This document shows positions 1 through 64,000 of a stretch of 64,000 bases of DNA, piece by piece. Both the position numbers and the translations under genes were made by a program. This DNA comes from a virus (taxonomy: Duplodnaviria > Heunggongvirae > Uroviricota > Caudoviricetes), in the IMG/VR virus record IMGVR_UViG_2744054962_000001. One strand, 5' to 3'. Under the pieces are notes generated by a model. That model made no database searches. It saw only the letters and a list, made by a program, of their open reading frames with translations, and was not told the origin of the DNA. Numbering within the stretch: position 1 is the first letter of the stretch; every line of letters begins with the position of its first letter.

Positions 1-933
1 ATCGCTGCCAATCCATTTCACCGAATACGGCGGGTTAGAAACGATGGCATCAAACGGTTTTTCATCTCTGAAGTGCGGTTCAGTCAGCGTATTACCCAGC
101 TTGATATCAAACTTGTCGTAGTTGATGTTGTGCAAAAACATGTTCATACGCGCCAGGTTATAGGTCGTATGGTTGATTTCCTGACCGAAAAAGCCTTCTT
201 CGATGATATGGTTATCAAACTGTTTTTTCGCCTGCAACAACAGTGAGCCGGAACCCGCTGCCGGGTCGTAGATTTTGTTAACGCTGGTCTGCCCGTGCAT
301 AGCCAGTTGTGCAATCAGCTTGGAGACGTGCTGCGGTGTAAAGAACTCACCGCCTGACTTACCGGCATTTGCCGCATAGTTAGAAATCAGGAACTCATAG
401 GCATCACCGAACAGGTCAATCTGATGTTCGTTAAAGTCACCAAGTTTTAACCCTTCAACCCCTTTCAGAACCGCAGCCAGGCGGGCATTTTTATCTTTAA
501 CGGTGTTACCCAGGCGGTTACTGGTGGTATCGAAATCAGCAAACAAACCTTTGATGTCAGCTTCTGAAGGATAACCGTAAGCAGAACTTTCGATAGCAAC
601 GAAGATACTGTTTAAATCTGCATTCAATCTGTCATTGGTATTTGCTTTCGCAGCTACGTTGCAGAAAAGCTGGCTTGGGTAGATGAAGTAGCCTTTGGTT
701 TTGATGGCATCGTCTTTAATGTCATCAGTAATTACGCTGTCATCCAGTTTCGCATAACAGATACTGTCATCACCGGCTTCAATATAACTGGAAAAATTTT
801 CGCTGATAAAACGGTAGAAAAGTGCGCCCAGAACGTATTGCTTAAAATCCCATCCGTCAACAGAACCTCTGACATCATTGGCAATTTGCCAGATCTGGCG
901 ATGAAGCTCTGCACGTTGTTGAATACTTGTCAT
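1..933 (-). CDS. hsdM: Type I restriction-modification DNA methyltransferase subunit (HsdM-like), N-terminal 311 codons only; gene continues beyond window start
   Basis: Minus-strand frame open to position 1, ATG at 933 ([15 protein letters not shown]..); HsdM-type N-terminal region ([19 protein letters not shown]), AdoMet motif [11 protein letters not shown] and NPPY motif at the window edge; absent from ORF track because truncated. Confidence 0.85.
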
Positions 934-1361
934 TTTCATCCACTTATTTCAGGTTTAAGTAATTGGATGTGATTCTACAGCAACTTGGATGCTTTAGCAG
1001 TTCGGACATTAGGTAACGAATGACCTAATTAGAGCTTTTTGGAAAAGCGGTATTGTCGGTGCGATGATAGCTATGTTTGGGTGCGCGATGGTGCAATACA
1101 ATGACGGTGAAAAGGTAAGCATCCAGTTCGATGGCTGGTATTGGCTTGGATAGCCTGCCAAAAAACGCAGATAAAGCCTGTCAGCAATACGGAAAGTCTA
1201 AAGCTGTATATCTGCATAGCGCGAACGCTAACCCTCATCTTGCGCCTGGTACGGGTGTTCAGAATACCATCTGGAAATGTGAGCCTTAAACATGAGCAAC
1301 TGGAACATAGCAGCCAAAAGCCAGGAAGAAAGGAATAAAGTTAACGTTGACCTGGCTGCCA

Positions 1362-1370
1362 GGGGGGGGG
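1362..1370. repeat. G9 homopolymeric tract in hsdM / umuD-like intergenic region
   Basis: Nine consecutive G read directly; lies within fragmented short ORFs. Confidence 0.9.
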
Positions 1371-1605
1371 TGCCTACAAAGAGCGATTGAACATACCCGT
1401 CATAGCGGAACAGGTAGCCCGTGAGCAACCTGAGAACCTGCGCACATATTTCATGGAACGGCTACGGCACTACCGGCAGTTAAGCCTCCTGCTGCCAAAA
1501 GGAAACGATCCGGTATATCAGAAAGAAGATATAGCCAAAAAATAACGCGCCACCAGACGAGCGCAAAGCATCGCGCTATTGCACACTTCAAGCATCTTTA
1601 ATGTA

Positions 1606-1625
1606 TACTGTATGGATGAACAGTA
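1606..1625 (+). promoter_or_regulatory. LexA (SOS) box TACTGTATGGATGAACAGTA
   Basis: Fits TACTGT-N8-ACAGTA consensus; 18 nt upstream of ATG at 1644. Confidence 0.7.
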
Positions 1626-1643
1626 CTCTGAGGTGAAAACGCT

Positions 1644-2033
1644 ATGGGCTTCCCTTCTCCTGCGGCGGATTATGCTGAGAGCCGTATTTCTCTTGATCAG
1701 CAGATAATTAGACATCCTTCAGCGACCTACTTCTTGAGGGCAGCTGATAGCCATCATCGTGAGGGAATATTGCAGGGTGCATTGCTGGTGGTCGATTCCT
1801 CACTCACCCCGGTTGATGGTTCTCTGCTTGTATGCGCTCTGGATGGGGAATATCGCGTAAAAAGATACCGGAAGTATCCACGTCAGCATCTGGAGGATTT
1901 AAGAACCGGTAAGAAGGAAGCATTGCCAAAGGATGACGATGGATGCACGGGCAGCAATGCCGTGTTTGGTGTGATCACTCACATTATCAACGACGCAAGA
2001 AGTGGCGAGTTTGATGATTGTCCCGTGATGTAG
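1644..2033 (+). CDS. UmuD-like S24 peptidase lacking the N-terminal arm (UmuD'-like), no adjacent umuC
   Basis: 129 aa starting MGFPSPAADY, colinear with UmuD from Gly25; Ser (ADSH) and Lys (RVKRY) dyad positions retained; GAGG RBS; LexA box upstream. Confidence 0.75.
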   Translation: MGFPSPAADYAESRISLDQQIIRHPSATYFLRAADSHHREGILQGALLVVDSSLTPVDGSLLVCALDGEYRVKRYRKYPRQHLEDLRTGKKEALPKDDDGCTGSNAVFGVITHIINDARSGEFDDCPVM

Positions 2034-2046
2034 GAGAACTGATTAG

Positions 2047-2071
2047 GCGGTGCAATGCACCGCCTTTTTAT
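2047..2071. terminator. Rho-independent terminator between convergent umuD-like and apbC
   Basis: Palindrome GGCGGTGCA-A-TGCACCGCC followed by TTTTTA. Confidence 0.65.
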
Positions 2072-3171
2072 CACACTGCGCGGAATGCGATTTCGCCAGG
2101 TATTACTTCACCTTGCCAATACATTTGGGCAGCAACGTGATCTGCGAGGTCACGATAAATAGCCGTAAATTCGCTATCTGGACGACTAATAACGGTTGGT
2201 GTTCCGTTATCCAGATCTTCACGAAGAGAGATATGAAGTGGCATTTGGCCTAACAACTGCGTGTTGTATTTCTCGGCCAGTTTCTGTGCGCCACCGGTGC
2301 CAAAAATTGGCTCGTGATGACCGCAGTTACTGCAAATATGCACACTCATGTTTTCGACGATACCCAGTACCGGCACTTCGACTTTTTCGAACATCACAAT
2401 GCCTTTCTTCGCATCGATCAGCGCGATGTCTTGCGGCGTAGTTACCACAACCGCACCAGTTACAGGAATGTTCTGCGCCAGCGTCAACTGAATATCACCA
2501 GTGCCCGGCGGCATATCGAGAACGAGATAGTCCAGATCAGGCCACAGTGTTTCCTGCAACATCTGCATCAGCGCCTTGCTGGCCATCGGTCCACGCCACA
2601 CCATCGCATTGTCGTCAGTGACCAGATAACCAATTGAATTGGTTGCCAGGCCATGAGACATGATAGGTGCCATGTGAGTACCGTCAGGTGAGGTTGGACG
2701 TTGGTTTTCCGCGCCCAGCATGGTTGGAATTGATGGCCCGTAGATATCGGCATCCAAAATACCAACTTTCGCACCTTCAGCCGCCAGCGCCAGCGCCAGG
2801 TTTACCGCCGTGGAGGATTTACCCACGCCGCCTTTACCGGAGCTGACCGCAATGATGTTCTTCACGCCATTAATGCCTGGTTGGTTTTTGACGCGCTTAA
2901 GCGTGGCAATGTTGTACGACAGCTTCCAGTCAATAGCCTTTGCGCCAGTGATACGGAGCAGATCACCACTACATTGCTCTTTCAGATCTTCAAAAGGCTT
3001 ATTCCACACGAAAGGCATGATTAGTTCGACATGCAGTGTGTCATCCATCAACGCAACATGGTGTAACGCTTTAAGCGTAGTCAGGTTGTGTTTCAGGGTT
3101 GGGTGCTGAAAATTAGCCAGCGTACCGGCTACCATTGCTCTCAGGGCATCCGGCGATTTGGACTCGCTCAT
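2071..3171 (-). CDS. apbC: Iron-sulfur cluster carrier ATPase ApbC/Mrp
   Basis: 366 aa; P-loop SSGKGGVGKSS; near-identity to enterobacterial Mrp as recalled; divergent from metG. Confidence 0.95.
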   Translation of the reverse strand: MSESKSPDALRAMVAGTLANFQHPTLKHNLTTLKALHHVALMDDTLHVELIMPFVWNKPFEDLKEQCSGDLLRITGAKAIDWKLSYNIATLKRVKNQPGINGVKNIIAVSSGKGGVGKSSTAVNLALALAAEGAKVGILDADIYGPSIPTMLGAENQRPTSPDGTHMAPIMSHGLATNSIGYLVTDDNAMVWRGPMASKALMQMLQETLWPDLDYLVLDMPPGTGDIQLTLAQNIPVTGAVVVTTPQDIALIDAKKGIVMFEKVEVPVLGIVENMSVHICSNCGHHEPIFGTGGAQKLAEKYNTQLLGQMPLHISLREDLDNGTPTVISRPDSEFTAIYRDLADHVAAQMYWQGEVIPGEIAFRAV

Positions 3172-3328
3172 CCCGTCTCCTTTATTTTAATTTGCGCAAT
3201 TGTCGCCTTGTAGTGTACTCCAGCTACGACATTTAATCATTTATGAGAAATGCTGTTATCACATGGCAGACATAAGGCCATTTTGTTACTATCAAGCCCC
3301 TTTTCACTACAAAGAAGTAATGCCTACT

Positions 3329-5362
3329 ATGACCCAAGTCGCGAAGAAAATTCTGGTGACGTGCGCGCTGCCGTACGCTAACGGCTCAATCCACCTCGGC
3401 CATATGCTGGAGCACATCCAGGCTGATGTCTGGGTTCGTTACCAGCGAATGCGCGGCCACGAGGTTAATTTCATCTGTGCCGACGATGCCCACGGTACGC
3501 CGATCATGCTGAAAGCGCAGCAGCTTGGTATCACACCGGAGCAGATGATTGGCGAAATGAGTCAGGAACACCAGACTGATTTCGCAGGCTTTAACATCAG
3601 CTATGACAACTATCACTCGACGCACAGCGAAGAGAACCGTCAGTTGTCTGAGCTTATCTATACTCGCCTGAAAGAGAACGGTTTTATTAAAAACCGCACT
3701 ATCTCTCAGTTGTACGACCCGGAAAAAGGCATGTTCCTGCCGGATCGTTTTGTAAAAGGCACCTGCCCGAAATGTAAAGCGCCAGATCAATACGGCGATA
3801 ACTGTGAAGTCTGCGGCGCAACATATAGCCCGACTGAATTGATCGAGCCGAAATCGGTGGTTTCTGGCGCTACCCCGGTAATGCGTGATTCCGAACACTT
3901 CTTCTTTGATCTGCCTTCTTTCAGCGAAATGTTGCAGGCATGGACCCGCAGCGGCGCGTTGCAGGAGCAGGTGGCGAACAAAATGCAGGAATGGTTTGAA
4001 TCCGGCCTGCAACAGTGGGATATCTCCCGAGATGCGCCTTACTTCGGTTTTGAAATTCCGAACGCGCCGGGCAAATATTTCTACGTCTGGCTGGACGCGC
4101 CGATTGGCTACATGGGTTCCTTCAAGAATCTGTGCGACAAGCGCGGCGATACCACCAGCTTCGATGAATACTGGAAGAAAGACTCCACCGCCGAGCTGTA
4201 CCACTTCATCGGTAAAGATATTGTTTACTTCCACAGCCTGTTCTGGCCTGCCATGCTGGAAGGCAGCAACTTCCGCAAGCCGACCAACCTGTTTGTTCAC
4301 GGCTATGTGACGGTGAACGGCGCGAAGATGTCCAAGTCTCGCGGCACCTTTATTAAAGCCAGCACCTGGCTGAATCATTTTGACGCCGACAGCCTGCGTT
4401 ACTACTACACTGCGAAACTCTCTTCGCGCATTGATGATATCGATCTCAACCTGGAGGATTTCGTTCAGCGCGTGAATGCCGATATCGTGAACAAAGTGGT
4501 TAACCTGGCCTCCCGTAATGCAGGCTTTATCAACAAGCGTTTTGACGGCGTGCTGGCAAGCGAACTGGCTGACCCGCAACTGTACAAAACCTTTACTGAT
4601 GCCGCTGAAGTGATTGGCGAAGCATGGGAAAGCCGCGAATTTGGTAAAGCTATCCGTGAAATCATGGCATTGGCTGACCTGGCTAACCGCTATGTCGATG
4701 AACAGGCTCCGTGGGTGGTGGCGAAGCAGGAAGGACGCGATGCCGATCTGCAGGCGATTTGCTCTATGGGCATTAACCTGTTCCGCGTGCTGATGACGTA
4801 CCTGAAGCCGGTACTGCCGAAACTGACTGAACGTGCAGAAGCATTCCTGAATACAGAACTGACCTGGGATGGTATCCAGCAACCGCTGCTGGGCCATAAA
4901 GTAAATCCGTTCAAGGCACTGTATAACCGCATCGATATGAAGCAGGTTGAAGCACTGGTGGAAGCATCCAAAGAAGAAGTGAAAGCCACAGCCGCACCGG
5001 TAACTGGCCCACTGGCTGACGACCCGATTCAGGAAACTATCACCTTTGACGACTTCGCCAAAGTTGACCTGCGCGTGGCGCTGATTGAAAACGCAGAGTT
5101 TGTAGAAGGTTCTGACAAACTGCTTCGCCTGACGCTGGATCTCGGTGGTGAAAAGCGTAATGTCTTCTCAGGCATCCGTTCCGCTTATCCAGATCCACAG
5201 GCACTGATTGGTCGTCACACCATTATGGTGGCTAACCTGGCACCACGTAAAATGCGCTTCGGTATCTCCGAAGGCATGGTGATGGCTGCTGGCCCTGGCG
5301 GAAAAGATATCTTCCTGTTAAGCCCGGATACCGGTGCTAAACCTGGCCACCAGGTTAAGTAA
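3329..5362 (+). CDS. metG: Methionyl-tRNA synthetase
   Basis: ORF track starts at 3200 but conserved N-terminus [25 protein letters not shown] begins at ATG 3329; 677 aa; C-terminal tRNA-binding domain present. Confidence 0.97.
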
Positions 5363-5382
5363 TTAAACAACCTCTGTTCGCA

Positions 5383-5409
5383 ATGCCCGGCAACACGCTG
5401 GGCATTTTC
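5383..5409 (+). terminator. metG terminator
   Basis: ATGCCCGG...CTGGGCAT inverted repeat followed by TTTT. Confidence 0.55.
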
Positions 5410-5445
5410 ATATAGACACAATCCCTCCTGATTTACACAAGCCCT

Positions 5446-5460
5446 AAAACAATTTGTTTT
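5446..5460. promoter_or_regulatory. Palindromic operator-like site AAAACAATTTGTTTT
   Basis: Perfect 15-bp palindrome; first copy of the repeated AAACAAnTTGTTT family. Confidence 0.5.
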
Positions 5461-5478
5461 CTACCTTTTGTTGATTGA

Positions 5479-5510
5479 GATAATAAGCCACATAAGAAAA
5501 CAAATTGTTT
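5479..5510 (+). promoter_or_regulatory. Early promoter/operator motif (GATAAT..ACA..GAAAACAAATTGTTT)
   Basis: Palindrome AAACAA-A-TTGTTT immediately upstream of RBS AGGAG and ATG 5516. Confidence 0.5.
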
Positions 5511-5515
5511 AGGAG

Positions 5516-5764
5516 ATGAAGATGTTTGGAACAGCAAAAGAAATCATCGAGAAACTGAAAAACTATCCAGAAGACGAACCCTTACTCATGGTTATGTGGC
5601 ACAAAGAAGATATTGCTGAAGTAAGGACAGATCTCACTGATGAACAATGCGTACAGGTGATGCAAAAAATCAGACAATGCCATAACGCTGATGTCGGCGT
5701 TAATTGGGAGGTTATATCAACTACGGCGAATGAGTTGTTTCCGAACGAGGTGGTAAAATGCTGA
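5516..5764 (+). CDS. Hypothetical early protein (82 aa)
   Basis: ORF with AGGAG RBS; start 5516 or 5522. Confidence 0.5.
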   Translation: MKMFGTAKEIIEKLKNYPEDEPLLMVMWHKEDIAEVRTDLTDEQCVQVMQKIRQCHNADVGVNWEVISTTANELFPNEVVKC

Positions 5765-5946
5765 AACTCACCAAATTGTATAAGACGACAGTTAGTAGCC
5801 CTACCCTCGTTACACAGCATGACTCTGAGTGTCTACCAAATATCTGTTTCGAGCACCATACGATCTCGGACTCAATTGGGTACAGAAACGGAGTATGGGG
5901 GAGTCAGGGGAGGGAAGAAAAGCTGCGTGATTACGGTGTCACATAG
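5758..5946 (+). CDS. Hypothetical small protein (62 aa)
   Basis: ATG overlaps upstream stop (ATGCTGA), suggesting translational coupling; no recognised domain. Confidence 0.3.
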   Translation: MLKLTKLYKTTVSSPTLVTQHDSECLPNICFEHHTISDSIGYRNGVWGSQGREEKLRDYGVT

Positions 5947-6058
5947 CAAACCATCAAGAACATTCGAAAGGTGCTCGATGTAGGATTTGATGCGGTACAA
6001 TTCCACCCTGACGCTGAAATAGACGATGGTCTGGAAAATTGGAAATTGTGAGGGATAA

Positions 6059-6457
6059 ATGAAATATGCACCATTGGCACTAATATTTTTTGTGCTTTCT
6101 GCTAATGCCACGCCAGTTGAAGAGCCTAACACTATCGTGTACCCACGATGCATGAAAATAGATCCGGAAACACACAAGCAATTACCTGGTTACAATATTG
6201 TTATGGATATAGGGAATAAATTTAAAATCGTTTCCCCAAATGGGAATTCGGTGATATCCATCTCGCTTGCCCAAAGTGAAAAAGATAGGAACATGTTCGA
6301 CGCCTCAGTCGGCGATGTTTACTTCTCTCGTTACCATGTTCAACCTGATGGGAACTTTCTATACTCAGCCTGGAGTGAAAAGGCGAAAGTTACAGTGCTG
6401 TGTAATGGTAAAAGCGGTGAGCGGCATTACGTTGACCCTATTCATTTCGAGAACTGA
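6059..6457 (+). CDS. Hypothetical exported protein with N-terminal signal peptide
   Basis: MKYAPLALIFFVLSANA-TPVEE signal-peptide-like N-terminus; GAGGG RBS. Confidence 0.6.
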   Translation: MKYAPLALIFFVLSANATPVEEPNTIVYPRCMKIDPETHKQLPGYNIVMDIGNKFKIVSPNGNSVISISLAQSEKDRNMFDASVGDVYFSRYHVQPDGNFLYSAWSEKAKVTVLCNGKSGERHYVDPIHFEN

Positions 6458-6589
6458 CTACACAAGTAAACAAATCAATCAGTTGATAATGGCGGTCACA
6501 ATTTGATTCTTTTCTATAAGAATCCGTTGATCGCCACTACTCCCCTTCCATACCTGCAATCACATCCTTAAATATCAATAAGTTATGGT

Positions 6590-7370
6590 TGTTTATACAA
6601 ACAAGAAAACAACTGAATAACAGATCAACGAAACGTCAATGCTTTCTCCCGATTTGGTCTAAAAAATTGACGTTTTCACACATCACTTCTTATACCCGTA
6701 ATTCTACGCAGCATATAGCGCCACAGCGTCCAAATTTCACCACAGACGACCCAACACACTACCAACAAAAACACACGCTCAAAATCGCTCCCGTTGCGTT
6801 ACACAACCATATAAACAACTTATTTTCAGGCATAACAAAACAACTAAATAACACACATGCCATTCCCCAAAACAACCAACCTCTTTATGGCAGGCTACCG
6901 AAAAGACCCACCTCTTCTCCCCAGGCTACCGGACAACCAACCTAACTTTCACAGGCAATCCGAAAACATTCATACGCGCGATACCCACGACACGCCATTC
7001 CCCAAACAGCGAAGAAACACCAGAATCACTGAAACCCCAACGAAGCCTGTAACAGCAAGGTTTCTCTCAATCCCAAAAGACACGAAACATAACAATCACG
7101 GGAAACGCCATTACCCAATACACGAATAACTACAAAAGCCCTTCACACTACAGACAAACAACTCAAACACAATAACGAAAGGAATCGCCCACCTGCCATT
7201 ACTCCATACACGGAGAAGAACAATCACCAAAACGACGAGAACACCCCATAGAAGAACCACCGCAAAACTAACGAAACCACATACACCGACAGGGAAAACA
7301 ACACACCCAATTCACCAACAGAAATAGTCGCCGTATAGAACGTTCTGGAAGGAGTGAGCATTAACGCCTA
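6590..7370 (+). other. A+C-rich, G-depleted stretch with no credible ORF (candidate untranslated RNA / Rho-loading region)
   Basis: Top strand dominated by A and C with CAA/ACA/CCAAC motifs; ORF-track ORFs here translate to low-complexity P/T/Q/N-rich peptides. Confidence 0.55.
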
Positions 7371-7537
7371 TAGAGAGGTTGAGACAGATAAAACACGAAG
7401 AAAACACAACATGTATAGCGAAGAAGCCAGGTATGTATAAGTGGGGAGGGAAGGAGGGGTGTCGCCTCCTTTTTCGTATTTATTCAACTCCTGATTTTAT
7501 CCCCCGTAACACCCCTACGGTCAGCCTTCGGTCCATA

Positions 7538-7676
7538 CAGGGAAAAGGTTGCATCCCGCTACAGAAACGGCTGGGTTGCCTTCGGGGAACGGCTGGAGGT
7601 TTTCAGGGAAACGGTCGAGTTGCCTGTGTGGATTTCGGGAAAAGGCTCGATGCCGGTTCAGGAACGGCGGCGTACC
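7538..7676 (+). repeat. Array of six direct repeats (iterons), consensus approx GGGAAACGGCTGGGTTGCC
   Basis: Six copies at roughly 21-32 bp spacing: 7538, 7562, 7583, 7604, 7636, 7659. Confidence 0.7.
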
Positions 7677-7987
7677 GGTATAGCGTGAGGGAGAGTTGCG
7701 GCTACCCACCTGTAATGTGCGGGAAGAAGAGAGGCGCTCACGTGCAGGCGAACTTACTTACCGCTGGATTCCCTCTGAATGCCCAGCTACAGCGTAATTG
7801 TGCCAGACAGCCAACGGGTCACAATCGATTTCAGTAGGTTTTCGGGGAGAGGATTATTCTGCCCACCAGCCACCTTCGGCCACTAAATCAGAATAATGTA
7901 AAAAGTGTACTCGATACTGAACCTGAAAACTCACTGCCAAAACAACATTCACCGGAATAAAATCCTTTTTCGCCTGTGCGTTATTGC

Positions 7988-8019
7988 GATAATAACACCA
8001 ACGAGAAAACAAGTTGTTT
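7988..8019 (+). promoter_or_regulatory. Conserved early promoter/operator (GATAATAACACCAACGAGAAAACAAGTTGTTT)
   Basis: One of four near-identical 32-bp copies (7988, 8471, 10126, 10610) ending in the AAACAAnTTGTTT palindrome; upstream of ATG 8032. Confidence 0.6.
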
Positions 8020-8031
8020 AAGGATTGCTTT

Positions 8032-8361
8032 ATGTTTGCAAATATCGACATCAACCAAATCAAGAAATTAACTCAAAAAGAGTTTGATCAGTTTTATGAG
8101 TTAGAAGGTTGGTCTTCCACTCTGATTAATTCAAGATGGGTGCTGGAGCTGATGACTCGTGATGACGCACCTGCTTTGATGATTTGCGACATGGGTGAAG
8201 ATGCTGACTTTATGGATATGAGCGAATTTTGTGTGGACACATACAACCGCAGCCAGAAGTACTACTTCACATGCGATAGCGAAAATGACGTGATTTCTAA
8301 GGTCTATCTTCACCTCGTCCAGCATTGGGACGTTCAGGAGTTTCTTGAGGTATTCGCGTAA
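8032..8361 (+). CDS. Hypothetical early protein (109 aa)
   Basis: ORF track 8014..8361; ATG 8032 preferred (AAGGA RBS, downstream of operator). Confidence 0.55.
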   Translation: MFANIDINQIKKLTQKEFDQFYELEGWSSTLINSRWVLELMTRDDAPALMICDMGEDADFMDMSEFCVDTYNRSQKYYFTCDSENDVISKVYLHLVQHWDVQEFLEVFA

Positions 8362-8470
8362 TCCCAACCAAAGCCAGCAATGCTGGCTTAATTTCTCTAT
8401 AGCCGCAGGGAGGAACCTGCATATCGATCATGCACCTGATCATTATGCTTTGTAGCCGTTTTCTTACTGG

Positions 8471-8503
8471 TATTATTTACGCCATTGAGAAAACAAGTTG
8501 TTT
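8471..8503 (+). promoter_or_regulatory. Conserved early promoter/operator copy
   Basis: TATTATTTACGCCATTGAGAAAACAAGTTGTTT upstream of ATG 8515. Confidence 0.6.
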
Positions 8504-8514
8504 ACGGAGTTGTG

Positions 8515-8826
8515 ATGAAAAAATCATTGGTTCTTGGTCTGGACAAAGACCAGAAGAGAAAAGAGAAGCCTGCGCTGGTTGCTCAATTAACTTTGCTGGA
8601 CATCGTTGCCAATGGAACCTCTATTCGTCTGTTCCGTGAAACAGCGGTGTCTTTCGATAAAAACACCTTTACTCGTTATGTAATGAATGTTCGTCGCCAG
8701 CGTGGAAAAGGCTGGATGGCATTTCAAAGAATGTGGCCGGAACATCAGCTCGAACTGGCTTTGATGGAAGTTAACCGCGTGGCCCAGCAAGAAATTCAGA
8801 GAGCATCAGTGATGGCAATAGCCTGA
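8515..8826 (+). CDS. Hypothetical early protein (103 aa)
   Basis: ORF track 8485..8826; ATG 8515 lies after the operator. Confidence 0.55.
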   Translation: MKKSLVLGLDKDQKRKEKPALVAQLTLLDIVANGTSIRLFRETAVSFDKNTFTRYVMNVRRQRGKGWMAFQRMWPEHQLELALMEVNRVAQQEIQRASVMAIA

Positions 8827-8861
8827 TAATGTGCAAGTGGTAATTAGTCGACCGTACGACA

Positions 8862-8889
8862 GCCCCGCCATCCTTACGGGGCTTTTTTT
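8862..8889 (+). terminator. Rho-independent terminator
   Basis: GCCCCG..CGGGGC stem followed by TTTTTTT. Confidence 0.6.
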
Positions 8890-8953
8890 GTATTGTAAGT
8901 ACATACTTACGATCATAGAATATAAAAATAACCAATACACTACGGAGAGTGAA

Positions 8954-9349
8954 ATGACCGTTAAACGCGAAAAACTGACAGTTGATGTTTACTATGCCTC
9001 TGAAACCGCCGAAGGTAAGAATGTGGCAAAAATCACCGTTGTTACGTACAACACCGAAACTGGTGCCGAAGTCCAGGCCAGTACGATCGTGCGTAAAGGT
9101 GATGCCTCCGGCGGCGAGTACGCGACTCAATACCAGTCCATTCTCGATGCAACTGACCCGCTGCTGCTGAAAATCGAGAACTACTTCCGCCAGGTTGATG
9201 AGGAGGTGTTTGAAACCATGATGAATATGGTTAACACCGTATTCGCCTCCAGCCTGAATACCAACACTACCTGGATTGGTCAGTACGGCCTGCGCATTAC
9301 CTCCGGCATTCCTGCTGACACCTTAATCCCTGAAAGCGTATTCGCTTAA
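8954..9349 (+). CDS. Hypothetical protein (131 aa)
   Basis: ATG 8954 with GGAGAG RBS; upstream part of track ORF 8831..9349 overlaps the terminator. Confidence 0.55.
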   Translation: MTVKREKLTVDVYYASETAEGKNVAKITVVTYNTETGAEVQASTIVRKGDASGGEYATQYQSILDATDPLLLKIENYFRQVDEEVFETMMNMVNTVFASSLNTNTTWIGQYGLRITSGIPADTLIPESVFA

Positions 9350-9361
9350 TCCTCTTTGAAT

Positions 9362-9385
9362 GGCGCGTAAACCGCGCCATTTTCT
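9362..9385 (+). terminator. Rho-independent terminator
   Basis: GGCGCGTAAACCGCGCC hairpin followed by ATTTTCTT. Confidence 0.55.
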
Positions 9386-9392
9386 TATGCCC

Positions 9393-9408
9393 GATAACAA
9401 TTTGTTTT
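9393..9408. promoter_or_regulatory. Operator-like palindrome (GATAACAATTTGTTTT)
   Basis: Near-perfect member of the AAACAAnTTGTTT family. Confidence 0.45.
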
Positions 9409-9466
9409 CTGCCTTATCTGATTTGTGAAAATGATTTCACTGAAGCAACTTAATAAGGAAACCATC

Positions 9467-9841
9467 ATGGGACTTGATATCTATATCGAGACACAGCCTA
9501 AAAACGATCTGAATAACGAGGCATCCAGAAAGCAGGTTGCTTACTTCCGTAAGTTCAATGCGCTCGTTGGGTGGATGGAGCGCAACGTAGGTGAAGTCGA
9601 AAATTGTGAGCTTTTAGAATTAACGATGAATGACATTTGTTTTCTGAAGGCTCATTTGATGCACATAAACGAAAGTAATTGCGAAGAGTACTTGCCTACC
9701 CGGGAAGGTTTTTTCTTCGGCAGTCAGGAGTACGATGAAGGTTACTGGCATGATGTGGGGCAGTTGAAAGAGCTTGTGGAAGATCTGATTAAGAACCACG
9801 ACTTTCACAATAACAGACTGACCTTCTGCGCCTGGTGGTAA
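9467..9841 (+). CDS. Hypothetical protein (124 aa)
   Basis: ATG 9467 with AAGGA RBS (track ORF starts 9425). Confidence 0.5.
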   Translation: MGLDIYIETQPKNDLNNEASRKQVAYFRKFNALVGWMERNVGEVENCELLELTMNDICFLKAHLMHINESNCEEYLPTREGFFFGSQEYDEGYWHDVGQLKELVEDLIKNHDFHNNRLTFCAWW

Positions 9842-9844
9842 ATA

Positions 9845-9988
9845 TGGGCGATTTCAAGAAACGCCTGAAGGAAAGAGCCGAGATGGTCAGAAAGCAAAAC
9901 GCCTCTTCTGTCATCAGATACGCAAGGCAGTTTAGTCGCAACAACAAATCAGTTGAGGAAAAGATCCTTAGCGTAATCGGTCGATAAT
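9845..9988 (+). CDS. Possible small protein (47 aa)
   Basis: ATG 4 nt after upstream stop; below track size cut-off; no other support. Confidence 0.25.
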
Positions 9989-9992
9989 TATT

Positions 9993-10016
9993 AAGGCCAC
10001 CAGCATTGGTGGTCTT
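9993..10016 (+). terminator. Hairpin, copy 1 of repeated ATTAAGGCCACC..GGTGGCCTTAAATGAC element
   Basis: Inverted repeat AAGGCCACCAGCATTGGTGGTCTT; near-identical copy at 10464. Confidence 0.45.
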
Positions 10017-10125
10017 AAATGACTTTTAATAACCGAAGGTTAGTTTGAAACCTGGCTATCAACTTCCAGAACCTTTCTTGTGTATTCAGCCTGTATTAAC
10101 TTCTTTTATGCCTTATCTACACTGC

Positions 10126-10157
10126 GATAATTACACCAACAAGAAAACAACATGTTT
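10126..10157 (+). promoter_or_regulatory. Conserved early promoter/operator copy
   Basis: GATAATTACACCAACAAGAAAACAACATGTTT; lies inside track ORF 10045..10458, so the true start is downstream. Confidence 0.6.
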
Positions 10158-10176
10158 ACGCAGTGAGGATATGCTC

Positions 10177-10458
10177 ATGACTGATTTCACCATTACCCCT
10201 AAAGCACAAAATGTATTCCTTGAATCATGGCTGGACTTGCCGGAAACAGAACAGCAAGAAATGGATCATGTGGATTATGACGAGCAGGTAAGCACGCGAT
10301 TCTTCCACTTTGAGGGATGCGTTTACGACATTGCCGACTTCATGCGAGATGACCGCTTCCCTGAATGGCACGCAAGCTATCCACTAAACGCCTTTGCCAT
10401 GCTGATGATCCGTGTGGATGATTCAGGGGATACCATCGACATCGGTCTGCTCCACTAA
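10177..10458 (+). CDS. Hypothetical early protein (93 aa)
   Basis: GAGGA RBS 7 nt before ATG 10177. Confidence 0.5.
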   Translation: MTDFTITPKAQNVFLESWLDLPETEQQEMDHVDYDEQVSTRFFHFEGCVYDIADFMRDDRFPEWHASYPLNAFAMLMIRVDDSGDTIDIGLLH

Positions 10459-10463
10459 AGATT

Positions 10464-10487
10464 AAGGCCACCAATGCTGGTGGCCTT
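10464..10487 (+). terminator. Hairpin, copy 2 of repeated element
   Basis: Perfect palindrome AAGGCCACCAATGCTGGTGGCCTT followed by AAATGAC. Confidence 0.5.
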
Positions 10488-10497
10488 AAATGACCAT

Positions 10498-10572
10498 CCT
10501 GTTTCCCGCAGGCTAAAAACACCAACCTCTTACCTCCAGGCAACCGACAAACCCACCTGTTCCCGTCCGGCT
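10498..10572 (-). repeat. Iteron-like repeats in reverse orientation (CCTGTTTCCCG..)
   Basis: CCTGTTTCCCGCAGGC and CCTGTTCCCGTCCGGC contain the reverse complement of the GGGAAAC core; CAGGCTACCG-type motifs shared with 6893-6960. Confidence 0.45.
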
Positions 10573-10609
10573 ACCGCAACTTTCCACTTTGACGCCTTAT
10601 TCGTACAAC

Positions 10610-10641
10610 GATAATTAACACCAACAAGAAAACAATATGTT
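10610..10641 (+). promoter_or_regulatory. Conserved early promoter/operator copy (degenerate palindrome)
   Basis: GATAATTAACACCAACAAGAAAACAATATGTT upstream of ATG 10663. Confidence 0.5.
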
Positions 10642-10662
10642 ATTTACGATAAGGAATTAATC

Positions 10663-11145
10663 ATGAATTTTATCGCTACTGTAAACGCACCCGCACATGG
10701 CAATATCGCTGTAACGTTCTCTGACATTGAAAAACGAGTACTTGGTGCATGGCGCGACAATGAGACGGTAGAACTGTCAGCACAAGAAAAATGCATTATT
10801 GCACGCGACATCATTGGCAATCGTCGTTACTCGCGGGTATTTGAGAAAGCGTATGTGGTAAATTCTGGATTCGGAACGTTCGTCTTTCCGGTGCGCTCCG
10901 GGCGATTCTGCCAGTCCAAGCTGATTGAGTTCGCTACGCAGATTTCTGTCTGGATTAAAACTCAATCGTCGTTCAAATTTTCCGACGATGAAGCAGTATC
11001 GCAGGGGATGCGGATCGCCAACAATGCGATTAAATGCAAAAACATTACGTATACCGCTGGCGTTGATACATGGAAACTGTTTTGCGCTAACTTTATGCTG
11101 AATGTATACGCAAGCAACCGCATCCACATCCTTGATGGCGTGTAA
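10663..11145 (+). CDS. Hypothetical protein (160 aa)
   Basis: ORF with AAGGA RBS; followed by hairpin GGGCCAGAAACGGCCC. Confidence 0.55.
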   Translation: MNFIATVNAPAHGNIAVTFSDIEKRVLGAWRDNETVELSAQEKCIIARDIIGNRRYSRVFEKAYVVNSGFGTFVFPVRSGRFCQSKLIEFATQISVWIKTQSSFKFSDDEAVSQGMRIANNAIKCKNITYTAGVDTWKLFCANFMLNVYASNRIHILDGV

Positions 11146-11154
11146 CTGAGAAGA

Positions 11155-11275
11155 GGGCCAGAAACGGCCCTTTCTCTATAGCCACCAGCTGCCTCAGGGA
11201 AATTTTCAGAAACGGCGAGGAACGTATTCATAAGCCGACGGGAAACGGCCAGGATTTTTTCGGGAAACGGCTGCA
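11155..11275 (+). repeat. Second iteron cluster (GAAACGGC core, at least 4 copies)
   Basis: CAGAAACGGCCC, CAGAAACGGCGAGG, GGGAAACGGCCAGG, GGGAAACGGCTGCA. Confidence 0.55.
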
Positions 11276-11724
11276 TTCGCCTTTATGTAGAAAAAACATC
11301 GGGAAGCTGGTGGAATCCAACCAGCGGTTGTCGGACAGGTGAGCGGGGAAAATTATGATGACTTTCGTCACCTGAGACATCCAGATTTCTTTCGTAGCGT
11401 AATCACATACGTGATTAAGTGGTGTGATTATGTGAAAAATCACGCGCACATAATACGCGAGCGGATACAGAACAACACAAAATGCCGATCCGCGCCGACA
11501 AATAAACGCGGATCACATAGCAAGAATAAAAGCCAATGATTAGCCATACACCATAACGCAATATAACGCGATTTAAGCGCGTTAATGCGCTAAGTAATGG
11601 GTATGTACTGGTAAGGATATAAAAGCGCGTCTATGGCGTTATTTTGGCGCTTATTTTTATGTTGTTGGTGTGAGTCAAAGACAATAAAAAACGCGCTAAT
11701 GATGGCGCGTTATGGTGGGAGTAT

Positions 11725-11755
11725 TGGAAACGAAAAAAGCGCCCATAGTGGGCGC
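11725..11755 (-). terminator. Rho-independent terminator (hairpin GCGCCCATAGTGGGCGC, copy 1)
   Basis: 17-bp palindrome at 11739-11755 followed on minus strand by T-run; just after stop of 11762..11992. Confidence 0.65.
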
Positions 11756-11761
11756 TCGATT

Positions 11762-11992
11762 TTATTTATGTAAACTGATTTCAAATCCCATTTCTACAAA
11801 CGCTTTTAACATTAAAAATATATCAGCGTCATTCACGTCTGCTTTTTTTCGCTCCTGGTCGCTCAATAAGTCAATTTTGCGCGTCGTTTCATCTATAAGC
11901 TCGACTGCGCGCCCAGCGTAACCAGCGATCCCAGCGATGCGATTAACAAAATATTCATTGCGCACGTTAACGCCAGCGATAAGAATAAACAT
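11762..11992 (-). CDS. Hypothetical small protein (76 aa) bracketed by identical terminator hairpins
   Basis: AAGGAG RBS 7 nt before ATG; identical 17-bp hairpins on both sides. Confidence 0.55.
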   Translation of the reverse strand: MFILIAGVNVRNEYFVNRIAGIAGYAGRAVELIDETTRKIDLLSDQERKKADVNDADIFLMLKAFVEMGFEISLHK

Positions 11993-12005
11993 GATTAAGC
12001 TCCTT

Positions 12006-12026
12006 AAAAGCGCCCATAGTGGGCGC
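12006..12026 (-). terminator. Rho-independent terminator (hairpin GCGCCCATAGTGGGCGC, copy 2)
   Basis: Identical hairpin at 12010-12026 plus T-run, after stop of 12040..12690. Confidence 0.6.
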
Positions 12027-12039
12027 CAGATTCCATTAA

Positions 12040-12690
12040 TTACGCTTTGAAAGCATCAGCCAGATAGTTATAGAAATCATTTTTAATAAAGCGATATTGC
12101 TGCGTACCAGCTTTTGCGCTTCCCATTCCTTTGACTTTCTCAACAAGTCCAAGACGTTCGCAAAGATTGATAAGCTGGTTGGCTTGAGTGTATCCTGCGT
12201 CTAATTTTATTTCGTTGGCTTTTTTCGCTTCATTCATTAAATCGAAAACAGCTCCATTTGTGAACGTCTCGATCTCGTCGTTAATCATATCGATTAATGC
12301 GAATACACGAGATCCGGACATATCAGCGACGGAATAAACACACTTTCCAGCTTTAATGGATTTAACCAGATAAACCAGTTTTTCCAGAGAATAACTATTA
12401 GTCATTGCATCACGGAAAAATACTTCTGGCGCTTGTTTGCTTGCTTTGATCGCATAGTAGAAAACAGAGCATAATTTTTCGTCTTCTACTGCGTTTACGA
12501 CGTTGTTGATGAAGTAAGCAAGTTTGGTGGTTGCAGCTTGCATATTTGCTTTGTCTGCTTTTGTGTGCGTACCATTTTTATAATGTTCGTTATATGTTTG
12601 AGTTGCCAGATCTGCTTTTTCGCGCAGCTCGTCGGATACAATGGCAGCAGCTTCAATGATGGACTTTTTAGAAATGATAATGTTAGCCAT
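12040..12690 (-). CDS. Hypothetical protein (216 aa), AT-rich island
   Basis: Start moved to ATG 12690 (AAGGA RBS, 8-nt spacer) from track start 12699. Confidence 0.6.
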   Translation of the reverse strand: MANIIISKKSIIEAAAIVSDELREKADLATQTYNEHYKNGTHTKADKANMQAATTKLAYFINNVVNAVEDEKLCSVFYYAIKASKQAPEVFFRDAMTNSYSLEKLVYLVKSIKAGKCVYSVADMSGSRVFALIDMINDEIETFTNGAVFDLMNEAKKANEIKLDAGYTQANQLINLCERLGLVEKVKGMGSAKAGTQQYRFIKNDFYNYLADAFKA

Positions 12691-12985
12691 GATGGACATC
12701 CTTACGAAAAATTAAAATGAATTTATTTTTTACTGTCGTTAGCCAGCTCGCTTTCGACGAGTTCAATTATCAATACGTGAAAAAAGATTGCAAGTGTTTT
12801 TTTTAAATATTCTGCAGGGATGAAAGTCCTAGAAATAAAAGCGAGATCGTCGAAGGTGTTCCCTAAATAAATAATCAATTCGGGCCTTTAACCTTATATA
12901 TTTATACGGGGTGGCATTGAAAGAGTTTTAAATGAATGGCATGTAAAATAATAACCGGACTTAGCCGGTTATTACCCTTATAGAT

Positions 12986-13510
12986 TTAAAATGGAAGGAT
13001 TCGTTCAACCCAATCGAAGAAAACAAGTATTTTTCTGCCGTCTTCTAACTTAAGAGTGACCTGGCAAGCATCAACGCCTCTTGACACCCCTTCTATTTCA
13101 CGACCGTCTGTCATGTAGACCCTTATAGATTGGTCGTTTTGATAAGCCTTGCGACATATCGCAAAAAAGTCACGGCGTGATGGCTGATTGTCAACATAGT
13201 CTGGATGTATTGTTAGCCTACCTTTGAACTCGCGAGCAATGCCATCGATTACACCTGATTCAATTGTGCTAATGCGCTCAAGTGGGAGTCTTATACGATT
13301 TTCTTTATCATATGGAATCGGGCATAAATCTAGCTTATTGCGTGAAGGCATTGTCCCCTGAACGTACATGCAAAACACCTGACCGTCTTCAAGCGTGACT
13401 CTTACAGGAATGTTGTTCTTCCGCCAGAACATAAGTATGTTCTCAGCATGTTCGTAGTCTCGCGGCCAGACTTCAGCCGGTATGCCGTAGGTGATGTCCA
13501 ATGTTCTCAT
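12986..13510 (-). CDS. Hypothetical protein (174 aa), AT-rich island
   Basis: Stop overlaps upstream gene by 4 nt (coupled); no recognised motif. Confidence 0.55.
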   Translation of the reverse strand: MRTLDITYGIPAEVWPRDYEHAENILMFWRKNNIPVRVTLEDGQVFCMYVQGTMPSRNKLDLCPIPYDKENRIRLPLERISTIESGVIDGIAREFKGRLTIHPDYVDNQPSRRDFFAICRKAYQNDQSIRVYMTDGREIEGVSRGVDACQVTLKLEDGRKILVFFDWVERILPF

Positions 13511-14106
13511 TCTGATACTCTTAGAGGTGTTTTCAGCAACCCAAATTTAAATTCTTTGTTACCAACGACAAAGAAGGGAACCTCAACATAGATTTTTTTA
13601 TCGACGGATTTAGAGTTAGCTGTTTTCTGTATGTCACGAACGATACGTTTTGAGATATTTTCATCGATAAACAATACCTTTCCACTTGTATTCCCTTCAG
13701 CCTTGGCGTAAGTAACGATAGGCTCTTCATTGCCAACCCTAATGTTTACTTGGCAACCTGTTGTAGCCATTTCATCACAGTAAAGTGTGCCGTCTTGAAC
13801 TTCTAAAACAATTCCAGATGGCTTCATGGCTTCGTCAGAGCTTACATTAACGTTTTCTGGTACAGCGGTCCCGTTAATTTGCAACCGTAATCTTTCTTTT
13901 CCTCCATTAAGTATTGTTTCTTCTGCGTTGTCTGAGAATCTGAACCAAACTGGCTGATTCAGACCTCGTGATTTGTATTCTACTACGTCTTCGGAGGTAA
14001 ACATGCTGTACGTTTTTTGCATGTCATAGACGAAATCTGATAATGCGTTGGCGGAAAACGCCGGGAGGTATATACAAGCAAGGAGTAACGAAAGTTTCAT
14101 TTTCAT
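13507..14106 (-). CDS. Hypothetical exported protein (signal peptide), AT-rich island
   Basis: Track start 14121 is TTG; ATG 14106 gives MKMKLSLLLACIYLPAFSANA, a signal-peptide-like N-terminus. Confidence 0.5.
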   Translation of the reverse strand: MKMKLSLLLACIYLPAFSANALSDFVYDMQKTYSMFTSEDVVEYKSRGLNQPVWFRFSDNAEETILNGGKERLRLQINGTAVPENVNVSSDEAMKPSGIVLEVQDGTLYCDEMATTGCQVNIRVGNEEPIVTYAKAEGNTSGKVLFIDENISKRIVRDIQKTANSKSVDKKIYVEVPFFVVGNKEFKFGLLKTPLRVSE

Positions 14107-14121
14107 ATCATGATAATCCAA

Positions 14122-14610
14122 TTATTTAACATCACACTTTCTAAGTTTTTCTATTTGTTCTAATTTTTCATGATCATCATTTAGATTTCCTTCGACTATC
14201 TCCGTTTCAAGTTTGCTGATTAGCATGTTAAGTGCGTTGTAGTTATTGCATTTTACTTTGTAGGCGTAGTATGACCTTGTCCCTGGTTTTTGTACACCCA
14301 TATCATTAAAGTTAGAGCTTAAAGTATAACCTTCAAGTTCAACCCCTTTTATTGTAGGAAGAATTATATTTAATGGTTCTAATTTAAATGGGTAGATATA
14401 AATATGTGATATGAAGTACTCTTCTGAAGAGATTTTCTTCATGTCTTTTGTGATTGAAACTGAATATTTACGGTTCCGAGTGATATAAAATTTTGTACAT
14501 TTGTACGGCTCTAAGTTGAATAGATAATATTTTTCTTTAAAAAGAACATCTTTTCCATGTGATATTTTATGTCGTAAAGAGTTAATTATTTTGTTTATAG
14601 AAATACTCAT
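14122..14610 (-). CDS. Hypothetical protein (162 aa), strongly AT-rich
   Basis: K/N/I/Y-rich composition; abuts downstream gene. Confidence 0.5.
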   Translation of the reverse strand: MSISINKIINSLRHKISHGKDVLFKEKYYLFNLEPYKCTKFYITRNRKYSVSITKDMKKISSEEYFISHIYIYPFKLEPLNIILPTIKGVELEGYTLSSNFNDMGVQKPGTRSYYAYKVKCNNYNALNMLISKLETEIVEGNLNDDHEKLEQIEKLRKCDVK

Positions 14611-14720
14611 CTACAGTATCCGACCTTAGTTATCAATTGAAAAGCCTACAAATATCGTTCAGCCAATCAAGAAATTTTTTCAGCCGGAGGTGTGTGCTTC
14701 AAAAAATGTGATGAATGTCA

Positions 14721-14748
14721 CATGCAGGTGCTCTCATACACCTGCATG
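14721..14748 (-). terminator. Hairpin terminator separating two minus-strand operons
   Basis: Perfect palindrome CATGCAGGTG-N8-CACCTGCATG; T-run on minus strand nearby. Confidence 0.5.
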
Positions 14749-14755
14749 TAGACTA

Positions 14756-15322
14756 TTAATCATTCAATAATCTATATTTTCTTTTGATTAAATCTTCACC
14801 TTTTTTGGTGAACACAAAACCAAATTGCGATTTTTTGTTCAGCCTAAGGACTCTGTTATCCAACGCATCGGTTGATGGAATCAATGTTTGATCATCTATC
14901 CAATTTAGTAGCGTAAGAAAGTTCAGCAGCCTCAACGTTGTTGTGCGAAGCTCTTTCGATATATTTTCAATGCTGGCAATTCGTCTTTCTTTTTTCTCAG
15001 GTGGTACAGACAATTGTTCTTGAGGTTTCGTGGATAGATAATCAATTTCGTTTGCAGCATCGAATGATATGTGTGGCGTTATTTTGCTAAAAAAGCCTTT
15101 CGCTGACTCACTTGATAATAAACCAGACCTATTCATATCGTTTGTTATTCTGTACAGGAGTGGACTGTGTTTCATTTCAGGATAACGTTGATAAAAGTTA
15201 AGCAATTCAAAAGCAGCATTAGCGCCAACAAGAAAATCAGAAGGATCGCTGACTTTCCAGAAAGAATGATTTTTCTTAGCGCCAGTGGTGTCAACAAATG
15301 ATAATTCTTTTAACCAACTCAT
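14756..15322 (-). CDS. Hypothetical protein (188 aa)
   Basis: Start moved to ATG 15322 (AAGGAG RBS, 6-nt spacer) from track start 15355. Confidence 0.55.
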   Translation of the reverse strand: MSWLKELSFVDTTGAKKNHSFWKVSDPSDFLVGANAAFELLNFYQRYPEMKHSPLLYRITNDMNRSGLLSSESAKGFFSKITPHISFDAANEIDYLSTKPQEQLSVPPEKKERRIASIENISKELRTTTLRLLNFLTLLNWIDDQTLIPSTDALDNRVLRLNKKSQFGFVFTKKGEDLIKRKYRLLND

Positions 15323-15387
15323 GATGTGCTCCTTTCTAACAAGTGAGCACATCATAGAATTAGTAGATAGGGGGTAAATATGAAATG

Positions 15388-15666
15388 TTACGGCAACCTG
15401 CTCAGTATTTCCTCTAAATCTTTTTTTGTCATATTGGAGTTTTCATAGATGCGCATGATTTTCTCACGCGTCTTAGCGGAAACCCCAACAGCAGATGTGA
15501 CTTTGTCAAATTCAGCCATAGTCATCGTCTCCAGAATGGCATTGATAACTTCAGCTTTAGACATCTTGATTTTTTTCTCTTTGAGTTTTATTTGAAATTT
15601 TCCAAGTTTTTCATTGGCCTTATCAGACAATGCCACTTGGCAATAAGTTGTTTTCTTTTCGCTCAT
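15388..15666 (-). CDS. Hypothetical protein (92 aa)
   Basis: ORF begins 2 nt after helicase stop; K/E-rich. Confidence 0.5.
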   Translation of the reverse strand: MSEKKTTYCQVALSDKANEKLGKFQIKLKEKKIKMSKAEVINAILETMTMAEFDKVTSAVGVSAKTREKIMRIYENSNMTKKDLEEILSRLP

Positions 15667-15668
15667 AA

Positions 15669-17228
15669 CTAATCTCGTTTCAGAACTCCAAAATCGAATG
15701 CGCCATCAATAGGCAATACACCTTCTGCAAAGCCAGGTGTGGTGTCGATGATGTGTTTTCGCTCATAAGAGTGAGACAACAGGTATTTGTTGCTAATGTC
15801 AATGAAATCAGTGATAAAACACACGTTTGCCTGATTCTTCTTGGCTCGTAAGCCACGACCGACACGCTGTCTCATTTCAACTTCTGCTTTCCCACCACCA
15901 GCAAGAATGACCGCACCAACGCTTGGCACATCAACACCAACATCCAGAATAGTCGAGCCTATTAAAACATCTATTTCACCAGACGCTAAACTGTTCAGCT
16001 TTGCTTGCCTTGTCGACTGGTTCGATTCCCCATAAATGAAGTCAACTCTAAGGCCGGACTCTTTCATCATTTCCATCAGGATTTGCCCGTGGCGTTTAAG
16101 ACGAACCAGAGTCATACAATTGAGAGAATGTTGCTTATAGAGCAATGCTTCGCGAACAATGGCCTCATTACGTCCCAAATTATACACGATCCCCAACTGA
16201 TAAGCCTTTTGGTAGGCTGTGCTCATACCTACTCTAAAATTAAGGTGTTTGTTGGCAAGTTCCGCCTTGATTCTGACCTCGTCTGGCTTGTAAGCAACTT
16301 TATGATAAAGGAAGTACGGTTTTGCCAGAATGCCTCGATCAATCAGGTACTTTTCTGTGACTTTAATTTCAATTCGACCGGCCACAGCCATCAGACGCAT
16401 GTTGGCTTCTGTAGAATCCTTCATGAACGGCGTGGCCGTAAGCGCCAGACGATAGTCTGCGTTCACACATAATCTGGCAATGTCATAGAAATTAGAGCCT
16501 GAAGACTCATGCGCTTCTTCCAGAATAAGCAGAGACACACTTGAAAGGAAGCGTTTCACTAGCTCCCGACGTTTGAGGTGGTAGCTCTTTTTATCTGGTG
16601 TTGCATCGCGTGGTGGTTCTTCAAGGAAACTTGCCAGAGTTTGAACTGTAGCGACGTTGATATGTCGTGATACCTGGAACTCACCCGAGCCAATGACTCC
16701 AACCTTTTGGTCTTTTAACCACGGTTCGCCATTTTTGGCGCGGTAGTCGATGGATCTCTGGAAGTTTTCGGCCATTTGAAACATCAGAACAGAGCGGGTT
16801 GTTAAAAATAATGTCATTCGACCGATACGTGCAGCTGCTTTGCAGGCAACATTAGATTTCCCGCCACCAGTAGCGATCTGCGCAATCATCATTCCCTCTC
16901 GAACCAGTGTTTCCACAGTCTGATCCTGATACGCATAATCAGGATTGTATGGGAATGGGTTAACCGCCGGATTTGGTTTTCCAAGCGCCGGGGCTTTGTC
17001 TTTGCGGATATGAACACATTTGATGCCCGCCTTGTTCAAGTTCGCCGCTACAGGCTTGGCAAAGCCTGCAGGGAACGAGTTTTTACTCCAGTTGAACATT
17101 GTGCTTGTGCCCTTCCAGTCGCCAGTCTCGACTTCGTAGCTCAACATCTGTTGCACCAGTTGCTTTACCTTGTCATCTGCGCCAGAAATAAGCGCATTAA
17201 CTGCGTTAGATACAATCCGAACAGTCAT
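15669..17228 (-). CDS. Superfamily 2 (DEAD/DEAH-type) DNA helicase
   Basis: Walker A ATGGGKS, motif II LEEAHE, motif III TATP, motif VI QRVGRGLR. Confidence 0.85.
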   Translation of the reverse strand: MTVRIVSNAVNALISGADDKVKQLVQQMLSYEVETGDWKGTSTMFNWSKNSFPAGFAKPVAANLNKAGIKCVHIRKDKAPALGKPNPAVNPFPYNPDYAYQDQTVETLVREGMMIAQIATGGGKSNVACKAAARIGRMTLFLTTRSVLMFQMAENFQRSIDYRAKNGEPWLKDQKVGVIGSGEFQVSRHINVATVQTLASFLEEPPRDATPDKKSYHLKRRELVKRFLSSVSLLILEEAHESSGSNFYDIARLCVNADYRLALTATPFMKDSTEANMRLMAVAGRIEIKVTEKYLIDRGILAKPYFLYHKVAYKPDEVRIKAELANKHLNFRVGMSTAYQKAYQLGIVYNLGRNEAIVREALLYKQHSLNCMTLVRLKRHGQILMEMMKESGLRVDFIYGESNQSTRQAKLNSLASGEIDVLIGSTILDVGVDVPSVGAVILAGGGKAEVEMRQRVGRGLRAKKNQANVCFITDFIDISNKYLLSHSYERKHIIDTTPGFAEGVLPIDGAFDFGVLKRD

Positions 17229-17270
17229 AAACCTCTTTCCTTAGTGCCTTTTGTATGTTATTTGGCTATT

Positions 17271-17293
17271 ATAATAAGTAAGTGATTACTTAG
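17271..17293. promoter_or_regulatory. ATAAGTA-family motif (palindromic TAAGTAA-GTGA-TTACTTA) in divergent promoter region
   Basis: Between helicase (-) and ParB-like operon (+); member of repeated ATAAGTA motif family. Confidence 0.5.
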
Positions 17294-17310
17294 TGGATTG
17301 TAGCAATAAA

Positions 17311-17991
17311 ATGGATGTAAAAATCACGATTTTGCAGGTTGATGTTGCCAACCTTCGCCCGAATACCTGGAACACCAATTCGGTTGGTGCGCAGAATTTT
17401 GAAAAACTGAAAGGTTCTATCGAAAAATTGGGCTTTTTTAAGCCAATTTTGGCTCGTGAACTTGAAGATGGATTTTTTGAAATCCTCGGCGGCGAACATC
17501 GCTGGCGTGCCGCTATTGAGCAAGGAATTTCAACGGTTCCAGTGCTTTCTGTGGGCAAAATTAGCGATGTCGTAGCTAAACAGATGTCACTGGTGGACAA
17601 CGAGCGATACGGTGAAGACGACCAAATCGCATTGCAACGCTTCATTGAAGAAATTCAGTCAGAACTTGACTATCAACTGTCTGAAATCGCCCCGTATGAC
17701 GACGAAATCTCGATGGTTTTAGCAAAAGAGGCGGCAATCGACCTTGAAGCACTGGAGGCGTTGTCTCGTGGTAGTGATGAGCCTGTCGATACCGACAAAC
17801 GAGAGAAAACCGAACGTGTGGGGGCGGAACATCAGACCATGCGCTTCAAAGTAACTTTCGATGCGTCAGATCGCGTTGCAGAAACCATAAAAAACATCAT
17901 CAAAGAGCAGGCTATTAACACCGGTAATGAAATGGAGAACGCTGGTGAGGCTCTGGTGTGGCTGGTCGACTACTACAAGGAGCGTATGTAA
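17311..17991 (+). CDS. ParB-like nuclease-domain protein 1
   Basis: ParB/Srx-type N-terminal domain (GGEHRWRAA); ATG 17311 preferred over track GTG 17293. Confidence 0.65.
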   Translation: MDVKITILQVDVANLRPNTWNTNSVGAQNFEKLKGSIEKLGFFKPILARELEDGFFEILGGEHRWRAAIEQGISTVPVLSVGKISDVVAKQMSLVDNERYGEDDQIALQRFIEEIQSELDYQLSEIAPYDDEISMVLAKEAAIDLEALEALSRGSDEPVDTDKREKTERVGAEHQTMRFKVTFDASDRVAETIKNIIKEQAINTGNEMENAGEALVWLVDYYKERM

Positions 17992-18659
17992 TGACCAAAA
18001 AGTTTGAAATCGTATATCGCGACCCGGCAGATCTTATTCCCTATGAGATGAATGCCAAAAAGCATGATGAACAGCAGATCCGAGATCTAGCCGCAGCCAT
18101 TAAAAAGCGCGGATTTGACCAGCCAATTACGGTCGATAAGAACGACGTAATTATTACTGGCCACGGCCGCCGTGAGGCTGCAATTTTTGCTGGACTTGAG
18201 CGCGTACCGGTTATTGTTCGCGATGATCTCAGTGATGACGAGGTTCGTGCGAAGCGCCTTGAAGATAACCGACTTGCCAGCATTGATTACGATGCAATTA
18301 AGCTACAGAAAGAGCTTGAGTCGCTTGTTCTGGACGATATCGAGGTTTTCGGCTTTGAAGAGCGTGAGTTGAATGTTCTCGTTGGCAGCATGACAGAAGA
18401 AATGGACACCGACTCGCTAGTTATCGATCTTGGCGAAGAAACTAAACGACAGAAGGATGAACACACCGAGATCAGTCGTGAAGTTGCAGCGGAAGAAGTA
18501 CGTGTTGTCGACGTATTGGGCTTTAAAACGCTTCCTGCTGGCTCTGCCATTGTTGTTGGTGATTTGCTTGCCCACATGGAAGAAATGACGGGAGAAAGCG
18601 GGGTAGACGCATTTGTGGCATATGCGGAGAAGATCTCTTCCGGGGAGATGGCTGCATGA
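17958..18659 (+). CDS. ParB-like nuclease-domain protein 2
   Basis: Second ParB-type N-terminal domain (ITGHGRREAA); overlaps upstream gene by 34 nt; acidic C-terminal half. Confidence 0.6.
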   Translation: MAGRLLQGAYVMTKKFEIVYRDPADLIPYEMNAKKHDEQQIRDLAAAIKKRGFDQPITVDKNDVIITGHGRREAAIFAGLERVPVIVRDDLSDDEVRAKRLEDNRLASIDYDAIKLQKELESLVLDDIEVFGFEERELNVLVGSMTEEMDTDSLVIDLGEETKRQKDEHTEISREVAAEEVRVVDVLGFKTLPAGSAIVVGDLLAHMEEMTGESGVDAFVAYAEKISSGEMAA

Positions 18660-19321
18660 GCAAATACATCATCAACGTATCGTTTCAGACACGCGTAAAT
18701 AAAACCACGCGCACGTTGGAAATCGCTGAGTCGTTCGGGCTTGGCCTGGACGAAAAAGAGTGGACGCTTTACGACAATCTGGAGCTGGAAGTGAAGCAGG
18801 GCGATGTGGTGTACATCACCGGCCAATCCGGTTCCGGCAAATCAGTTGTGCTGCGCGAGTTGCAACGACAGATGAAGGATGAAGGGCTGTCTGTAGCCTC
18901 CATCGATGATTTTACCTTCGATAATGAGGTTAACGTCATCGATCAGTTGGGCAAAACGACCAGCGATGCGCTTGGGTTGTTATCTATGGCTGGTCTGAAC
19001 GATGCATATCTGTTTGTTCGCAAGCCTTCTGAAATGTCAGACGGTCAGAAATATCGTCTCAAGATTGCCAAACTGATTGAGTCAGGCGCTAAAGTGTGGG
19101 CTGCTGACGAGTTCGGTGCTGTTCTAGACCGTGTAACCGCTCAGGTTGTGGCATCTAACCTCCAGCGTGCCGCTCGAAAGGTTGGTGCAACGGTAATGGT
19201 GGCGACGACTCACGAAGACCTGAAGAACGCGCTGCGCCCGGATATGCAGATCACCAAGCACTACAAAGAACGCGTGAAGGTGGAATATCACAATGGTAGT
19301 CATGATGAGGTTCATTTATGA
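18656..19321 (+). CDS. Stand-alone ABC-type ATPase domain protein
   Basis: Walker A GQSGSGKS, signature MSDGQKYRL, Walker B VWAADEF, H-loop TTHEDL; ATGA overlap with neighbours. Confidence 0.75.
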   Translation: MSKYIINVSFQTRVNKTTRTLEIAESFGLGLDEKEWTLYDNLELEVKQGDVVYITGQSGSGKSVVLRELQRQMKDEGLSVASIDDFTFDNEVNVIDQLGKTTSDALGLLSMAGLNDAYLFVRKPSEMSDGQKYRLKIAKLIESGAKVWAADEFGAVLDRVTAQVVASNLQRAARKVGATVMVATTHEDLKNALRPDMQITKHYKERVKVEYHNGSHDEVHL

Positions 19322-20208
19322 CGGACATCATCATTAAACGCTACCGCCCTGAAGAGTTTCCGCGTCATCTGGACTTTCTGGAGCGAATGACTGTCACAAA
19401 GGGAACTGTAGAGGACTGGTACGCTCTTAAGTCGCTTCACTACAAAACAGACGGCAAACCTTTCGCGCCAACTTACTATCGCTGCGAACTTGATGACCGT
19501 CTGGTGGGCGTCGTGGTTATGGCTTACCCGAAACTACTGCTGGCACCTCGCCACCGCATGTTTCCTAAGTTGAAACCAACCACTAATACCACCGTGGCTA
19601 ACCAGTACTGGGGTCGGTACGTGAATAACAACTTTGCGGTGATCAGTCGCTCAGTTGTGGATACTCAGTATCGTGGCGTAGGCGTCTCTTATCGAATGAT
19701 TAACCTGGTTAGCAGGATGCATGACCGGCCAATCATTGAGATCCAGTCCTCGATGAGCAAATACAATCCCTTCGCCATGAAAGCAGGGTTTAAGTTCATC
19801 CGCCCTGAGCGACCGAAGAGCTATGAAAGTGCACTGCGTGTATTCCAGCGCCATTTCCGTTCCGACCCGGGTGATAACGAGGCGATCGTCAAAGAGTTGT
19901 TCGCAATGAGCGAGTCTCGTCGTCGCCGTGCACTGCGTGATCTGGTGGCGGACTACCACAAGAACAGTTCCCTGGCAAAAGCTGGGCGGAATCGTGGCAC
20001 GACGATTCAGGACATTGCCGACAGTCTGGTGGACGAGGCCAGCATTGTGAAGCTGCTCAAGGACATTCACAACCTGAGCTTTACGTCTCCGTTGTATGGT
20101 GTGTACCGAAACCCTGACTTTGGTCGTCGACTGCCTGACACGCTGCCACTGCTGGCATTCGACAAACAACCTTTGGATAAACCGTTAGAAATTGCTTTAC
20201 CGGCATAA
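19318..20208 (+). CDS. Hypothetical protein with weak GNAT-like motif (296 aa)
   Basis: YRGVGVSYRMINLV resembles GNAT motif A; ATGA overlap with ABC ATPase gene. Confidence 0.45.
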   Translation: MTDIIIKRYRPEEFPRHLDFLERMTVTKGTVEDWYALKSLHYKTDGKPFAPTYYRCELDDRLVGVVVMAYPKLLLAPRHRMFPKLKPTTNTTVANQYWGRYVNNNFAVISRSVVDTQYRGVGVSYRMINLVSRMHDRPIIEIQSSMSKYNPFAMKAGFKFIRPERPKSYESALRVFQRHFRSDPGDNEAIVKELFAMSESRRRRALRDLVADYHKNSSLAKAGRNRGTTIQDIADSLVDEASIVKLLKDIHNLSFTSPLYGVYRNPDFGRRLPDTLPLLAFDKQPLDKPLEIALPA

Positions 20209-20217
20209 GGATTTGCC

Positions 20218-20484
20218 ATGACGTTAACCGATAAACAAAAGGACATCATCAAAACGCTCAATCTCGGTTATGAGCGAGGTCATTTACTTGATCTGGACGA
20301 ATTGCTTGAAGTTTTGCCGTACAAGACAACCAAGCAAAGTATCCAGTTCTCAATTCGCGCTCTGATAAAAAAGGGGCTGGTGGAGAAAGGGCATACGCGC
20401 CAACGCAGTGACAATCGCTATCACCGCCGAACTCTTGGGTTAACCACTTTAGGTCGAGCCAAAGCGAAGTTACTGGTGATGTAA
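20218..20484 (+). CDS. Small basic protein, possible winged-helix DNA binder (88 aa)
   Basis: AAGGA RBS; K/R-rich; fold assignment tentative. Confidence 0.4.
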   Translation: MTLTDKQKDIIKTLNLGYERGHLLDLDELLEVLPYKTTKQSIQFSIRALIKKGLVEKGHTRQRSDNRYHRRTLGLTTLGRAKAKLLVM

Positions 20485-20508
20485 TCGGTCTGGGAGCTTA
20501 TTTAAAGA

Positions 20509-20565
20509 CCTGCTTCTGTATATATAAATAATAAGTAACTTATTAAATATATATACGGAAGCAGG
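20509..20565. repeat. ~57-bp AT-rich imperfect palindrome, copy A
   Basis: CCTGCTTC arms (rc GAAGCAGG) flank core AATAAGTAACTTATT; ~95% identical copy in opposite orientation at 51170-51224. Confidence 0.8.
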
Positions 20566-20601
20566 CTTAATAAGACATGCCAGACCTAATTAAACACCCC
20601 A

Positions 20602-20642
20602 GAAAACAAGTTGGTTAGCAGATGCAGTAAACAAGTTGTTTT
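20602..20642 (+). promoter_or_regulatory. Two tandem operator palindromes upstream of terminase genes
   Basis: GAAAACAAGTTGGTT at 20602 and AAACAAGTTGTTT (perfect) at 20629. Confidence 0.55.
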
Positions 20643-20681
20643 AGAGCGCATGGACGCGCTCTGTGTGTTTTAGAGGGATCT

Positions 20682-21314
20682 ATGACGGTCGAAAAAGACG
20701 AGGTAAAAACTCGCCTGACACCAGCGGAGTGGGCCGAAGCTGAAGCCAAATGGACGTCAGGCGAATATACACTCTCAAAGCTGGAGGAAGAGTACGGCAT
20801 TCGTCGTGAAACACTCTCCAGACATTTCAAAAAGCGAGGATTAGAGAAAGGCGCGGACTCTGTTGGGAAGATGGTTCGTGAGTCTCTTAAATCTGACGCA
20901 GAGCTTCGCGCTAAAGCCCGTGCGGAAAAGATAGAAGAACGTCGTACACGTTATGACGGCTGGGCGTATGCGTTGGGGCAGATGGTGATGGTCGAAGTCA
21001 CTACGGCCAAACGTGAGGGTAAGCCTTTAGGGGCGATTGAGGATTCTCTCAAGAGCTTACAGAGAGCCAGTAATACCCTTGCAAAATGCTTTGAAGTTTC
21101 GTCCAAAGCATTGGGCATGGATCATGCGGAAAATGACGAGGAAGAAATTCCGAACCTGGTATTTGGTGAGCTTACGCCTTCCCAGGTGGCGAAATTACGT
21201 CAGGAAGACGACGAGCCTGAAATCATCGATGACGAATTGCTTGAGACGTTGGAAGAAGAAGCTCTAAGCGAATTTGATGCGACAGATGATGGAAGTGAAG
21301 GGGAGGACGAATAA
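20682..21314 (+). CDS. Terminase small subunit (putative)
   Basis: N-terminal HTH-like segment, acidic C-terminus, directly upstream of TerL with overlapping stop/start. Confidence 0.55.
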   Translation: MTVEKDEVKTRLTPAEWAEAEAKWTSGEYTLSKLEEEYGIRRETLSRHFKKRGLEKGADSVGKMVRESLKSDAELRAKARAEKIEERRTRYDGWAYALGQMVMVEVTTAKREGKPLGAIEDSLKSLQRASNTLAKCFEVSSKALGMDHAENDEEEIPNLVFGELTPSQVAKLRQEDDEPEIIDDELLETLEEEALSEFDATDDGSEGEDE

Positions 21315-22570
21315 TGGCAATCCCGTCCTCGCTCAGTCTTGTGCAACTGCATTCTGGACAGATGAAAGTCTTCCAGTCTCCGCATCGATTTAAAGTTGTT
21401 TGTGCTGGTCGACGCTGGGGAAAATCCCGGTTGTCGATCTCCACTATTATTCGTGCGGCGGCAAAGGAAAAAAAGCAAAGAGTCTGGTATGTCGCTCCTA
21501 CTTACCAGATGGCTCGCCAGATTTTGTGGGACGATCTACAGGAAGTTCTGCCTCGTAAGTGGGTTAGGAAAAAGAACGACACCACGATGACAATCGTGTT
21601 GAAGAACGGTTCGGAGATCGCCCTCAAAGGTGCTGATAAGCCTGACACTCTGCGCGGCGTAGCGTTGCATTTTGTAGTGCTTGATGAATTTCAGGATATG
21701 AAGGCTGACACCTGGTACAAGGTGTTACGACCTACTCTTTCATCGACACGCGGCGGTGCGCTGATCATTGGTACGCCAAAAGGCTTCTCGGAATTTCACA
21801 AACTGTGGACTATAGGCCAGAACGTAGAGCTGCAAAGAAAGGGACAGTGGAAGAGCTGGCAGTTTGTAACTGCCGATTCTCCGTTTGTACCTACGGCGGA
21901 AATTGAAGCTGCTAAGAACGATATGGACCCCAAATCGTTCGCTCAGGAGTACCTGGCGAGCTTTGAGAACATGTCCGGGCGCGTTTACTACCCGTTCGAT
22001 CGTAACGTGCATGTAAAACCGCTTCAGTTCAACCCTCGGTTGCCTATATGGGTAGGGCAGGACTTCAACATTGACCCGATGTCTTCCGTAATTTTGCAAC
22101 CTCAGCCAAATGGTGAGCTATGGGCAATTGATGAATTGGTGCTCTTTTCCTCTAACACGGCAGAGGTTTGTGATGAGCTTGAGAGACGCTTCTGGCGCTG
22201 GAAATCACAGATAACGGTATTTCCAGATCCGGCAGGTGCTTATCGCCAACATGCTCGCGGGGAGTCTGACGTCGACATATTCAAAGAGAAGGGATTCTTA
22301 CGTGTCGATTATTCGAAAAAGCACCCGCCAATTGCGGATCGTGTTAATGCTGTTAACCGAATGCTGATGACCGCATCTGGAGATATCCGGCTGTATATCG
22401 ATCCGAAGTGCAAGCATTTGATTGATTCACTGGAAAAAGTCATCTACAAGCCTGGAACACGAGATATGGATAAGACAGGTGGCATTGAGCATAGTGCAGA
22501 CGCATTGGGCTATCCAGTACATCGTAGGTATCCAGTCAAAAACCGTGTTATTCTTGGTGGTTCTCGATAG
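21314..22570 (+). CDS. Terminase large subunit
   Basis: 418 aa; Walker A CAGRRWGKSR, Walker B-like VVLDEF; position before portal. Confidence 0.85.
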   Translation: MAIPSSLSLVQLHSGQMKVFQSPHRFKVVCAGRRWGKSRLSISTIIRAAAKEKKQRVWYVAPTYQMARQILWDDLQEVLPRKWVRKKNDTTMTIVLKNGSEIALKGADKPDTLRGVALHFVVLDEFQDMKADTWYKVLRPTLSSTRGGALIIGTPKGFSEFHKLWTIGQNVELQRKGQWKSWQFVTADSPFVPTAEIEAAKNDMDPKSFAQEYLASFENMSGRVYYPFDRNVHVKPLQFNPRLPIWVGQDFNIDPMSSVILQPQPNGELWAIDELVLFSSNTAEVCDELERRFWRWKSQITVFPDPAGAYRQHARGESDVDIFKEKGFLRVDYSKKHPPIADRVNAVNRMLMTASGDIRLYIDPKCKHLIDSLEKVIYKPGTRDMDKTGGIEHSADALGYPVHRRYPVKNRVILGGSR

Positions 22571-22583
22571 GTAAGTAATTATC
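22566..22583 (+). promoter_or_regulatory. ATAAGTA-family promoter-like motif
   Basis: GATAGGTAAGTAATTATC, 14 nt upstream of portal ATG. Confidence 0.45.
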
Positions 22584-22596
22584 TAAGGTTATTCAA

Positions 22597-24171
22597 ATGG
22601 AATTGAACGACAAACAAATTAAGGATCTGGTGGCGCGACGCCACCCGGAATACGAAAAGAAAAAAGAACATTGGGACTTCCTCGCCAGCACTTACGCTGG
22701 CGGGCGTGGTTGGTTTACAGACAATATCTTTCGTTACTTTAAAGAGGGAGATCAGGAGTTTAAGGAGCGAGTTGAACGTGCTTATCGCTTCAACCACACT
22801 CGTGAGGTGGTAAACCTCATCAACAAATATCTCTTTAAAGAAGACATTCATAGAAATATCGAAGAGGCACCAGAGCAGATCCGCAATTTCTGGAAACGTG
22901 CGACTCGCCAGAATGCCTCTATTGACTCATTTATGGCCGCTATTGATTTGCAGTCGTCTATTTACGGTCGCATATGGGTTGTTGTCGATAGCACGATGAG
23001 TGGTGATGTTGAGTCAGTAGCTGACGAGAAAAAGAAAGATGCTCGCGCCTACGCCTACTGGATTTCACCTCAGCAAATGCTGGATGTGGCATGGGACGAC
23101 GACGGGAATATGTTATGGGCGTTAATTGTGGAAGTCGCTCGCGATGACGCAGATCCTTTTACTTCTACAGGTCAGGAATACCAACGTTATCGTCTGTGGA
23201 CACAAAACGAGTGGTATCTGTTCCGTGAGGAAGTGAAGAAGGGCGCTGGTGGAGCAGGTCGCCGTCAGGCAAAAGTTATTTTAGAGGATAGCGGTGAGCA
23301 TAATCTCGGCGTAGTTCCTGTGTTTCCTGTTGATTGTATTGGAGAAAGTGAATCACCGTATTTCAGCCCATCGTTGATCGATGATATCGCTTATCTTGAT
23401 CGTGCGGTTGCAAACTATCTGTCAAACCTTGATGCCATTATTCAGGATCAGACATTTAGCCAGTTGGCTATACCAGTACAGTCGCTTTTACCTGGTGATG
23501 AAAACCACACTAAAGTGCTTGAAATGGGCACAAAGCGAGTCTTCACCTACGATTCTGAAGGTGGAAACCAGCCGTTTTATCTGTCACCAGACCCGAAACA
23601 AGCTCAGATGATCATCACTACGATTAAGACGGTGATTAACGAAATCTACCATTCAGTTGGTGTAGCTGGTGAGCGAACGAAGCAGGACAACGCACAGGGA
23701 ATCGATAACTCATCTGGTGCCGCAAAAATGTATGACTTCCAGCGTGTAAATAGCTTGCTTGTCACAAAAGCAGAGCGTCTGGAAAGGGCTGAACGCCAAA
23801 TCATGCTACTGGTTGCGAAATGGATGGGGGTAGATCTGGACGAAGACCACTCTTTAATTGCGTATCCAGAAAGTTTCGATATTCGTGGCCTTACTGATGA
23901 ATTTTCTGTTGCCGAGAAACTGTCATTACTTCAGGCACCGGACTCTGTACGTCGTCACCAGATGGAAATGCTTATTGAGAAGATTTTCCCGAACATTACT
24001 GAGGCGATGAAAAAGGAATTTGATAAAGATCTCTTGAATTTTCCGCCAAAAAATGATCTAAATACTCTTGAAAATAAGTCAGTACTTACTTATGATCAAG
24101 GCGCAGCCCAAGAAAGCGGGCAAGATCAACCCCGAGGGAATGGGGACTCATCTACTCAAGAGAACGAGTGA
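22597..24171 (+). CDS. Portal protein
   Basis: 524 aa immediately after TerL; AAGG RBS. Confidence 0.75.
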   Translation: MELNDKQIKDLVARRHPEYEKKKEHWDFLASTYAGGRGWFTDNIFRYFKEGDQEFKERVERAYRFNHTREVVNLINKYLFKEDIHRNIEEAPEQIRNFWKRATRQNASIDSFMAAIDLQSSIYGRIWVVVDSTMSGDVESVADEKKKDARAYAYWISPQQMLDVAWDDDGNMLWALIVEVARDDADPFTSTGQEYQRYRLWTQNEWYLFREEVKKGAGGAGRRQAKVILEDSGEHNLGVVPVFPVDCIGESESPYFSPSLIDDIAYLDRAVANYLSNLDAIIQDQTFSQLAIPVQSLLPGDENHTKVLEMGTKRVFTYDSEGGNQPFYLSPDPKQAQMIITTIKTVINEIYHSVGVAGERTKQDNAQGIDNSSGAAKMYDFQRVNSLLVTKAERLERAERQIMLLVAKWMGVDLDEDHSLIAYPESFDIRGLTDEFSVAEKLSLLQAPDSVRRHQMEMLIEKIFPNITEAMKKEFDKDLLNFPPKNDLNTLENKSVLTYDQGAAQESGQDQPRGNGDSSTQENE

Positions 24172-24192
24172 TAAGTAACAAAGGGAATTTTT

Positions 24193-25080
24193 ATGCAACT
24201 GTGGCAAATGCTTTTGGCCCGTCGTGGTCTGATGGATGTTGCTGAAGCGCATGAGCGTGGAGGCGCTGGCGGTGTAGCTGCTGATAATGAGCAGAGTACA
24301 CAAGATCCTGACAAACAGGGTGAACAAAAAGAGCAGCCGAAGGGTGATGACGAATACGCTGGCATGACTCATGAAGAGTTACTGGCCGAACTTCGCAAAA
24401 CCAAGAAAGCTGGTGCTGAACTGCTGAAAGAGAACATGAAGCGCAAAGAGAAAGAGCGCACATTGACCGATCAGCTTGCTCAGTACGGTGACATCGACCC
24501 GGCGCGTGCTCGCCAGCTTTTAGAAGCTGAACAGGCCGCAGAAAACGCACGTCGTGAGGCGGAGCAAGCTGAACTGGAGCGTCGTGGTGAGTTCGATGCT
24601 GTTAAAAAACAGATGATCGAAGCACACCAGGCAGAGCTGGCACAGCGTGACGAACGTTATGCAGCACTGGAAAGTGAAAACGCATCACTGAAATCTCAAT
24701 TAGTCGAGATGACCGTGGGCGCTTCCTTCAGTAACTCTCTCTTCCTACGTGACAAAGTTCTGATGACTCCGGCAAAAGCCCGCGTGATCTACGGTTCTCA
24801 TTTTGAAGTGGGTGAAGACGGTAGCGTAGTGGGTTATGACAAACCGGCAGGTTATAAAGAACGAGCTGTTCTGGTTGACGGTGAAGGTAAGCCGTTGCCG
24901 TTTGAATCCGCGATTGAACGCATTGTGCGGGCAGATCCGGAAGCTGACGCATTGATGCGTAGCGAAGCCAAGCAGGGTGTAGGCTCACATTCCAAATCGA
25001 CCTACACAATATCCCAACCGAAGAACAAGTCGACTATGGATAAGTTGGCCTCCGGTCTGGGGAAAATTGGACTTAAGTAA
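24193..25080 (+). CDS. Scaffolding protein (putative)
   Basis: Charged, coiled-coil-like middle region; between portal and major capsid. Confidence 0.5.
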   Translation: MQLWQMLLARRGLMDVAEAHERGGAGGVAADNEQSTQDPDKQGEQKEQPKGDDEYAGMTHEELLAELRKTKKAGAELLKENMKRKEKERTLTDQLAQYGDIDPARARQLLEAEQAAENARREAEQAELERRGEFDAVKKQMIEAHQAELAQRDERYAALESENASLKSQLVEMTVGASFSNSLFLRDKVLMTPAKARVIYGSHFEVGEDGSVVGYDKPAGYKERAVLVDGEGKPLPFESAIERIVRADPEADALMRSEAKQGVGSHSKSTYTISQPKNKSTMDKLASGLGKIGLK

Positions 25081-25105
25081 CATCTAAATCAAAGGGAATT
25101 GATAG

Positions 25106-25981
25106 ATGCCATTACTTCGTGAAGAAGCTGAAAAGCTGTCTAACAACGAACTTGAACAGGGCGTGATTGAAACCATCATCGATCGCGATGACCTGTTTGC
25201 CATCCTGCCTTTTATGAAAATTAATTCAAAGGCATATCTGTACAACCGTGAAAAAACGCTGAGTGAAGCTACCTTCATCGACGTTAACGACACCATCCCT
25301 GAAGGTGCAGCAACCTTCGAAGAATGCGTTGCGAAACTGCGTATTCTGGCTGGTGACGTAGACGTTGATAAATTCCTGGCGACCACTATGGCCGACACCA
25401 ACAACCAGTTGGCTATTCAGGTTCGTCAGAAAGTTAAAGGTCTGGCTCGTGCGTTCCGTCGCAACCTGATTTTGGGTGACTCCAGCTCCAACAACAAGGC
25501 GTTTGACGGCATTCCACGCCTGATGCACGCAGATCAGAAGATCGATATCGCCGGTGCATCTATGACTTTCTCTATGTTCGACGAACTGGTCGATGCGGTG
25601 AAAGATCTTGGTGCTGACTGCATCATGATGCGTTCAGAGCACCTGCGTGCTTACCGTGCGCTGCTGCGTACAGTAAACGTAGGCCCGTCTGAAATCATGA
25701 TGGAGAACTTCGGTCGTCCGATGCTGTGTCATAACGGCGTTCCGTTCATCATCAACGACTTCATCCCGACCGATTCTGGCAAAGCAAGCATCTACTGCCT
25801 GCACCTGTCAGAAGAGAACGGCGTTACTGGTCTGTATGGCGGCGACAACGCAGGTATCGTTGTTGAAAACATTGGCACTGTACAGAACAAAGACGCAGTA
25901 CGTACCCGTGTGAAGTGGTACTGCTCTCTGGCGAATAAGCACGATAAGGCTATCGCTGCACTGACCAATGTAAAAATTTAA
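25106..25981 (+). CDS. Major capsid protein
   Basis: 291 aa, follows scaffold, strong terminator after it. Confidence 0.75.
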   Translation: MPLLREEAEKLSNNELEQGVIETIIDRDDLFAILPFMKINSKAYLYNREKTLSEATFIDVNDTIPEGAATFEECVAKLRILAGDVDVDKFLATTMADTNNQLAIQVRQKVKGLARAFRRNLILGDSSSNNKAFDGIPRLMHADQKIDIAGASMTFSMFDELVDAVKDLGADCIMMRSEHLRAYRALLRTVNVGPSEIMMENFGRPMLCHNGVPFIINDFIPTDSGKASIYCLHLSEENGVTGLYGGDNAGIVVENIGTVQNKDAVRTRVKWYCSLANKHDKAIAALTNVKI

Positions 25982-25991
25982 TCAGTGCAGT

Positions 25992-26009
25992 AGATAAGTA
26001 ATTATCTAT
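25992..26009 (+). promoter_or_regulatory. ATAAGTA-family motif (TAGATAAGTAATTATCTA)
   Basis: Palindromic copy of motif between capsid stop and terminator. Confidence 0.45.
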
Positions 26010-26013
26010 GTTA

Positions 26014-26042
26014 AAGGGTGGGCTATACGCCCACCCTTTTTG
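26014..26042 (+). terminator. Rho-independent terminator after major capsid gene
   Basis: GGGTGGGC-TATAC-GCCCACCC followed by TTTTT. Confidence 0.75.
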
Positions 26043-26054
26043 TAGGAGCAAGAA

Positions 26055-26975
26055 ATGCCAGAACAAAAGATGAAGATTACGGAAGAGGCATTTTCGGATT
26101 TTACGGGGCATATGTGCCGCGCCGGATTTACCAATTCTATCTCCGATGAACCTTTAACCGAGCGGCAACAAAGTCAGCTATCTGCTTGTTTGCAGGCGGT
26201 TCCCCTCTCCCAATCCGTAAACATAACCCCGGCTTCACCGTCAGTTTTGGTTGGGAAAACTGTTCAACTTAGTGCAGGTATTAGTATGGGTAAGAGTGCC
26301 AGTTCATTCACCTGGAAGTCAGCGAATGATCAAATTGCAACCGTTAACGGCACTGGATTAGTAACTGGTGTAGCACCAGGCAAAGTAAAAATTACTGCAA
26401 CTGATCAGGAAACCCAGCTTTCCGCGTCAGTGGAAGTCACCGTAAATCCGGTAGCCGTTCAATCCGTAACGGTAACGCCAGACTCAACCTCTGTTGAGAA
26501 AGGGAAATCAGTCAGTCTGAAAGCGAATGTTCAGCCGTCAAATGCGACGAATAAGGCTGTTACCTGGTCTTCAAAAAATGAAGATAAGGCAACGGTAGAC
26601 CAGAGCGGGAACGTTACTGGTGTAGAAGTTGGCACTGCGACGATTGAGATCGTTTCCCAAGATGGCAGCAAAAAGGCAACTGCAACGGTGGAAGTAACTG
26701 CGCCTGTTGTGGCTGTTACCGCCGTCGAAATCGACCCAAATAGCACAACCGTTGAGGCAAACAAAACTGTTCAGCTGACCGCAAATGTCGAGCCGGCAGG
26801 AGCCACAAATAAAACCGTTACTTGGGAATCCAAAAATACCGAGTTTGCAACGGTTGACAGCGAAACCGGTGTTGTAACTGGTGTTGCGGCTGGTACTGCC
26901 ACAATCGAGGTTACTACCCAAGATGGTAGCCACAAAGCGACAGCAACTGTAGAAGTTACTGCCGCACAGGAATAA
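26055..26975 (+). CDS. Ig-like (BIG2-type) repeat protein, likely head decoration protein
   Basis: Three ~85-aa repeats of type VTVTPDSTSV..KAVTWSSKNEDKATVDQSGNVTGV. Confidence 0.65.
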   Translation: MPEQKMKITEEAFSDFTGHMCRAGFTNSISDEPLTERQQSQLSACLQAVPLSQSVNITPASPSVLVGKTVQLSAGISMGKSASSFTWKSANDQIATVNGTGLVTGVAPGKVKITATDQETQLSASVEVTVNPVAVQSVTVTPDSTSVEKGKSVSLKANVQPSNATNKAVTWSSKNEDKATVDQSGNVTGVEVGTATIEIVSQDGSKKATATVEVTAPVVAVTAVEIDPNSTTVEANKTVQLTANVEPAGATNKTVTWESKNTEFATVDSETGVVTGVAAGTATIEVTTQDGSHKATATVEVTAAQE

Positions 26976-27019
26976 CCGATATTGGGCGGCTTTCGCCGCC
27001 CAAGTGGAGAGAAAGCGTT

Positions 27020-27454
27020 ATGAAACCAGCAAAAATTGTTTTATTAGAACCGCAATTTTCCGGTTATTCGGGAATGCTGTGTGGCGTTCAGTTCGAGAAC
27101 GGGGTATCCGTAGCGGAGTTGCCTTTTATCGATCAGCAGAGGATTTGTGCTTCAATGCGAGCGTCAACAGTAGAGGGCAAAAATGTTTCTCCGTCTGCCG
27201 CATACAGTGATCGTGGTGAATTGACAGCAGACCTGATTACCGAGCCAGCAGCACCTGACATTGTGCCAATGAAACGTGGGACACCAGATGAACCGGCCAA
27301 ACAGATCCAGACTTTCACACGAGAAGAGTTGGAGTCAATTGCAGACAATGAAGGCATTGCCGGTCTACGTGTGATTGGTAATCAGGTTGGTGTCAAAGCG
27401 AAAGGAATTGTCGAGATGATTGAAGGCATCCTGAAAGCACAAGGCGGTGAGTAA
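27020..27454 (+). CDS. Head-tail joining region protein (hypothetical)
   Basis: GGAGAG RBS; position in head-completion block. Confidence 0.45.
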   Translation: MKPAKIVLLEPQFSGYSGMLCGVQFENGVSVAELPFIDQQRICASMRASTVEGKNVSPSAAYSDRGELTADLITEPAAPDIVPMKRGTPDEPAKQIQTFTREELESIADNEGIAGLRVIGNQVGVKAKGIVEMIEGILKAQGGE

Positions 27455-28287
27455 TGGCGCAGATCGACTCGTATCGTAGCGGTGAAGCTGTTTCCCTTTC
27501 ATTTGCCTTCAACGTGCTGGATATCGAATCTGCTACCTACACAGTAAAGGACAGCACCGGGGCTATTCTCGTTGATGGCGAGCCGCTAGAAATTACCAGC
27601 GGTCAAATGTCGATTCCGGTTGTCGTGTCGGCTGAATATAACCAGCTCTCTGAGAAAGAGCGAGATCTGCGGTACGTCATTGTGAAGGCTGTTGCATCGG
27701 GTCTGACGCATGAAGAGCGGCAAATGTATGTTCTGCTGAATAGTTTTGAACTGTCGATACCAGAACAGTCGTTTGCAACTGTCGCTGATGCTCAAATGCA
27801 GGCGATCGATATGCTGAATGGGGACACTTTGCTGTCGGATGGTGAAGGCTTAATGCGCAAGCGTCTCATTGAGGCTACCAGACGAATTAAAACTTTACCG
27901 TTCTCAATCCGCAAAATTCTACGTATCGACTTTGACCGATACGATCGCCCTCAAAATATGCTGAATGTGTATGACATTCCGTGGGGAGCAGATGGAGCGT
28001 ACCGGCATGATTTAGTCGATTGGGAAAAGATGGCGCAGGAGAAGTTTGAAGAGTTCCCTGACTACTTCAAAGAAGCGTTGATGCTTGCCGTTGTCAACGA
28101 AGCGTGTGAGATCGCAAATGGCAATGATGTAGCCGCAGCACGAGAGGATGGCATTTTGTCAGAGTCCATCGGTGAAACAACCAACATGTACCGTACCGGT
28201 AAAGCTGCAAACGTGCATGTGGCTCGTAGTACCTGGCGCTTGCTGGTCAGTTACATCAACAACCGTATGATTGTTCGCCGTGCGTAA
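27454..28287 (+). CDS. Head-tail joining region protein (hypothetical)
   Basis: ATG overlaps upstream stop (TAATGG). Confidence 0.45.
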   Translation: MAQIDSYRSGEAVSLSFAFNVLDIESATYTVKDSTGAILVDGEPLEITSGQMSIPVVVSAEYNQLSEKERDLRYVIVKAVASGLTHEERQMYVLLNSFELSIPEQSFATVADAQMQAIDMLNGDTLLSDGEGLMRKRLIEATRRIKTLPFSIRKILRIDFDRYDRPQNMLNVYDIPWGADGAYRHDLVDWEKMAQEKFEEFPDYFKEALMLAVVNEACEIANGNDVAAAREDGILSESIGETTNMYRTGKAANVHVARSTWRLLVSYINNRMIVRRA

Positions 28288-28366
28288 CGCCAGTCGCATT
28301 ATTTACTTTTGGTCTAAAGGGTTTTTGGCCAGTAATGAGAGCGACCGACAACAACAGGGAGAGAGC

Positions 28367-28711
28367 ATGAATATTTCATGGCAAACAGAAATTGCGATCT
28401 ACCGCTTTGGCGCAAAGAACGTTTACGGTGAGGCGCAATTACAATTCGTCAGGAAGACGAATGTCGGCGTGGTTAAGTTCGAACAGAGTAATGAGAAATC
28501 GTCAGTTCGTGCTGATAGCTCTGGTAGTCGTGGTAAGGCGAGTCTGGAGCTGTTTGATGCTGTGTTAGTTGTCCCTTTAGAAGCGGCTGTACAACTTGAT
28601 GATGTACTGATCCTTGAAGGTCAAAAATTAAAGGTGTCCAGTGTTCATCGCCGCTGGGGGCTACGAGGAAGACCTGGGCATCTTGAAGTAGGGGCGAATA
28701 TATGGGTCTGA
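28367..28711 (+). CDS. Head-tail joining region protein (hypothetical)
   Basis: ATG 28367 with GGGAGAGAG RBS (track start 28271). Confidence 0.45.
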   Translation: MNISWQTEIAIYRFGAKNVYGEAQLQFVRKTNVGVVKFEQSNEKSSVRADSSGSRGKASLELFDAVLVVPLEAAVQLDDVLILEGQKLKVSSVHRRWGLRGRPGHLEVGANIWV

Positions 28712-29175
28712 AATACGATGCGCATCAGTTCAAACGTGCGGGGAATCGACTCAACAACAGCCAGAAAGCATTTAAGCGATATCTTATTCGGGACATGGAA
28801 AAGCTGGCGCGTTTGGTTGAGCGTCTCAGCCGTGCAATGGCCCCGCTGGAAACCGGATCTCTGGAGACAGCCATCTTTGCCAGGGTGATTAAAGAAGGTT
28901 ATTCAGGGCTGCGCATTGAGCTTTCTGTGTCTGGAGCAAAACCACGTCAGGGGCATCCGGGCGTAGAAGTAGGTGACTATGCTAAGTACATGGAGCTGGG
29001 TAAATACCGACTCGGTTATCTTTCTCGAATGAAGAACGTGACCAACCCACCAATTGCCGGTGTTAAACCTCGTGTTGGGCCGCACTTTCTGGAAAGAGCG
29101 GTGGAAATTAGCGAGAAGCAGTTCTCAGAAGCGATTCTTGAGGCTGCCAGAAAAGCCGGTTTTACGAGAGGTTAA
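28702..29175 (+). CDS. Head-tail joining region protein (hypothetical)
   Basis: ORF overlapping upstream gene end. Confidence 0.45.
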   Translation: MGLKYDAHQFKRAGNRLNNSQKAFKRYLIRDMEKLARLVERLSRAMAPLETGSLETAIFARVIKEGYSGLRIELSVSGAKPRQGHPGVEVGDYAKYMELGKYRLGYLSRMKNVTNPPIAGVKPRVGPHFLERAVEISEKQFSEAILEAARKAGFTRG

Positions 29176-29176
29176 T

Positions 29177-29560
29177 GTGTTTATTGAAGCGTTTGCAAGT
29201 TTGATGCAGAAGGCAAAGATTGGCACGGTCGGGACTGACATTTTCTGTCACTACTTGCCTGCCAATGTGAAATCTGGCGTCCTGCTTATTAACCCAAATA
29301 CCGGTATCAGCATCGATCATGAGCTACAGGGCTTTTACCACGAATCATTCACAATAATTGTGCGTGGTTCGTCAATTACTACGACGGTTGAGAAAGCCAA
29401 TAAAATCATTGAGATGTTTCCAGTAGAGGAAACGGAATCTGGTGGTGTTTATTTTCGACTTGTACGACCGATGGCGATGCCAATCATTTATCCCAAAAAT
29501 GATGGGGCATTAATAGAAGCAGGCATTCCTGTTGAATTTGCTGGCTATTTATTGAATTAA
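29177..29560 (+). CDS. Tail completion protein (hypothetical), GTG start
   Basis: GAGAGG RBS 5 nt before GTG 29177; track start 29054 overlaps preceding gene. Confidence 0.4.
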   Translation: MFIEAFASLMQKAKIGTVGTDIFCHYLPANVKSGVLLINPNTGISIDHELQGFYHESFTIIVRGSSITTTVEKANKIIEMFPVEETESGGVYFRLVRPMAMPIIYPKNDGALIEAGIPVEFAGYLLN

Positions 29561-29567
29561 CTCAATT

Positions 29568-29584
29568 GGTAAGTATATACTTAC
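29568..29584 (+). promoter_or_regulatory. ATAAGTA-family motif (GGTAAGTATATACTTAC palindrome)
   Basis: Upstream of major tail gene. Confidence 0.45.
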
Positions 29585-29634
29585 TATTAGCGCAATAAAT
29601 GCGTAGAATTAACGGAAAAAGGAGTTTTCCATCA

Positions 29635-30381
29635 ATGTCTAATACCCATGTAAAAAACATCAAACTTGGTGCCTGTAAGGTGTCGTTTGGTGGTGTGGAT
29701 TTGGGTTACACCAAAGGTGGTGTTCAGGTTGAAGTAGCCACTGAAACGCTGAAAGTCACCGTCGATCAGTTGGGGCAGACCGTAATTTCCGAATTAGTTC
29801 AGGGGCGCAACATTACCATCACCGCGCCTCTGGCTGAGTCTGTACTCCAAAACATGGTTGACCTGATGCCTGGTTCTACTCTGAGCGAAGATGACAACTC
29901 TGTCACGATCACATCTGCACAGGGCGTTAACCTGATTGATGTGGCGAAGGAGCTGGTTCTGACTCCGCAGGACACCACCGACTATGTGTTGACCATCCCG
30001 AAAGCGGCAACCGCGGGCAACTTCACTATGACCTACCAGTCTGATGATGTTCGTGTGTTCTCTGTTCAGTTCAGCGCATACCCGGATGATGAAGGCGTTC
30101 TGGGCAAAATGAGCGGTCCTAAACCGGTAAAAACTGTGTCGATCTCACCGGAATCTCCAACCGTAAAAGCTGGAGAAACTGTGCAACTGACAGCCGAAAT
30201 CACTCCAGCTGATGCCGCAGACAAAACCGGTGTTTGGGAATCCGAAGACCAGGAAAAGGCCACGGTAGATCAAACGGGTCTGGTACGTGGTGTGGCGCAG
30301 GGTTCTACAAATATCTCCTTCACCAGCAATAGCGGTGGTAAGAAGGCAACTAAGTCAGTAACGATTAACCCCGCAGATTAA
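29635..30381 (+). CDS. Major tail protein with C-terminal Ig-like (BIG2) domain
   Basis: AGGAG RBS before ATG 29635; C-terminal domain similar to the repeats at 26055..26975; position before chaperone and tape measure genes. Confidence 0.7.
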   Translation: MSNTHVKNIKLGACKVSFGGVDLGYTKGGVQVEVATETLKVTVDQLGQTVISELVQGRNITITAPLAESVLQNMVDLMPGSTLSEDDNSVTITSAQGVNLIDVAKELVLTPQDTTDYVLTIPKAATAGNFTMTYQSDDVRVFSVQFSAYPDDEGVLGKMSGPKPVKTVSISPESPTVKAGETVQLTAEITPADAADKTGVWESEDQEKATVDQTGLVRGVAQGSTNISFTSNSGGKKATKSVTINPAD

Positions 30382-30436
30382 TCAGTAATTAAGCAGAGGC
30401 TCAGGATGGGCCTCTCTTTTAAAAGGATTTTAACCA

Positions 30437-30754
30437 ATGACCAAATTACTCGATCTCGATTCCATTCTGCCTCCGAAGAAAAGCATCAAATTTGGCGGTC
30501 AGGAATATCCCATCGTTGAAATGACGGTAGGTCTGTTCGTTTCCATCAAGCAGATGGAAGGCAAAGATCTCATGAACATGTCTCCTGTTGAGCAAGTGAC
30601 AGCTTATGCAGATCTGGTTCGTAAGGTTATCCCTTCAGTACCTGACGAAGTTCTTGAAAAACTGACTGTTCCGCAACTCCAGCAGATCTTCACCTTCGCT
30701 ATGGAAGTGATTGATGAAGAAAACGAAAAAGCGGCTGGCGAAGGGGCAAAGTAA
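30437..30754 (+). CDS. Tail assembly chaperone (lambda gpG-like)
   Basis: 105-aa acidic protein immediately upstream of tape measure gene. Confidence 0.6.
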   Translation: MTKLLDLDSILPPKKSIKFGGQEYPIVEMTVGLFVSIKQMEGKDLMNMSPVEQVTAYADLVRKVIPSVPDEVLEKLTVPQLQQIFTFAMEVIDEENEKAAGEGAK

Positions 30755-31104
30755 TTTCCCGCGATGAATCCGGGACAAGGACCGTCTCAATAGATCTCGG
30801 ATTCTATTTCAGTCGTGTAGTTGCTCACTACGCCGTGTCGCCATTAGAGCTACTGAACGTTCCTCTCACGATGTTCTGGATGCTCAGTCGCAATATAGAC
30901 CGTCTGCGTGCGGAAGAGGATGTCCGCAACTTACAAGTCGCTCGTGCGTCCCAGGCGGATGGCGAGGCTGTGAAGGCGTTCATGGAGGGTTTGCAACTCA
31001 GGATTGGAAGACCAGTCGTAACAGATAAAGTCTACGATCCAAGCCAGGATAAGGCAGACCCTGACGCCAAAGAGCAACTGATGCAAATATTTGGCAGAGG
31101 ATGA
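30712..31104 (+). CDS. -1 frame extension of tail assembly chaperone (gpGT-like frameshift product)
   Basis: Frame -1 relative to 30437..30754 is open from 30712 to 31104 with no ATG start; canonical slippery heptamer not identified. Confidence 0.4.
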
Positions 31105-31111
31105 CAAGGGA

Positions 31112-34100
31112 ATGTCACAAAACGTAGAGTTTATCCTGTCGCTGGAAGACAAACAGTTTACAGCGTCAATCGATCGTGCGGGGAAACTGCTTACTCGATT
31201 TGGTGAGCAGGTAACAAAGCCTGCTCAAAAAATCCAAACCTTTGAACGCTCTTTGGGTTCGGTCGCCCGTATCATTGGCGTTCTGGAAAGCAAGCTCGAT
31301 TCTACGGCAGATAAACTACAGGATGTAGCTGCCGGTTTTGAGCTTGCTTCAGATGCTACGCGTAAAATGCGTGGCAACATCACCAGCCTCAATTCTGGTC
31401 TTAAAGCCCTGATTGAGCGCGTCGATACGACAACTTCTTCAGTAGATAAACTCACCGCGTCATTACGTAAAGTGCAATCAGAGCTAAATGATTTCTCTGA
31501 TTGGGCGACCTATGCAAGCAAAAGCGCAAGCCGCTTTGGTACGGAGGCCAAAGAAGCCTCTGCGTCCGTGAGTGGCATGAATACGCGCCTTAATACCACG
31601 ACGAAGCGACTCAGTAATTGGGGTGTCACAACGAGTCAGGCTGCCGAGGGACTGAAAAAGGTTCGTGAGCAGATGGACGAAGTTATCGGACGTCAGCAAC
31701 TGATTAGCAAGCCGGTACGCGTTCGTACATCTGGAAGTGGCGATGGTGGTAGCGGGCGGCGTAGCGGCGCTTCTGGCCATAGCGGTAAAAGTAACGAAGG
31801 AGGTATGTTCTCTGGCCTTCGTGGCAACATTTTCCTGCTTGGCGAGATCGGAGATGCAGCCAGAACGGTTACTGACATCATGTTTGGGTGGCAGAAGCCT
31901 ATTGTTGAAGCTGCGGCCGAAATGGAACGTATGCGGGTGATGCTTCGAGGGTTGAATAAGGAGAAGTCCAACCCGGGCCAGGCTGCCGCTGATGATATGA
32001 AGTACATCGTAGACATGGCGCAAAATGCGCCGTTCGCGATGCAGGCGTTAACAGATTCCTTCGTGAAGTTTCGTTCTGCTGGCTTAGATCCAACCGATGG
32101 TTCTCTGAAGGCGCTGGTGGACTCCGTTGCTCGTTTTGGTGGTGATAGTGAGCTGTTGAAACGTGCGGCTGTGGCCGTTCAGCAGATGTCCGGTAAGGGC
32201 GTTGTGTCAATGGAAGAGCTACGTCAGCAATTAGGTGAAGCCGTTCCTAACGCGATGCAGGCAATGGCAGACGCCGCAGGCATCACTATGGGGGAACTGA
32301 CTAAAGCCGTTGCCAGCGGTACGGTTGAGGCAAAACAGGCGTTGTCTCTGATGTTTGTTGGTCTGCGTGCGGAGAATGAGAACGCAGCGAAAGACATGAT
32401 GCAAACCTACACAGGTGCGCTGGCGCAACTTCAGACGTCATTCACGTTATTTGCTGATCGGGTTGGTCAGGCCGGATATCTGGATTCTCTATCGAAGGGG
32501 ATGAAAGAACTGGCTTCAATCATGAATAGCGCCGAAGGGATTTCGTTTGCCAATTCTTTAGGCTCGGGGTTAACGACGGCAATCGATGGGTTGCGTCAGC
32601 TTGCTCAATGGTTAGCAAAGAACCAAGAGCTGGTGATTAATCTCGGTAAGGTCGTGGCCGCGATGGTTGCGTTCAAACTGATGCGAGCAGGGATCATGGG
32701 GGTAGTTGGCGCAGGCAGCCAGATGGTTAGCACCTTTGCCACGATGGCGACCGCCATACAGACTCCATTTAACCTCGGCGCTACAGCAGTAACCCGATTC
32801 AATCGTGCGGCACGTATGGGGCTGGCTCCGATCCCCTCTCTTATTTTCGCCATCCGTGGGGCGATTACGGGGCTTAAAGGCGCTTTTGCTGGATTAACGG
32901 CGTTCATTGCAGCAAACCCTATAGGGGCAGCATTTACAGTTGCCACTGTAGCTGTTGCTGGCCTAATCACGTACATGACCATGCTCCGCAGCGAAACTTC
33001 AAAGGTCGTTGACGAGATTAGGAAAATACCAGAGGCGATGACGGCGGCCAAACGTGCACAGATGGCGGAGTATAAAGCGCGTCTTGAGCAACAAATCACG
33101 CAAAAGGAACAAGAGTTAAAATCTGGCGAAAAGGTGGTTTATGGGCCGGGTATGGCCGGAACTACAGTAAAGATTAATCAGGATGAACGTAAGCGTATAG
33201 AAAATGAGCTAAATGACCTTCGTAAGAAACGCGATAAAACTACTGGGGCAATTGAACGCGGAGACATTGCTGTAGCCAAACGTCTTGCAAAAGATGCGGC
33301 AGAATCACAGATAGAGAAAATACGGGAAGAGAATAGAGACTTTGCGGCAACATTCGTGAAAGCCCGGCAGGAGGCTCTGGATAAGATCCAGAAAATCAAT
33401 GATGACGGTTCACTTTCAGATGACGAAAAGAACAAGCTATTGGCACCGTTACGTGAAACGGTAAACAAAAGCTATCTGGAGCCTGCGCAAAAACTGGTTG
33501 ATTCACTTTCTTCTCGTAAGAATGCTGTCGAGGGGCAAATAGCCACTCTTAATGATCAGCTTGAAAAAGCGAAAAAGGAAGGAAACACCGAGCAGATCAA
33601 GAAACTGCAAGGCAGTATTCGTGGTTATCAGGAGAATTTGGAAGTCGTCGCTCAGGAACTGACTCAGGCAGAGTTCGAGAGAGATAACGCTGCCAAAACT
33701 GGTAAGGGCGTAATGTCAAACCAGGGGACTGTTCTGGGGTTAGGTACAACTGATAAAGCTGCTCAGAAGGCGCTGGCGCAATATATGCGAAACCAGATGG
33801 ATTCTGCGACTTATCAACGTACTTTGCCTGACGGCACTCCGATGATGGACTTCGAAGGTAAGCCGATTATTGGGCCTAAACAACTCAAGACGCAGCTTAA
33901 TTTGCAGAAAGCATCCAGTGCCAGCTCTCTGGAGAAAATGAGCGATGAAGAGCGTGCCGCAGCCATTGCCGCACTTACTAAAGCTCGTGAACAGGATGCC
34001 GCAGCCGCCGAGAAAGCAGCCCAACGATCAGCTAATGCCTCGCAGCGTGCGGCCAAGAAAGAACAGGCAGCGCAACAGAAACTGGCGGCCGGATATCAGA

Positions 34101-35689
34101 AGGCTCTGGATAAAGCCGATCAGCTTATGGGGCAAATGGGTGAAAGCTCTAAGGCTACGGTATCGTTTGATCAGTCTCTTCGCGATACAACAAAATCGCT
34201 AACTGATTTGGCTAATGCGATTCCTAACGAGTTCATCACTCAAGAGATGATCGACAAGGCGAAAAAACGTCTTGAAGACCTCAAAAATGCGACACCTGAA
34301 TATCGCGAGATGTTTAATCGCCGCAATGTTGAGCAGATGATCTCCACTTGGGCACCGAAGGCGGATTCCATTATTAGTGCTGGCTATACGCCGTCTCGCG
34401 AAGATAAAGTTGCTGATTTCGAAGACACCTACAACCGCAATCTCAAAGCGTTGATAGAACTTCGTGATAAGGCGTCTGATCCTAAAGTTGTGGCGCTTTA
34501 TACAAAGAAAATCAATCAACTGATTGCTGCTGGCAATACCGCGCTTATTAAAGAGACGGGGACTGCGACGCAGAAGTTGGCACTGGAATACGAAAACCTG
34601 GCAGAGCAGATCGAAAGCACCTGGACTGATTTGTTTAGTGGCTTAACTGATGTCCTGACTGATTTCGTTATTAACGGGAAGATGAGCTTCTCCAGCCTGT
34701 CTCAGTCCATTTTGAAAGATATCACCAATATGGTCGTGAAGTCGCAAATCACGCTGCCTCTAATGAACATGTTGGGGATGGGAGCCACCGCAGCTGGTAG
34801 TTCACAGAGTGGTAATTTGCTCACCGGGGTTGCTTCCGCAGTTGCCAATCAAGGTGTGCGCATAAGCAACACTGTTAATGGCGACAAGTCGGTAGGAGAA
34901 GCCACGAAGGAGACGTCCAGTTCGGTAACTGGATTGGGGCAAACAACACAGCAGACCACCAGCGCAATTGGCACTGCAACAAATGCGATTGGTAGCTGGG
35001 TATCAGGGCTATTTGATAGCACTGAAGCCAAAGATGCCGAGACAAAAGCCGTGAAGGACTCCATCTTCTCGATGCAGAACCTCAGCTCTGTTACCGGCGC
35101 TCTGTCTGCCGCGTTTGCAATGCTTGGAGCTAATGCTTCCGGCTCTGGTAATAAGTGGTTGAATTTCGGCGCGACAGTTGCATCTGGTTTGGTTTCAGTA
35201 TGGGCTGGTGGTGGATTCGATGGATTGATGTCCGGTTCTTCTGGCTCAACTTCCGGGTTCAACAATCTGACCAGTTCTGCTGCCGATGGCACGAATGGTA
35301 TTCCTGCAATTCCGAAGTTTGCAAATGGTGGCATATTCGGAAAAGACGGCGTGATCCCGCTCCGGGCATACCAGAAAGGCGGTATCGCCAACTCACCTCA
35401 ATTGGCGTTGTTTGGGGAAGGCGATATGAATGAGGCGTATGTTCCATTGCCTGATGGTCGAACAATCCCTGTAACGCTCAGTACCGATGGTATGAGTGGA
35501 GGAGGAAATGTTCTTTCTCCGGTATCAATTGAGATCAACGTCCATAGTGACGGTAGCACAACTGAATCCGGCGATACAGAAAGCATATGGAACAATGCCG
35601 CTCAACGGATGAAAGCAATCGCGCTTGAGACTATCGCTCAAGAGAAACGCCCTGGCGGATCACTCAACCCAAACACTCAACGTAACTAA
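31112..35689 (+). CDS. Tail tape measure protein
   Basis: ~1525 aa, coiled-coil and Gly/Ala-rich segments; ATG 31112 (track start 31091 is TTG). Confidence 0.9.
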   Translation: MSQNVEFILSLEDKQFTASIDRAGKLLTRFGEQVTKPAQKIQTFERSLGSVARIIGVLESKLDSTADKLQDVAAGFELASDATRKMRGNITSLNSGLKALIERVDTTTSSVDKLTASLRKVQSELNDFSDWATYASKSASRFGTEAKEASASVSGMNTRLNTTTKRLSNWGVTTSQAAEGLKKVREQMDEVIGRQQLISKPVRVRTSGSGDGGSGRRSGASGHSGKSNEGGMFSGLRGNIFLLGEIGDAARTVTDIMFGWQKPIVEAAAEMERMRVMLRGLNKEKSNPGQAAADDMKYIVDMAQNAPFAMQALTDSFVKFRSAGLDPTDGSLKALVDSVARFGGDSELLKRAAVAVQQMSGKGVVSMEELRQQLGEAVPNAMQAMADAAGITMGELTKAVASGTVEAKQALSLMFVGLRAENENAAKDMMQTYTGALAQLQTSFTLFADRVGQAGYLDSLSKGMKELASIMNSAEGISFANSLGSGLTTAIDGLRQLAQWLAKNQELVINLGKVVAAMVAFKLMRAGIMGVVGAGSQMVSTFATMATAIQTPFNLGATAVTRFNRAARMGLAPIPSLIFAIRGAITGLKGAFAGLTAFIAANPIGAAFTVATVAVAGLITYMTMLRSETSKVVDEIRKIPEAMTAAKRAQMAEYKARLEQQITQKEQELKSGEKVVYGPGMAGTTVKINQDERKRIENELNDLRKKRDKTTGAIERGDIAVAKRLAKDAAESQIEKIREENRDFAATFVKARQEALDKIQKINDDGSLSDDEKNKLLAPLRETVNKSYLEPAQKLVDSLSSRKNAVEGQIATLNDQLEKAKKEGNTEQIKKLQGSIRGYQENLEVVAQELTQAEFERDNAAKTGKGVMSNQGTVLGLGTTDKAAQKALAQYMRNQMDSATYQRTLPDGTPMMDFEGKPIIGPKQLKTQLNLQKASSASSLEKMSDEERAAAIAALTKAREQDAAAAEKAAQRSANASQRAAKKEQAAQQKLAAGYQKALDKADQLMGQMGESSKATVSFDQSLRDTTKSLTDLANAIPNEFITQEMIDKAKKRLEDLKNATPEYREMFNRRNVEQMISTWAPKADSIISAGYTPSREDKVADFEDTYNRNLKALIELRDKASDPKVVALYTKKINQLIAAGNTALIKETGTATQKLALEYENLAEQIESTWTDLFSGLTDVLTDFVINGKMSFSSLSQSILKDITNMVVKSQITLPLMNMLGMGATAAGSSQSGNLLTGVASAVANQGVRISNTVNGDKSVGEATKETSSSVTGLGQTTQQTTSAIGTATNAIGSWVSGLFDSTEAKDAETKAVKDSIFSMQNLSSVTGALSAAFAMLGANASGSGNKWLNFGATVASGLVSVWAGGGFDGLMSGSSGSTSGFNNLTSSAADGTNGIPAIPKFANGGIFGKDGVIPLRAYQKGGIANSPQLALFGEGDMNEAYVPLPDGRTIPVTLSTDGMSGGGNVLSPVSIEINVHSDGSTTESGDTESIWNNAAQRMKAIALETIAQEKRPGGSLNPNTQRN

Positions 35690-35731
35690 CTATCGACTGC
35701 CCCGACCGGGGCAGTCTCACAAGGATGTGAG

Positions 35732-36067
35732 ATGGAAAGACAAACGTTTAATTGGTATCCAGATTACGAATCTGAAAAAAGCGTAAAACCGAATGTAACG
35801 GTACTTAATTTTGGTGATGACTACGAGCAGCGACAGGCTCAAGGTCTTAATCGTATTAAAGAAGAATGGTCGTTAACCTTTACCAGATCATACAACGAAA
35901 TTAATGCAATCGATGACTTCCTGACTGAGCGAGCAGGCGTTGAGTCGTTCTATTGGGTTAATCCAAGAGGAAAACGGATTGTAGTTGTATGTGACAGTCA
36001 TACGGTCAAGCGATATCAGGGGTACTGTGTCTTAACTGCTACATTCAGACAAGTATTTGAGGCTTAA
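35732..36067 (+). CDS. Minor tail protein (lambda gpM-like)
   Basis: 111 aa; FGDDYEQR and SFYW segments match gpM pattern; synteny. Confidence 0.75.
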   Translation: MERQTFNWYPDYESEKSVKPNVTVLNFGDDYEQRQAQGLNRIKEEWSLTFTRSYNEINAIDDFLTERAGVESFYWVNPRGKRIVVVCDSHTVKRYQGYCVLTATFRQVFEA

Positions 36068-36073
36068 GTATCT

Positions 36074-36096
36074 GGATAAGTAAGTACTAATTTACT
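36074..36096 (+). promoter_or_regulatory. ATAAGTA-family motif
   Basis: GGATAAGTAAGTACTAATTTACT upstream of gpL-like gene. Confidence 0.45.
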
Positions 36097-36149
36097 ATCA
36101 TTGTGGCGCTGACAGGATGCTAGCGCCTACTTATTTCAAGGATGAAACA

Positions 36150-36848
36150 ATGGGAATTAAAGCTGATATTCAGAGCTTATCTCCCTCTGCACTCATTGAG
36201 TTGTTCGTACTGGATATGTCGAACACAACTTCAGGGGGGAAGTTATTCTTCCACGCCGGAACAAACGAACTGATGCAACCGGTCGTCTGGCAAGGAGTGA
36301 CATACGAGCCGTGGCCAATCAAAGCATCAGGCTTTGACAAAACTGGCCAGGGAACGTTGCCACGTCCAAAAATTCAGGTATCGAACTTTGCCGGAACCGT
36401 CTCTGCGGAAGTTCAGGCGAACGACGATCTTGTTGGCTGCCGCATTATTCGCAAGATGACGCTGGCTCGCTTCCTCGATGCCGTTAATTTTAAAGACGGC
36501 AACCCAACAGCAGATCCAAACCAACATTTCCCGGATGAAATGTGGTTTATCGAACAGAAAACTCTCGAAACTCATCAGGTTGTCGAGTTTGAATTGTCCA
36601 GTGTGTTCGATTTGATGGGGGTGCAACTGCCGTATCGTCAGATCATTAAAAACACCTGCCCGTGGAAATACCGAGGGCCAGAATGCGGCTATACCGGTCC
36701 ATATTTCGACAAAAATAACCAGCAGACGTCTATGTCTGGTGCTGATTACTGCACAAAACGTTATGACGCCTGTAATGCGCGTCGGAATTATTTTGCCAAC
36801 GGAGTGATCCATTTTGGCGGGTTTATTGGAGCTACGCGATATGGGTAA
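36150..36848 (+). CDS. Minor tail protein (lambda gpL-like)
   Basis: C-terminal Cys cluster CPWKYRGPECGY..C..C; ATG 36150 with AAGGA RBS. Confidence 0.85.
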   Translation: MGIKADIQSLSPSALIELFVLDMSNTTSGGKLFFHAGTNELMQPVVWQGVTYEPWPIKASGFDKTGQGTLPRPKIQVSNFAGTVSAEVQANDDLVGCRIIRKMTLARFLDAVNFKDGNPTADPNQHFPDEMWFIEQKTLETHQVVEFELSSVFDLMGVQLPYRQIIKNTCPWKYRGPECGYTGPYFDKNNQQTSMSGADYCTKRYDACNARRNYFANGVIHFGGFIGATRYG

Positions 36849-37638
36849 TAAAGCAATCCCTGAGCTTGGCTCTGATGTTATGCAGCAAATCTATCTCTGC
36901 GCCATAAATCGCTACCCTAATGAAGCGTGTGGCTTTCTGGTGAGAACTAATGGCGACAAATATCGCTTTATGGAAGCGCGAAATGTTTCGGAGAACCCGC
37001 AGAACACTTTTGTAATGCACGTTGACGACATTATGGCGGCAGAGGATGCGGGTGATGTTATCGCAATCTGGCATTCACATACTGATGAATCAGCAGAAGC
37101 ATCTGATGCCGATCGTGCAGGCTGCGAAGCGACGGAAGTTCCGTGGATGATTCTGGCTATTCGCAAGAATGTTGAGGGAGATGCCCCTTTCCATTTTAGC
37201 GAGATGAATGTGATCACTCCTGATGGTTTCGAAATGCCATACCTGGGTAGACCGTATGTATTTGGCGTATTCGATTGCTGGATGTTGTGTCGGGACTATT
37301 TGAAGCGTGAGTTTAACGTCGAGCTTAACCCGAACGCACACCTGCATATTCCATCGTGGTACACCGGCGATAACGACATTCTCGACCAGAACTACCGAAA
37401 CGAGGGATTGGTACGGCTTGCGCCTGGAACAAAGCCTCAACGTGGGGACGTCTTCTTTATTCAATACGGGAAAATGCCAGATCACTGCGCGGTTTATATC
37501 GGCGATGGAATGATTCTTCATCACCAGATCGACCGTCTTAGTTGTCGTGCTTATTACGGCGGAATGTATCAGAAACATACGACGCATCACTTGCGTCACA
37601 GAGACTTGCTCAAGGGAGATGAGACGTGTCTGAGTTAG
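36841..37638 (+). CDS. Tail assembly protein (lambda gpK-like; JAB/MPN plus NlpC/P60 domains)
   Basis: JAMM-like HSHTDESAEASDAD and NlpC/P60 Cys-His region (DCWMLCRDYL..H); start overlaps gpL stop. Confidence 0.85.
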   Translation: MGNKAIPELGSDVMQQIYLCAINRYPNEACGFLVRTNGDKYRFMEARNVSENPQNTFVMHVDDIMAAEDAGDVIAIWHSHTDESAEASDADRAGCEATEVPWMILAIRKNVEGDAPFHFSEMNVITPDGFEMPYLGRPYVFGVFDCWMLCRDYLKREFNVELNPNAHLHIPSWYTGDNDILDQNYRNEGLVRLAPGTKPQRGDVFFIQYGKMPDHCAVYIGDGMILHHQIDRLSCRAYYGGMYQKHTTHHLRHRDLLKGDETCLS

Positions 37639-38219
37639 TTCATGTGCAGCTTGGCGGCCCTATGGCCAAACATTTTGGCCGCCACTGGCATCTAAAGGTG
37701 CGCAATACAAAACAGGCTCTGGATTTAATTGAGGCCAACAAGCCTGGGTTTAAAGCATGGATGAAGCGCAATATCAAAACCTATGACCGTTACCACATCC
37801 AGATCACCAATAAACAGGGCCACAAGTGGTCTGTTGACGAAAGTGAATATCAGATGATGGGGCAGTCTGACAACATTGCCAAAATCCGCATTACACCTGT
37901 TCCGCGAGGAAGCGGTGGATCTGCTTTTGGGTGGTTTCAGACGGTAGTAGGGGCCGCTTTGTTGGTTGTATCGGCGGTAGTGATGCCTGCTTTAGCACCT
38001 CTCGGTTTGTCACTGATGATGGGCGGCATATCACAAATCATATCGCCGCAAGCCACTAACGAAAGTGTGAGACAGGCAGATAACTCGAACTCTTATTATT
38101 TCGACGGCCCTCAAAATACAGAAAACCAGGGCAACCCAGTACAACTTATCTATGGCGAGGAAATTCTGGTTGGCTCACAGGTTGTGAGTTCTTCAATCAC
38201 GATTGACCAGCTAATGTAA
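37626..38219 (+). CDS. Tail assembly protein (lambda gpI-like)
   Basis: GTG start with GGGAGA RBS; hydrophobic central segment; synteny. Confidence 0.75.
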   Translation: MSELVHVQLGGPMAKHFGRHWHLKVRNTKQALDLIEANKPGFKAWMKRNIKTYDRYHIQITNKQGHKWSVDESEYQMMGQSDNIAKIRITPVPRGSGGSAFGWFQTVVGAALLVVSAVVMPALAPLGLSLMMGGISQIISPQATNESVRQADNSNSYYFDGPQNTENQGNPVQLIYGEEILVGSQVVSSSITIDQLM

Positions 38220-38236
38220 ACAAGGATTTTTTGAAC

Positions 38237-41200
38237 ATGGAACAGTTCAAGAAGAAAAAGCTACCGCTGTTTATTGCCGGTGCGGGTGGTAAAAAAAGCA
38301 GCAAAAGCTCCAGCCGTACACCGGTTGAAGCCGACGATACCGTAAATTCTCGTGCAATGGCCGCTATCCTCGATCTTCTTGGGGAAGGGGTAATTGGCGG
38401 CTTAGTAAATGGCGCAAGATCTATTTTTATCGACGATCTGCCGATTGTAAATGAAGACGGTTCCTCCAACTTCAGCGGAATCACATGGGATTTTCGCGAC
38501 GGTTCACAAGACCAGACTCCAATGTCTGGCTTTGATTTCGTTGAAACGCCTAAATCCGTCAATATCCAGTTAAAAAAAACACATTATGTAACGGTTTCAA
38601 TCGATAACGATGAAGCTGATCGGGTTCGTGTCATCATGAAGTTTCCTTCTTTGCGAAGCATAGATAAAAAAACTGGTGACACGAACGGTACGACTGTTGA
38701 GTACAAGTTCCAGATAGCAAATGGCGACTCAACATTTGTAGATGTGGTCGCTGAAGGTGAAAAAAGCGTTGGCATTAAGCTAACAGCAAAGAAGACCGGC
38801 GTTTATTACCGTAGCTATGAGCTGAAGCTGCCTAAGCCTGGACGAGCATACAAGGTTCGTGTGGTCCGTATTACCGATGATAACAGCAGCCAGTATCTCT
38901 ATAACGATACATGGGTGGACTCAATAGGTGAGATTGTAGATACACCGATGAACTACCCAAACTCTGTGCTGGTGGGTCTGAAGGTTAATTCTGAGCAGTT
39001 TGGTAGCACCATGCCATCTCGTTCGTATTTGGTACGTGGATTAAAAATTCGCGTGCCGTCAAACTACAACGAGGCCAGCAACACTTATGATGGTGTATGG
39101 GATGGCACTTTTAAGCTGTTGTCTTCTTCAAACCCCGCGTGGATTCTCTTTGATTTGCTGACCAATGCTCGATATGGCCTTGGTCAGTATGTGTCGGAAT
39201 CTATGATTGACCTTGGCCAGTTGTACCAGATTGGTCGATATTGTGACGAAGAGGTCGATGATGGCTTTGGTGGCAAAGAGAAACGCTTTGCAATCAATAC
39301 GCAGATCACCAGTCGACAGGACGCATACCGGCTAATTCAGGATATTGCCGGAGCATTCCGCGGCATGGTGTTTTGGGCTGGTGGGATGGTTAACATCATG
39401 CAGGATAGCCCATCAGATCCGGTAATGATGTTTACCAACTCTAACGTCAAAGATGGATTGTTTACCTATAAAGGTTCTGCGCGTAAAGATCGCCCATCCG
39501 TTGCGCTCGTAACCTACAACAACAAGGAGGACGGTTATAAGCAAAACATCGAGTACGTTGAAGATCAGGACGCAATGCGCCGTTATGGTGAGCGTAAGAC
39601 AGAAGTCGTAGCATTTGGCTGTACAAGCCGAGGCCAGGCCCACCGAGTTGGTTTATGGCTTTTGTATACAGCCAGAATGGAGTCGGATGTAATTACATTT
39701 ACTGCCGGCTTAGATGCGTCATTCCTGATGCCTGGTGAAACCGTTCTGATTCAGAACAAATATCGCGCAGGCAAACGTAACTCAGGTCGAATTGTGGCGT
39801 TTACCAAAAACAGCGTCACACTCGATGCGCCTGTGTCGTTAGCCAAAGGCGGCTGCTTTATTCGAATACTGAATCAGGAAGGCAAAATCGTTGAACGCGA
39901 TGTTCTTGAAACTGGCGAAAATATAACAAAAGTTACGTTTTCAAAAGCCCTGTCTTCTGCTGAAACGCCTGTTTTGAACGGCGTCTGGACTATTACAGAA
40001 CCAGATCTCGAACCTATGCGCGTTCGCATTGTTAACATAGCACAGGGGGAAACGCCGGGTAGCTTTGACATCACCGCTGTTGAGAACAATCCGTCTAAAT
40101 ATGAGGCGATCGATAATGGTGCAACGCTTATCCCGCAGAATACGACGGTATTGGACCCGACTTATTCCAAGCCGTCTAATTTGCAAATCACTGAAGGGAC
40201 TTATCTCTCAAGCCCGGGCAACCTGTCAGTAAAACTGACTGCAACATGGGAAGGGAAATCTCCAGAGTATTGGATCAGTTGGCGACGTTCTGATGCAAAC
40301 AATGTATCGAACTGGCAATCGGCGCGTGTAACCGAAGAGCAATACGAAATCGTTAATGTCGCGGAGAATGGACGCTACGACTTCCAGCTGTATGCGGTTT
40401 CATTCAACGGTAAAAAAACAGAGATTATCAGTACCGTTTATCAGGTGCTGGGCACAATGACACCGCCAGATGCCCCAACGTCATTAACGGCCGTTGGAGA
40501 CTATCGTAATGTGATACTGAATTGGGTTAATCCAGATTCGGTAGACCTTGATCACATTAATGTTTACGCATCCCAGACCAACAATCTGGATACAGCGAAA
40601 CTGATCGCAGAGTCTGCAAGCACCACCTTTACACATGCTGGTCTTGGGGATAGCGAAACGTGGTATTACTGGGTTCGTGCGTCAAACAAGCGCGGTATGT
40701 TGAGTCCTCCGAACTCAAACTTGGGTACAGAGGCGACGACTCGCGATGTGCTGTCGTTCCTGACAGGCAAAATTACGTCTTCTGAACTTGGCCAGACTTT
40801 ACTTGAGGAAATCGACTCAAAAGTATCTCAGGAGGCGGTGGATTCCATCTATCAACAGATGGAAGAAAGTCTGAAAATCCTCGATGACAAATTTACAGAT
40901 GCCGATCAGCGGCTTGAAGAAGCTCAAAACAATCTTAAAACGGAAGTTTCCGGTACTGTCAGCAAGGTGGAAGACGCACTTAAGGAGGTTGCAAACTCTA
41001 ACGCTGCCTTAATTCAGTTGCAGGAAACTGTATCAGAGCAGGGTAAAGCTGTAGCTGGAGCTGTTGAGGCGGCAAATGCAGCACTTGACAATTCATCGGC
41101 TTTAATTGCGGAGGAGCGTGAAGCACGAGTTGAGGGTGACTTGGCAAACGCGAAAGAAATCGAGGCGATGAAGTCAACTGTAGATAGCAGTTTAGCCACC

Positions 41201-42397
41201 ATTGAAGAAATGAAAAAAACCGTGGCTGAAGTTGAACGTTCTAGTGCCGAAGTTACGACAAACATTGAGGCATTGGCTAAAACAAACATCGATCTTGCTT
41301 TGCGTCAGGATGAAGATCAGCACAAGCAGATGGTGAGTAATGCGAAGATCACCACAACTCAGAAGGCTTTTGCAGACGATATATCTGCAATGGCTACGAA
41401 AATGGAGGAAATTCGCGCTGAAATAAATGAGGATATCAGAGCTTCAATCACTGAAGAAACAACGGCTCGTGTAGATGCTGATAATGCTATTGCAAGCAGA
41501 ATCACCAAACTTGAATCAAAGATTAACGATGATATTTCTGCCGCAATTGTGAGTGAACAAGAGGCACGAGCTAGTGCCGATGAAGCACTTTCAAAAGAAA
41601 TACTATCGTTACAAGCCAAAATTGAAGGCGATATTAGTGCAGCTATATCTGAAGAAAAAATTGCCCGAGCAACTGCTGATGAATCTTTAGCACAACAGAT
41701 AACCACATTGAAGAGCCAGACGGGTAAAGATATTAAGGCGGCTGTAGCAGAAGAGACGAAAGCCAGAACTGACGCTGATTCGGCTTTGGCTTCTAGCATC
41801 ACTAATCTACAGGCGCAAACGAGCAAAGATATTAATGCCGCGATTACGTCTGAGGCGACTGTGCGCACAAACGCCGACAATGCTCTAAGTGGACGAATTG
41901 ACACCTTAAAAGCATCAGTTGATGGAAATACAGCGACAATTCAAGAGCAGGCAACTGCTATTGCTGATACTAACAAAAAGGTTTCAACCGCGTGGACGTT
42001 GAAGATGGAAACGTCAACAAGTGGTGGGCAAAAATATGTCGCAGGTATTGCGCTTGGAATTGACACCACGGGGCTTTCCCAGTTTTTGGTGCAAGCAGAT
42101 CGATTTGGTCTAGTTAACTCAGTTAACGGAAAGATCACCACACCATTTGTTATCGAAAACAGCGTTGCATACATGAATGGTGCGTATATTAAGGATGGTA
42201 CTATCACAAATGCAAAGGTAGGTGACTTGCAATCAACAAACTTCGTAAGCGGACGAGCCGGATGGCGATTTGGTAAAAATGGAACGCTTGAGATCAACGG
42301 CAATAGTGGCGGCAATGGGAGATTGGTTATAAATGGTCAGAGGATTGACGTTTATGATGACAATAATGTCCTTCGAGTGAGGATTGGTCGGCTTTGA
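38237..42397 (+). CDS. Host specificity / central tail fibre protein (lambda gpJ-like)
   Basis: ~1386 aa after K/I genes; C-terminal ~20-aa coiled-coil repeat series. Confidence 0.9.
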   Translation: MEQFKKKKLPLFIAGAGGKKSSKSSSRTPVEADDTVNSRAMAAILDLLGEGVIGGLVNGARSIFIDDLPIVNEDGSSNFSGITWDFRDGSQDQTPMSGFDFVETPKSVNIQLKKTHYVTVSIDNDEADRVRVIMKFPSLRSIDKKTGDTNGTTVEYKFQIANGDSTFVDVVAEGEKSVGIKLTAKKTGVYYRSYELKLPKPGRAYKVRVVRITDDNSSQYLYNDTWVDSIGEIVDTPMNYPNSVLVGLKVNSEQFGSTMPSRSYLVRGLKIRVPSNYNEASNTYDGVWDGTFKLLSSSNPAWILFDLLTNARYGLGQYVSESMIDLGQLYQIGRYCDEEVDDGFGGKEKRFAINTQITSRQDAYRLIQDIAGAFRGMVFWAGGMVNIMQDSPSDPVMMFTNSNVKDGLFTYKGSARKDRPSVALVTYNNKEDGYKQNIEYVEDQDAMRRYGERKTEVVAFGCTSRGQAHRVGLWLLYTARMESDVITFTAGLDASFLMPGETVLIQNKYRAGKRNSGRIVAFTKNSVTLDAPVSLAKGGCFIRILNQEGKIVERDVLETGENITKVTFSKALSSAETPVLNGVWTITEPDLEPMRVRIVNIAQGETPGSFDITAVENNPSKYEAIDNGATLIPQNTTVLDPTYSKPSNLQITEGTYLSSPGNLSVKLTATWEGKSPEYWISWRRSDANNVSNWQSARVTEEQYEIVNVAENGRYDFQLYAVSFNGKKTEIISTVYQVLGTMTPPDAPTSLTAVGDYRNVILNWVNPDSVDLDHINVYASQTNNLDTAKLIAESASTTFTHAGLGDSETWYYWVRASNKRGMLSPPNSNLGTEATTRDVLSFLTGKITSSELGQTLLEEIDSKVSQEAVDSIYQQMEESLKILDDKFTDADQRLEEAQNNLKTEVSGTVSKVEDALKEVANSNAALIQLQETVSEQGKAVAGAVEAANAALDNSSALIAEEREARVEGDLANAKEIEAMKSTVDSSLATIEEMKKTVAEVERSSAEVTTNIEALAKTNIDLALRQDEDQHKQMVSNAKITTTQKAFADDISAMATKMEEIRAEINEDIRASITEETTARVDADNAIASRITKLESKINDDISAAIVSEQEARASADEALSKEILSLQAKIEGDISAAISEEKIARATADESLAQQITTLKSQTGKDIKAAVAEETKARTDADSALASSITNLQAQTSKDINAAITSEATVRTNADNALSGRIDTLKASVDGNTATIQEQATAIADTNKKVSTAWTLKMETSTSGGQKYVAGIALGIDTTGLSQFLVQADRFGLVNSVNGKITTPFVIENSVAYMNGAYIKDGTITNAKVGDLQSTNFVSGRAGWRFGKNGTLEINGNSGGNGRLVINGQRIDVYDDNNVLRVRIGRL

Positions 42398-42427
42398 TTG
42401 TGGAAAAAAATAATCATTTCTGTAAAA

Positions 42428-42469
42428 ATAGGTAGGTACTAACTTAATGGTGGGCATGGAACGCCCACC
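42428..42469 (+). promoter_or_regulatory. ATAAGTA-family motif plus hairpin upstream of tail fibre gene
   Basis: ATAGGTAGGTACTAACTTA followed by hairpin GGTGGGC..GCCCACC. Confidence 0.45.
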
Positions 42470-42490
42470 ATATCTAGGAGCAAAGGATAA

Positions 42491-44878
42491 ATGTGGTACA
42501 GAGAAGGTACAATAAATCTCACTAAAGGAAATAAAACTGTAGTGGGAACAGGCACAGCCTGGGGAGTGACGGCGAACGGCGTCCTTCCAGGTATGATATT
42601 GATTGGCCCCGATAATAAGTTATATGAAATAAAATCAATCGAGAGTGACACTTCGTTAACTCTTGTTGAAGCCTACGGTGGCAGCACCCAAACAAATGTT
42701 CCGTGCAGAATAATTACGACCTATGAAGGTGATTTGACCCAATTTAGTGCTCGTTTTACTGCGCTTATGTCTCGCATGTCAGCCGATTCAAAAATGATGC
42801 GTAGTTGGCTGACTGCTGTGGATGAAATAACAATTGAGCGTGAAGATGGCACGGAATTAACCGTAAAATCCCTTACGCAGATCGTTAATGAGCACAATGA
42901 GAACCTAGAATGGTATAAAGAAAATACTCCCATAATTAACACCGCTGCACAAAAAGCTAAAGAGGCGGCAGCGAGCGCAACAGCGGCCAAAAAATCAGAA
43001 ACTAACTCAAAAGCGAGTGAGACAGCTTCAAAGACTAGCGAAACTAATGCGAAAAATAGCGAGGTAGCTGCAAAATCGAGTCAGAGTGCTGCCGCAAACT
43101 CCGCTACCGCAGCAAAAAACAGCCAGGATGCAGCAGCCGAAAGCGAGAGTGCTGCAGCTGGTTCTGCGACTTCAGCAGCTGGATCAGCAACTGCTGCGGC
43201 TAACAGCCAGAAAGCCGCGAAGACGAGCGAAACTAACGCAAAGTCCAGCCAGACGGCAGCGAAGACCAGCGAAACAAATGCCAAAGCCAGCGAAACTGCG
43301 GCGAAAAACAGTCAGGATGCAGCAGCCCAAAGCGAGAGTGCCGCAGCTGGTTCTGCAAGTGCGGCGGCTTCTTCTGCCTCTGCATCAGCCAACAGTCAAA
43401 AAGCTGCAAAAACCAGTGAAACCAACGCAAAGGCGAGCGAGACTGCGGCGGCTAACTCAGCGAAAGCATCGGCAGCAAGCCAGACGGCTGCAAAAGCAAG
43501 TGAAGACGCAGCCAGAGAGTATGCAAGCCAGGCTGCGGAGCCGTATAAACAAGTTTTGCAGCCGCTTCCCGATGTGTGGATACCGTTTAACGATTCACTG
43601 GATATGATTACGGGCTTTTCGCCGTCATATAAAAAGATTGTTATTGGTGATGATGAAATAACGATGCCTGGCGATAAGGTTGTAAAGTTTAAACGCGCAT
43701 CAACTGCCACATATATCAATAAATCAGGCGTATTTAGTGTTGCTAAAATTGATGAGCCACGATTTGAAAAAGAAGGTTTATTGATTGAAGGACAGCGCAC
43801 TAACTATTTTGTTAAATCCAATATCCCCGCTGAATGGACGAGTACCAGCAATATCGATAAAACTAATAATGGTGTTGATGAATTTGGTTTTTCATATGCC
43901 AAAATGCGAACAAAAGATAATATGACAGGACAATCATCTGCACTTAGTCTGCATACATGCAGTGCATCCCGGGGGATTGATGTTAGTGGCGATAATAAGT
44001 ATTGCACTGTTTCATGCAGGGTTAAAGCTCCTGATGGTCTTCGTTGTCGTTTGCGTTTTGAAAAATACGATGGGTCGGTTTATACATTTTTAGGAGATGC
44101 TTATTTAACTTTCGGAACTCTGATAATAGAAAAAACTGGCGGAGCAGCCAATAGAATAGCAGCTACTGCAACTAAAGATCCGGTTACAGGGTGGATTTTC
44201 TATGAGGCAACTATAGAAGCTGTTGAAGGTGAAACCTTAATTGGCGCAATGATTCAGTATGCGCCGAAAAAAGGTGGTGTAACTGAAGCGGGAGATTATA
44301 TTTACCTTGCAACACCACAATTTGAAAACGGCGGATGTGCTTCATCTTTTGTTATTACGACAACTGTACCCGCAACCCGCTCCAGTGATATGGTGACGAT
44401 CCCAACTGAAAATAATATCTATAATAGACCGCTTACGTGCCTGGTCGAGGTTAATAGAAATTGGGGCGATATTCCTCCTAATGTAGCACCGCGTATTTTT
44501 GATTTTTCTGGTGTGCCACCTATTGAGTCAATTACATACGCTTTTAACACAACTGAGAAATATTACGGTCAGCTTTATATGCAAACTTATAAAGCGTCGA
44601 CAAGTACTTACGTTTCTAGTGTGTTTGCTGGTCGAACTGATGTTCGAAAATTCATTGGTGGTTTTAATATTTATTCTGATGGTACTAAACGAGTAGTTTC
44701 TAACGGTGAGGCTACTAAAACCATGAAAACGGAGTGGACGGGCGTAAAAACACGGACCTTTATTCGAATTGGAGGTCAAGCCACATCGGGAACTCGTCAT
44801 CTATTCGGCCATTTGAGAAATCTTCGTCTCTGGCATAAAGAATTAACTGATGCGCAAATGGGGGAGAGTATTAAATGA
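42491..44878 (+). CDS. Tail fibre protein with Ala/Ser/Lys-rich tandem repeats
   Basis: 795 aa; repeated AAKNSQDAAAESESAAAGSA / KTSETNAK units. Confidence 0.8.
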   Translation: MWYREGTINLTKGNKTVVGTGTAWGVTANGVLPGMILIGPDNKLYEIKSIESDTSLTLVEAYGGSTQTNVPCRIITTYEGDLTQFSARFTALMSRMSADSKMMRSWLTAVDEITIEREDGTELTVKSLTQIVNEHNENLEWYKENTPIINTAAQKAKEAAASATAAKKSETNSKASETASKTSETNAKNSEVAAKSSQSAAANSATAAKNSQDAAAESESAAAGSATSAAGSATAAANSQKAAKTSETNAKSSQTAAKTSETNAKASETAAKNSQDAAAQSESAAAGSASAAASSASASANSQKAAKTSETNAKASETAAANSAKASAASQTAAKASEDAAREYASQAAEPYKQVLQPLPDVWIPFNDSLDMITGFSPSYKKIVIGDDEITMPGDKVVKFKRASTATYINKSGVFSVAKIDEPRFEKEGLLIEGQRTNYFVKSNIPAEWTSTSNIDKTNNGVDEFGFSYAKMRTKDNMTGQSSALSLHTCSASRGIDVSGDNKYCTVSCRVKAPDGLRCRLRFEKYDGSVYTFLGDAYLTFGTLIIEKTGGAANRIAATATKDPVTGWIFYEATIEAVEGETLIGAMIQYAPKKGGVTEAGDYIYLATPQFENGGCASSFVITTTVPATRSSDMVTIPTENNIYNRPLTCLVEVNRNWGDIPPNVAPRIFDFSGVPPIESITYAFNTTEKYYGQLYMQTYKASTSTYVSSVFAGRTDVRKFIGGFNIYSDGTKRVVSNGEATKTMKTEWTGVKTRTFIRIGGQATSGTRHLFGHLRNLRLWHKELTDAQMGESIK

Positions 44879-45156
44879 AAGATTTAACGCTCAAATTTGC
44901 AGACAGGGCCGACTTTTCGGCCTTTATGGAGAGTATTGGCTATTATGATGACGAGTCGATGCAGGGTGATATTCTTATTGACGTGATAGGTAACGTGTAC
45001 AAAGAAACCGGAGAACTGACTGAAGATGGCGAACCGGTATGTGTTAAGGAGGACGGATATTTTGTAAACGTGCGCATCATTAATGATGCAAAAAAATCGT
45101 CAATATTCGATAAATACGCGATTGTTGTTGAGCATCAACTTCGTGGCTGGATGTGA
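44875..45156 (+). CDS. Hypothetical protein (93 aa), possibly fibre-associated
   Basis: ATGA overlap with tail fibre stop. Confidence 0.45.
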   Translation: MKDLTLKFADRADFSAFMESIGYYDDESMQGDILIDVIGNVYKETGELTEDGEPVCVKEDGYFVNVRIINDAKKSSIFDKYAIVVEHQLRGWM

Positions 45157-45165
45157 GGGAGACAA

Positions 45166-45870
45166 ATGGCTACATCGACAGTAATTCCAGGAGACATCAC
45201 CACGTTAAAGGGAGATGTCAGTAAAGCCAAGGAAGATATTTCCTCAATTAACGGAAAAGTATCAACGCTTCAGACTGATATGACCAGTGCAAAGCAGGAT
45301 ATCAGCACCAGATACACAAAAACTGAAGTTGATAATAAGCTGAAAAACAAAGTGGAAGTGAACGATCTGGAAAGTGGTCGTTATGGTGGAGATTTTTACC
45401 CGCTGACTGGTCGTGAAGCGTTTTATTTGTGGGGATTGGGCACGACTACAGCGGCGGCAAACCTTTATCTTAATCCTGACCCCGCAATTTCGTCTGTACT
45501 GCGGTCCACATCGTCTATCCGCTATAAACATTCAGTAGAGACGATAGATTCGGAGCACGCCGATCTCATTTTCAAGATGCGCCCTGTGTGGTACAGGTCG
45601 CAATGCGAAAATGACAGGCGCGATTGGGGATTCTATGGATTGATTGCCGAGGAAGTAGGAGAAATTGCCCCTCAGTTTGTTCACTGGCGACCAGCTAACG
45701 AGAATGATGCTCCTGAAGCTATTTCCAGCAATGGCCTTGTTGCCGAAGGTGTAATGTACGAACGTCTGGTTGTTCCACTGATTCACCATATCCAGAAACT
45801 GACTGAAAGAGTTGATGAACTTGAGTCAGAATTAAAGTTGTTATCAACTTCCCGAAGCGATATTGGATAA
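45166..45870 (+). CDS. Fibre-like protein with C-terminal intramolecular chaperone (peptidase S74-like) domain
   Basis: N-terminal coiled coil; C-terminus SSIRYKHSVETIDSEHADLIFKMRPVWYRS..GLIAEEVGEIAPQFVHW resembles the autoproteolytic chaperone domain of phage fibres. Confidence 0.55.
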   Translation: MATSTVIPGDITTLKGDVSKAKEDISSINGKVSTLQTDMTSAKQDISTRYTKTEVDNKLKNKVEVNDLESGRYGGDFYPLTGREAFYLWGLGTTTAAANLYLNPDPAISSVLRSTSSIRYKHSVETIDSEHADLIFKMRPVWYRSQCENDRRDWGFYGLIAEEVGEIAPQFVHWRPANENDAPEAISSNGLVAEGVMYERLVVPLIHHIQKLTERVDELESELKLLSTSRSDIG

Positions 45871-45880
45871 AGGAGGAGTA

Positions 45881-46165
45881 ATGGATATAACACCTTTCCT
45901 TCATGCACTTTGTGCTGTGGCTGCGCAGGTACTGGTTGGTCTTTTTACCGGAAACTGGGCTTACGGGGCGATAGCCGGTTGTACGTTCTTCATTGCTCGT
46001 GAACATACCCAGGCAGAATATCGCTGGATTGAAATATTCGGGCATGGCAAGCGAATGAATATGCCGTGGTGGGGCGGTTTTGATCCGCGCGCGTGGGATG
46101 TAGCAAGTCTGATGGATTTTGCGATTCCACTTTTAGCGTGCACATTATTATATATTTTTATTTAA
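45881..46165 (+). CDS. Small membrane protein (94 aa)
   Basis: AGGAGG RBS; two hydrophobic segments. Confidence 0.5.
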   Translation: MDITPFLHALCAVAAQVLVGLFTGNWAYGAIAGCTFFIAREHTQAEYRWIEIFGHGKRMNMPWWGGFDPRAWDVASLMDFAIPLLACTLLYIFI

Positions 46166-46263
46166 TATAAGATTAACTGAGATATAGCTTACGCAAAGAA
46201 GGTAATAAATATAAAGAGAGATGTTCTGAGGTAATTTATTGTTGGTGTTTAAGGTTATTTACA

Positions 46264-46286
46264 GATAGGTAAGTGCATACCTATAT
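46264..46286 (+). promoter_or_regulatory. ATAAGTA-family motif (ATAGGTA..TACCTAT inverted repeat)
   Basis: Upstream of lysis cassette. Confidence 0.45.
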
Positions 46287-46346
46287 AAAAAAGATAAAAT
46301 GTGATATAAATCCGCCATCCCGATTTGACTTTTCATGGAGGAAAAT

Positions 46347-46670
46347 ATGTCGAACGAGATGGCGGGCGTAACAACAGAGCAAGTTGAGCGCATTGCCGCG
46401 ATCGTTGCTCGGGAGGTTGTCGGCAAATTAGGTAAAGAGCTACGTGAAGAAATTGGCCAGGAGGTCAACGATCAGCTGAAAACCTACTTTGGTGATATGA
46501 CCCCGGCGCAACATAGTATTCAACACTCCAACCTGGACAAACTCCTTAACCGGTTAGATTCCATCTCCAGTGGGTTCTTTGGCGGCATTGTTTCTAAAAT
46601 AACGTCGTTCATTATTACCGCACTGCTTTTGGGGTTAGCCGCGTATGGCGTGAAAAATGGACTGCAATAA
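46347..46670 (+). CDS. Putative holin or lysis regulator (C-terminal transmembrane helix)
   Basis: GGAGGA RBS; hydrophobic C-terminus; first gene of lysis block. Confidence 0.4.
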   Translation: MSNEMAGVTTEQVERIAAIVAREVVGKLGKELREEIGQEVNDQLKTYFGDMTPAQHSIQHSNLDKLLNRLDSISSGFFGGIVSKITSFIITALLLGLAAYGVKNGLQ

Positions 46671-46683
46671 CAGGAGATCAAGG

Positions 46684-47376
46684 ATGAAGACTCCGAGAGG
46701 CATTCGTAACAATAACCCCGGTAATCTTGATAAAGGATCGCCGTGGCAAGGTCTGGTTGCTAATCCAGACGAACCCCGCTTTTGCACGTTTAAAGACCCT
46801 GTTTGGGGGATTCGTGCGCTGGCGGTGACTCTAATTACCTACCACGACAAACGTCGCGCAAAAGACGGCTCAAGTATCGATACCATTCGTGAAGTTATTG
46901 AACGCTGGGCACCGCCGAACGAAAATAACACTGACGCCTATATTAATGAGGTGTCCAAAGCAGTTGGTGTAACCGCAGACATGATTATCGATCTGCATGA
47001 TTACGACATCCTTCGACCTTTAGTTGAGGCAATCATTCGCCACGAGAATGGCCGAGGCCCGCTAAAAACGCTGAACACCTGGTATGCGGCAGAAGTTATT
47101 GAGGAAGGTCTGCGTCGAGCTGGCGTCGTTAAGCCGGTGAAAACGGTGAAGGCTGTTCCTGTAACGAAAGAAACCGCAGGCGCAACTGTTACAGCAGGTA
47201 TTGGTCTGGCGCAGCTTGCCGATGTTATGCCGCAGATTTCCGCTGCTATGGATAAAGCACAAGGTCATATCTCTAGCGGGGATACAGTACGCATCATCTT
47301 CGGTATTGCCACTATTGTTGTGGCAGGATTCATTGCCTGGTCGCAGGTAAGAAAACACCAGAAAGGGATGGTCTAA
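46684..47376 (+). CDS. Putative endolysin (by position), with C-terminal hydrophobic helix
   Basis: Between holin-like gene and spanin pair; AGGAG RBS; catalytic family not assigned. Confidence 0.4.
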   Translation: MKTPRGIRNNNPGNLDKGSPWQGLVANPDEPRFCTFKDPVWGIRALAVTLITYHDKRRAKDGSSIDTIREVIERWAPPNENNTDAYINEVSKAVGVTADMIIDLHDYDILRPLVEAIIRHENGRGPLKTLNTWYAAEVIEEGLRRAGVVKPVKTVKAVPVTKETAGATVTAGIGLAQLADVMPQISAAMDKAQGHISSGDTVRIIFGIATIVVAGFIAWSQVRKHQKGMV

Positions 47377-47377
47377 T

Positions 47378-47629
47378 ATGCTAGGCAGCCTGATGACAAA
47401 GCTAAAAGTTGCTTTGATTACGCTGGCTGCCGTTCTTTTCGTTCTTGTCGGCGCTTACACGATGGGCGGGAATGCGGCGCGACGAGCAATGGAAGAGAAG
47501 GCAAAACAGGAAGACAGAAAACGACTTCAAAACACAGTGAAAGTGGTGAATGAGACGAGCAGTAAAATACGTCAGAAAGATGCTTCTGCCGTTCATCGTG
47601 AGTTGTATGATAAGTGGGTGCGTCATTAA
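47378..47629 (+). CDS. i-spanin (Rz-like)
   Basis: N-terminal TM helix then charged coiled coil; o-spanin-like gene embedded in +1 frame. Confidence 0.6.
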   Translation: MLGSLMTKLKVALITLAAVLFVLVGAYTMGGNAARRAMEEKAKQEDRKRLQNTVKVVNETSSKIRQKDASAVHRELYDKWVRH

Positions 47630-47765
47630 ACCACAAACAGCCAGCGTGTTGTTCTGCGATGGGGCTGAGCCTATCTATATCAGCAATAATGATGTAATGA
47701 CTGAAGAAACCGAACGCCAAATCCTTTTTCACAATACGATGGGAGAGAGGGTTTGTGGTTGGTGA
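47550..47765 (+). CDS. o-spanin (Rz1-like lipoprotein)
   Basis: Lipobox ISGC after short hydrophobic leader (real start possibly ATG 47580); overlaps i-spanin 3' end. Confidence 0.55.
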   Translation: MRRAVKYVRKMLLPFIVSCMISGCVIKPQTASVLFCDGAEPIYISNNDVMTEETERQILFHNTMGERVCGW

Positions 47766-47772
47766 TGTCGAA

Positions 47773-47794
47773 GTTCCCCTCAAATGAGGGGAAC
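47773..47794. terminator. Bidirectional hairpin between lysis genes and toxin gene
   Basis: GTTCCCCTC-AAAT-GAGGGGAAC. Confidence 0.55.
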
Positions 47795-47797
47795 ACA

Positions 47798-48319
47798 TTA
47801 TTCTTCGAACAATTTTTCGATAGATTTTGTAGGATAGAACAAAGAACGCTCGTTGTTACCAACCAGCTGGATAAAGCCTAAACTTTTATAAAACGCCTTG
47901 GCTTTGTCATTTAACGCCTCAACGAAAAGTCCATGAATGCCTACAGCAAGAGATGCATTGTACACAACGCGCATTGCATGTGTTACAAGCATTGAGCCAA
48001 ATCCTTGACCTTGAAGGGACTTGTCCAAAGCCAGCCTACCCAAAGTAACACTTGGAACATTCCGATAAGGAACCTTCTTTTGTTTGCTTCTTGAAGGTAA
48101 GGACTCCTTTTCAAAACAACTACCTGACAAAGTGTAATATCCTAACACTTTTGGCCTTTCTTCTTGAGTGCAAAGCACATAAGCACGAAGAATTTTTCCC
48201 TCATGCTGCCTTTTTAAGTGGTTGGCTAAAAAGGCGTTTAGTGACTCTTCGCCGCAATCAAAACCGTTTAGATCATAATCTTTCTCTCCAGAGAAAATCT
48301 CTATCGTTGTATTGCTCAC
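47798..48319 (-). CDS. GNAT-family acetyltransferase toxin (TacT/AtaT-like)
   Basis: GNAT motif LQGQGFGSML; GTG start 7 nt after antitoxin stop. Confidence 0.75.
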   Translation of the reverse strand: MSNTTIEIFSGEKDYDLNGFDCGEESLNAFLANHLKRQHEGKILRAYVLCTQEERPKVLGYYTLSGSCFEKESLPSRSKQKKVPYRNVPSVTLGRLALDKSLQGQGFGSMLVTHAMRVVYNASLAVGIHGLFVEALNDKAKAFYKSLGFIQLVGNNERSLFYPTKSIEKLFEE

Positions 48320-48326
48320 GAGTAAA

Positions 48327-48596
48327 CTACTCCATGCTTTTCAGACGATCAGCAGCTCGTTTCAGCTTGTCGTTCGGTGCCGGAGGATTGCTTATAGCGT
48401 CCATAACCAGATTCCAGGATTCTTCATTCAGAACTAGTCTACGGTGTTGCTCTATAACTTTCACGGCACGTTCAGATGCACTGCTAACCATAAACTGAGT
48501 AATGCTCTGGTTAGACATTGCGGCAGCTTCCTCGATGATGCTTTTATCGTCATCGGTTAATCTCAAATCGATGCGCTGCTTTTTTAGTGCTGACAT
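48327..48596 (-). CDS. RHH antitoxin (DUF1778/TacA-like)
   Basis: 89 aa from ATG 48596 (AGGAGG RBS); immediately upstream of GNAT toxin. Confidence 0.7.
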   Translation of the reverse strand: MSALKKQRIDLRLTDDDKSIIEEAAAMSNQSITQFMVSSASERAVKVIEQHRRLVLNEESWNLVMDAISNPPAPNDKLKRAADRLKSME

Positions 48597-48864
48597 GTAT
48601 TCCTCCTGATGGCCGTGATGTAGGAAGGCCATCAATCTCCTCTGTTCAAACTGAGTTTTCGACTCAAAAATTACTTTAAAAGGCTATAGCCCATTACGTG
48701 TGCATTATCAAATTGTGTACGGCATATCACCGTACTTGTAATATAGAGGTCATTGTTACTTTTTTCAACAGACAAATACAAGCTATGATTGCCAATTGTT
48801 AATCACAACCTACCATTTAACCTTTACACCGCAGCCGTAGGCATTTAGGCTATATCACATATAA

Positions 48865-48879
48865 GAAAACAAGTTGTTT
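48865..48879. promoter_or_regulatory. Operator palindrome GAAAACAAGTTGTTT upstream of parA
   Basis: Perfect AAACAAGTTGTTT core 36 nt before parA ATG. Confidence 0.55.
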
Positions 48880-48914
48880 CAGACGATAATTATATACGCA
48901 AAGGGAACTCTCCA

Positions 48915-49583
48915 ATGACCAAGATCTTTGTGGTTGGCGGCACAAAGGGCGGGCCTGGCAAATCCACCGTTGCCCAGCAAATTGCCGTTTGCCTGAAAGT
49001 CAAAAAGAAGAAGAAGGTTTATATTACCGATATAGATATTCAGCGCACGACAACGAGCTGGTGTGAAGACCGTCGACAGAACGAAGACCTTGAGCTGATT
49101 CCTTTTGCATACGTTCAGGATGACATCATTAAGCACCTAAAATCGCTTCAGGGTAGAGCTGAGTTTGTAGTGGTAGATGCTGGTGGCTTCGACTCCGAAA
49201 TTCAGCGACAAGCGATGCTGATGGCTGACGTTATCATTATCCCGCTGCGTCCTAAGCGTCGTGATTTGAAATCTTTACGTGACATCGATCCTATTATCGA
49301 CAATGTTCGCAATGTAAACGATAAAGTGAAGGTCCGCGCGGTCATGAACCAGTGCCCGGCTTTGCCATCACAAGTGTCTCGCATTCTGGCGGCTAAAGAG
49401 ATTGTTGAGACGTTTGGAATCGAGTCTGCGCCAGTCAATCTATATAACCGCAACGTCTATGATGATGCGGAAGAGTCTGGTCGTTCTATCTTTGAAATGA
49501 CCGGTAGCGAGCGCGACAAAAAGGCGGAAGCCGAGTTTGAAGAATTTGTAGATTATCTGTTGAGTCTGGAGGAAGAAGAATAA
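48915..49583 (+). CDS. parA: ParA-family partition ATPase (small, type Ib-like)
   Basis: Deviant Walker A GGTKGGPGKST; 222 aa. Confidence 0.85.
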   Translation: MTKIFVVGGTKGGPGKSTVAQQIAVCLKVKKKKKVYITDIDIQRTTTSWCEDRRQNEDLELIPFAYVQDDIIKHLKSLQGRAEFVVVDAGGFDSEIQRQAMLMADVIIIPLRPKRRDLKSLRDIDPIIDNVRNVNDKVKVRAVMNQCPALPSQVSRILAAKEIVETFGIESAPVNLYNRNVYDDAEESGRSIFEMTGSERDKKAEAEFEEFVDYLLSLEEEE

Positions 49584-49942
49584 TGTCCATGAAAATGGGT
49601 GACCTAGCAAAGCGCAAAGAGCCTGATGCACCGGCTAAGAACACAACTCCTTTGCGCCAACCAGTCAGACCACAAGGACGCCCGACTCGTGGCAAAGAGA
49701 AAATTAAAAGCCGCACTATGTCACTGGAAGACGAATACTTCGAGCTTCTGGAAATGATGAAGTTTATCCCTCGTTTCGAGAAGTTCACCCGCTCTGATGT
49801 GATTCGTGCTGCTATTTTCCATCTGGCAGAGAAGTCACCGCAGGAAATCGAGGACATCGTAAAGCTGAACGAGGCGATCACAGCTGCCGATGTCACGATG
49901 CGTACCGATGAAATTAAACGCGAGTTGATGAAGAAAGGTTAA
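49583..49942 (+). CDS. Small partition partner protein (RHH/ParG-like, putative)
   Basis: TAATG overlap with parA; basic N-terminal tail then RHH-like segment. Confidence 0.5.
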   Translation: MSMKMGDLAKRKEPDAPAKNTTPLRQPVRPQGRPTRGKEKIKSRTMSLEDEYFELLEMMKFIPRFEKFTRSDVIRAAIFHLAEKSPQEIEDIVKLNEAITAADVTMRTDEIKRELMKKG

Positions 49943-49945
49943 TAA

Positions 49946-49978
49946 TGTGGGCTGTCTAGCCCACATTATTTTAATTAA
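49946..49978 (+). terminator. Rho-independent terminator
   Basis: TAATGTGGGC-TGTC-TAGCCCACATTA followed by TTTTAATT. Confidence 0.6.
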
Positions 49979-49993
49979 AGTGGAGTGATAATT

Positions 49994-50746
49994 ATGCATT
50001 CGTTAGTATTTGCATTTAAAAACATACTCAAGAATGTTATAAACATACTAGGGATGTTAAATATTTTTTTGTCTGTGAGGGTGAGGAGAAAAGATATAAA
50101 AGATAAATTAAAGGAACTTAACAAAGAAAAAGAACAATTAAAAAGCGAAGAAATTATTATTGATTTATACAAGAAAAAACTCGCATCTAGCAAGGGGAAA
50201 GCTAATGATAAAATCAAAGGAAAAATAATTCACTATATTATTGCTAGAGAGTTGGGGAATGATCCTGATAATGAAGATTTGCGACATAATCTTTTTACAA
50301 AGATAAAAGAATCAGAAGAACAGGTTGAAGTTCTGGTTCATCAAAGAGAAGTAAGTGAGCAGGCGAACAAAAAAGAAACGGTTGTCAATTTGTTTTTATT
50401 GTATGAAAAAAATAAATTGTTTAAAGCTAAGGGGTTGGCTGTGTTTCTTATAGTTATAAACTTAATTATAGTTGCGACTCTCGATCTTCCAGCTTGGTCA
50501 TTGATTATAAGTTTTTTTATTCTCTCTTTGATTATGTTGAAAGATCAGATACTTACTATTCGTGTCTCTAAAGGATATTTTGGCACAAGTGCGTATGAAG
50601 CGGTTCAATTGCTTAAATTCATCAGAGAAAATTCAGACAAATTTGACTCAGATGATAATGACGGTAGCCCACGACGGATATTGAATCCGAAGGGAACAAC
50701 AAAAAAATCAGACAACCTATTCGATAAAGGGTGGCAAAATGTTTGA
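49994..50746 (+). CDS. Hypothetical membrane protein (250 aa), AT-rich
   Basis: GGAG RBS; K/E-rich N-terminal region then two hydrophobic segments. Confidence 0.5.
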   Translation: MHSLVFAFKNILKNVINILGMLNIFLSVRVRRKDIKDKLKELNKEKEQLKSEEIIIDLYKKKLASSKGKANDKIKGKIIHYIIARELGNDPDNEDLRHNLFTKIKESEEQVEVLVHQREVSEQANKKETVVNLFLLYEKNKLFKAKGLAVFLIVINLIIVATLDLPAWSLIISFFILSLIMLKDQILTIRVSKGYFGTSAYEAVQLLKFIRENSDKFDSDDNDGSPRRILNPKGTTKKSDNLFDKGWQNV

Positions 50747-51161
50747 CCTTGACGCCATCACTAAGTTCTTAAATCAGTGTTTTGATCTACTTTTGCTCAA
50801 GCAGCCTTTAAGAACTGTTTTCGGAATACTGATTGGTTTCATTATTTTTGTTTTTGTTTACACGTTTAGGTTTGCGATAGCTCAAGATTTTTATGAAATA
50901 GATGGTGTGCATTACGCTGCATGTTTCGTCATCGGTGTTTTAGTTGTTCACACAAGAACATTTTTTGACGTTATCAAGGGCACCGCAGTTGATGAAGAAA
51001 TAGATAGTATGATCAGAGTTATTACGAAGCAGCCACACCTATCTAACCATCAAAAAAACATAATGATTGCTGAAATACTTCAAAAAGAAATTGCAGCCAT
51101 AAGTCAAAAGAGATTGGATAAAGTTGCACAAGAAATAACGGAGAAAAAGACAACTGATTAA
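50739..51161 (+). CDS. Hypothetical membrane protein (140 aa), AT-rich
   Basis: Start overlaps upstream stop; two predicted TM helices. Confidence 0.5.
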   Translation: MFDLDAITKFLNQCFDLLLLKQPLRTVFGILIGFIIFVFVYTFRFAIAQDFYEIDGVHYAACFVIGVLVVHTRTFFDVIKGTAVDEEIDSMIRVITKQPHLSNHQKNIMIAEILQKEIAAISQKRLDKVAQEITEKKTTD

Positions 51162-51169
51162 TTTAATTA

Positions 51170-51224
51170 CCTGTTTCTGTATATAAATAATAAGTAACTT
51201 ATTAAATATATATACGGAAGCAGG
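51170..51224. repeat. ~55-bp AT-rich imperfect palindrome, copy B
   Basis: CCTGTTTCTGTATATAAATAATAAGTAACTTATTAAATATATATACGGAAGCAGG; flanking TTAAAGAC indicates inverted orientation relative to copy A. Confidence 0.8.
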
Positions 51225-51307
51225 TCTTTTAAAAGACACCCACCAGAACAACTCCCTTCCGTTTCCACTTCCAAAAACTGCCACCAGTCGCTATCATCCG
51301 CTCATTG

Positions 51308-51330
51308 TGATAAGTAAGTAACTACCTACC
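51308..51330 (+). promoter_or_regulatory. ATAAGTA-family motif
   Basis: TGATAAGTAAGTAACTACCTACC upstream of 51342 gene. Confidence 0.45.
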
Positions 51331-51341
51331 AGGTGAGCCAC

Positions 51342-52082
51342 ATGAGCCAAATCTTTTTCGATACCATCGACAACAACCAGTACGACTTCATGACAGAGTG
51401 GAATACCGCTGTTATGGACAAGTGGGTTGCTGAAAACATTGGTTTGTCGCGCTGTAAAGACGAGGCTGAACTCTTCGAGACGAAGTGGTTTGATTATCGC
51501 GACATGCATCCTCTCATGGCCACCTGTCTTTTTACGGAGGCATACAAACGTCAGTACTCAAATATCATGCTGACGCACGGTCGCGAACACTTTGAAACAG
51601 CTCCGTTCACCACCGGGTTAAAACGTCTGCCTTATCAGGAGTTGTCGACTGCCAACAAAACGTCGCTATGGAAAGCACGCCAGTTTGCGGATCGCTATTG
51701 CTGCTCATACGACTACTTTATCTCCACCGTTCTTTCCGCAGCTGCACGACGGCTGTGGGACAAGCTGCCGCGCCCACAGCATTTGTGGCAGCCAGAACTG
51801 ATTGAGATATTTGAAGAGAAATTAGCCAGACGCGCAACAACCCGTCTGGATGACTCTCTGGTTAGCTTTAAGCATATGGGAGACATGCAGTTCAACCCGA
51901 TTCAGGAAAGCTATTTTGAGTGGATTCTGGAGCGTTTGCGCACCATCCCTCGCAGTAAGCGCATACGCGCAATTTTCTCCGCTATCTGGCTAATGGAAAT
52001 CGTTCCAGAGCGCCTTATTTCCGCCCACTTTCCAGAAGAACTGGAAGAAGCACGGCGGTTTATTGATCCCCTATCTAATTAA
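51342..52082 (+). CDS. Hypothetical protein (246 aa), possible replication initiation or helicase-loading factor by position
   Basis: AGGTG RBS; precedes DnaB-like helicase. Confidence 0.45.
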   Translation: MSQIFFDTIDNNQYDFMTEWNTAVMDKWVAENIGLSRCKDEAELFETKWFDYRDMHPLMATCLFTEAYKRQYSNIMLTHGREHFETAPFTTGLKRLPYQELSTANKTSLWKARQFADRYCCSYDYFISTVLSAAARRLWDKLPRPQHLWQPELIEIFEEKLARRATTRLDDSLVSFKHMGDMQFNPIQESYFEWILERLRTIPRSKRIRAIFSAIWLMEIVPERLISAHFPEELEEARRFIDPLSN

Positions 52083-52091
52083 CTAATACTA

Positions 52092-52106
52092 GAAAACAAT
52101 TTGTTT
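52092..52106. promoter_or_regulatory. Operator palindrome GAAAACAATTTGTTT upstream of helicase gene
   Basis: Member of AAACAAnTTGTTT family, 20 nt before ATG 52126. Confidence 0.55.
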
Positions 52107-52125
52107 AAAAAACAAAGGAAAGCAC

Positions 52126-53466
52126 ATGACCGAACTTTGCCATACAGGACGCGGGCTGTCCGAAGAGTTTGATGAAGATTTCCAGAACAGACTGACGGCA
52201 TATTTTTGTCGTGATCACGAGTTTCTTACTCGTGCGGGAGATCTGGTTGTGCCTAGCCAATTTGCCAATGCGGCCAATGCCATATTGGTTAATATGGTTT
52301 CGGGCTATTACCGTATGTACAAGAGCGCGCCCTCTTCATCTGCAATTCTGGATATGCTTAAGCGTGCGAAACGCGATAAGACTATCCGTGAGGAACTATT
52401 CGCCGATGTTGTTGCTGCGTTTAAGCGCATCCTTGCAGAAAAATTGTCCGATACCTCGTACATGGTTGACCAGGTATCAACCTTCGCAAAAAGCGTAGCG
52501 TTTGATGATGCTCTGATTAAGGCTGCTGAACTGAAAGAGAAAGGCGACTTTCAGGGGGCGATGGCAATCATGGCCAAGGTTCAGCAGATTGGATCGAACG
52601 AAGCGACCGGAATCTATGACTACTACACCTCCGCAAGTGAGCGATTGAAAGCGCGTGAATATGAGGCTTCAGAGGAGTATGTACCAAACAGTATTACAAC
52701 TGGACTCCCTCTTCTCGATAGGTTGCTGTACCAAAAAGGCTGGGCAAAGCGCGAAATGGTGCTCTTCATGGGGTTCGCTAAATCCGGTAAATCGACCGCA
52801 ATGGGTGAGTTTTCCATAAACGCAACGCTTGCTGGCTACAATGTTCTGTATCTCTCGCTGGAGGTTCACACCACCATTTTATCCGACCGTTTTGATGCAA
52901 GATTGTCGGAGACGGAAATGTCCAAGCTGGTGGAACGGCGCGATGAGGTTCATCGTAAGTTGGCAGAGTTGGGAGCCACGAAGGGGATTGGTAGTTTGTG
53001 GGTTGTTGAGCGTCCGTCAGGAAGTATGTCACCGGCAGACCTGGATCGTATGCTTAACAGCATGAAAGCCAATGGCATGGTGCCTGACATGGTTGTTGTC
53101 GACTACGCAGATTTGATGCGTGCCAGTTATGACCTTCGTGATGATCGCGCCAACATTCGTAGTATCTACACCGATTTACGTGCTCTTTATGACAAGCATA
53201 ACGTTGCTGGTATCACGGCGTCGCAAACAAACCGTGAAGGTGGCGCGTCAGAAGTTGCCACAATGATGCACGCTGCCGACAACATCGAAAAAGTACGTAT
53301 TGCTGACCTGGTAATAACGATCAACAAAACCGAAGAAGAAGAAGCGAAAGGAGAGGCTCGTCTCTACTTTGCTGGTTCGCGTAACCAGCAGGGAGGGATC
53401 AGCATTCGCGTTAAACAAAACCTCGAACAAATGCGCTTCATTGAGCGAATCTTAGACGTTACCTAA
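52126..53466 (+). CDS. DnaB-family replicative helicase
   Basis: Walker A GFAKSGKST, Walker B VVVDYADL, SQTNR motif; 446 aa. Confidence 0.8.
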   Translation: MTELCHTGRGLSEEFDEDFQNRLTAYFCRDHEFLTRAGDLVVPSQFANAANAILVNMVSGYYRMYKSAPSSSAILDMLKRAKRDKTIREELFADVVAAFKRILAEKLSDTSYMVDQVSTFAKSVAFDDALIKAAELKEKGDFQGAMAIMAKVQQIGSNEATGIYDYYTSASERLKAREYEASEEYVPNSITTGLPLLDRLLYQKGWAKREMVLFMGFAKSGKSTAMGEFSINATLAGYNVLYLSLEVHTTILSDRFDARLSETEMSKLVERRDEVHRKLAELGATKGIGSLWVVERPSGSMSPADLDRMLNSMKANGMVPDMVVVDYADLMRASYDLRDDRANIRSIYTDLRALYDKHNVAGITASQTNREGGASEVATMMHAADNIEKVRIADLVITINKTEEEEAKGEARLYFAGSRNQQGGISIRVKQNLEQMRFIERILDVT

Positions 53467-53473
53467 AAAATAA

Positions 53474-53494
53474 GCGTGGAGAACACCTCCACGC
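53474..53494 (+). terminator. Hairpin after helicase gene
   Basis: GCGTGGAG-AACAC-CTCCACGC; lies inside the N-terminal extension of track ORF 53476. Confidence 0.5.
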
Positions 53495-53547
53495 TTGATT
53501 CATTGGTGAAACAACTTTTCTTTTGCCAAACCACAAAAGAAAAACAC

Positions 53548-54729
53548 ATGAGCCTTTATGTTATATCAACATTTAGGTTGGTCACAATATTGCCTGTTAA
53601 AAGTGGAATTATCGTGAGCGAGCTGAAAGAGCTAATTACCGAATTAGATTTTGAACAATGGTTGGATACTGAAGGTATCGTTTATCGACGTGGAGGCGTG
53701 AGTACTCGCGGTCGTGAAGTGAATATCAAGGAGTGTCCGGTATGCGGCAGCTCCAACTGGAAGGTATATTTCAATCTGACCAGTGGCGTCGGTAAATGCT
53801 TCGCTGGTGATCATCCCGAAGAGATTCAGTTCAATAAGCTGGTCTTCCTCAAGCACTACAGCGGTAAATCACGACGACAGTTCGAGGAATATGTGCAGAA
53901 CGCTCTTCTTTCCCAGGGGTGGGCACCAAAGAAAGAAGAGATAGTGCTTGCAAGCACAGTCGAGTTAGAGGGACCAGTTGCACTCCCTCGTCATTACGAT
54001 CTTCCTATAGATGGCCATCTTCCAGACTATCTGGTTGAACGAAATATATCGCCTGAAATGGCAAAGTATTTTGACCTACGATACTGCGTCGAAGGCAAGC
54101 ACGCTTATGTAGATCCGTATACAGATCAGGTTAAAGGACAGATTTTCGATATGCGAATACTGATACCGGTTTACGATCTGGATGGGGTAATGAAGACATT
54201 TCAAGGACGAGACATTACCGGTACAGCAGAACGCCGCTACCTCTTCCCTATGCAGCTGCCGGCGTCGGGTAAGTTTCTCTACAACGGCCACAACGCAGTC
54301 GGGAAACAAACAGTCGTTGTGTGTGAAGGGGCATTTGACGTAATGGGCGTGAAGCGAGCCATCTTCGACGAAAAGACGCTGAGGGATTATGTAGAGCCAA
54401 TTGGCACGTTCGGGATGCACTTGTCCGGAAATATGAATGAGGACGCTGAAGATCAGTTGGGCGCGTTCCTGACGCTCAAGGCGCGTGGATTACGCAACGT
54501 CATCATGATGTGGGATAGCGAGAAGCAAGCGATCCGCAACACCATGTCGGCGGCCAAACGCCTCACCAGCATCGGACTAAATGTCAAAGTGGCCTGTCTG
54601 GGCGAAGAAGGTCTCGACCCCGGCGACGCGACGCCAGAGCAGATCCTCAAAGCCTATTATCGTGCCAAGCCTTACTCCAAACAGCTGGAGTTAAAATGCA
54701 AAGTGCTCGGTATCAAGTCACTCGTGTAG
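53548..54729 (+). CDS. DNA primase (zinc-ribbon plus TOPRIM)
   Basis: Zn ribbon CPVCGSSNWKVYFNLTSGVGKCF; TOPRIM-like VCEGAFD and MWDSE; start uncertain (53476 GTG or 53548 ATG). Confidence 0.75.
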   Translation: MSLYVISTFRLVTILPVKSGIIVSELKELITELDFEQWLDTEGIVYRRGGVSTRGREVNIKECPVCGSSNWKVYFNLTSGVGKCFAGDHPEEIQFNKLVFLKHYSGKSRRQFEEYVQNALLSQGWAPKKEEIVLASTVELEGPVALPRHYDLPIDGHLPDYLVERNISPEMAKYFDLRYCVEGKHAYVDPYTDQVKGQIFDMRILIPVYDLDGVMKTFQGRDITGTAERRYLFPMQLPASGKFLYNGHNAVGKQTVVVCEGAFDVMGVKRAIFDEKTLRDYVEPIGTFGMHLSGNMNEDAEDQLGAFLTLKARGLRNVIMMWDSEKQAIRNTMSAAKRLTSIGLNVKVACLGEEGLDPGDATPEQILKAYYRAKPYSKQLELKCKVLGIKSLV

Positions 54730-54730
54730 T

Positions 54731-55828
54731 TTAAGTTGTGGGAGACAGACGGTTCAGGACAAACGCTGCGATATTATTTAGTGCTATATTTAGCAAACTT
54801 GCATCATATGTTTGGTCGTTATCCTTAGGTTTAAAATTGCTGATACTGACTGTCTCACTGTGCTCATTTTCATAGAAACGTTTACTGCTTGAATCTAGGC
54901 GTTTGAGGACGTAAATTTGCCCAAATTCAATCCACTCACCTTCACCATTGAGTCCGCTCCCTGTTTTGACTGAGATGAAGTACTTTGCCAGCTTGGTTGT
55001 AATGCAGTCTTCATTTTTTTCTATGCAAACCTTAATGCCGGCGGCTTTCAAACTACGATAAATGCTGTTTGGATATGCCCCACTATAGATTTCGCTGCTT
55101 TCAATGATAATGACGTCGTATTCTTCCTTTGGCTCAATAGATAAAGCTTCAGGCTCCAAATCATCCTTGTGAAAAATAAATCCTAAAAGACGCTCAAGTT
55201 CATCTGTTAATTTGAACATGGGGTTCGCTTGGATCTCGCCAGCCCTGTCTTCGTAGACGAGCCCCGAGGTTATGAGCTTATTTAGCGATCTCAGAGCCAT
55301 TCCACTTTTTTGTGATGTGAGGCTAACTTGGGCTAATACAGTTGATTTATAGCCTTTTATTGGCGAGCTTGTTGTGATGTAAAGTTTGCGCGCATATTCA
55401 ATATCAAAGCAGGTTAACCCACTCAGTATGTGGATAAAAAATAGTTTTTCATCGTCGTTAAGGCTGCTGCGGGCTAGGCTTACCGTCAAGCGAATGTAGT
55501 ATTCTGTTTTCTTGTCTTCATCATCAAGCACGAGCTTTTTGACTAACGCCGAAAAGTGTTCTCTTGAGATATCGACCTCATCGTCGCAAATTTCACCAAT
55601 GCCCATAATGTAACGGTTGAATCGATCACGACAAGTCGTCGCATTTATCTCTGAGAACAACGTGAACATTTTTTCCGCTGCCTCAATATGAGGTCCAACA
55701 AGCGGTATAGATTTGGCAAACGCCAAACCAGTTTCTTTCAATACCTTCCTGTGTTGCATCACGTTTTTGGACAACGTTGTCATAGACCTAAGCCTTGTGT
55801 GTTTAACGTATGAGTTAAGTGAAATCAT
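54731..55828 (-). CDS. Hypothetical protein (365 aa), AT-rich, convergent with primase
   Basis: Opposite orientation to flanking replication genes; stop 2 nt from primase stop; alternative start ATG 55783. Confidence 0.55.
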   Translation of the reverse strand: MISLNSYVKHTRLRSMTTLSKNVMQHRKVLKETGLAFAKSIPLVGPHIEAAEKMFTLFSEINATTCRDRFNRYIMGIGEICDDEVDISREHFSALVKKLVLDDEDKKTEYYIRLTVSLARSSLNDDEKLFFIHILSGLTCFDIEYARKLYITTSSPIKGYKSTVLAQVSLTSQKSGMALRSLNKLITSGLVYEDRAGEIQANPMFKLTDELERLLGFIFHKDDLEPEALSIEPKEEYDVIIIESSEIYSGAYPNSIYRSLKAAGIKVCIEKNEDCITTKLAKYFISVKTGSGLNGEGEWIEFGQIYVLKRLDSSSKRFYENEHSETVSISNFKPKDNDQTYDASLLNIALNNIAAFVLNRLSPTT

Positions 55829-55900
55829 ATAGAAGTGACCTGACAGCTACAACTGGACAAGATTAAGAGCATTTTTTATAAACGAAAATAAACGCCTACA

Positions 55901-55925
55901 TTGATAAGTAGATACATACTTATAT
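55901..55925 (+). promoter_or_regulatory. ATAAGTA-family motif (ATAAGTA..TACTTAT inverted repeat)
   Basis: TTGATAAGTAGATACATACTTATAT upstream of 55967. Confidence 0.45.
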
Positions 55926-55966
55926 TTCTGTAAGAATATGCTCGACGAAGGAATTGAGGAACCTTT

Positions 55967-56761
55967 ATGAAAGCAGATATTCAGAAGTCCGTTACCGAAA
56001 TCATCGACAAATCAGGCGTAGAAATTGATACAGAAGAGCGCCAGAAGATTATCGATGAGGCGATCCAGACTGCGCTGGAGCACATCGCCACGTCTGTGAG
56101 CACCGCACCTCTTTCGGAAGGCTCGAAATACATGCGGGTCTGGGTTCGTTTTGGGGAGTCCCCGGAGCTGCCTGGTGTTAAACAGAAACGCGCGGCACTC
56201 GTGGCGTTCACTCGCAAAATGAAGGACGCAACGGTCGAAGTACGCGCCGGTGCATGGTACGACGGTCGCGTTGTCTACACCAATCAGGCAGTGTGCGATG
56301 AAGGTGAACGGTTTGAGGAAATTGTCGACGCGACTCTTCGCGCGATCAAAGGCAGGGCTGGCGTAGAGGATGATCCTTCTATCGCGGCGTTCCTGAGCAT
56401 TGTCGAACTGCCTGAAGTTACCGAACGCGTTACAGATCTGACAACCCCACCTGGTTTGCTGGAGTTGGTGGTCAGTGGCGATACCAAAAAAGCCGTTGAG
56501 CGCATTCGTGAGGTGGAATACGGCATCATCTGCGATATGTGCCGCAGCGACTTAGACCTGGTGCGCATCATTGTCGACGCGGGTCAGACATGTGACGGTG
56601 TGCTCGCCAGTTTTGCAGGGCAGGTGGCACGCCTGGCCAACGAGCTGCCGATGATTAAACAGGAGGCAAAATCCTACGCCGTCCACCATGCCAACGATTT
56701 ACTGGAACCATACCGGTTCGAAGCCGCTCAGGACAAAATGACTGGCTGGGCTACCTGGTAA
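55967..56761 (+). CDS. Hypothetical protein (264 aa)
   Basis: GAGGA RBS; strong terminator follows. Confidence 0.55.
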   Translation: MKADIQKSVTEIIDKSGVEIDTEERQKIIDEAIQTALEHIATSVSTAPLSEGSKYMRVWVRFGESPELPGVKQKRAALVAFTRKMKDATVEVRAGAWYDGRVVYTNQAVCDEGERFEEIVDATLRAIKGRAGVEDDPSIAAFLSIVELPEVTERVTDLTTPPGLLELVVSGDTKKAVERIREVEYGIICDMCRSDLDLVRIIVDAGQTCDGVLASFAGQVARLANELPMIKQEAKSYAVHHANDLLEPYRFEAAQDKMTGWATW

Positions 56762-56779
56762 GCCTTGATAAACCATTTA

Positions 56780-56800
56780 GCCCCCTGGTGGGGCTTTTTT
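56780..56800 (+). terminator. Rho-independent terminator
   Basis: GCCCCC-TGGT-GGGGC followed by TTTTTT. Confidence 0.7.
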
Positions 56801-56810
56801 AAACTGCGCT

Positions 56811-56834
56811 CAATAAGTAAGTACACGACTACGG
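56811..56834 (+). promoter_or_regulatory. ATAAGTA-family motif
   Basis: CAATAAGTAAGTACACGACTACGG after terminator, before 56843. Confidence 0.45.
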
Positions 56835-56842
56835 TTAGAAGC

Positions 56843-57307
56843 ATGTCCACAAAAACAGATTTGTCGAAAATCCCGTCTATCTCCGGAAACAACGGTTATT
56901 CGCTGCGCTGTCAGGAAGTGAAGATCAACGGCCATGAGGCCCATTGCAGCTATACAGTCTGCCAGCACACCATCCTCGCCTACAAAGAGAAGCGTCTCCC
57001 AGCGACATCGTTCCAGTCCTGCGCTGCGGCCATTGCTGCTGGAAAATGCCAGGCGCTGAAGATGATGGTCGAAGAGATCCGCAAAGGCGAACAGCTCTAC
57101 TTCATCGATATGGCTACGCTTATCAAAGAAGTGGAAGAGCAAAACGACCACGCCAGAACGCTTACCCGGAAGCGCAACACCATGACGATTCAACGCACGA
57201 AGAAAACAGAACCAGCCAAACCCGAAACCACGTCCACCGATTCACTGGCGCCTGTCACTGACGTGTACGCGGCACTCATTGAAGAAGCAACCAAAGAAAA
57301 CACATGA
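56843..57307 (+). CDS. Hypothetical protein (154 aa) with Cys/His cluster
   Basis: HEAHCSYTVCQH segment; start after terminator and promoter motif (track start 56765). Confidence 0.45.
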   Translation: MSTKTDLSKIPSISGNNGYSLRCQEVKINGHEAHCSYTVCQHTILAYKEKRLPATSFQSCAAAIAAGKCQALKMMVEEIRKGEQLYFIDMATLIKEVEEQNDHARTLTRKRNTMTIQRTKKTEPAKPETTSTDSLAPVTDVYAALIEEATKENT

Positions 57308-57341
57308 AAACTCCCGAGCGACCGATGGAGGTTAAACACTA

Positions 57342-58664
57342 ATGGAAAAACTGATCGCCCTAAAGCACAAGCTGGATGCCATAAAAACGATGGGAACCAA
57401 CGCCAAAAAAGAGGCGCTGGCCAACCTTGATAAATTTGAGCAGAGCATGGTCTCGCTAATGCTCAACCCATTCATTCGATTCGGTGTGAAGAAGTACAAA
57501 GTGGTCGAGCCACTCGATACTTCCGTACCCATCGACCAGAAGGTAGTCGAGCTGCTGGAGAAGCTGGCGGCGCGCGAACTGACCGGGAACGCGGCCATTA
57601 CTGCTGTTGAGTCTATCGTGGCGTCAATGTGCGCCGATGGGCAGGACGTGTTCCGTCGTTTCCTCTTAAAAGACCCAAAAGCGGGTGTTGGGATTAGCCT
57701 ATGCAACAAGGTTTTTGAAAATCCCATTCCGAAATTCGAGGTGCAGCTGGCGTCACCGTATAAAGAAAAAGGCGACAAATACCCCTTCAAGCCAAACCCT
57801 AAAGCAAAATGGCCTATGATTGGCAGCCTTAAGCTCGATGGTTTGCGAGTAATTTGCGAGGTTATTGTTGACGAAGAAGAGGTTAACTTCCTTTCTCGTA
57901 CTGGTAATCCAATCACGTCTCTCGATCACCTAAAGCCAGCCATGCTCGAATTAGGCAAACTTTCAGGCCACAAACACATCTTCTTCGATGGTGAAGGAAC
58001 TGCCGGTTCATTTAACCAGTCCGTATCTGCATTGCGCAAAAAGAACGTGCAGGCAATTGGCGCTATTTATCATGTTTTCGACTTCTTCCTACCGGAATGG
58101 CGGGCACAGGCTAAATCCAAAGAGTATGCAAAGACAGGTATGAAGCTGAAAGAGCGCCTGGCTATTCTCGTGGCGTTGTTCAAAAACGATCGCAGTGAAG
58201 GCTACGCACAAGACATTCACCTGCATCCGTTCTATATCATCCATAGCCACGAAGACTTCATCGAACGCTTCATGAAACGCCTGGACGATAACGAAGAAGG
58301 GGAGATGGGCAAAGATCCGAACTCTGTTTACGAGTTTAAACGTACCCGCAGCTGGTGGAAGTTAAAAGACGAAGATTCAGAAGATGGTGAAATTATCGAT
58401 TTTGAGCCGGGCGATCCGGACTCTGGTTTTGCCAACACGCTTGGAAAAATTGTTATTCGTCTTGAAAACGGCGTCATCGTTCGTGCGAGCGGTATTAAGC
58501 ATAAATATCTGGACGAGATCTGGAACAACAAAGAGAAGTACCGTGGTCGTATTGTTGAGGTTCATTGTCACGAGAAAACACTGGATGGCAGCTTACGCCA
58601 CCCCCGACTGAAATGGCCGCGTTGCTTACGCGATACAGAAGATCGAATCGGAGATAAAGAATGA
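57342..58664 (+). CDS. ATP-dependent DNA ligase
   Basis: Adenylation motif I KLDGLR; motif III-like FFDGEG; GGAGG RBS. Confidence 0.8.
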   Translation: MEKLIALKHKLDAIKTMGTNAKKEALANLDKFEQSMVSLMLNPFIRFGVKKYKVVEPLDTSVPIDQKVVELLEKLAARELTGNAAITAVESIVASMCADGQDVFRRFLLKDPKAGVGISLCNKVFENPIPKFEVQLASPYKEKGDKYPFKPNPKAKWPMIGSLKLDGLRVICEVIVDEEEVNFLSRTGNPITSLDHLKPAMLELGKLSGHKHIFFDGEGTAGSFNQSVSALRKKNVQAIGAIYHVFDFFLPEWRAQAKSKEYAKTGMKLKERLAILVALFKNDRSEGYAQDIHLHPFYIIHSHEDFIERFMKRLDDNEEGEMGKDPNSVYEFKRTRSWWKLKDEDSEDGEIIDFEPGDPDSGFANTLGKIVIRLENGVIVRASGIKHKYLDEIWNNKEKYRGRIVEVHCHEKTLDGSLRHPRLKWPRCLRDTEDRIGDKE

Positions 58665-58840
58665 TGCTCGGCTGGATGATTGCATTTTTAGCAGTTGGTT
58701 TTTTCATAGGTATTGTGGTGATGTCCAGTTGCATTAATGACTACATTAAAAACGGTGTTATAGAAAGACGCGGTCGCATTTATCGCATTGTAGAAATAAC
58801 CAACACCGTGAAGGAGATTAAGGATGATCGTATTAAGTAA
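58661..58840 (+). CDS. Small single-pass membrane protein (59 aa)
   Basis: ATGA overlap with ligase stop; GGAG RBS; TM helix then RGRIYRIVEIT motif; paralogue at 59036. Confidence 0.45.
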   Translation: MMLGWMIAFLAVGFFIGIVVMSSCINDYIKNGVIERRGRIYRIVEITNTVKEIKDDRIK

Positions 58841-59039
58841 ACGGGAGAAGGAAACGCTTCATGAAATCAGTAAGTGGCCGGAGTTCCCTGAGTACTGGAA
58901 GCCTAAAACGCGAGCTAAGTTAGAGCGGTTAGGGTTGGTTGCAAACGTTTCTGAAACGAAGTGTTCGGCCAACTACCAGTTAACTGATAAAGGGAAAGTA
59001 TTGCTACAGCAATTAGTAGAATCAGGAGTGTTAAAATGA
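58824..59039 (+). CDS. Hypothetical protein (71 aa)
   Basis: AAGGAG RBS; overlaps 3' end of 58661..58840 in another frame. Confidence 0.45.
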   Translation: MIVLSKREKETLHEISKWPEFPEYWKPKTRAKLERLGLVANVSETKCSANYQLTDKGKVLLQQLVESGVLK

Positions 59040-59188
59040 TTCCATACATCTCATTAGCTTTTATGGGTGGCTTCCTTATCGGCTTCGGCATCTGTCGTGA
59101 TTTAATTAAGCAGGAACTTAAAACCAAAACACTGTGCATCGGAAAGCGTGTGTATCGGGTAGTTCATGAAACAAAGGTTAGAAAATGA
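59036..59188 (+). CDS. Small single-pass membrane protein (50 aa), paralogue of 58661..58840
   Basis: ATGA overlap with upstream stop; AGGAG RBS; TM helix then GKRVYRVVHET motif. Confidence 0.4.
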   Translation: MIPYISLAFMGGFLIGFGICRDLIKQELKTKTLCIGKRVYRVVHETKVRK

Positions 59189-59475
59189 GCAATTTAACTT
59201 CTTGGGACTGGTGGTTGGCCACCTATTTCTTAGCGGCCGGAGTCGCATTCGCCTTTTACGTAGGTCAGTTAGTCGTAAAACTGTTGCTGATTAAATTTGC
59301 CAGTCATAAACGTATCGATGATGGTCTGTGGCGTCTTGGCACCCTGGTGGAAACTCGCTACGGGCAACTTAAGGAGAACGAAACCATTACTATCCAAGCG
59401 AAACGATTCACTGCCACCATCACAAGAACACCTAGTCGTAGAGTGGCCTTGATCAAAAAAGTCACAACCGAATAA
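59185..59475 (+). CDS. Small membrane protein (96 aa)
   Basis: ATGA overlap with upstream gene; N-terminal TM helix. Confidence 0.45.
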   Translation: MSNLTSWDWWLATYFLAAGVAFAFYVGQLVVKLLLIKFASHKRIDDGLWRLGTLVETRYGQLKENETITIQAKRFTATITRTPSRRVALIKKVTTE

Positions 59476-59483
59476 AAACATAT

Positions 59484-59506
59484 CGATAAGTATTTACTTA
59501 CTTATC
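59484..59506 (+). promoter_or_regulatory. ATAAGTA-family motif (GATAAGTATTTACTTACTTATC)
   Basis: Palindromic copy at start of the non-coding leader that precedes the tRNA cluster. Confidence 0.45.
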
Positions 59507-59865
59507 CTTTGTGTATAAGATGACTTTGTTTTCGTTGAGACGCGACTGTTTGAACTTAAATACAAGTGCAAACGAAGAAGTCTATCTGGCAGTAGCCTAA
59601 TAAGCCAAACACCAGCGAGGTCAGTTTCCAGCCTCGTTACCGAAATGGGACACACTGAGCGAGTGTGATTGCAGAACGCAGGAGGGAACATTCATGTTCC
59701 CTCCGATGAAGTAACAGAATGGGCGGTTGGTATATTTTCAACTCCATATGACTCCCGGATTCTTAGCCACTGACCGCCCATCCTGTTACGTCATTTTGTT
59801 CAATTATGTCGTTTATACTGGGTTAAAAAGCGGCGACGTAGCCCGGCTGGTATGGTTAGCCAGCA

Positions 59866-59987
59866 CACAACGTTGAGGCCATTACATTTTTATCAATTCT
59901 AAGGTTCTATTCACAGAGATACCGGCGAGCGTTGATATGTAACATGTTGGGCAAACATTCAATCGGAGTAGTGGCCTCAACGTTGTG
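59866..59987. repeat. Perfect 16-bp inverted repeat pair (CACAACGTTGAGGCCA / TGGCCTCAACGTTGTG) separated by 90 nt
   Basis: Arms at 59866-59881 and 59972-59987 are exact reverse complements. Confidence 0.8.
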
Positions 59988-60253
59988 AAGACGGGATTGT
60001 TGTGTAGGTTTAACCACTGTTGCCATTGGTGCCTGTTTTCACAACAAATGATTCCATACATCACATTGTATAAATTACAAAGTAGGTGCTGTCCTCAGAA
60101 ACATCATCTACTTAAAGATTTTGCCTTCTACTATTGAGCGAAGTCGAAAGCGTCTGGCACTAACGAAAAGTGCAAGTAGCGGTGCGTTTCATGGCAGAAA
60201 CTAAACCGTCGCGATTGGCACTGTTGAGTAATAAATACTGGCAGTGCTGAATT

Positions 60254-60328
60254 GATGGTGTAGCTCAGCGGTAGAGCAGTTGGCTGTTAACCAACTGGTC
60301 GGTGGTTCGAATCCACCCACCATCGCCA
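60254..60328 (+). tRNA. tRNA-Asn (anticodon GTT)
   Basis: Cloverleaf: acceptor GATGGTG/CACCATC, D-arm GCTCAGCGGTAGAGC, anticodon loop CTGTTAA, T-loop TTCGAAT, encoded CCA. Confidence 0.85.
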
Positions 60329-60330
60329 AT

Positions 60331-60406
60331 GCCGGTTTAGCTCAGTTGGTAGAGCACCTGCCTTGTAAGCAGGATGTCAGCGGTTCGAATCCGTTAACCG
60401 GCACCA
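60331..60406 (+). tRNA. tRNA-Thr (anticodon TGT)
   Basis: Acceptor GCCGGTT/AACCGGC, anticodon stem CCTGC/GCAGG with loop CTTGTAA, T-loop TTCGAAT, encoded CCA. Confidence 0.85.
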
Positions 60407-60414
60407 ACACAATT

Positions 60415-60501
60415 GGAGAGTAGAGAGCATGGTGCTCAAGCGGTCTTGAAAGCCGTCCCATTGCGCAAGCGATGATGGTTCGATTCCATTACTCTCCGCC
60501 A
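60415..60501 (+). tRNA. tRNA-Ser (anticodon TGA), class II with long variable arm
   Basis: Acceptor GGAGAGT/ACTCTCC, anticodon loop CTTGAAA, variable arm with TTGCGCAA hairpin, T-loop TTCGATT, discriminator G plus CCA; anticodon stem has two G-U pairs. Confidence 0.65.
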
Positions 60502-60503
60502 GA

Positions 60504-60581
60504 CACAGCGTTGAGCGGTTTGGCCTATTAATCAACTCGATTAAGACTCCGCTAACATAAACCAGACCGCTCAACGCTGTG
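60504..60581. repeat. Perfect 16-bp inverted repeat (CACAGCGTTGAGCGGT / ACCGCTCAACGCTGTG) directly after tRNA-Ser
   Basis: Arms 60504-60519 and 60566-60581, 46-nt spacer; arm sequence related to the 59866 repeat. Confidence 0.8.
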
Positions 60582-60659
60582 ATAGACAATTACGGCAGAC
60601 GTTCTTAACCATAGCTTGCTAACATCATAGCAACACTTTTTTTCAGCGCAAAATTCAAA

Positions 60660-60679
60660 GGGGCTTCGGCCCCTTTTTT
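60660..60679 (+). terminator. Rho-independent terminator
   Basis: GGGGC-TTCG-GCCCC followed by TTTTTT. Confidence 0.75.
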
Positions 60680-60722
60680 GCAACTGAAAGAGTCAAGTCT
60701 ACGAACTTTGTAGGAAGAAATA

Positions 60723-61073
60723 ATGACCAGCAAAGAGAACACACCACTAAAAGTCACCTCTGAACACATTGAACAACTCATTCAAAGTGAACATTATTTC
60801 ACTGCATATGATGCCAGCCACGGGGATAACTTCATCTCTGTTTACAATTCAAAAACAGATATCGACAAAGGTCATGAGTCGTTAAAACTCTTAACGTTCT
60901 GCGTTATGGTTCTCAAAAATGGATATACCGTAACGGGAAAATCTGCGTGCGTAAGACCAGAAATCTTCAACTTTGATGTTGGTCGCGAGTACGCTCGAAA
61001 AGATGCTATCGATCAAATCTGGCCCCTGGAAGGCTATCTCCTGAAGCAAAAGTGGCATGAGGCAAAGCAATGA
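60723..61073 (+). CDS. Hypothetical protein (116 aa)
   Basis: ORF; ATGA overlap with downstream glutaredoxin-like gene. Confidence 0.5.
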   Translation: MTSKENTPLKVTSEHIEQLIQSEHYFTAYDASHGDNFISVYNSKTDIDKGHESLKLLTFCVMVLKNGYTVTGKSACVRPEIFNFDVGREYARKDAIDQIWPLEGYLLKQKWHEAKQ

Positions 61074-61315
61074 CGATCACTATCTACGGACGAGATAACT
61101 GCTCATACTGCAAACGTGCGGTCGAGCTGGCGAAGCAACTAAAGGGACATGGCTACGGTGATTATGAGTACATCGACATCACCACTGCCGGTATCGATAA
61201 GGAAAAACTTAGCGAAATTGTTGGAAAACCGGTAGAGACTATCCCCCAGGTGCTGATCGATGGCCAGCCGATTGGCGGATACACAGAGATGGCATCTTTC
61301 GTAAGTTTCTTATAA
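61070..61315 (+). CDS. Glutaredoxin-like protein (NrdH/Grx fold)
   Basis: 81 aa; redox motif CSYC near N-terminus; thioredoxin-fold length. Confidence 0.7.
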   Translation: MTITIYGRDNCSYCKRAVELAKQLKGHGYGDYEYIDITTAGIDKEKLSEIVGKPVETIPQVLIDGQPIGGYTEMASFVSFL

Positions 61316-61352
61316 GTAAAGGCCACATCTTTGTATATATAGTACATATAAC

Positions 61353-61377
61353 AAAAAAGGCCCATATGGGCCTTTTT
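61353..61377. terminator. Bidirectional rho-independent terminator
   Basis: AAAAAA-GGCCC-ATAT-GGGCC-TTTTT. Confidence 0.7.
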
Positions 61378-61499
61378 CATAACTTCTAGCTAATCACTAC
61401 AGAGGCTTAAAGACCACTTCACCCTTGCGTTCAGCTTCAGCTTTAGCAGTCATGAATCGTTTGATCATTTCGACTTTGCTAGCATGGATAGTTTTAAAA

Positions 61500-62054
61500 T
61501 CAATCTTCCCTTTGTTTTGGGTAGTGTTGTGTTCGTATCGCATAGGAAGCTCCGTCATTTAAATAAGTTAGGCCACGCTCTTGTGTAAATCTCTTCACAT
61601 ATCTCTTGTATGTGGCCATCAGTTCTTCGCGTTCTGCCGCAAAGAATAAAATCTGTATGCCTTCATTGTCGGCAACTTTGAGCATTAAGTCAACTAAAGT
61701 ACCGTAAAGGTATTGAAGTTCACCTAAAGTAAGATTAAAAGACCCTTCGGGTTTGGCAAATACGTTAATTGGCTCTTCCGCTCCAAGAGCAGCATTCTGG
61801 AGCTGTTCTTGCTGCCTGTCAAGTTGAATCATGTCCACAAAACTAACGACAGATACACACAACCCATAAACATCAGCACCTAACATATTATGCATAGTTT
61901 CTGCGGCAACAGGATCTAAAGAAGGAGGGCAAAAGACTAAACGGTATCTAGCCTTACGAGCTTCATTGCCAGAGAAAACAAAGTCTATATCTAAATATGA
62001 CAGATCACCCGGCAATGAAGCCAAACCAGGTGTAACCAACTTATGCAAGTGCAT
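61500..62054 (-). CDS. Hypothetical protein (184 aa)
   Basis: ORF divergent from integrase; no motif recognised. Confidence 0.5.
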   Translation of the reverse strand: MHLHKLVTPGLASLPGDLSYLDIDFVFSGNEARKARYRLVFCPPSLDPVAAETMHNMLGADVYGLCVSVVSFVDMIQLDRQQEQLQNAALGAEEPINVFAKPEGSFNLTLGELQYLYGTLVDLMLKVADNEGIQILFFAAEREELMATYKRYVKRFTQERGLTYLNDGASYAIRTQHYPKQRED

Positions 62055-62275
62055 CTGTCTCGAATCCCTCTTTATTAGTATAAGTTGTCTTATTGTACCC
62101 TACCAAACGTTTATATGCATTGTTATGTATTATTTTGATTTTCAATATTACCTCCTAGAACGAAGGGTAGATTTCAAAAAACGCATCCTTAATGATTCCA
62201 TACCTACTATGTATGGAATCATTGCCGAAAATGAGTTACTTTTACTCTTGATCCTATAAGAATCTATGCCTAATA

Positions 62276-62295
62276 TACTGTTTACTTATACAGTA
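62276..62295. promoter_or_regulatory. LexA-box-like site TACTGTTTACTTATACAGTA
   Basis: Fits TACTGT-N8-ACAGTA; 26 nt upstream of integrase ATG, in divergent promoter region. Confidence 0.5.
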
Positions 62296-62321
62296 CATCG
62301 GCGTAACTCGGTGATTGTCAT

Positions 62322-63425
62322 ATGAAAAATAGCTTTGACAGAGCACGCGCTGCGGAGAACACCTCAAAAGAGGCGATTGAGTATCTCGAAAGAGCATCTC
62401 AAATGCAGGCCGTTATGATCTCCCAGGTCAGCAATGACATGAGATTCTCGGACGCATTCATGTTATTCACTCGCTTATCTCTGCTGATAACCAGACGTCG
62501 GCCAGAGATCGCTGTTCATTGTATTTTGATACATGTTTTGCCGCACATTGCCGATGTAAAAGTAAGTGACATTAATAGGTTCATGGTGAACCAACTGGTC
62601 AACCCACTAATACTGGATGGCAAAATTGTTATGGGCCGCCGCGTTTTCTCTCTGATGAAGCAGTTCCTTAGCTGGTGCGCCTTCCAGGGGATGATAGACG
62701 TGTCACCGTTAAACGATATGTCACTTAACAAAGTTGCCGGTGGCGCAAAGCCCACACCTCGCGAGCGGAAGCTGACCGACGCAGAGGTATGGGTGTTCTG
62801 GAATATATGGGACTACTTCAATGTGTGTGCTGGTACAAAATGGGCGGCCAGGCTATGTCTTGTATCCGCAAGACGACCTGACGAAGTACTGCGGGCTAAA
62901 AAAAGTGAGTTCAATCTTAAGCGTGGGGTTTGGAATCAAGGCAAGAGGAACAAATCTGCCCGTGAGCATTCTCTGCCTTTAAGCTCATTAATGCGCACTT
63001 GTATTGAAGAGTTGTTCGAATATGGTAAAGACAGCCAGTGGCTCGTGCCTTCGAATAAAAAAATCGGGAAAGACCTTCCTATGTCTAAAGTGGCAATAGC
63101 CCAGGCATTACGTCGTATTCTGGAACGACCAGAACTGATGGAGCTTGAGCCATTTACACCCCGAGATTTGCGCCGTACTGCGCGTAGTTACTTCCCAGCA
63201 TTAGGCATAAGCCAGGAGGTATCACGTAAAATCATGAACCACAGTCTTGAGGGGATAGATCGGGTCTACGACCGGCACGATTATATGGACGAGATGCGAG
63301 ACGCCTTAGAAAGTTTCTCGACGTACATCGCATCAATCGTAGAGCAACCGGATTTAGACGAAATTGACCACAAATTCAAGGGAGATCGTCTATCAACAGA
63401 GCTTATTCGTGTAAATTTTTCATAG
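62322..63425 (+). CDS. int: Tyrosine recombinase / phage integrase
   Basis: C-terminal catalytic region with conserved Arg, RDLRRT and VYDRHDY tyrosine segment; N-terminal ~60 aa atypical, start uncertain. Confidence 0.7.
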   Translation: MKNSFDRARAAENTSKEAIEYLERASQMQAVMISQVSNDMRFSDAFMLFTRLSLLITRRRPEIAVHCILIHVLPHIADVKVSDINRFMVNQLVNPLILDGKIVMGRRVFSLMKQFLSWCAFQGMIDVSPLNDMSLNKVAGGAKPTPRERKLTDAEVWVFWNIWDYFNVCAGTKWAARLCLVSARRPDEVLRAKKSEFNLKRGVWNQGKRNKSAREHSLPLSSLMRTCIEELFEYGKDSQWLVPSNKKIGKDLPMSKVAIAQALRRILERPELMELEPFTPRDLRRTARSYFPALGISQEVSRKIMNHSLEGIDRVYDRHDYMDEMRDALESFSTYIASIVEQPDLDEIDHKFKGDRLSTELIRVNFS

Positions 63426-63806
63426 AGACTTTATGGCCTCAACAACCTTTTGTGATGCGCCTTTCTCTTTACCGAATCGCTCGTTATATGCAGCAAGAAC
63501 CTGTTTTTCGTCCTCGTTAAGAGGAGCAGTGCCTTCTTTGTATAAAAATGCTGCGAGTTCGGGTTGGCGTTCTTCCAGCACCATCATCATAAGACGACTT
63601 GGCTCAATACCCAGTGCCAGCGCCAGCGGACGAACCTTATCGATAGGCAAAGGAATTTTGCCGCTTTTAATTAAAGAAAGGTTGTTGGCGTTTTTATACC
63701 CAATTGTTTTGGCTATCTGGGCCTGGCTCATAGGTGAGGATTCAATCAACCCTGCGATAAAAGCAGCGTAGCGACTTTCTATAAATTCAATCTTGTTATC
63801 AGACAT
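63420..63806 (-). CDS. XRE-family HTH transcriptional regulator (repressor-like)
   Basis: HTH segment SQAQIAKTIGYKNANNLSLIKSG; convergent with integrase, overlapping by 6 nt. Confidence 0.7.
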   Translation of the reverse strand: MSDNKIEFIESRYAAFIAGLIESSPMSQAQIAKTIGYKNANNLSLIKSGKIPLPIDKVRPLALALGIEPSRLMMMVLEERQPELAAFLYKEGTAPLNEDEKQVLAAYNERFGKEKGASQKVVEAIKSL

Positions 63807-64000
63807 GGTTACAACCTTTGCGCGTTCAATTCTCTCTGGTAAGTGCTTACCGATATTACATCAAAGGTTATGGTTGTAAAGCTATTATCATTTTTTTCGA
63901 TAGGCACTTAAAAGACCGGTTAAAGGCCATTGCACGGAGAAAAATTAGCCAAAAATAGGTAAGAAAATCAACTTGCATATGATATGAATGTATTCAGTAT

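Follow-up and report, generated by a model that had tools for sequence, protein, structure and literature searches.

A strand-asymmetric, A+C-rich island in SSU5-like phage-plasmids and its possible role as a Rho-loading zone ahead of the early lytic genes

Location, composition and coding capacity of the island

The DNA analyzed here, a stretch of 64,000 nucleotides that is referred to below as the window, corresponds to an SSU5-like phage-plasmid with 97% identity to Escherichia phage Cyrano (pLF82). It includes a gene-free gap of 1.57 kb, which contains an island of unusual base composition: the top strand between 6590 and 7370 consists of 39.4% A, 31.0% C, 12.9% G and 16.6% T, while the figures for the whole window are 28.5, 21.7, 24.2 and 25.6%, respectively. 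When the fraction of A+C was calculated in 650-nt windows over the 64 kb, a mean of 0.502 was obtained (sd 0.033), with a maximum of 0.737 at 6677-7326 and a runner-up of 0.618, so that the core of the island, with 73.7% A+C in the top strand, lies 7 SD over the mean. Across 6600-7300 the GC skew ranges from -0.40 to -0.53 and the AT skew from +0.25 to +0.64. As a duplex, the island has a G+C content of 0.43-0.49, equal to that of its surroundings. An earlier note on this DNA had drawn attention to an A+C-rich, G-depleted stretch followed by a sharp switch to a G-rich array, and both observations are borne out: the island is unique in the 64 kb, no second region comparable to it appeared in the approximately 98 kb of Cyrano that were scanned, the array is real (7540-7680), and the right edge of the island is sharp and conserved (about 7320-7333). 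The left edge is diffuse and varies with the lineage between 6534 and 6837. The repetition of CAA and ACA motifs mentioned in the same note did not hold, since these triplets are no commoner than base composition predicts; what does recur in the island is a 31-nt unit, present three times, a GCCATTAC... unit, present several times, and the GAAAACA half-operator word. The features of the island and of a related region downstream are the following:

6482-6544, + strand: block B1, a conserved two-tier inverted repeat or hairpin that folds, GGCGGTCA...TGATCGCC enclosing GATTCTT/AAGAATC
6601-6698, + strand: block B2, with a promoter/operator-like unit, an inverted repeat and a TTGACG-N18-TATACC pair
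6677-7326, + strand: island core, A+C-rich and depleted in G and T
6813-6825, no strand assigned: one of the scattered copies of the palindromic operator AAACAA-N-TTGTTT, located in the conserved block B3 (6771-6843)
6867-6961, + strand: three tandem 31-nt units, CCMACCTCTT-N5-CAGGCTACCG-N, in a conserved block
6994-7248, + strand: scattered GCCATTAC-N-ATACACGGAGAAGAAC units (6994, 7107, 7195) and a fourth, weaker one (6859)
7311-7342, + strand: right-edge block B6, conserved and weakly promoter-like, with TTCACC-N17-TATAGA hexamers and a variable spacer
7435-7475, + strand: G-rich run, hairpin and T-run (GGAGGGGTGTCGCCTCCTTTTT), intrinsic terminator-like, from a terminator scan of the window
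7540-7680, + strand: G-rich array in which some six GGGAAAMGG(Y)TG units follow one another about every 22 nt, most of them matching the elemental pause consensus GG-N8-YG
10480-10638, + strand: mini-island, a second small A+C-rich island with the same 30-nt units, between a terminator hairpin and the promoter of a gene for a 160-aa protein
11190-11275, + strand: second GGGAAACGG array, located after the terminator of the 160-aa gene

The lack of a credible open reading frame, also indicated in the earlier note, was confirmed. Each of the six frames carries at least three stops in each of five lineages, between five and seven of the eight to ten indels that separate these lineages are not multiples of three, and the frame, start, end and extent of the local ORFs vary by lineage. 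None of these ORFs gave a match in Pfam and no reading frame is conserved among the relatives, so that the island does not behave as a protein-coding gene. We find it scarcely credible that it encodes either a low-complexity, Pro/Thr/Gln/Asn/Lys-rich protein in the top strand (CYRAN_103 in Cyrano) or a small hydrophobic peptide in the bottom strand (approximately 7166-7260). Top-strand ORFs of 118 and 90 aa are present, several lineages keep open the bottom-strand ORF that covers block B5, in which one indel measures 12 nt, and CDSs have been annotated here by some depositors; however, besides the shifting frames, the stops and the missing Pfam match, there is no conserved ATG with a ribosome-binding site (most relatives, for example, have ACG in place of the ATG at 6857), the majority of the RefSeq plasmids examined have no PGAP annotation here, and CYRAN_103 shows 0 FPKM in LB. 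The CDSs annotated in the island in several records are spurious. In a Citrobacter plasmid, PGAP calls one short minus-strand CDS within the island.

Conservation across lineages and repeated elements

About ten genera are represented among the 839 sequenced plasmids that contain the island, which is also found in isolated virions, SSU5 among them. The earlier note had proposed a search for an equivalent in related phages as a check. Sequence identity among the five lineages compared (E. coli, Salmonella/Enterobacter/Citrobacter, Cronobacter, Klebsiella) is only 60-84%, and an A+C content of 67-73% is retained in all five, with values still of 68-75% outside the conserved blocks. The commonest two-base difference in the alignment is A<->C (61 columns; G<->T accounts for 7), and the transition/transversion ratio is 0.81 in the island versus 1.29 in the flank. 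The strand bias therefore looks selected, given that it persists in spite of the low identity, outside the blocks as well, and that A<->C transversions are dominant. It also implies a single-stranded state, because such a bias matters only when the strands are apart and the G+C content of the duplex is the same as in the surroundings. A search of IMG/VR for more distant relatives by means of a neighboring protein returned only relatives with at least 91% identity, and the fragments covering 6601-6931 that were detected in large Klebsiella plasmids are IS-flanked remnants and uninformative. Nothing was found in the literature on this region, on a lytic origin or on non-coding RNAs of SSU5-like elements.

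Nine blocks are about 90% conserved between lineages that are otherwise 60-70% identical. Block B1 is the first conserved sequence after the lineage-specific cargo, the sequence upstream of it being unrelated between lineages; it folds at -13 to -20 kcal/mol in eight of nine sequences, and its inner stem varies in sequence by lineage with pairing retained. The fold of 6470-6720 has a z of -3.7. The promoter/operator-like unit of block B2 (6588-6614) keeps the left operator half only and is matched in the five lineages by a profile of eight early promoter-operator units (nhmmer, E 0.0005-0.004). In the same block, the inverted repeat AAACGTCAA-N-TTGACGTTT (6631-6675), whose arms covary (CAAT/ATTG in the window versus CAAC/GTTG in relatives), overlaps the conserved TTGACG-N18-TATACC pair (6668-6697). 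The operator AAACAA-N-TTGTTT has 28 matches in the window versus 3.7 expected; elsewhere it is found in front of early genes, with a GATAAT -10 on one side and the ribosome-binding site on the other, and the copy at 6813-6825 is a perfect palindrome in the SSU5 lineage. Among the regulators of the element are a putative repressor, which would recognize GAAAACAA-N-TTGTTTTC, ParB-like proteins and small early proteins.

With respect to the direct repeats, the 31-nt units are found in Cyrano only in the island and the mini-island. The GCCATTAC-N-ATACACGGAGAAGAAC units are present in 5-7 copies in the relatives, where GCCATTA occurs 4-5 times versus 0.05 expected, and the best-conserved block, B5 (7186-7248, 63 nt), falls within their region. 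The full 23-nt unit is absent from the rest of the window and of the approximately 98 kb of Cyrano scanned, and the bare 8-mer GCCATTAC appears at four further sites in the window. The possibility that these units are decayed copies of the early promoter-operator was discarded, as they went undetected by nhmmer, unlike the unit at 6588-6614 and the operator at 6813.

The mini-island is conserved in SSU5 and in one Klebsiella plasmid. It resembles the repeat zone of the main island (E 2e-8) and ranks fourth among the least-structured RNA windows, and in three lineages its 30-nt units are located 12 nt upstream of the -35 of the 160-aa gene promoter. The same order of repeats, terminator and 22-nt array is observed in both modules, i.e. 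that of the island and that of the 160-aa gene. There is a weak resemblance (blastn E 0.03-0.8) between the terminator-like element at 7435-7475 and the G-rich terminator hairpin located after the 160-aa gene (10663-11145), and the second array (11190-11275) is not enriched in the pause consensus, with 3 matches versus 2.0 expected. The product of the 160-aa gene was considered and rejected as a replication initiator: its homologues are confined to the family, no PDB sequence matches it, and its AlphaFold2 model (pLDDT 81) gave no PDB fold match better than E 0.14. Neither tblastn nor blastn revealed similarity in the body of the island that would make it a decayed paralogue of this gene.

The predicted transcript and a putative Rho-loading zone

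The minimum free energy calculated for the rightward RNA of the island is between -7.7 and -18.5 kcal/mol per 150 nt, compared with a mean of -36.7 (sd 8.1) for the window, and the three windows with the least structure in all 64 kb belong to this RNA; transcribed leftward, the island would give an RNA with an average degree of structure. Eight consecutive 78-nt windows of the island show C/G ratios of 2.2-3.7, the longest + strand run with C/G of at least 2.5 is, by far, 6492-7335, and the island holds 75% (205/274) of the + strand windows in which the ratio is at least 3. Published criteria for RUT sites are a C/G above 1 and a C every 11-13 nt over 78 nt (PMC6407284). With these criteria, as used in RhoTermPredict, 316 of 581 island windows pass, with a median C/G of 3.1, the criteria being permissive (8% of all + strand windows pass). 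The 31-nt unit zone and the mini-island constitute the two longest unbroken runs of passing windows. Computationally, then, the RNA has the C-rich, G-poor and unstructured character that the earlier note had attributed to it, and it would be free of ribosomes, as a Rho terminator requires, judging from the stops in all frames and the lack of a conserved ORF.

A Rho terminator is expected to have a site of RNA polymerase pausing no more than about 150 nt downstream. Candidate features for pausing begin within approximately 113 nt of the last rut window, with the hairpin at 7448-7475 followed by a cluster of GG-N8-YG matches. Between 7440 and 7700 there are 13 such matches versus 4.4 expected, a number that was reached in none of 2000 shuffles and makes this the densest cluster on the + strand of the window, an enrichment that was noticed post hoc. 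In the relatives, 6-10 matches were counted versus 2.6-4.1 expected, the enrichment being marginal in three of the five lineages. The G-rich array at 7540-7680 could alternatively bind DNA. The terminator-like element at 7435-7475 was also detected in the Klebsiella lineage, and the hairpin was absent from the scans of the SSU5 and Cronobacter lineages.

The neighboring genes are all oriented rightward and a scan for leftward promoter-like sites found none. Transcription of the island from upstream early promoters, which the earlier note considered, is not supported by promoter prediction: no canonical sigma-70 promoter was predicted just upstream, and promoter activity of the TTGACG-N18-TATACC pair at 6668-6697 is doubtful because its -10-like hexamer does not have the T at -7. 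No intrinsic terminator was found on the + strand between 5400 and 7448, and for that reason transcripts of the genes at 5516-5764 and 6059-6457 would enter the island. An antitermination checkpoint, also raised in that note, found no backing in the conserved blocks, where no element similar to boxA or boxB was seen by eye. In the one transcriptome available, RNA-seq data of the LF82/Cyrano lysogen (PMC9928086, S1 table), the upstream gene CYRAN_102 shows approximately 50-590 FPKM, CYRAN_103 (6589-6945 of the window) shows 0 FPKM in LB and at most about 14 elsewhere, and the downstream CYRAN_104 has low expression versus the zero of CYRAN_103, which would be compatible with weak initiation at 7311-7342. 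The silence of the island in the lysogen fits both efficient upstream termination and absent transcription; next to an expressed upstream gene, it is consistent with the action of Rho and non-diagnostic.

Our preferred reading, at somewhat less than even confidence, is that the island may be a very strong Rho-dependent stop, on which Rho would load to end transcription and so insulate the early lytic genes from the variable cargo. A rightward transcript entering it, at the junction of lineage-specific cargo genes with the conserved early region, would be untranslated, C-rich, poor in G and U and nearly unfoldable, and these properties would lead one to expect efficient loading of host Rho. Rho would then reach RNA polymerase in the structured, pause-rich and G-rich segment 7435-7700, and the repressor-controlled early genes (from 8032) would be insulated against read-through from cargo genes active in lysogeny and from upstream early operons. 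We infer from the sequence that the island may be transcribed, that Rho may act on it and that insulation may be the function under selection. Rho reportedly keeps the lytic genes of prophages silent (Cardinale et al. 2008; Menouni et al. 2013).

In comparison with known Rho terminators (lambda tR1, the rho and tna leaders, Rho-targeted long 5' UTRs), the RNA of the island is alike in being untranslated, in having an unstructured sequence of 78 nt or more that is rich in C, poor in G and regular in the spacing of its C residues, and in the pause-type features after it, but the island is about ten times the length of a rut site, is depleted in U, carries conserved direct repeats and operator copies, is conserved across genera in composition rather than in sequence, and has a Rho dependence that is putative. 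As in the Rho-dependent silencing of the rac and KplE1 prophages, it borders genes expressed in lysogeny and repressed lytic genes, with a sharp drop of expression in LF82; those prophages, however, use ordinary terminators within or between genes and, to our knowledge, none of them involves a dedicated, conserved 0.7-kb island. Several facts also count against the Rho reading. With 0 FPKM in its first half, the island seems not to be reached by read-through, which would have stopped before 6589, at or before block B1; in that case the island would be a back-up at most. Its composition is more extreme than a rut site needs, because Rho requires about 80 nt, not about 700, and does not require depletion of U. 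Neither conserved direct repeats (31-nt, GCCATTAC, B5) nor operator copies are needed in a rut site, and the units of the mini-island lie directly upstream of a promoter, which is usually the place of activator sites. The conserved direct repeats keep a DNA-level platform or a trans-acting RNA as live rivals.

Other readings and significance for the family

The first of these rivals, which we consider unlikely without dismissing it, takes the island as a regulatory platform in which the direct repeats (3 x 31 nt, 4-7 GCCATTAC units), the operators and the flanking inverted repeats bind regulators of the phage-plasmid, so that it would work as an enhancer or silencer of the early promoters or, together with the 22-nt G-rich array, as a lytic origin. 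The positions of the repeats are conserved, and in Cyrano they are limited to the early region (94-99 kb). The placement of the 30-nt units 12 nt from the -35 of the 160-aa gene in three lineages, and the parallel order of elements in the two modules (A and B), point in the same direction. The 22-nt period of the G-rich units is iteron-like, and the element encodes a helicase, a primase, Pol III alpha and a UvsW-like helicase, its lytic origin being unannotated. On the other hand, binding to the duplex leaves the strand-specific A+C bias between the repeats unexplained, and the only gene flanked by both types of repeats, that of the 160-aa protein, has no recognizable DNA-binding or initiator fold. 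The likeness to iteron origins (P1 oriR/incA, RepFIB, lambda ori) resides in the direct repeats, which form arrays with a period of about 22 nt in one case and 31 nt in the other, and in the two sets of repeats that flank a central unit. It does not extend further: there are no iterons matching a nearby initiator, the island (43-49% G+C) is not like an AT-rich unwinding element, and there is no turning point of the cumulative GC skew, whose minimum is at 17240 and tracks gene orientation. The RepA iterons of the element (CTATAGTGGATA) are unrelated in sequence and 33 kb away, and a plasmid RepA origin or incompatibility locus was rejected for lack of that relationship. Loss of function altogether, with the island as a decayed gene or promoter array shaped by local mutational bias such as deamination of an often single-stranded bottom strand, seems to us improbable. 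When a strand is exposed, its deamination (C->T and A->G) enriches it in G+T, a well-established effect in the mitochondrial heavy strand and in non-template strands, and the degenerate promoter-operator copy at 6588-6614 speaks of some decay here. Vertebrate mitochondrial DNA, with its A+C-rich light strand and G+T-rich heavy strand, shows the same kind of amino/keto asymmetry. In the island, though, the asymmetry is confined to 0.7 kb and the pattern of substitutions does not suit deamination, which predicts an excess of transitions where transversions, chiefly A<->C, are relatively more abundant; rightward transcription would expose the top strand and create the opposite bias; the nine blocks keep about 90% identity amid 60-70%; 839 plasmids of about ten genera, as well as SSU5 virions, have retained the island; and the 160-aa protein found no match in it by tblastn.

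In a further reading, to which we give little weight, the island would be the body of a long, trans-acting non-coding RNA made in lytic growth. Free of structure, this RNA would titrate a host factor with affinity for single-stranded RNA, for instance Rho, Hfq, S1, the degradosome or G/U-rich sRNAs. Between operator-bearing sequences and a terminator-like hairpin, the island holds the place of a gene, as in the unit of the 160-aa gene, its composition is conserved, and silence in the lysogen fits a product of the lytic phase; but no convincing promoter is present, the TTGACG-N18-TATACC pair being without the -7 T, and an unstructured RNA would not last long if, as in some lineages, it had no stable hairpin at its 3' end. 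Slightly less weight still is given to a more specific form of the decoy RNA mentioned in the earlier note, a long, unfoldable RNA that early in the lytic cycle would occupy Rho hexamers or another single-stranded-RNA factor and so lower termination or alter RNA decay throughout the cell, to the benefit of the phage-plasmid. Such an RNA would do what P4 Psu and other Rho inhibitors do as proteins. The motifs of known decoys or sponges were looked for with negative results. Rfam 15 gave nothing at gathering score, with the best matches at a relaxed threshold having E of about 2; GGA (CsrB type) reaches z 1.0-1.8 at most; the ARN x4 and AANAANAA motifs (CrcZ type) are at expectation in four of the five lineages, with z 2.5-2.6 in L006; and CACAACA, from what we take to be the GcvB target word, CACAACAY, is found in the island of none of the five. 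Known sponge motifs being unenriched, a sponge for CsrA, Hfq/Crc or GcvB was rejected. With CsrB/CsrC, CrcZ and AgvB, the last reportedly a prophage-encoded C/A-rich anti-sRNA (Tree et al. 2014), the island shares its non-coding nature, short repeated motifs in a single-stranded context and, as in AgvB and the GcvB targets, a richness in C and A. It differs from them in the lack of diagnostic motif enrichment and of an Rfam match, and its stable transcript is putative. Nor does it resemble a ToxI-type (type III) antitoxin array, in which nearly identical tandem repeats adjoin a gene for an endoribonuclease toxin, since there are only three units, 65-71% alike, and no adjacent gene. A FljA-family regulator encoded at 12986-13510 prompted a comparison with the fliC leader, whose sequence was confirmed in 3187 E. 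coli genomes; mimicry of the fliC 5' UTR was rejected, as the shared 9-mer, ACCCAATAC, is no better than those of shuffled leaders, which equalled it in 195 of 500 shuffles.

Clinical E. coli, Klebsiella, Salmonella and Enterobacter commonly carry SSU5-type phage-plasmids, whose variable cargo is located next to this island. If the island is a Rho insulator that works independently of its context, it would explain how the backbone tolerates the exchange of expressed cargo with no leak into the lytic programme, and it would constitute a natural, portable and orientation-dependent transcription stop. Should it prove to be an origin or a trans-acting RNA, the SSU5-type family would gain a core function that is so far missing. 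The island is, besides, a clean example of apparent selection on bulk strand composition over sequence, of a kind that is missed by annotation based on genes or motifs.

Composition, conservation and coding capacity of the island

The region is 97% identical to Escherichia phage Cyrano (pLF82 of E. coli LF82), on whose map the A+C-rich island lies at ~94.4-95.2 kb; further matches were to other SSU5-like phage-plasmids. The island is located 3' of the accessory-gene block and 5' of a run of small early genes; repA is 33 kb away and the terminase genes ~14 kb. Base composition confirmed the A+C-rich, G-depleted stretch of the earlier note (A 39.4, C 31.0, G 12.9 and T 16.6% over 6590-7370), with a peak of 73.7% A+C in the 650-nt window 6677-7326, 7 SD over the mean (runner-up, 61.8%), and no comparable island was found elsewhere in Cyrano (~98 kb scanned). 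The G-rich array said to follow it is real (7540-7680), and the CAA/ACA words are present, but only at the frequency that composition predicts; the true repeats are listed below.

Features in and around the island (window coordinates; strand where assigned)
Left of 6482: cargo; MetRS and others in E. coli, a DUF262 gene in Klebsiella, DUF1380 and others in SSU5
6458-8031: gene-free gap between two rightward genes, holding the island
6482-6544: B1 hairpin, -13 to -20 kcal/mol in 8 of 9 folded sequences, -5.8 in K. oxytoca L010
6631-6675: B2 hairpin, -9.5 to -14 kcal/mol
6668-6697: promoter-like pair TTGACG-N18-TATACC, conserved hexamers, variable spacer
6867-6961: 31-nt units, three copies, true repeats
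Within the island: GCCATTAC...ACACGGAGAAGAAC units, true repeats
Within the island: GAAAACA words, true repeats
7311-7339: promoter-like pair TTCACC-N17-TATAGA, conserved hexamers, variable spacer
7448-7475: G-rich run with hairpin and T-run, ~113 nt past the last rut window
10663-11145, + strand: 160-aa protein (phrog_1641), confined to SSU5-like elements
5447, 5498, 6813, 8007, 8491, 9395, 10145, 10629, 20604, 20629, 48867, 50410, 52094: 17-bp palindrome sites

Homologous DNA was found in 839 plasmids (from Klebsiella, Escherichia, Enterobacter, Salmonella, Citrobacter, Cronobacter and others) and 12 phage records, and eleven loci standing for five lineages were aligned. The equivalent compositional island that the earlier note proposed looking for in related phages is present in all five lineages, with A+C of 67-73%, C/G of 1.8-2.6 and 60-84% identity between lineages; its right edge is fixed at ~7320-7333, and the left one varies from 6534 to 6837. 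The bias is equally strong away from the conserved blocks and repeat units, where A+C is 68-75%. Among two-base columns A<->C is the most frequent class (61) and G<->T the least (7), and transitions do not dominate (transition/transversion ratio of 0.81, versus 1.29 in the right flank). As far as the aligned sequences go, composition, rather than sequence, is what is kept, in a substitution pattern that selection against top-strand G and T would give and that is not the one expected from strand-specific deamination.

The earlier note saw no credible ORF here, and this held: frame, start and end of the ORFs vary from lineage to lineage, 5-7 of 8-10 indels between lineages have lengths not divisible by three, at least three stops interrupt every frame in each of the five lineages, and a Pfam search of the ORFs gave no match. 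Nor did an Rfam search of the island. The NCBI pipeline leaves ~1.5 kb unannotated in most RefSeq plasmids examined, with the exception of a Citrobacter plasmid, where one short minus-strand CDS was called. The island is not a gene; CYRAN_103, CYRAN_104 and SSU5_108, CDSs that some phage records place in this stretch, are in all probability spurious.

In the E. coli lineage a ~45-nt insert (7385-7430, ACAGATAAAACACGAAGAAAACACAACATGTATAGCG...), missing in all other aligned lineages, comes after the island and before the G-rich hairpin. A fragment equivalent to 6601-6931, from the conserved block B2 to the 31-nt repeats, is retained in large Klebsiella IncFIB/IncHI1B plasmids that are not phage-plasmids (L014 and L015, 170-430 kb), adjoining a DUF262 gene and IS elements; it is apparently the remnant of a recombined phage-plasmid.

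The cargo/backbone junction and its transcription in the lysogen

Left of 6482 the sequence is unrelated from lineage to lineage, so that the island lies where cargo gives way to backbone. Two conserved inverted repeats that can fold as hairpins (B1 and B2) open the backbone, and a terminator scan detected no + strand intrinsic terminator from 5400 to 7448. The transcript sought on the strength of the earlier note was not apparent in published RNA-seq of the LF82 lysogen (PMC9928086, S1 table): CYRAN_102, the cargo gene adjoining the island, reaches ~50-590 FPKM, CYRAN_103 (6589-6945) is silent in LB (0 FPKM) with at most ~14 elsewhere, and CYRAN_104, across the G-rich array, shows ~1-20. Given this fall, transcripts in the lysogen do not run across the junction, nor is the island an RNA of the lysogenic state. 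The zero across its first half suggests that transcripts end, or are rapidly degraded, no later than B1/B2.

The upstream cargo (1644-5362; CYRAN_98-100) encodes a LexA/UmuD-like S24 peptidase, the top-expressed Cyrano gene within the examined part of the LF82 table (CYRAN_74-123), an opposite-strand MinD/Mrp-type ATPase and a full-length methionyl-tRNA synthetase. Three clustered tRNA genes (Asn, Thr and Ser by the Cyrano annotation) lie at 60254-60498.

A paralogous module and a putative operator regulon

The stretch 10480-11300 repeats the outer parts of the island in the same order (30-nt units, G-rich terminator hairpin, GGGAAACGG units). The centre of the module, however, is a genuine 160-aa gene with promoter and operator, flanked by the two repeat families that surround the island; the two bodies share no similarity. 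AlphaFold2 gives its product a confident model (pLDDT 81, mixed beta/alpha), and PDB searches with the sequence and with the fold both came up empty. A second long gene-free region (11146-12040) lies after the second GGGAAACGG array, between convergent gene blocks; it has many short inverted repeats on ACGCG/CGCGT and AATCACA/TGTGATT, and the region is kept in SSU5 and Klebsiella relatives. Chi (GCTGGTGG) occurs 18 times in the window (e.g. 7863, 9997, 10476, 11182, 11306) against 1.4 expected, 12 of the 18 on the + strand; several copies lie within terminator hairpins, such as AAGGCCACCAATGCTGGTGGCCTT at 10462-10489, and that at 7863-7870 is kept in most relatives.

The 17-bp palindrome GAAAACAA-N-TTGTTTTC is dispersed over the window (13-nt core, 28 matches versus 3.7 expected), usually lying after a conserved AACACCAAC leader, with a GATAAT -10 on one side and the ribosome-binding site of an early gene on the other (genes at 5516, 8032, 8515, 10177, 10663 and others), which implies a regulon of a single putative repressor. 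In the island region it is present once in full (6813), and a degenerate promoter-operator unit occurs at 6588-6614 (nhmmer E ~1e-3 in all lineages); the two promoter-like pairs are kept as candidates only, because both miss the -7 T.

A full-length FljA-family protein (12986-13510, - strand, 174 aa; PF03614, repressor of phase-1 flagellin, E 9e-81), with a weak, below-threshold C-terminal Hfq-like match, is annotated in Cyrano merely as 'transcriptional regulator'. Its gene rises in LF82 from a log2(5+FPKM) of 4.2 in LB to ~8 in other conditions, and the protein may switch off host flagellin. The island was tested as a mimic of the fliC leader, with a negative result.

Proposed Rho loading and competing readings

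Island G+C (0.43-0.49) equals that of the flanks; the asymmetry is one of A+C versus G+T that leaves the duplex unaltered, and it can therefore matter only with the strands apart, as RNA or single-stranded DNA. Since A and C do not pair with each other, a rightward transcript would be the least structured RNA of the window (-7.7 to -18.5 kcal/mol per 150 nt; window -36.7, SD 8.1). A leftward one would fold ordinarily; all neighbouring genes are rightward, and the promoter scan found no leftward promoter-like site. Just downstream, 7426-7650 is of above-average structure.

The Rho-utilisation signature (C-rich, G-poor, unstructured) put forward in the earlier note was borne out computationally. 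Under the published RUT definition (78 nt, C/G>1, C every 11-13 nt; RhoTermPredict, PMC6407284), 316 of the 581 windows in the island pass, with a median C/G of 3.1. Of all + strand windows with C/G>=3, 75% fall in the island, which makes up 1.3% of the window, and the run with C/G>=2.5 (6492-7335) is five times the length of the next. The two longest unbroken stretches of such RUT windows coincide with the 31-nt repeat zone and with a mini-island that has the same units (10480-10638). The GGGAAAMGGYTG array, which comes next after the G-rich hairpin, has units fitting the elemental pause consensus GG-N8-YG, whose 13 matches (4.4 expected; 6-10 versus 2.6-4.1 in relatives) form the densest cluster of the window, a pattern noticed post hoc and given little weight.

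Several readings were weighed, and no description of the element was found in the literature searched. Protein coding, for which some phage records draw CDSs, has a negligible probability in view of the stops and frame-shifting indels. That the island is a functionless relic is very improbable. A trans-acting RNA of the lytic phase, with which the silence in the lysogen would fit, is improbable, and the Rfam search gave no match. That the island works at the level of DNA, as a regulatory platform or as an origin of lytic replication, is unlikely, the asymmetry leaving the duplex as it is; a DNA-binding role of the 30-nt units stays in play mainly because those of the module sit just upstream of its promoter. 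We tentatively favour, as the best-supported reading, a zone of Rho-loading termination and insulation. It leaves the conserved direct repeats, the length and the U depletion unexplained. Such a Rho-loading zone would explain the strand-specific, diffuse and conserved composition and the absence of structure and translation, together with the location next to the cargo, the pause features that follow and the drop in expression.

Follow-up and report, generated by a model that had tools for sequence, protein, structure and literature searches.

Split clusters of iterons have precedents in incC/incA of P1 and in ori and crr of the satellite phage-plasmid P4, where the alpha protein, a primase-helicase, binds octamer iterons with its C-terminal domain and loops them. 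Phage regulators bind comparable arrangements: the palindromic operator triplets of lambda OL and OR overlap promoters, with sites about two turns apart, and form a looping pair that brackets the immunity region over 2.4 kb; P2 Cox and 186 Apl recognize in-phase direct repeats one turn apart, one set being located at attP. All three involve two distant loci, to which a single small phage protein binds cooperatively. Short direct repeats arrayed on one DNA face are also typical of the parC, parH and tubC centromeres, where the phasing lets the binding protein form a continuous array.

Here we describe two repeat arrays in a window of 64,000 nucleotides (IMG/VR record IMGVR_UViG_2744054962_000001), which is a pLF82/"Cyrano"-like phage-plasmid of the SSU5 type; no description of them was found in the literature searched. 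As in the Rep iterons of P1 incC/incA and RepFIB, the repeats are asymmetric, direct, in one orientation and about 22 bp apart, and they form two clusters with genes between them, as in theta plasmids and plasmid prophages. Unlike typical iterons, which are conserved over 17-22 bp, they have a core of 9-13 bp and unrelated spacers, no Rep_3 or other Rep-family gene between or beside them, and no GATC cluster. With P4 ori/crr they share two clusters of one short asymmetric motif, a few kb apart, in a phage able to live as a plasmid, whereas the helicase and primase lie more than 40 kb away and nothing ties them to the motif. The two distant loci, the sites about two turns apart and the bracketing at a similar distance recall lambda OL/OR, and the in-phase direct repeats at two distant loci recall the Cox and Apl arrays. 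However, the sites are asymmetric and overlap no clear promoter, unlike those of lambda, and they are far from the integrase and spaced by two or three turns rather than one, unlike those of Cox and Apl. The short, phased direct repeats in two blocks also resemble R1/pB171 parC, TP228 parH and pBtoxis tubC, but they adjoin no par operon.

Results

The motif comprises a T-tract followed by GGGAAACGGC, repeated every two helical turns in two clusters. Array 1 (7540-7667, plus strand) contains six phased sites matching G[GA]AA[AC]GG, with the 9-mers GGGAAAAGG at 7540, CAGAAACGG at 7562, GGGGAACGG at 7584, GGGAAACGG at 7606, GGGAAAAGG again at 7637 and CAGGAACGG at 7659. Their spacing is 22/22/22/31/22 bp and their consensus (T-rich)-c-R-GGGAAAMGG-C-tgg, in agreement with the six direct repeats that a first-pass annotation had placed at 7538-7676. 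The same annotation counted at least four further copies at 11155-11275, and here three sites and a half-site stand. Array 2 (11195-11272, plus strand) consists of a conserved half-site, CAGGGAAAT (11195-11203), and three conserved full sites, CAGAAACGG (11207-11215) and two copies of GGGAAACGG (11240-11248 and 11262-11270), with GAAACGG cores at 11209, 11242 and 11264 and 33/22 bp between full sites. A single site is thus a short asymmetric core, GRAAMGGC, preceded in the strongest copies by a T tract.

Several other candidates were rejected. The supposed opening copy of array 2 (11159-11167) belongs to a hairpin, the intrinsic terminator that follows a 160-aa gene (11155-11177, plus strand; GGGCC-agaaac-GGCCC-TTTCTCT, read by eye), and consists of its loop and 3′ stem. 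The automatic terminator scan did not list this hairpin, its tail having fewer than five T; in relatives this terminator reads GGGGCtggaaacGCCCC and the motif match is gone. Reverse-orientation copies had been proposed at 10498-10572, and these were not taken into the family: the minus-strand stretches in question (10499-10564) hold GGGAAACAG (10499-10507) and GGGAACAGG (10556-10564), only one-mismatch and two-mismatch matches. The latter is not conserved, and conservation of the former is uninformative because the entire surrounding intergenic stretch is conserved. Matches at 11299-11313 (GGGAAGCTGG) and 11345 (GGGGAAAAT) are degenerate and lack conservation.

Motif analysis for enrichment gave a divided answer. 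Over the whole window the motif is not enriched (32 matches observed against 33 expected, both strands), and allowing up to one mismatch to GGGAAACGG yields a marginal excess (21 against 11.7). The clustering, on the other hand, was never matched in 500 first-order Markov simulations, the densest cluster holding 6 matches in 140 bp against a simulated maximum of 3. A pattern-free repeat search recovered the motif families, and a scan of 107 kb of the 108-kb Cyrano genome found no motif clusters besides these two. Site positions are phased (resultant length 0.96-0.97 for a turn of 10.8 bp). In a set of 71 distinct arrays, 201 of the 219 spacings differ by no more than 2 bp from a multiple of 10.7, and 139 of the 219 are exactly 22 bp. 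TRF reported no tandem repeat at either array, even with a minimum score of 30, since the spacers are unrelated between units. Adjacent units are not similar over their whole length, as head-to-tail tandem repeats would be, and the arrays are spaced motifs rather than tandem duplications.

Motif arrays are conserved in hundreds of enterobacterial plasmids. In Salmonella pHCM2 and in relatives from Klebsiella, Enterobacter and Citrobacter, both arrays occur at the same place, on the same strand and with the same spacing, at a background nucleotide identity of only 63-75%, and the conservation of cores, spacing and orientation spans at least six genera. In 24 diverged sequences, core columns are 78% identical against 47% for spacer columns. 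Copy number differs among relatives by whole 22- or 44-bp units: array 1 has the same architecture in pHCM2, Citrobacter and Enterobacter and four sites in Klebsiella. Array 2 spacings of 34/22 or 33/22 occur in 33 distinct arrays from relatives, and Yersinia pestis pMT1 retains array 2 and has lost array 1. Phage SSU5 gives a blastn match to the array-1 region, at region level, with 71% identity over 93% of the query, and 63 of 66 IMG/VR loci with GGGAAACGG-N13-GGGAAACGG are SSU5-like. Even where the spacing is altered, divergent lineages keep the GAAACGG core; a C usually comes next, and in the clearest copies a T tract stands before the core. At core position 7 an A/C transversion is tolerated.

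Between the arrays lies a variable cassette of small early genes, seven ORFans in this window (109, 103, 131, 124, 47, 93 and 160 aa; 8032-11145, plus strand). Both are present in 35 loci, always on the same strand around the cassette and 1.4-4.1 kb apart, with a minimal version in L028 and L037; the 103-aa and 160-aa genes are its only universal members. A repeated promoter/5′-leader element occurs once each at the 109-, 103-, 93- and 160-aa genes, promoter-like sequences of other kinds are present at the 131- and 124-aa genes, and several of the genes are followed by hairpin terminators. No convincing promoter overlaps either array, the nearest cassette promoter being about 300-390 bp from array 1, and each array is positioned just downstream of a terminator hairpin.

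Conserved non-coding DNA around the arrays is unusually long, about 1.5 kb before the cassette and 0.5 kb past array 2. BLAST conservation starts in all genera exactly at 7436-7480 (plus strand), where an invariant TATAAG and a GA-rich box (GGGGAGGGAAGGAGGGG) are found together with a hairpin that leads into a run of T; hairpin and run (7448-7474) are on the terminator scan list and are kept with some compensatory changes. Directly upstream of array 1 is a non-coding tract of about 0.8 kb, rich in A+C and poor in G+T (6600-7400, plus strand), with a GC skew of -0.40 to -0.54 over approximately 6600-7300, weaker toward 7400, and an AT skew of +0.25 to +0.64. Its composition is conserved and its sequence is not; pHCM2, Klebsiella and Enterobacter show the same bias, and K. 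quasipneumoniae has a similar tract, judged by eye. In composition the tract looks like a Rho-loading region, and in the LF82 lysogen its expression does not rise above the floor (PMC9928086). On the other side, the conserved non-coding stretch from array 2 to a convergent minus-strand operon (11273-11761) holds several minus-strand terminator-like hairpins.

That same side carries a weak candidate for the array binder, the 219-aa ORFan m219 (12040-12699, minus strand), the nearest one predicted to bind DNA. Its predicted fold has a helical hairpin at the N terminus and a winged helix at the C terminus; the winged helix resembles those of ORC/Cdc6, TubR and RTP, with fold matches that are not significant. 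Expression of m219 is at the floor in the LF82 lysogen (PMC9928086), so it cannot be a prophage-state silencer, and no array lies within 8 kb of the m219 homologue found in a Serratia relative.

The first-pass annotation had considered an origin or incompatibility locus. For the plasmid replicon this is not supported: the RepFIB-type RepA gene lies outside the window (Cyrano 60.1-62.4 kb, with RepA at 60.6-61.7 kb), in a region with DnaA boxes, GATC clusters and 21-bp-spaced iterons of its own, CTCTCTATAGTGGATA, which share nothing with GGGAAACGG. The remoteness from the DnaB-like helicase and primase, also remarked on earlier, carries little weight either way. Although the arrays have the orientation and the ~21-22 bp spacing of Rep iterons, searches of Pfam and PHROGs found no Rep family among ten flanking proteins, and the single predicted winged helix of m219 gave no significant match to a Rep. 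The conserved block of array 1 has no TTWTNCACA DnaA box and no IHF consensus, the sole IHF-like match being at 6573, about 1 kb upstream and to the left of the CA-rich tract; one weak DnaA-like box is found in the vicinity of array 2. Array 1 is GC-rich (0.59) and adjoins no AT-rich unwinding element; the nearest AT-rich DNA (GC 0.34, ~7900-8100) begins over 200 bp beyond it and is a gene promoter.

Discussion

Our preferred reading, held tentatively, is that the arrays are oriented, helically phased putative sites for one sequence-specific DNA-binding protein and that they exert paired control of the cassette. The phasing, the constant orientation, the conserved cores with free spacers and the persistence across genera support the earlier suggestion of iteron-like arrays that probably bind a protein at multiple sites, though not that of an origin or incompatibility locus of the plasmid replicon. 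The binder would be either a protein specific to the lineage of SSU5-type phage-plasmids or a host factor conserved in enterobacteria. Neighbouring sites two or three turns apart would place protomers head-to-tail on one DNA face, building a nucleoprotein array, and the two complexes may act jointly by pairing, by looping or as boundaries, thereby controlling the cassette and keeping flanking transcription out. The arrays would not serve the RepA replicon, and we infer protein binding with an output that is regulatory or architectural rather than replicative. An additional cassette regulator is not obviously needed, because the cassette promoters carry their own conserved palindromic leader element.

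The anatomy of the arrays fits an origin equally well, and a vegetative (lytic) origin, although rather unlikely overall, is the alternative that survives best. The arrays would be the iterons of another replicon, one that comes into use upon induction, by analogy with P1 oriL versus oriR and, as two cis elements, with P4 ori/crr; an unrecognised initiator, possibly the coiled-coil/winged-helix protein m219 encoded next to array 2, would bind them and recruit the DnaB-like helicase and primase of the element. Iterons are classically laid out as asymmetric direct repeats two turns apart; those here lie in long conserved non-coding DNA, and the element encodes a full replisome together with UvsW, UvsY, gp32-like and RecA-like proteins, yet its annotated functions include no assigned lytic origin or initiator. 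The silence of m219 in the lysogen is expected of a lytic function, and its predicted winged helix would suit an initiator, though the fold matches fall short of significance. The motif is moreover invariant across relatives with differing RepA sub-groups, as reported for two Cronobacter phage-plasmids (PMC9169379), which fits a function free of incompatibility selection. Against this stand the short core, the GC-rich array 1 with no adjoining unwinding element, the single weak DnaA-like box and the neighbouring proteins devoid of a Rep-family domain, and GC skew shows no inflection at the arrays. Natural variants with 3-6 sites persist, as does pMT1 after the loss of one array, which would be expected only of arrays that plasmid maintenance can do without.

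An element acting at the RNA level is improbable. The arrays would be transcribed within a long leader or read-through RNA and bound by a protein or an antisense RNA, for instance as a CsrA-type GGA sponge or as sites for the FljA-like/Hfq-like protein encoded at 12986-13510. Both have the sense orientation of the plus-strand genes around them, GGA or GGGA occurs in most copies, a gene for a post-transcriptional repressor of the FljA family is 1.7 kb away, and the invariant TATAAG 100 nt upstream of array 1 is a possible -10 element. However, terminator hairpins precede both arrays, GGA is missing from two window copies (CAGAAACGG), Rfam gave no match at E <= 1, the RNAalifold covariation term is unfavourable (+1.45) and the minimum free energy is no better than that of shuffles (z = +0.24). 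RNA-seq of the LF82 lysogen gives the array-1 'ORF' log2 values of 4.1 and 3.5, where the floor is 2.32 and RepA reaches about 7 (PMC9928086, S1 table), and expression of the region is only about two-fold over background. A strict spacing of two or three turns belongs to duplex DNA, not to RNA, and the A/C variation at core position 7, which would break pairing with a single antisense RNA, fits protein read-out better than base pairing. Since this evidence opposes an RNA role, a role at the DNA level is favoured.

A partition centromere appears distinctly improbable. The arrays would be sites for the partner of a type Ib ParA (48915-49583, with a 119-aa neighbour) or for two ParB_N proteins (17293-18659), remote from the par genes as in the phage-plasmid N15. 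Their short one-face repeats are of the parC/parH/tubC type, parA has no repeat array beside it, and TubR is among the best, non-significant, fold matches of m219. Yet 37-41 kb separate the arrays from parA, and another candidate centromere is the perfect 13-bp palindrome that immediately follows the ParA operon (49941-49970). Furthermore, pMT1, which we take to partition by a P1/P7-type ParAB-parS system, still has array 2 in unaltered form and has lost array 1; the presence of the motif therefore does not follow the type of partition system.

Finally, that the arrays are functionless, whether chance or decaying repeats or a by-product of local G-rich composition, is extremely improbable: the flat window-wide count and the TRF result would agree with it, but the simulations never reached the observed clustering, and the comparative data already effectively refute it, with cores, spacing and orientation held while the spacers drift.

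Two phased arrays border the early cassette

The six direct repeats that the first-pass annotation placed near 7538-7676 are confirmed: array 1 (7540-7667) has six matches to G[GA]AA[AC]GG, all on one strand, spaced by 22, 22, 22, 31 and 22 bp. Of the repeats it assigned to a second cluster (array 2, 11195-11272), plus-strand GAAACGG cores stand at 11209, 11242 and 11264 (spacings of 33 and 22 bp), preceded by a conserved half-site CAGGGAAAT; the supposed copy at 11159 belongs to the 160-aa gene's terminator, as its loop and 3′ stem, and relatives show no motif match there. Nor were the copies in reverse orientation (10499 and 10556) upheld: both are imperfect, one is not conserved, and the other lies in intergenic DNA that is conserved from end to end.

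The motif shows no enrichment window-wide (32 matches against 33 expected), but its clustering was never reached in simulations: array 1 holds 6 matches in 140 bp, and the maximum in 500 first-order Markov simulations was 3. A one-mismatch search with GGGAAACGG gave a marginal excess only (21 versus 11.7 expected), and repeat finding recovered the motif families without any pattern being supplied. A tandem-repeat reading was discarded, since TRF reports none at the arrays, their spacers being unrelated. Besides these two, no motif cluster was found in the 107 kb scanned of the 108-kb genome of Escherichia phage Cyrano, the closest phage record.

The window sites share one helix face, with a resultant length of 0.96-0.97 at 10.8 bp per turn. 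Across 71 distinct arrays, 22-bp spacings were counted 139 times, 31-bp 20 times, 33/34-bp 33 times and 48-bp 13 times, and 201 of the 219 spacings deviate by no more than 2 bp from a multiple of 10.7. Because the two- and three-turn spacing is strict and an A/C transversion in the core is tolerated, the arrays are taken as duplex-DNA sites, and we treat them as presumably read by a protein.

Conservation among SSU5-type phage-plasmids

Cyrano (OV696614) is the pLF82 plasmid of E. coli LF82, and window 7300-11500 shares 98.7% identity with it; window 7.4-11.3 kb corresponds to about 95.2-99.0 kb in Cyrano. Ciprofloxacin induces Cyrano about 39-fold (PMC9928086). More than 700 PLSDB plasmids from Escherichia, Klebsiella, Enterobacter, Salmonella (pHCM2), Citrobacter, Cronobacter and Yersinia (pMT1) match this part of the window. 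These plasmids are non-mobilizable almost throughout, with IncFIB typing in all five records inspected. From the Cyrano/pLF82 identity and the plasmid matches we identify the element, judged by sequence, as an SSU5-type phage-plasmid. Such elements abound in clinical Escherichia, Klebsiella, Salmonella, Enterobacter and Citrobacter, with resistance genes on some of them; to our knowledge, only their RepA replicon has been described so far. Window segments 1-1640, 5516-6467, 13499-14641, 40814-46262, 49946-51165 and 54693-57254 gave no megablast alignment to Cyrano, and the remainder is 96-99% identical to it; this alignment makes the element a mosaic relative of pLF82 in which accessory modules have been replaced.

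Both arrays are kept in pHCM2 and in Klebsiella, Citrobacter and Enterobacter plasmids, with position, strand and spacing unchanged, at 63-75% nucleotide identity, and the array-1 region of phage SSU5 matches at 71% identity. In Y. pestis pMT1, array 1 is gone, beside an IS1541 insertion, and array 2 is intact. An exact IMG/VR scan for GGGAAACGG-N13-GGGAAACGG returned 66 loci, 63 of them aligning to the window; the three outside the SSU5 lineage contain no motif cluster. Wherever a locus includes both arrays (n = 35), these lie on one strand, 1.4-4.1 kb apart, and the cassette content between them is variable, with the 103-aa and 160-aa genes always present. Among 32 distinct aligned array-1 sequences, the 24 diverged ones show 78% identity to the window in the cores versus 47% in the spacers, and site copy number among array-1 relatives changes by whole units. 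Deeper relatives (L076, L079 and L080) retain the GAAACGG core despite changed spacing, usually with C next on its 3′ side and, in the clearest copies, a T tract 5′ of it.

Genes and non-coding DNA around the arrays

Array 1 is set in a non-coding region of about 1.5 kb that comprises, from left to right, an A+C-rich tract, an invariant TATAAG, a GA-rich box, a hairpin with a T run, and the array. On its gene strand, the tract (window 6600-7400, about 0.8 kb) is rich in A+C and poor in G+T, with GC skew down to -0.54 and AT skew up to +0.64, and it resembles a very long Rho-loading (rut) region. Its composition is conserved in relatives and its sequence is not (K. quasipneumoniae was judged by eye); sequence conservation has a sharp left limit at TATAAG. 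Counterparts of about 0.8-1.2 kb occur in related loci (L005 100-1000, L006 6000-6900, L008 6000-6900 and, on the reverse strand, L076 12700-14400), the AT skew reaching +0.8 in one relative. CYRAN_103, a 118-aa ORF annotated in the tract, looks spurious. The conserved GA-rich box (7443-7459) contains a match to the KOPS (FtsK-orienting) consensus GGGNAGGG, reading GGGGAGGG here and GGGAAGGG in relatives, perhaps by coincidence in G-rich DNA.

A coding repeat at array 1 was considered and rejected: the Cyrano CDS CYRAN_104 (window 7433-7837, 134 aa) is probably an annotation artefact. Since four relatives have no PGAP gene call at this place and the natural deletions of 22-bp units would shift the frame, array 1 is treated as non-coding. 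In published RNA-seq of the LF82 lysogen, expression of this 'ORF' is about two-fold over background, and that of the A+C-rich tract does not rise above the floor (PMC9928086, S1 table).

The cassette between the arrays (8032-11145) consists of seven small ORFan genes, four with a repeated promoter/leader element and several followed by hairpin terminators. Array 2 stands behind the last of these terminators and is followed by about 0.5 kb of conserved non-coding DNA and then a convergent operon on the minus strand, with genes for a 76-aa protein, the ORFan m219, a FljA-family repressor and a UvsW-like helicase. The non-coding stretch between the convergent operons (11273-11761, about 490 bp) contains four or more terminator-like hairpins on the minus strand (11757-11737, 11711-11690, 11515-11486 and 11459-11443) and an inverted repeat, ATTATGTG/CACATAAT, and may be a source of small minus-strand RNAs.

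Candidate binding proteins

Pfam and PHROGs searches with 28 neighbouring and replication-region proteins returned only FljA-like (PF03614), ParA, ParB_N, ABC-type ATPase and a sub-threshold YmgB match. The 103-aa cassette protein was rejected as an obvious helix-turn-helix binder, its AF2 model (pLDDT 80) comprising four beta strands and a helix with no PDB match. A weak candidate is m219 (219 aa, 12040-12699, minus strand), predicted to combine a helical hairpin with a winged helix, several residues of the predicted third helix and wing being invariant. It is 63-97% identical across relatives (52-54% in one K. quasipneumoniae lineage), and a search of 1.8 billion protein clusters gave 23 representatives and no relative beyond the SSU5-type lineage. 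Expression of m219 is at the floor in the LF82 lysogen (PMC9928086, S1 table), and therefore any binding to the arrays would fall in lytic growth. This low expression counts against m219, as does a Serratia element that encodes a 63% identical homologue and has no array within 8 kb; the binder could also be a conserved host protein.

Possible functions of the arrays

Full-text searches (SSU5, pHCM2, pMT1, pLF82, iterons and the motif string) returned no description of the arrays; the only iterons that they found described are RepA-proximal (PMC6735626). We rate the arrays as previously undescribed phased repeats with predicted protein binding, a conserved pair that would mark an undescribed cis-acting control element. 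One possible function is that of the missing lytic origin, another that of a device for looping or boundary formation that governs a fast-evolving early-gene cassette whose products possibly serve host takeover or anti-defence; either function would explain the switch of SSU5-type elements between plasmid and phage. The motif, of roughly 13 bp, offers a precise handle for experiments on these elements.

Our leading reading, a tentative one, is that the arrays seed nucleoprotein complexes bracketing the early cassette, where the bound proteins would pair or act as boundaries. The arrays sit exactly at the cassette borders, each directly 3′ of a terminator hairpin and the upstream one also behind the Rho-loading-like tract, and this placement fits such complexes.

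It is possible, if doubtful, that the arrays instead belong to a second, vegetative origin, the pair being likened to P4 ori and crr as the two cis elements of one replicon. The iteron-like layout and the long non-coding setting speak for this, as do an element with its own replisome and no assigned lytic origin, and the presumed lytic-phase expression of m219. Host-type origin signatures (DnaA, IHF, GATC) are uninformative or negative, the AT-rich stretch closest to array 1 lies more than 200 bp past it, and whole-genome GC skew is monotonic and uninformative. A more specific version, which we consider rather unlikely, would make the arrays ori- and crr-like elements of an unrecognised vegetative replicon common to all SSU5-type phage-plasmids (pHCM2, pLF82, pKPHS1-like elements and pMT1 remnants), with m219, read as a coiled coil joined to a winged helix, as founder of a new initiator family that loads the element's DnaB-like helicase at an origin without DnaA boxes; a lytic origin with a new initiator family would add to the interest of the finding.

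A partition centromere is unlikely, given the 37-41 kb between the arrays and the type Ib ParA operon and the presence of the same motif in pMT1, whose partition system is presumably of the P1/P7 type. The ParA locus contained neither repeats of its own nor array repeats. A perfect 13-bp inverted repeat (AATAATGTGGGCT / AGCCCACATTATT, 4-nt gap, 49941-49970) starts in the final bases of the 119-aa gene behind parA and may represent a terminator or, alternatively, a candidate centromere.

Action at the RNA level is unlikely: the arrays have no Rfam match at E <= 1, the covariation term of RNAalifold is unfavourable over six diverged sequences, and the RNA fold of the single sequence is no more stable than shuffles (z = +0.24), its DNA fold being negative as well. 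Nor is a plasmid origin or incompatibility locus, among the options of the first-pass annotation, supported, for the arrays have no Rep gene nearby, no DnaA or IHF site and no resemblance to the real RepA iterons. The RepA initiator of Cyrano lies at 60.1-62.4 kb, in a part of the genome absent from the window, flanked by unrelated iterons spaced 21 bp (CTCTCTATAGTGGATA), DnaA-box-like TGTGGATAA sequences and GATC clusters.

Chi sites, a recurrent leader element and the FljA homologue

Chi (GCTGGTGG) occurs 18 times in the window versus 1.4 expected by chance, for example at 7863(-), 9997(-), 10476(+), 11182(-) and 11306(+). Two copies fall within the stems of near-identical terminator hairpins (9991-10018 and 10462-10489), and a convergent pair flanks array 2, the left one (CCACCAGC) being conserved in pHCM2, Klebsiella, Citrobacter and Enterobacter.

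The leader element AAGAAAACAANNTGTTT, with the palindrome AAACAA/TTGTTT, has 15 occurrences at up to 2 mismatches versus 0.6 expected, among them 5447-5463(-), 5494, 8003, 8487, 9395(-), 10141, 10626, 13017, 15641(-), 20600, 20625, 48863 and 52090. It lies shortly upstream of cassette genes, terS (20682), parA (48915) and the DnaB-like helicase gene (52126), and ends directly 5′ of the Shine-Dalgarno sequence in the copies checked; it looks like a genome-wide operator or a translational operator. A candidate partner is the FljA-like RNA-binding repressor (12986-13510, minus strand, 174 aa; PF03614, E = 9e-81), whose C-terminal part gives an Hfq-like match below threshold. FljA is the post-transcriptional repressor of phase-1 flagellin. 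Nearly all relatives for which the region was fetched, pMT1 included, retain the homologue; in LF82 its log2 expression is about 4 in LB and climbs to about 8 within macrophages (PMC9928086, S1 table).

Follow-up and report, generated by a model that had tools for sequence, protein, structure and literature searches.

Duplicated terminator-like hairpins as probable recombination or slippage sites for small gene cassettes in SSU5-type phage-plasmids

The closest described parallel to the locus analysed here appears to be the modular shuffling of promoter-early stem-loops (PeSLs) in T4-type phages. PeSLs are repeated intergenic motifs, containing a terminator stem-loop, that flank small ORFans in a plastic region of the genome. 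Relatives without the gene keep a single motif, and recombination between motifs has been proposed to delete, insert and swap genes; such recombination, in one case within the loop, has been demonstrated through mini-circles (Arbiol et al. 2010, PMC2839356; Comeau et al. 2014, PMC4122927). Each PeSL is a composite of ~100 bp with a strong σ70 promoter, and the motif is found at dozens of sites in the hyperplastic regions of lytic T4-like myoviruses. In integrons, promoterless and co-oriented cassettes follow a resident promoter and each carries a 3′ palindrome, attC, which is ~57–141 bp long with R″-L″...L′-R′ boxes and extrahelical bases. The moron is a concept of Hendrix and Juhala. It is defined, in the paper on the LF82 prophage, as an autonomous transcription unit with its own promoter (bioRxiv 10.1101/2022.10.28.514194). 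Finally, precise excision by replication slippage has been described for short direct repeats that inverted repeats bring together (Albertini et al. 1982, as cited in PMC4122927).

The locus described here lies in a 64,000-nucleotide stretch of DNA, the window, and the region around it is that of an SSU5-like phage-plasmid. It shares 98% identity with Escherichia phage Cyrano, which is pLF82, the SSU5-like phage-plasmid carried by E. coli LF82 (bioRxiv 10.1101/2022.10.28.514194), and 81–92% with PhiR41_1, SSU5 and several Klebsiella phage-plasmids. In PLSDB, a 741-nt region matches 546 plasmids, from Escherichia, Klebsiella, Enterobacter, Yersinia (pMT1), Salmonella and Citrobacter. We consider it likely that duplicated intrinsic terminators serve in SSU5-type phage-plasmids as short recombination or slippage sites for promoterless cassettes, which are placed behind a conserved 219-aa gene, referred to as the anchor gene.

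As the initial annotation had recorded, the 17-bp palindrome GCGCCCATAGTGGGCGC is present in two exact copies (11739–11755 and 12010–12026) that bracket a small gene, gene A, on the minus strand. No further copy was found in the 64 kb, even when up to 2 mismatches were allowed; the chance expectation is 0, and none of 100 dinucleotide-preserving shuffles gave a match. Exact identity between the two copies extends over 21 nt (AAAAGCGCCCATAGTGGGCGC), and a weaker similarity reaches 35 nt (86%). The copies are called proximal (right) and distal (left). The 76-aa reading frame and its AAGGAG ribosome-binding site (RBS) were likewise recovered as annotated, both on the minus strand, and the coordinates of all features are collected in Table 1.

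Table 1. Predicted features of the hairpin slot and its surroundings in the window.
Feature	Position	Strand	Description
Putative sigma-70-like promoter of the anchor-plus-cassette operon	12766..12793	-	TTGCAA, 16 nt, GATAAT; A-tract upstream
Anchor gene	12040..12699	-	219 aa (216 aa if the start is ATGGCT at 12690); phrog_1513
Proximal hairpin	12006..12026	-	Stem GCGCCCA/TGGGCGC, RNA loop CUA, followed by only 4 U
Cassette RBS	12000..12005	-	AAGGAG, 4 nt past the hairpin T-run and 7 nt before the ATG
Cassette gene A	11762..11992	-	76 aa; phrog_1585 ('unknown'); promoterless
Distal hairpin	11733..11755	-	Stem-loop followed by U6 (UUUUUUCGUUUC); flagged on both strands by the terminator scan
Second tandem terminator	11685..11711	-	AACGCGCC..GGCGCGUU followed by U6; 25 nt past the distal hairpin

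We infer a single unit made up of a promoter, the anchor gene, a hairpin, the 76-aa gene, a hairpin and a second terminator. Its TTGCAA-16-GATAAT element is the sole promoter-like site on the minus strand between positions 9000 and 15000. Sequence features predict the distal hairpin to be a strong intrinsic terminator: its RNA folds into a 7–9-bp stem at −15.5 kcal/mol (z −4.2 relative to shuffles) and is followed on the minus strand by TTTTTTCGTTTC (TTTTTT CGTTTC). A weaker terminator role on the plus strand is possible as well. Rho-independent terminators are recognised by a stable GC-rich stem-loop, which is found here; by a U-tract, which is UUUUUU at the distal copy and UUUU, a weakened version, at the proximal copy; and by a site just 3′ of a stop codon on the strand of the gene, the hairpins lying 13 nt past the anchor stop and 6 nt past the cassette stop. 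The initial annotation had assigned a minus-strand T-run to each copy. This holds for the left copy (TTTTTT), while at the right copy TTTT gives way to the AAGGAG of the RBS and the terminator scan does not flag it. The proximal hairpin is likely to be a leaky terminator or attenuator, or else a 3′-end stabiliser of the anchor transcript. A further hairpin pointed out earlier, AACGCGC..GCGCGTT, is real (11690–11711, with T6 on the minus strand); it forms a second terminator 25 nt past the distal hairpin, and the unit ends in tandem terminators.

The cassette had also been described as self-contained, and this part of the description did not hold. The gap between the proximal hairpin and the ATG of gene A is only 17 nt; it contains no promoter-like site and leaves no room for one, so that expression of gene A would need read-through of the proximal hairpin. 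Transcription would start on the minus strand at ~12793–12766 and cross the anchor gene. At the proximal hairpin, where only 4 U precede the cassette RBS, it would either be halted in part or have the 3′ end of its transcript stabilised. Read-through would express the 76-aa gene, and transcription would stop at the distal hairpin (U6), with the second terminator as a backup.

Relatives of the locus were collected in two sets. A scan of viral contigs for the 17-mer gave 104 stretches, in which the spacing between copies clusters at ~44–48, 247, 271–274, 307 and 496 nt, and some of which hold three copies. Because this set was selected on the hairpin itself, a second sample was drawn with the 219-aa protein as the sole query, consisting of 5 species-representative genomes (GTDB) and 80 viral contigs. 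Slot states were counted in the 83 anchor-selected loci with a complete slot, after correction of an apparent B-hairpin-A-hairpin class that arises from an upstream ATG inside the hairpin. The anchor is present in all relatives, with 49–100% amino acid identity. In 83 of the 83 loci the stem GCGCCCA/TGGGCGC follows the anchor stop, at a distance of 7–13 nt, or 50 nt past the called stop in the one locus with a truncated anchor (L188).

What lies behind this first hairpin is variable, and this polymorphism of the slot is observed directly. The most frequent arrangement is hairpin-B-hairpin (26/83), in which B is a 67-aa gene, followed by hairpin-B-A(or A′)-hairpin (19/83) and by hairpin-A-hairpin, as in the window (15/83). 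Comparison with relatives, which the initial annotation had proposed as a check, also revealed slots with a single hairpin and no cassette (11/83), their flanks being the same (L031/L162, L043/L189, L119 from Buttiauxella, L167-170, L174, L191, L192 and L198). The remaining loci are hairpin-A′-hairpin (5/83), hairpin-B′-hairpin, usually with one extra gene-less hairpin (5/83), and the two-cassette array hairpin-A′-hairpin-A-hairpin with three hairpins (2/83; L032/L083). A′ is a paralog of A (50% identical) and B′ a relative of B (36% identical), while A and B are unrelated and give no alignment. Among the annotated relatives, Cyrano is the same as the window, the same hairpin flanks B on both sides in SSU5 and pJN2-26, a hairpin pair encloses a B-A tandem with no hairpin between the two genes in PhiR41_1, and Klebsiella p4727 has A, with one mismatch in a loop. 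The slot of Y. pestis pMT1 holds A′. In an E. albertii plasmid, an unrelated 215-aa gene sits inside its own matched variant hairpins (GCGCCCAAATATGGGCGC / ...GGGTGC) and is followed by gene A and the canonical hairpin. Distant relatives (anchor ~49% identical) carry 2–3 gene-less tandem copies of a 44-nt hairpin-plus-spacer unit. Separately bounded cassettes obey an n + 1 hairpin rule, another direct observation, of which the empty site with one hairpin is the simplest case. The B+A arrangement lacks an internal hairpin and so breaks the rule; to explain it, a secondary loss of that palindrome is required.

None of the slot proteins could be given a function by similarity. For protein A, profile searches of Pfam, PHROGs, NCBIfam, PADLOC and PDB returned only phrog_1585 ('unknown'); its 81 homologs are all annotated as 'hypothetical' and all come from the same plasmid family. 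The gene contains a 9-nt repeat, (IAG)n, whose length varies among relatives. The AlphaFold model of the protein is poor (pLDDT 65), and a Foldseek search of the PDB with this low-confidence model gave no match below E 2.9. The anchor has no match in Pfam, NCBIfam, PADLOC or PDB, and searches with the anchor, B, B′ and the 215-aa cargo gave no informative family, defence-system or structure match. The label 'CorA/MIT transporter' that B carries in SSU5 and in PHROGs is without Pfam support and is unlikely, because a helical protein of 67 aa is too small. As one homolog of protein A lies on a chromosome-sized contig (P0067), an external donor was considered; the homolog has the same SSU5-like context there, and this candidate was rejected. 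A, A′, B, B′ and the 215-aa cargo are accessory proteins, since unrelated small proteins substitute for one another or are missing altogether. A role in host interaction, by likeness to other plastic regions of phages, is speculation.

The hairpin stem is far more constant than its surroundings. Among 46 unique 77-nt segments around the proximal copy, the stem positions are 100% and 99.7% conserved, compared with 75% for the loop and 57–80% for the flanks. The stem does not change even where identity of the anchor protein drops to 62% (anchor-selected set) or to 49% (L028 and L062 of the hairpin-selected set). The last hairpin of the slot carries a T5–7 tail in 83/83 loci, with TTTTTTCGTT in 57/83, and internal copies carry 3–5 T followed by the RBS of the next gene. 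That the last hairpin always has a full T-run points to a strong terminator. The hairpin tail reads TTTTTTCGTTTC at the empty site and TTTTAAGGAG at the occupied site, insertion of a cassette replacing the distal part of the U-tract with an RBS; this systematic difference in the T-run is again seen directly. Loops are often inverted (CTA/TAG) at either copy, in complete isolate sequences as well, and 4-nt loops (GCAA/TTGC, AATA) and other loop variants occur. In one variant a C:G pair is missing from the two arms, a compensatory shortening of the stem (GCGCCATTTCTGGCGC). In L156 the loops are TCA/TGA, a variant common to both copies in one genome. Loop variants common to both copies, in L156 and in the E. 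albertii pair, indicate duplication of, or conversion between, copies.

These features fit a structurally selected RNA/DNA hairpin acting as a terminator, and a protein operator of fixed spacing fits them less well. Such an operator is nevertheless one form of an alternative in which the palindrome GCGCCCA-N3-TGGGCGC serves mainly for sequence-specific binding, either of a dimeric regulator to DNA or, as an RNA hairpin, of a plasmid-encoded RNA-binding protein (e.g. the neighbouring FljA-like one) that controls translation of the small gene. The near-invariance of the stem relative to its flanks would be expected of a binding site, and the hairpin abuts the Shine-Dalgarno sequence, the RBS starting 4 nt past it. 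Furthermore, two genes upstream lies the gene for a FljA-family protein, which gives a weak Hfq/LSM signal, and in an unrelated phage (L012/L088) a TATAAT box is located between this palindrome and a sister palindrome. However, a dimer site with fixed spacing would not tolerate the 4-nt loops or a stem shortened on both sides, every copy is followed by a T-run in the direction of transcription, and no gene lies downstream for the terminal and the gene-less tandem copies to control. The 7-bp GC stem is also minimal, so purifying selection on pairing alone can explain its invariance. We consider it highly improbable that binding is the main function of the palindrome, though this reading is compatible with one of termination and recombination and does not exclude it.

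Relatives have the hairpin at this one slot only. Beyond SSU5-like elements, the 17-mer turned up in P2-like phages, in high-GC contigs and in the promoter region of another phage, all unrelated contexts, and a mobile hairpin element was accordingly discarded as a candidate. An Rfam search of positions 11100–12100 at a permissive threshold gave only a chance match to MicC (22.8 bits against a gathering threshold of 90, E 0.92). Of the two findings that the initial annotation had named as arguing against a cassette, a conserved core gene and a longer structured RNA, neither was made: gene A varies among relatives, and Rfam yielded no family.

Sequence comparisons place the changes in the slot at the hairpins, and these boundaries are themselves direct observations. 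In sliding-window comparison, L031 (empty slot) and SSU5 (B slot) match at 95–100% on both sides, and what separates them is a clean indel of 247 nt that corresponds to the cassette together with one hairpin. Between L005, which carries A, and L003/SSU5, which carry B, the flanks agree at 90–100%, and precisely the stretch from one hairpin to the other is unrelated. The window, with an E. coli-type backbone, and L005, with a Klebsiella-type backbone, are 92–100% identical from ~40 nt left of the distal hairpin to two-thirds of the way through cassette A, as against only 50–70% in the noncoding DNA adjoining cassette A plus the distal hairpin. This difference in identity indicates that cassette A has moved between backbones.

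The spacers next to the hairpins give a similar picture. The proximal spacer TTAGATGGATATA was found with A (9 loci), with B (6) and with an empty slot (2), and the distal spacer CAAGATCCGCACA with A′ (5), with B (8) and, with one base different, with an empty slot (2). Wherever cassette A occurs, its own distal spacer, CCAATAC..., accompanies it, and the linked segment runs ~20–40 nt past the distal hairpin to the next terminator, which in the window is the second terminator of Table 1. These patterns indicate that exchange among A′, B and the empty state maps to the hairpins themselves and that the A module extends to the next terminator, so that not every crossover lay inside a hairpin. The earlier proposal of insertion by duplication or recombination at the terminator gains support from the empty sites, the 247-nt indel, the A/B swap between hairpins and the three-hairpin arrays; that crossovers took place inside the hairpin we infer from the boundaries.

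Slot states are mostly uniform among backbones at least 98% identical and differ at 96–98% identity. Among anchor pairs at least 99% identical, no difference in slot state was found except for the A/A′ label within B+A. This stability at 98% backbone identity or more indicates that turnover is occasional and not rapid. A second hairpin family in the same region, AAGGCCACCA-N4-TGGTGGCCTT (9991/10462), belongs to the neighbouring plus-strand cassettes at 9985–10668 and is present in two copies 471 nt apart in 20 loci and in one copy in 61. As it displays the same one- versus two-copy polymorphism, the whole region behaves like a hyperplastic region.

A part of these observations could be accounted for if the hairpins were ordinary terminators, kept independently as bystanders at gene ends, and the cassettes differed through homologous recombination in the long conserved flanks (anchor and noncoding DNA). 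Homology in the flanks extends for hundreds of bases, at backbone identities of 98% or more the slot state goes with the lineage, and cassette A brings with it extra linked sequence past the hairpin; ordinary recombination in homologous flanks could indeed account for some of the swaps. However, such recombination swaps alleles that already exist and leaves unexplained the origin of empty, single and double states with n + 1 hairpins, as well as the clean hairpin-plus-cassette indel and the gene-less tandem hairpin units. Neither the variant loops common to both copies of one genome nor the recurrence of the pattern at a second, unrelated hairpin family would follow from it. We regard this bystander explanation as unlikely.

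Under the preferred reading, in which the terminators themselves are the exchange sites, each hairpin copy with its A/T flank would offer ~17–21 nt of identity for crossover or slippage. Since the hairpin is palindromic, any two copies form a direct as well as an inverted repeat, an arrangement that would favour slipped-strand deletion and unequal exchange. Cassettes could then be inserted, deleted, swapped or stacked by replication slippage or unequal homologous recombination, either inside a single plasmid or between related plasmids in one cell. Where n cassettes are bounded separately, n + 1 hairpins would result, and an empty slot would keep just one. An unequal exchange between slots of the A′ and A types would be predicted to yield an A′-hairpin-A array and an empty site, both of which are observed. 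Repeats identical over 17–21 nt are short for a RecA-dependent process, and the model must call on slippage or a phage recombinase. The precise excision of Tn10 and Tn5 is a comparable case of slippage. As there, the palindrome geometry, deduced here from the sequence, would favour RecA-independent slipped-strand deletion of the intervening DNA together with one repeat copy; slippage explains loss and tandem duplication, but not the gain of foreign cassettes.

A dedicated site-specific or single-strand recombination system could in principle take the place of general recombination, the hairpins then being attC-like sites of integron cassettes or targets of an enzyme that recognises hairpins, of the IS200/IS605 or RAYT type. 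There is a formal likeness to integrons, in that promoterless, co-oriented cassettes, each ending in a palindrome, are lined up past a resident promoter, and IS1541, of the IS200/IS605 family, is found exactly at this spot in the pMT plasmid of Y. pestis Harbin 35. The slot palindrome, however, is a perfect one of 17 bp with a 3-nt loop and has none of the boxes and extrahelical bases of a 57–141-bp attC. No integrase or transposase is annotated within ~2.5 kb of it in Cyrano, PhiR41_1, SSU5 and pJN2-26 (five relatives were checked in all). The hairpin is limited to one slot, with 2 copies in 64 kb, and its other occurrences in viral contigs are in unrelated contexts. The repertoire of the slot is also tiny compared with that of integrons: four related or unrelated small genes and one 215-aa gene. 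With no attC structure and no integrase annotated nearby, the slot does not hold integron cassettes, and we consider a dedicated recombinase extremely unlikely.

A more far-reaching version of the terminator-exchange reading is possible but, in our view, doubtful. Here the slot of SSU5-type phage-plasmids, including Y. pestis pMT1, would be a recombinase-free, integron-like micro-array, whose palindromic terminators act as self-sufficient recombination or slippage sites and capture, stack, excise and exchange promoterless cassettes past one resident promoter. Insertion would turn the upstream terminator into a leaky attenuator, by putting an RBS in place of the U-tract; the frequent TAG/CTA loop inversions would be traces left in vivo by hairpin extrusion and template switching; and the stem might also be maintained by sequence-specific recognition.

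How the slot relates to the other systems can be stated more simply. Like PeSLs, it has a stem-loop that would act as terminator or attenuator between genes, judged by sequence features only, and its motifs flank variable ORFans, with a single motif at the empty site as well as swaps and stacks. Unlike a PeSL, its repeat is a hairpin plus a few A/T, 17–21 nt in all, it is limited to one site, and its host is a temperate, siphovirus-type phage-plasmid. Because the promoter component is absent, the repeat is this short and the genome is that of an SSU5-like phage-plasmid, the slot is not a PeSL. Closer to PeSLs than the slot are the neighbouring plus-strand cassettes at 9985–10668, which combine a repeated hairpin, a promoter-like box and a conserved leader. 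The slot resembles a moron in that a small accessory gene, ending in a terminator, lies between conserved genes in some relatives only. It differs in that a moron has its own promoter, whereas cassette A has none and would depend on read-through of the upstream hairpin, and so the slot is not a classical moron. REP/BIME elements differ in being many dispersed, imperfect palindromes of ~35 bp with a conserved 5′ tetranucleotide, in contrast to a hairpin with 2 copies in 64 kb. A literature search of limited coverage found no description of the hairpin slot, which does not in itself prove novelty.

The idea that repeated regulatory hairpins are joints for the shuffling of small phage accessory genes would thus be extended to phage-plasmids. 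The principle itself is already established and current views are not overturned by the slot, which would represent a minimal form, a terminator of 17–21 nt alone with no promoter. The element family is widespread in Enterobacteriaceae and clinically widespread, and includes Y. pestis pMT1 and plasmids of E. coli, Klebsiella, Enterobacter and Salmonella. The slot defines a small group of proteins that can replace one another (A, A′, B, B′ and the 215-aa cargo) and that are candidates for roles in host interaction or anti-defence, and it may offer a well-defined, tolerated position for the engineering of these plasmids.

A second hairpin family, TTAAGGCCACCA-GCAT/ATGC-TGGTGGYCTTAA, flanks a small gene in the window, where the loops of its two copies have opposite orientations. 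Among relatives, 20 loci carry two copies 471 nt apart and 61 carry one. A promoter-like box (TTGACG/TTTATG ... GATAAT) recurs in every + strand intergenic unit, as does the conserved leader ACACCAACAAGAAAACAAYATGTT. The result is a terminator/promoter composite resembling PeSL, the promoter-early stem-loop that flanks shuffled small genes in T4-type phages.

Loops are inverted in both hairpin families, reading TAG or CTA in the 17-bp hairpin that borders the cassette slot and GCAT or ATGC in the second pair. Inversion affects either copy, at about one quarter of loci, complete isolate genomes included, a pattern suggestive of repeated template switching or of recombination within the palindrome. 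The slot 17-mer also occurs on an unrelated viral contig (L012 and L088), where it and a sister palindrome, CTGCCCATAGTGGGCAG, enclose a TATAAT box directly upstream of a gene; this layout is operator-like, with an identical palindrome core in a different phage. In the window, the RBS sequence TAGGAGC lies within a few bases after each of two further strong hairpins; this could be one more case of a terminator-RBS junction being reused, or it could be chance.

The noncoding region left of the slot contains 14 terminator-like sites (4.9 expected) and ACGCG-containing repeats with a period of ~10 bp, and gave no match in Rfam. Three perfect tandem ACGCGCTAAA units, present in the counterpart region of some relatives, resemble iterons or an array of protein-binding sites. 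Homologs of cassette gene A, which has 76 codons in the window, encode 70, 73, 76 or 79 aa, the length being set by in-frame (IAG)n units gained or lost; this variation looks like slippage-type length polymorphism.

Cassette protein B is a short, charged, helical peptide for which Pfam gave no CorA/MIT match, and its CorA label is probably a propagated misannotation. The FljA-family gene, two genes upstream, has its own terminator, and the C-terminal part of its product gives a weak Hfq/LSM-like signal. The phage-plasmid therefore codes for a homolog of the phase-1 flagellin post-transcriptional repressor.

Coordinates of features in the window and in relatives (L-numbers)
Feature	Position	Strand	Remarks
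Second hairpin pair	9991-10018, 10462-10489 (span 9985-10494)		matched stems; gene between on +
Intergenic units	9335-9440, 9985-10175, 10456-10668	+	recurring box and leader
Noncoding region (~600 nt)	11146-11735		between convergent genes; short GC-rich hairpins, AT-rich background
Noncoding region, relatives	L119 ~3790-3850 (downstream of slot); L031		
9-nt tandem repeat, gene A	11912-11938	minus	codons 19-27; (IAG)n
Inverted loops	e.g. L002 3435-3451; L004 2528-2544; L112 1266; L113 1281; window 9991 vs 10462		
FljA-family protein, full-length	12986-13510	minus	Pfam Flag1_repress, 9e-81
FljA-family gene terminator	12949-12974		
Protein B (67 aa)	L003 (SSU5) 2623-2826		SSU5_119; phrog_6145; SSU5 and PHROGs annotate it as 'MIT family metal ion transporter CorA'
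IS1541A (IS200/IS605 family)	L110 653-1111; junction ~1190-1220		Y. pestis Harbin 35 pMT; compared with L111 (pMT1)
215-aa gene	L114 1955-2726		E. albertii p3RM15112; own variant hairpin pair
Slot 17-mer and sister palindrome	L012 2120-2220; L088 500-600		either side of TATAAT box
Hairpins 16 kb apart	26013-26039, 42447-42471		common inner stem GGTGGGC/GCCCACC

Other occupants were found in the slot region of relatives. In the Y. pestis plasmid, IS1541A stands in place of the distal hairpin and the neighbouring noncoding region, immediately beside A′, a paralog of A; this is a hairpin-associated IS inserted at a hairpin-rich spot. The E. albertii plasmid carries an unrelated 215-aa gene in the slot, with variant hairpins of 4-nt loop on both sides. 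This gene shows that larger cargo fits into the slot, and its matched pair shows that variants of the hairpin are duplicated together with the insertion.
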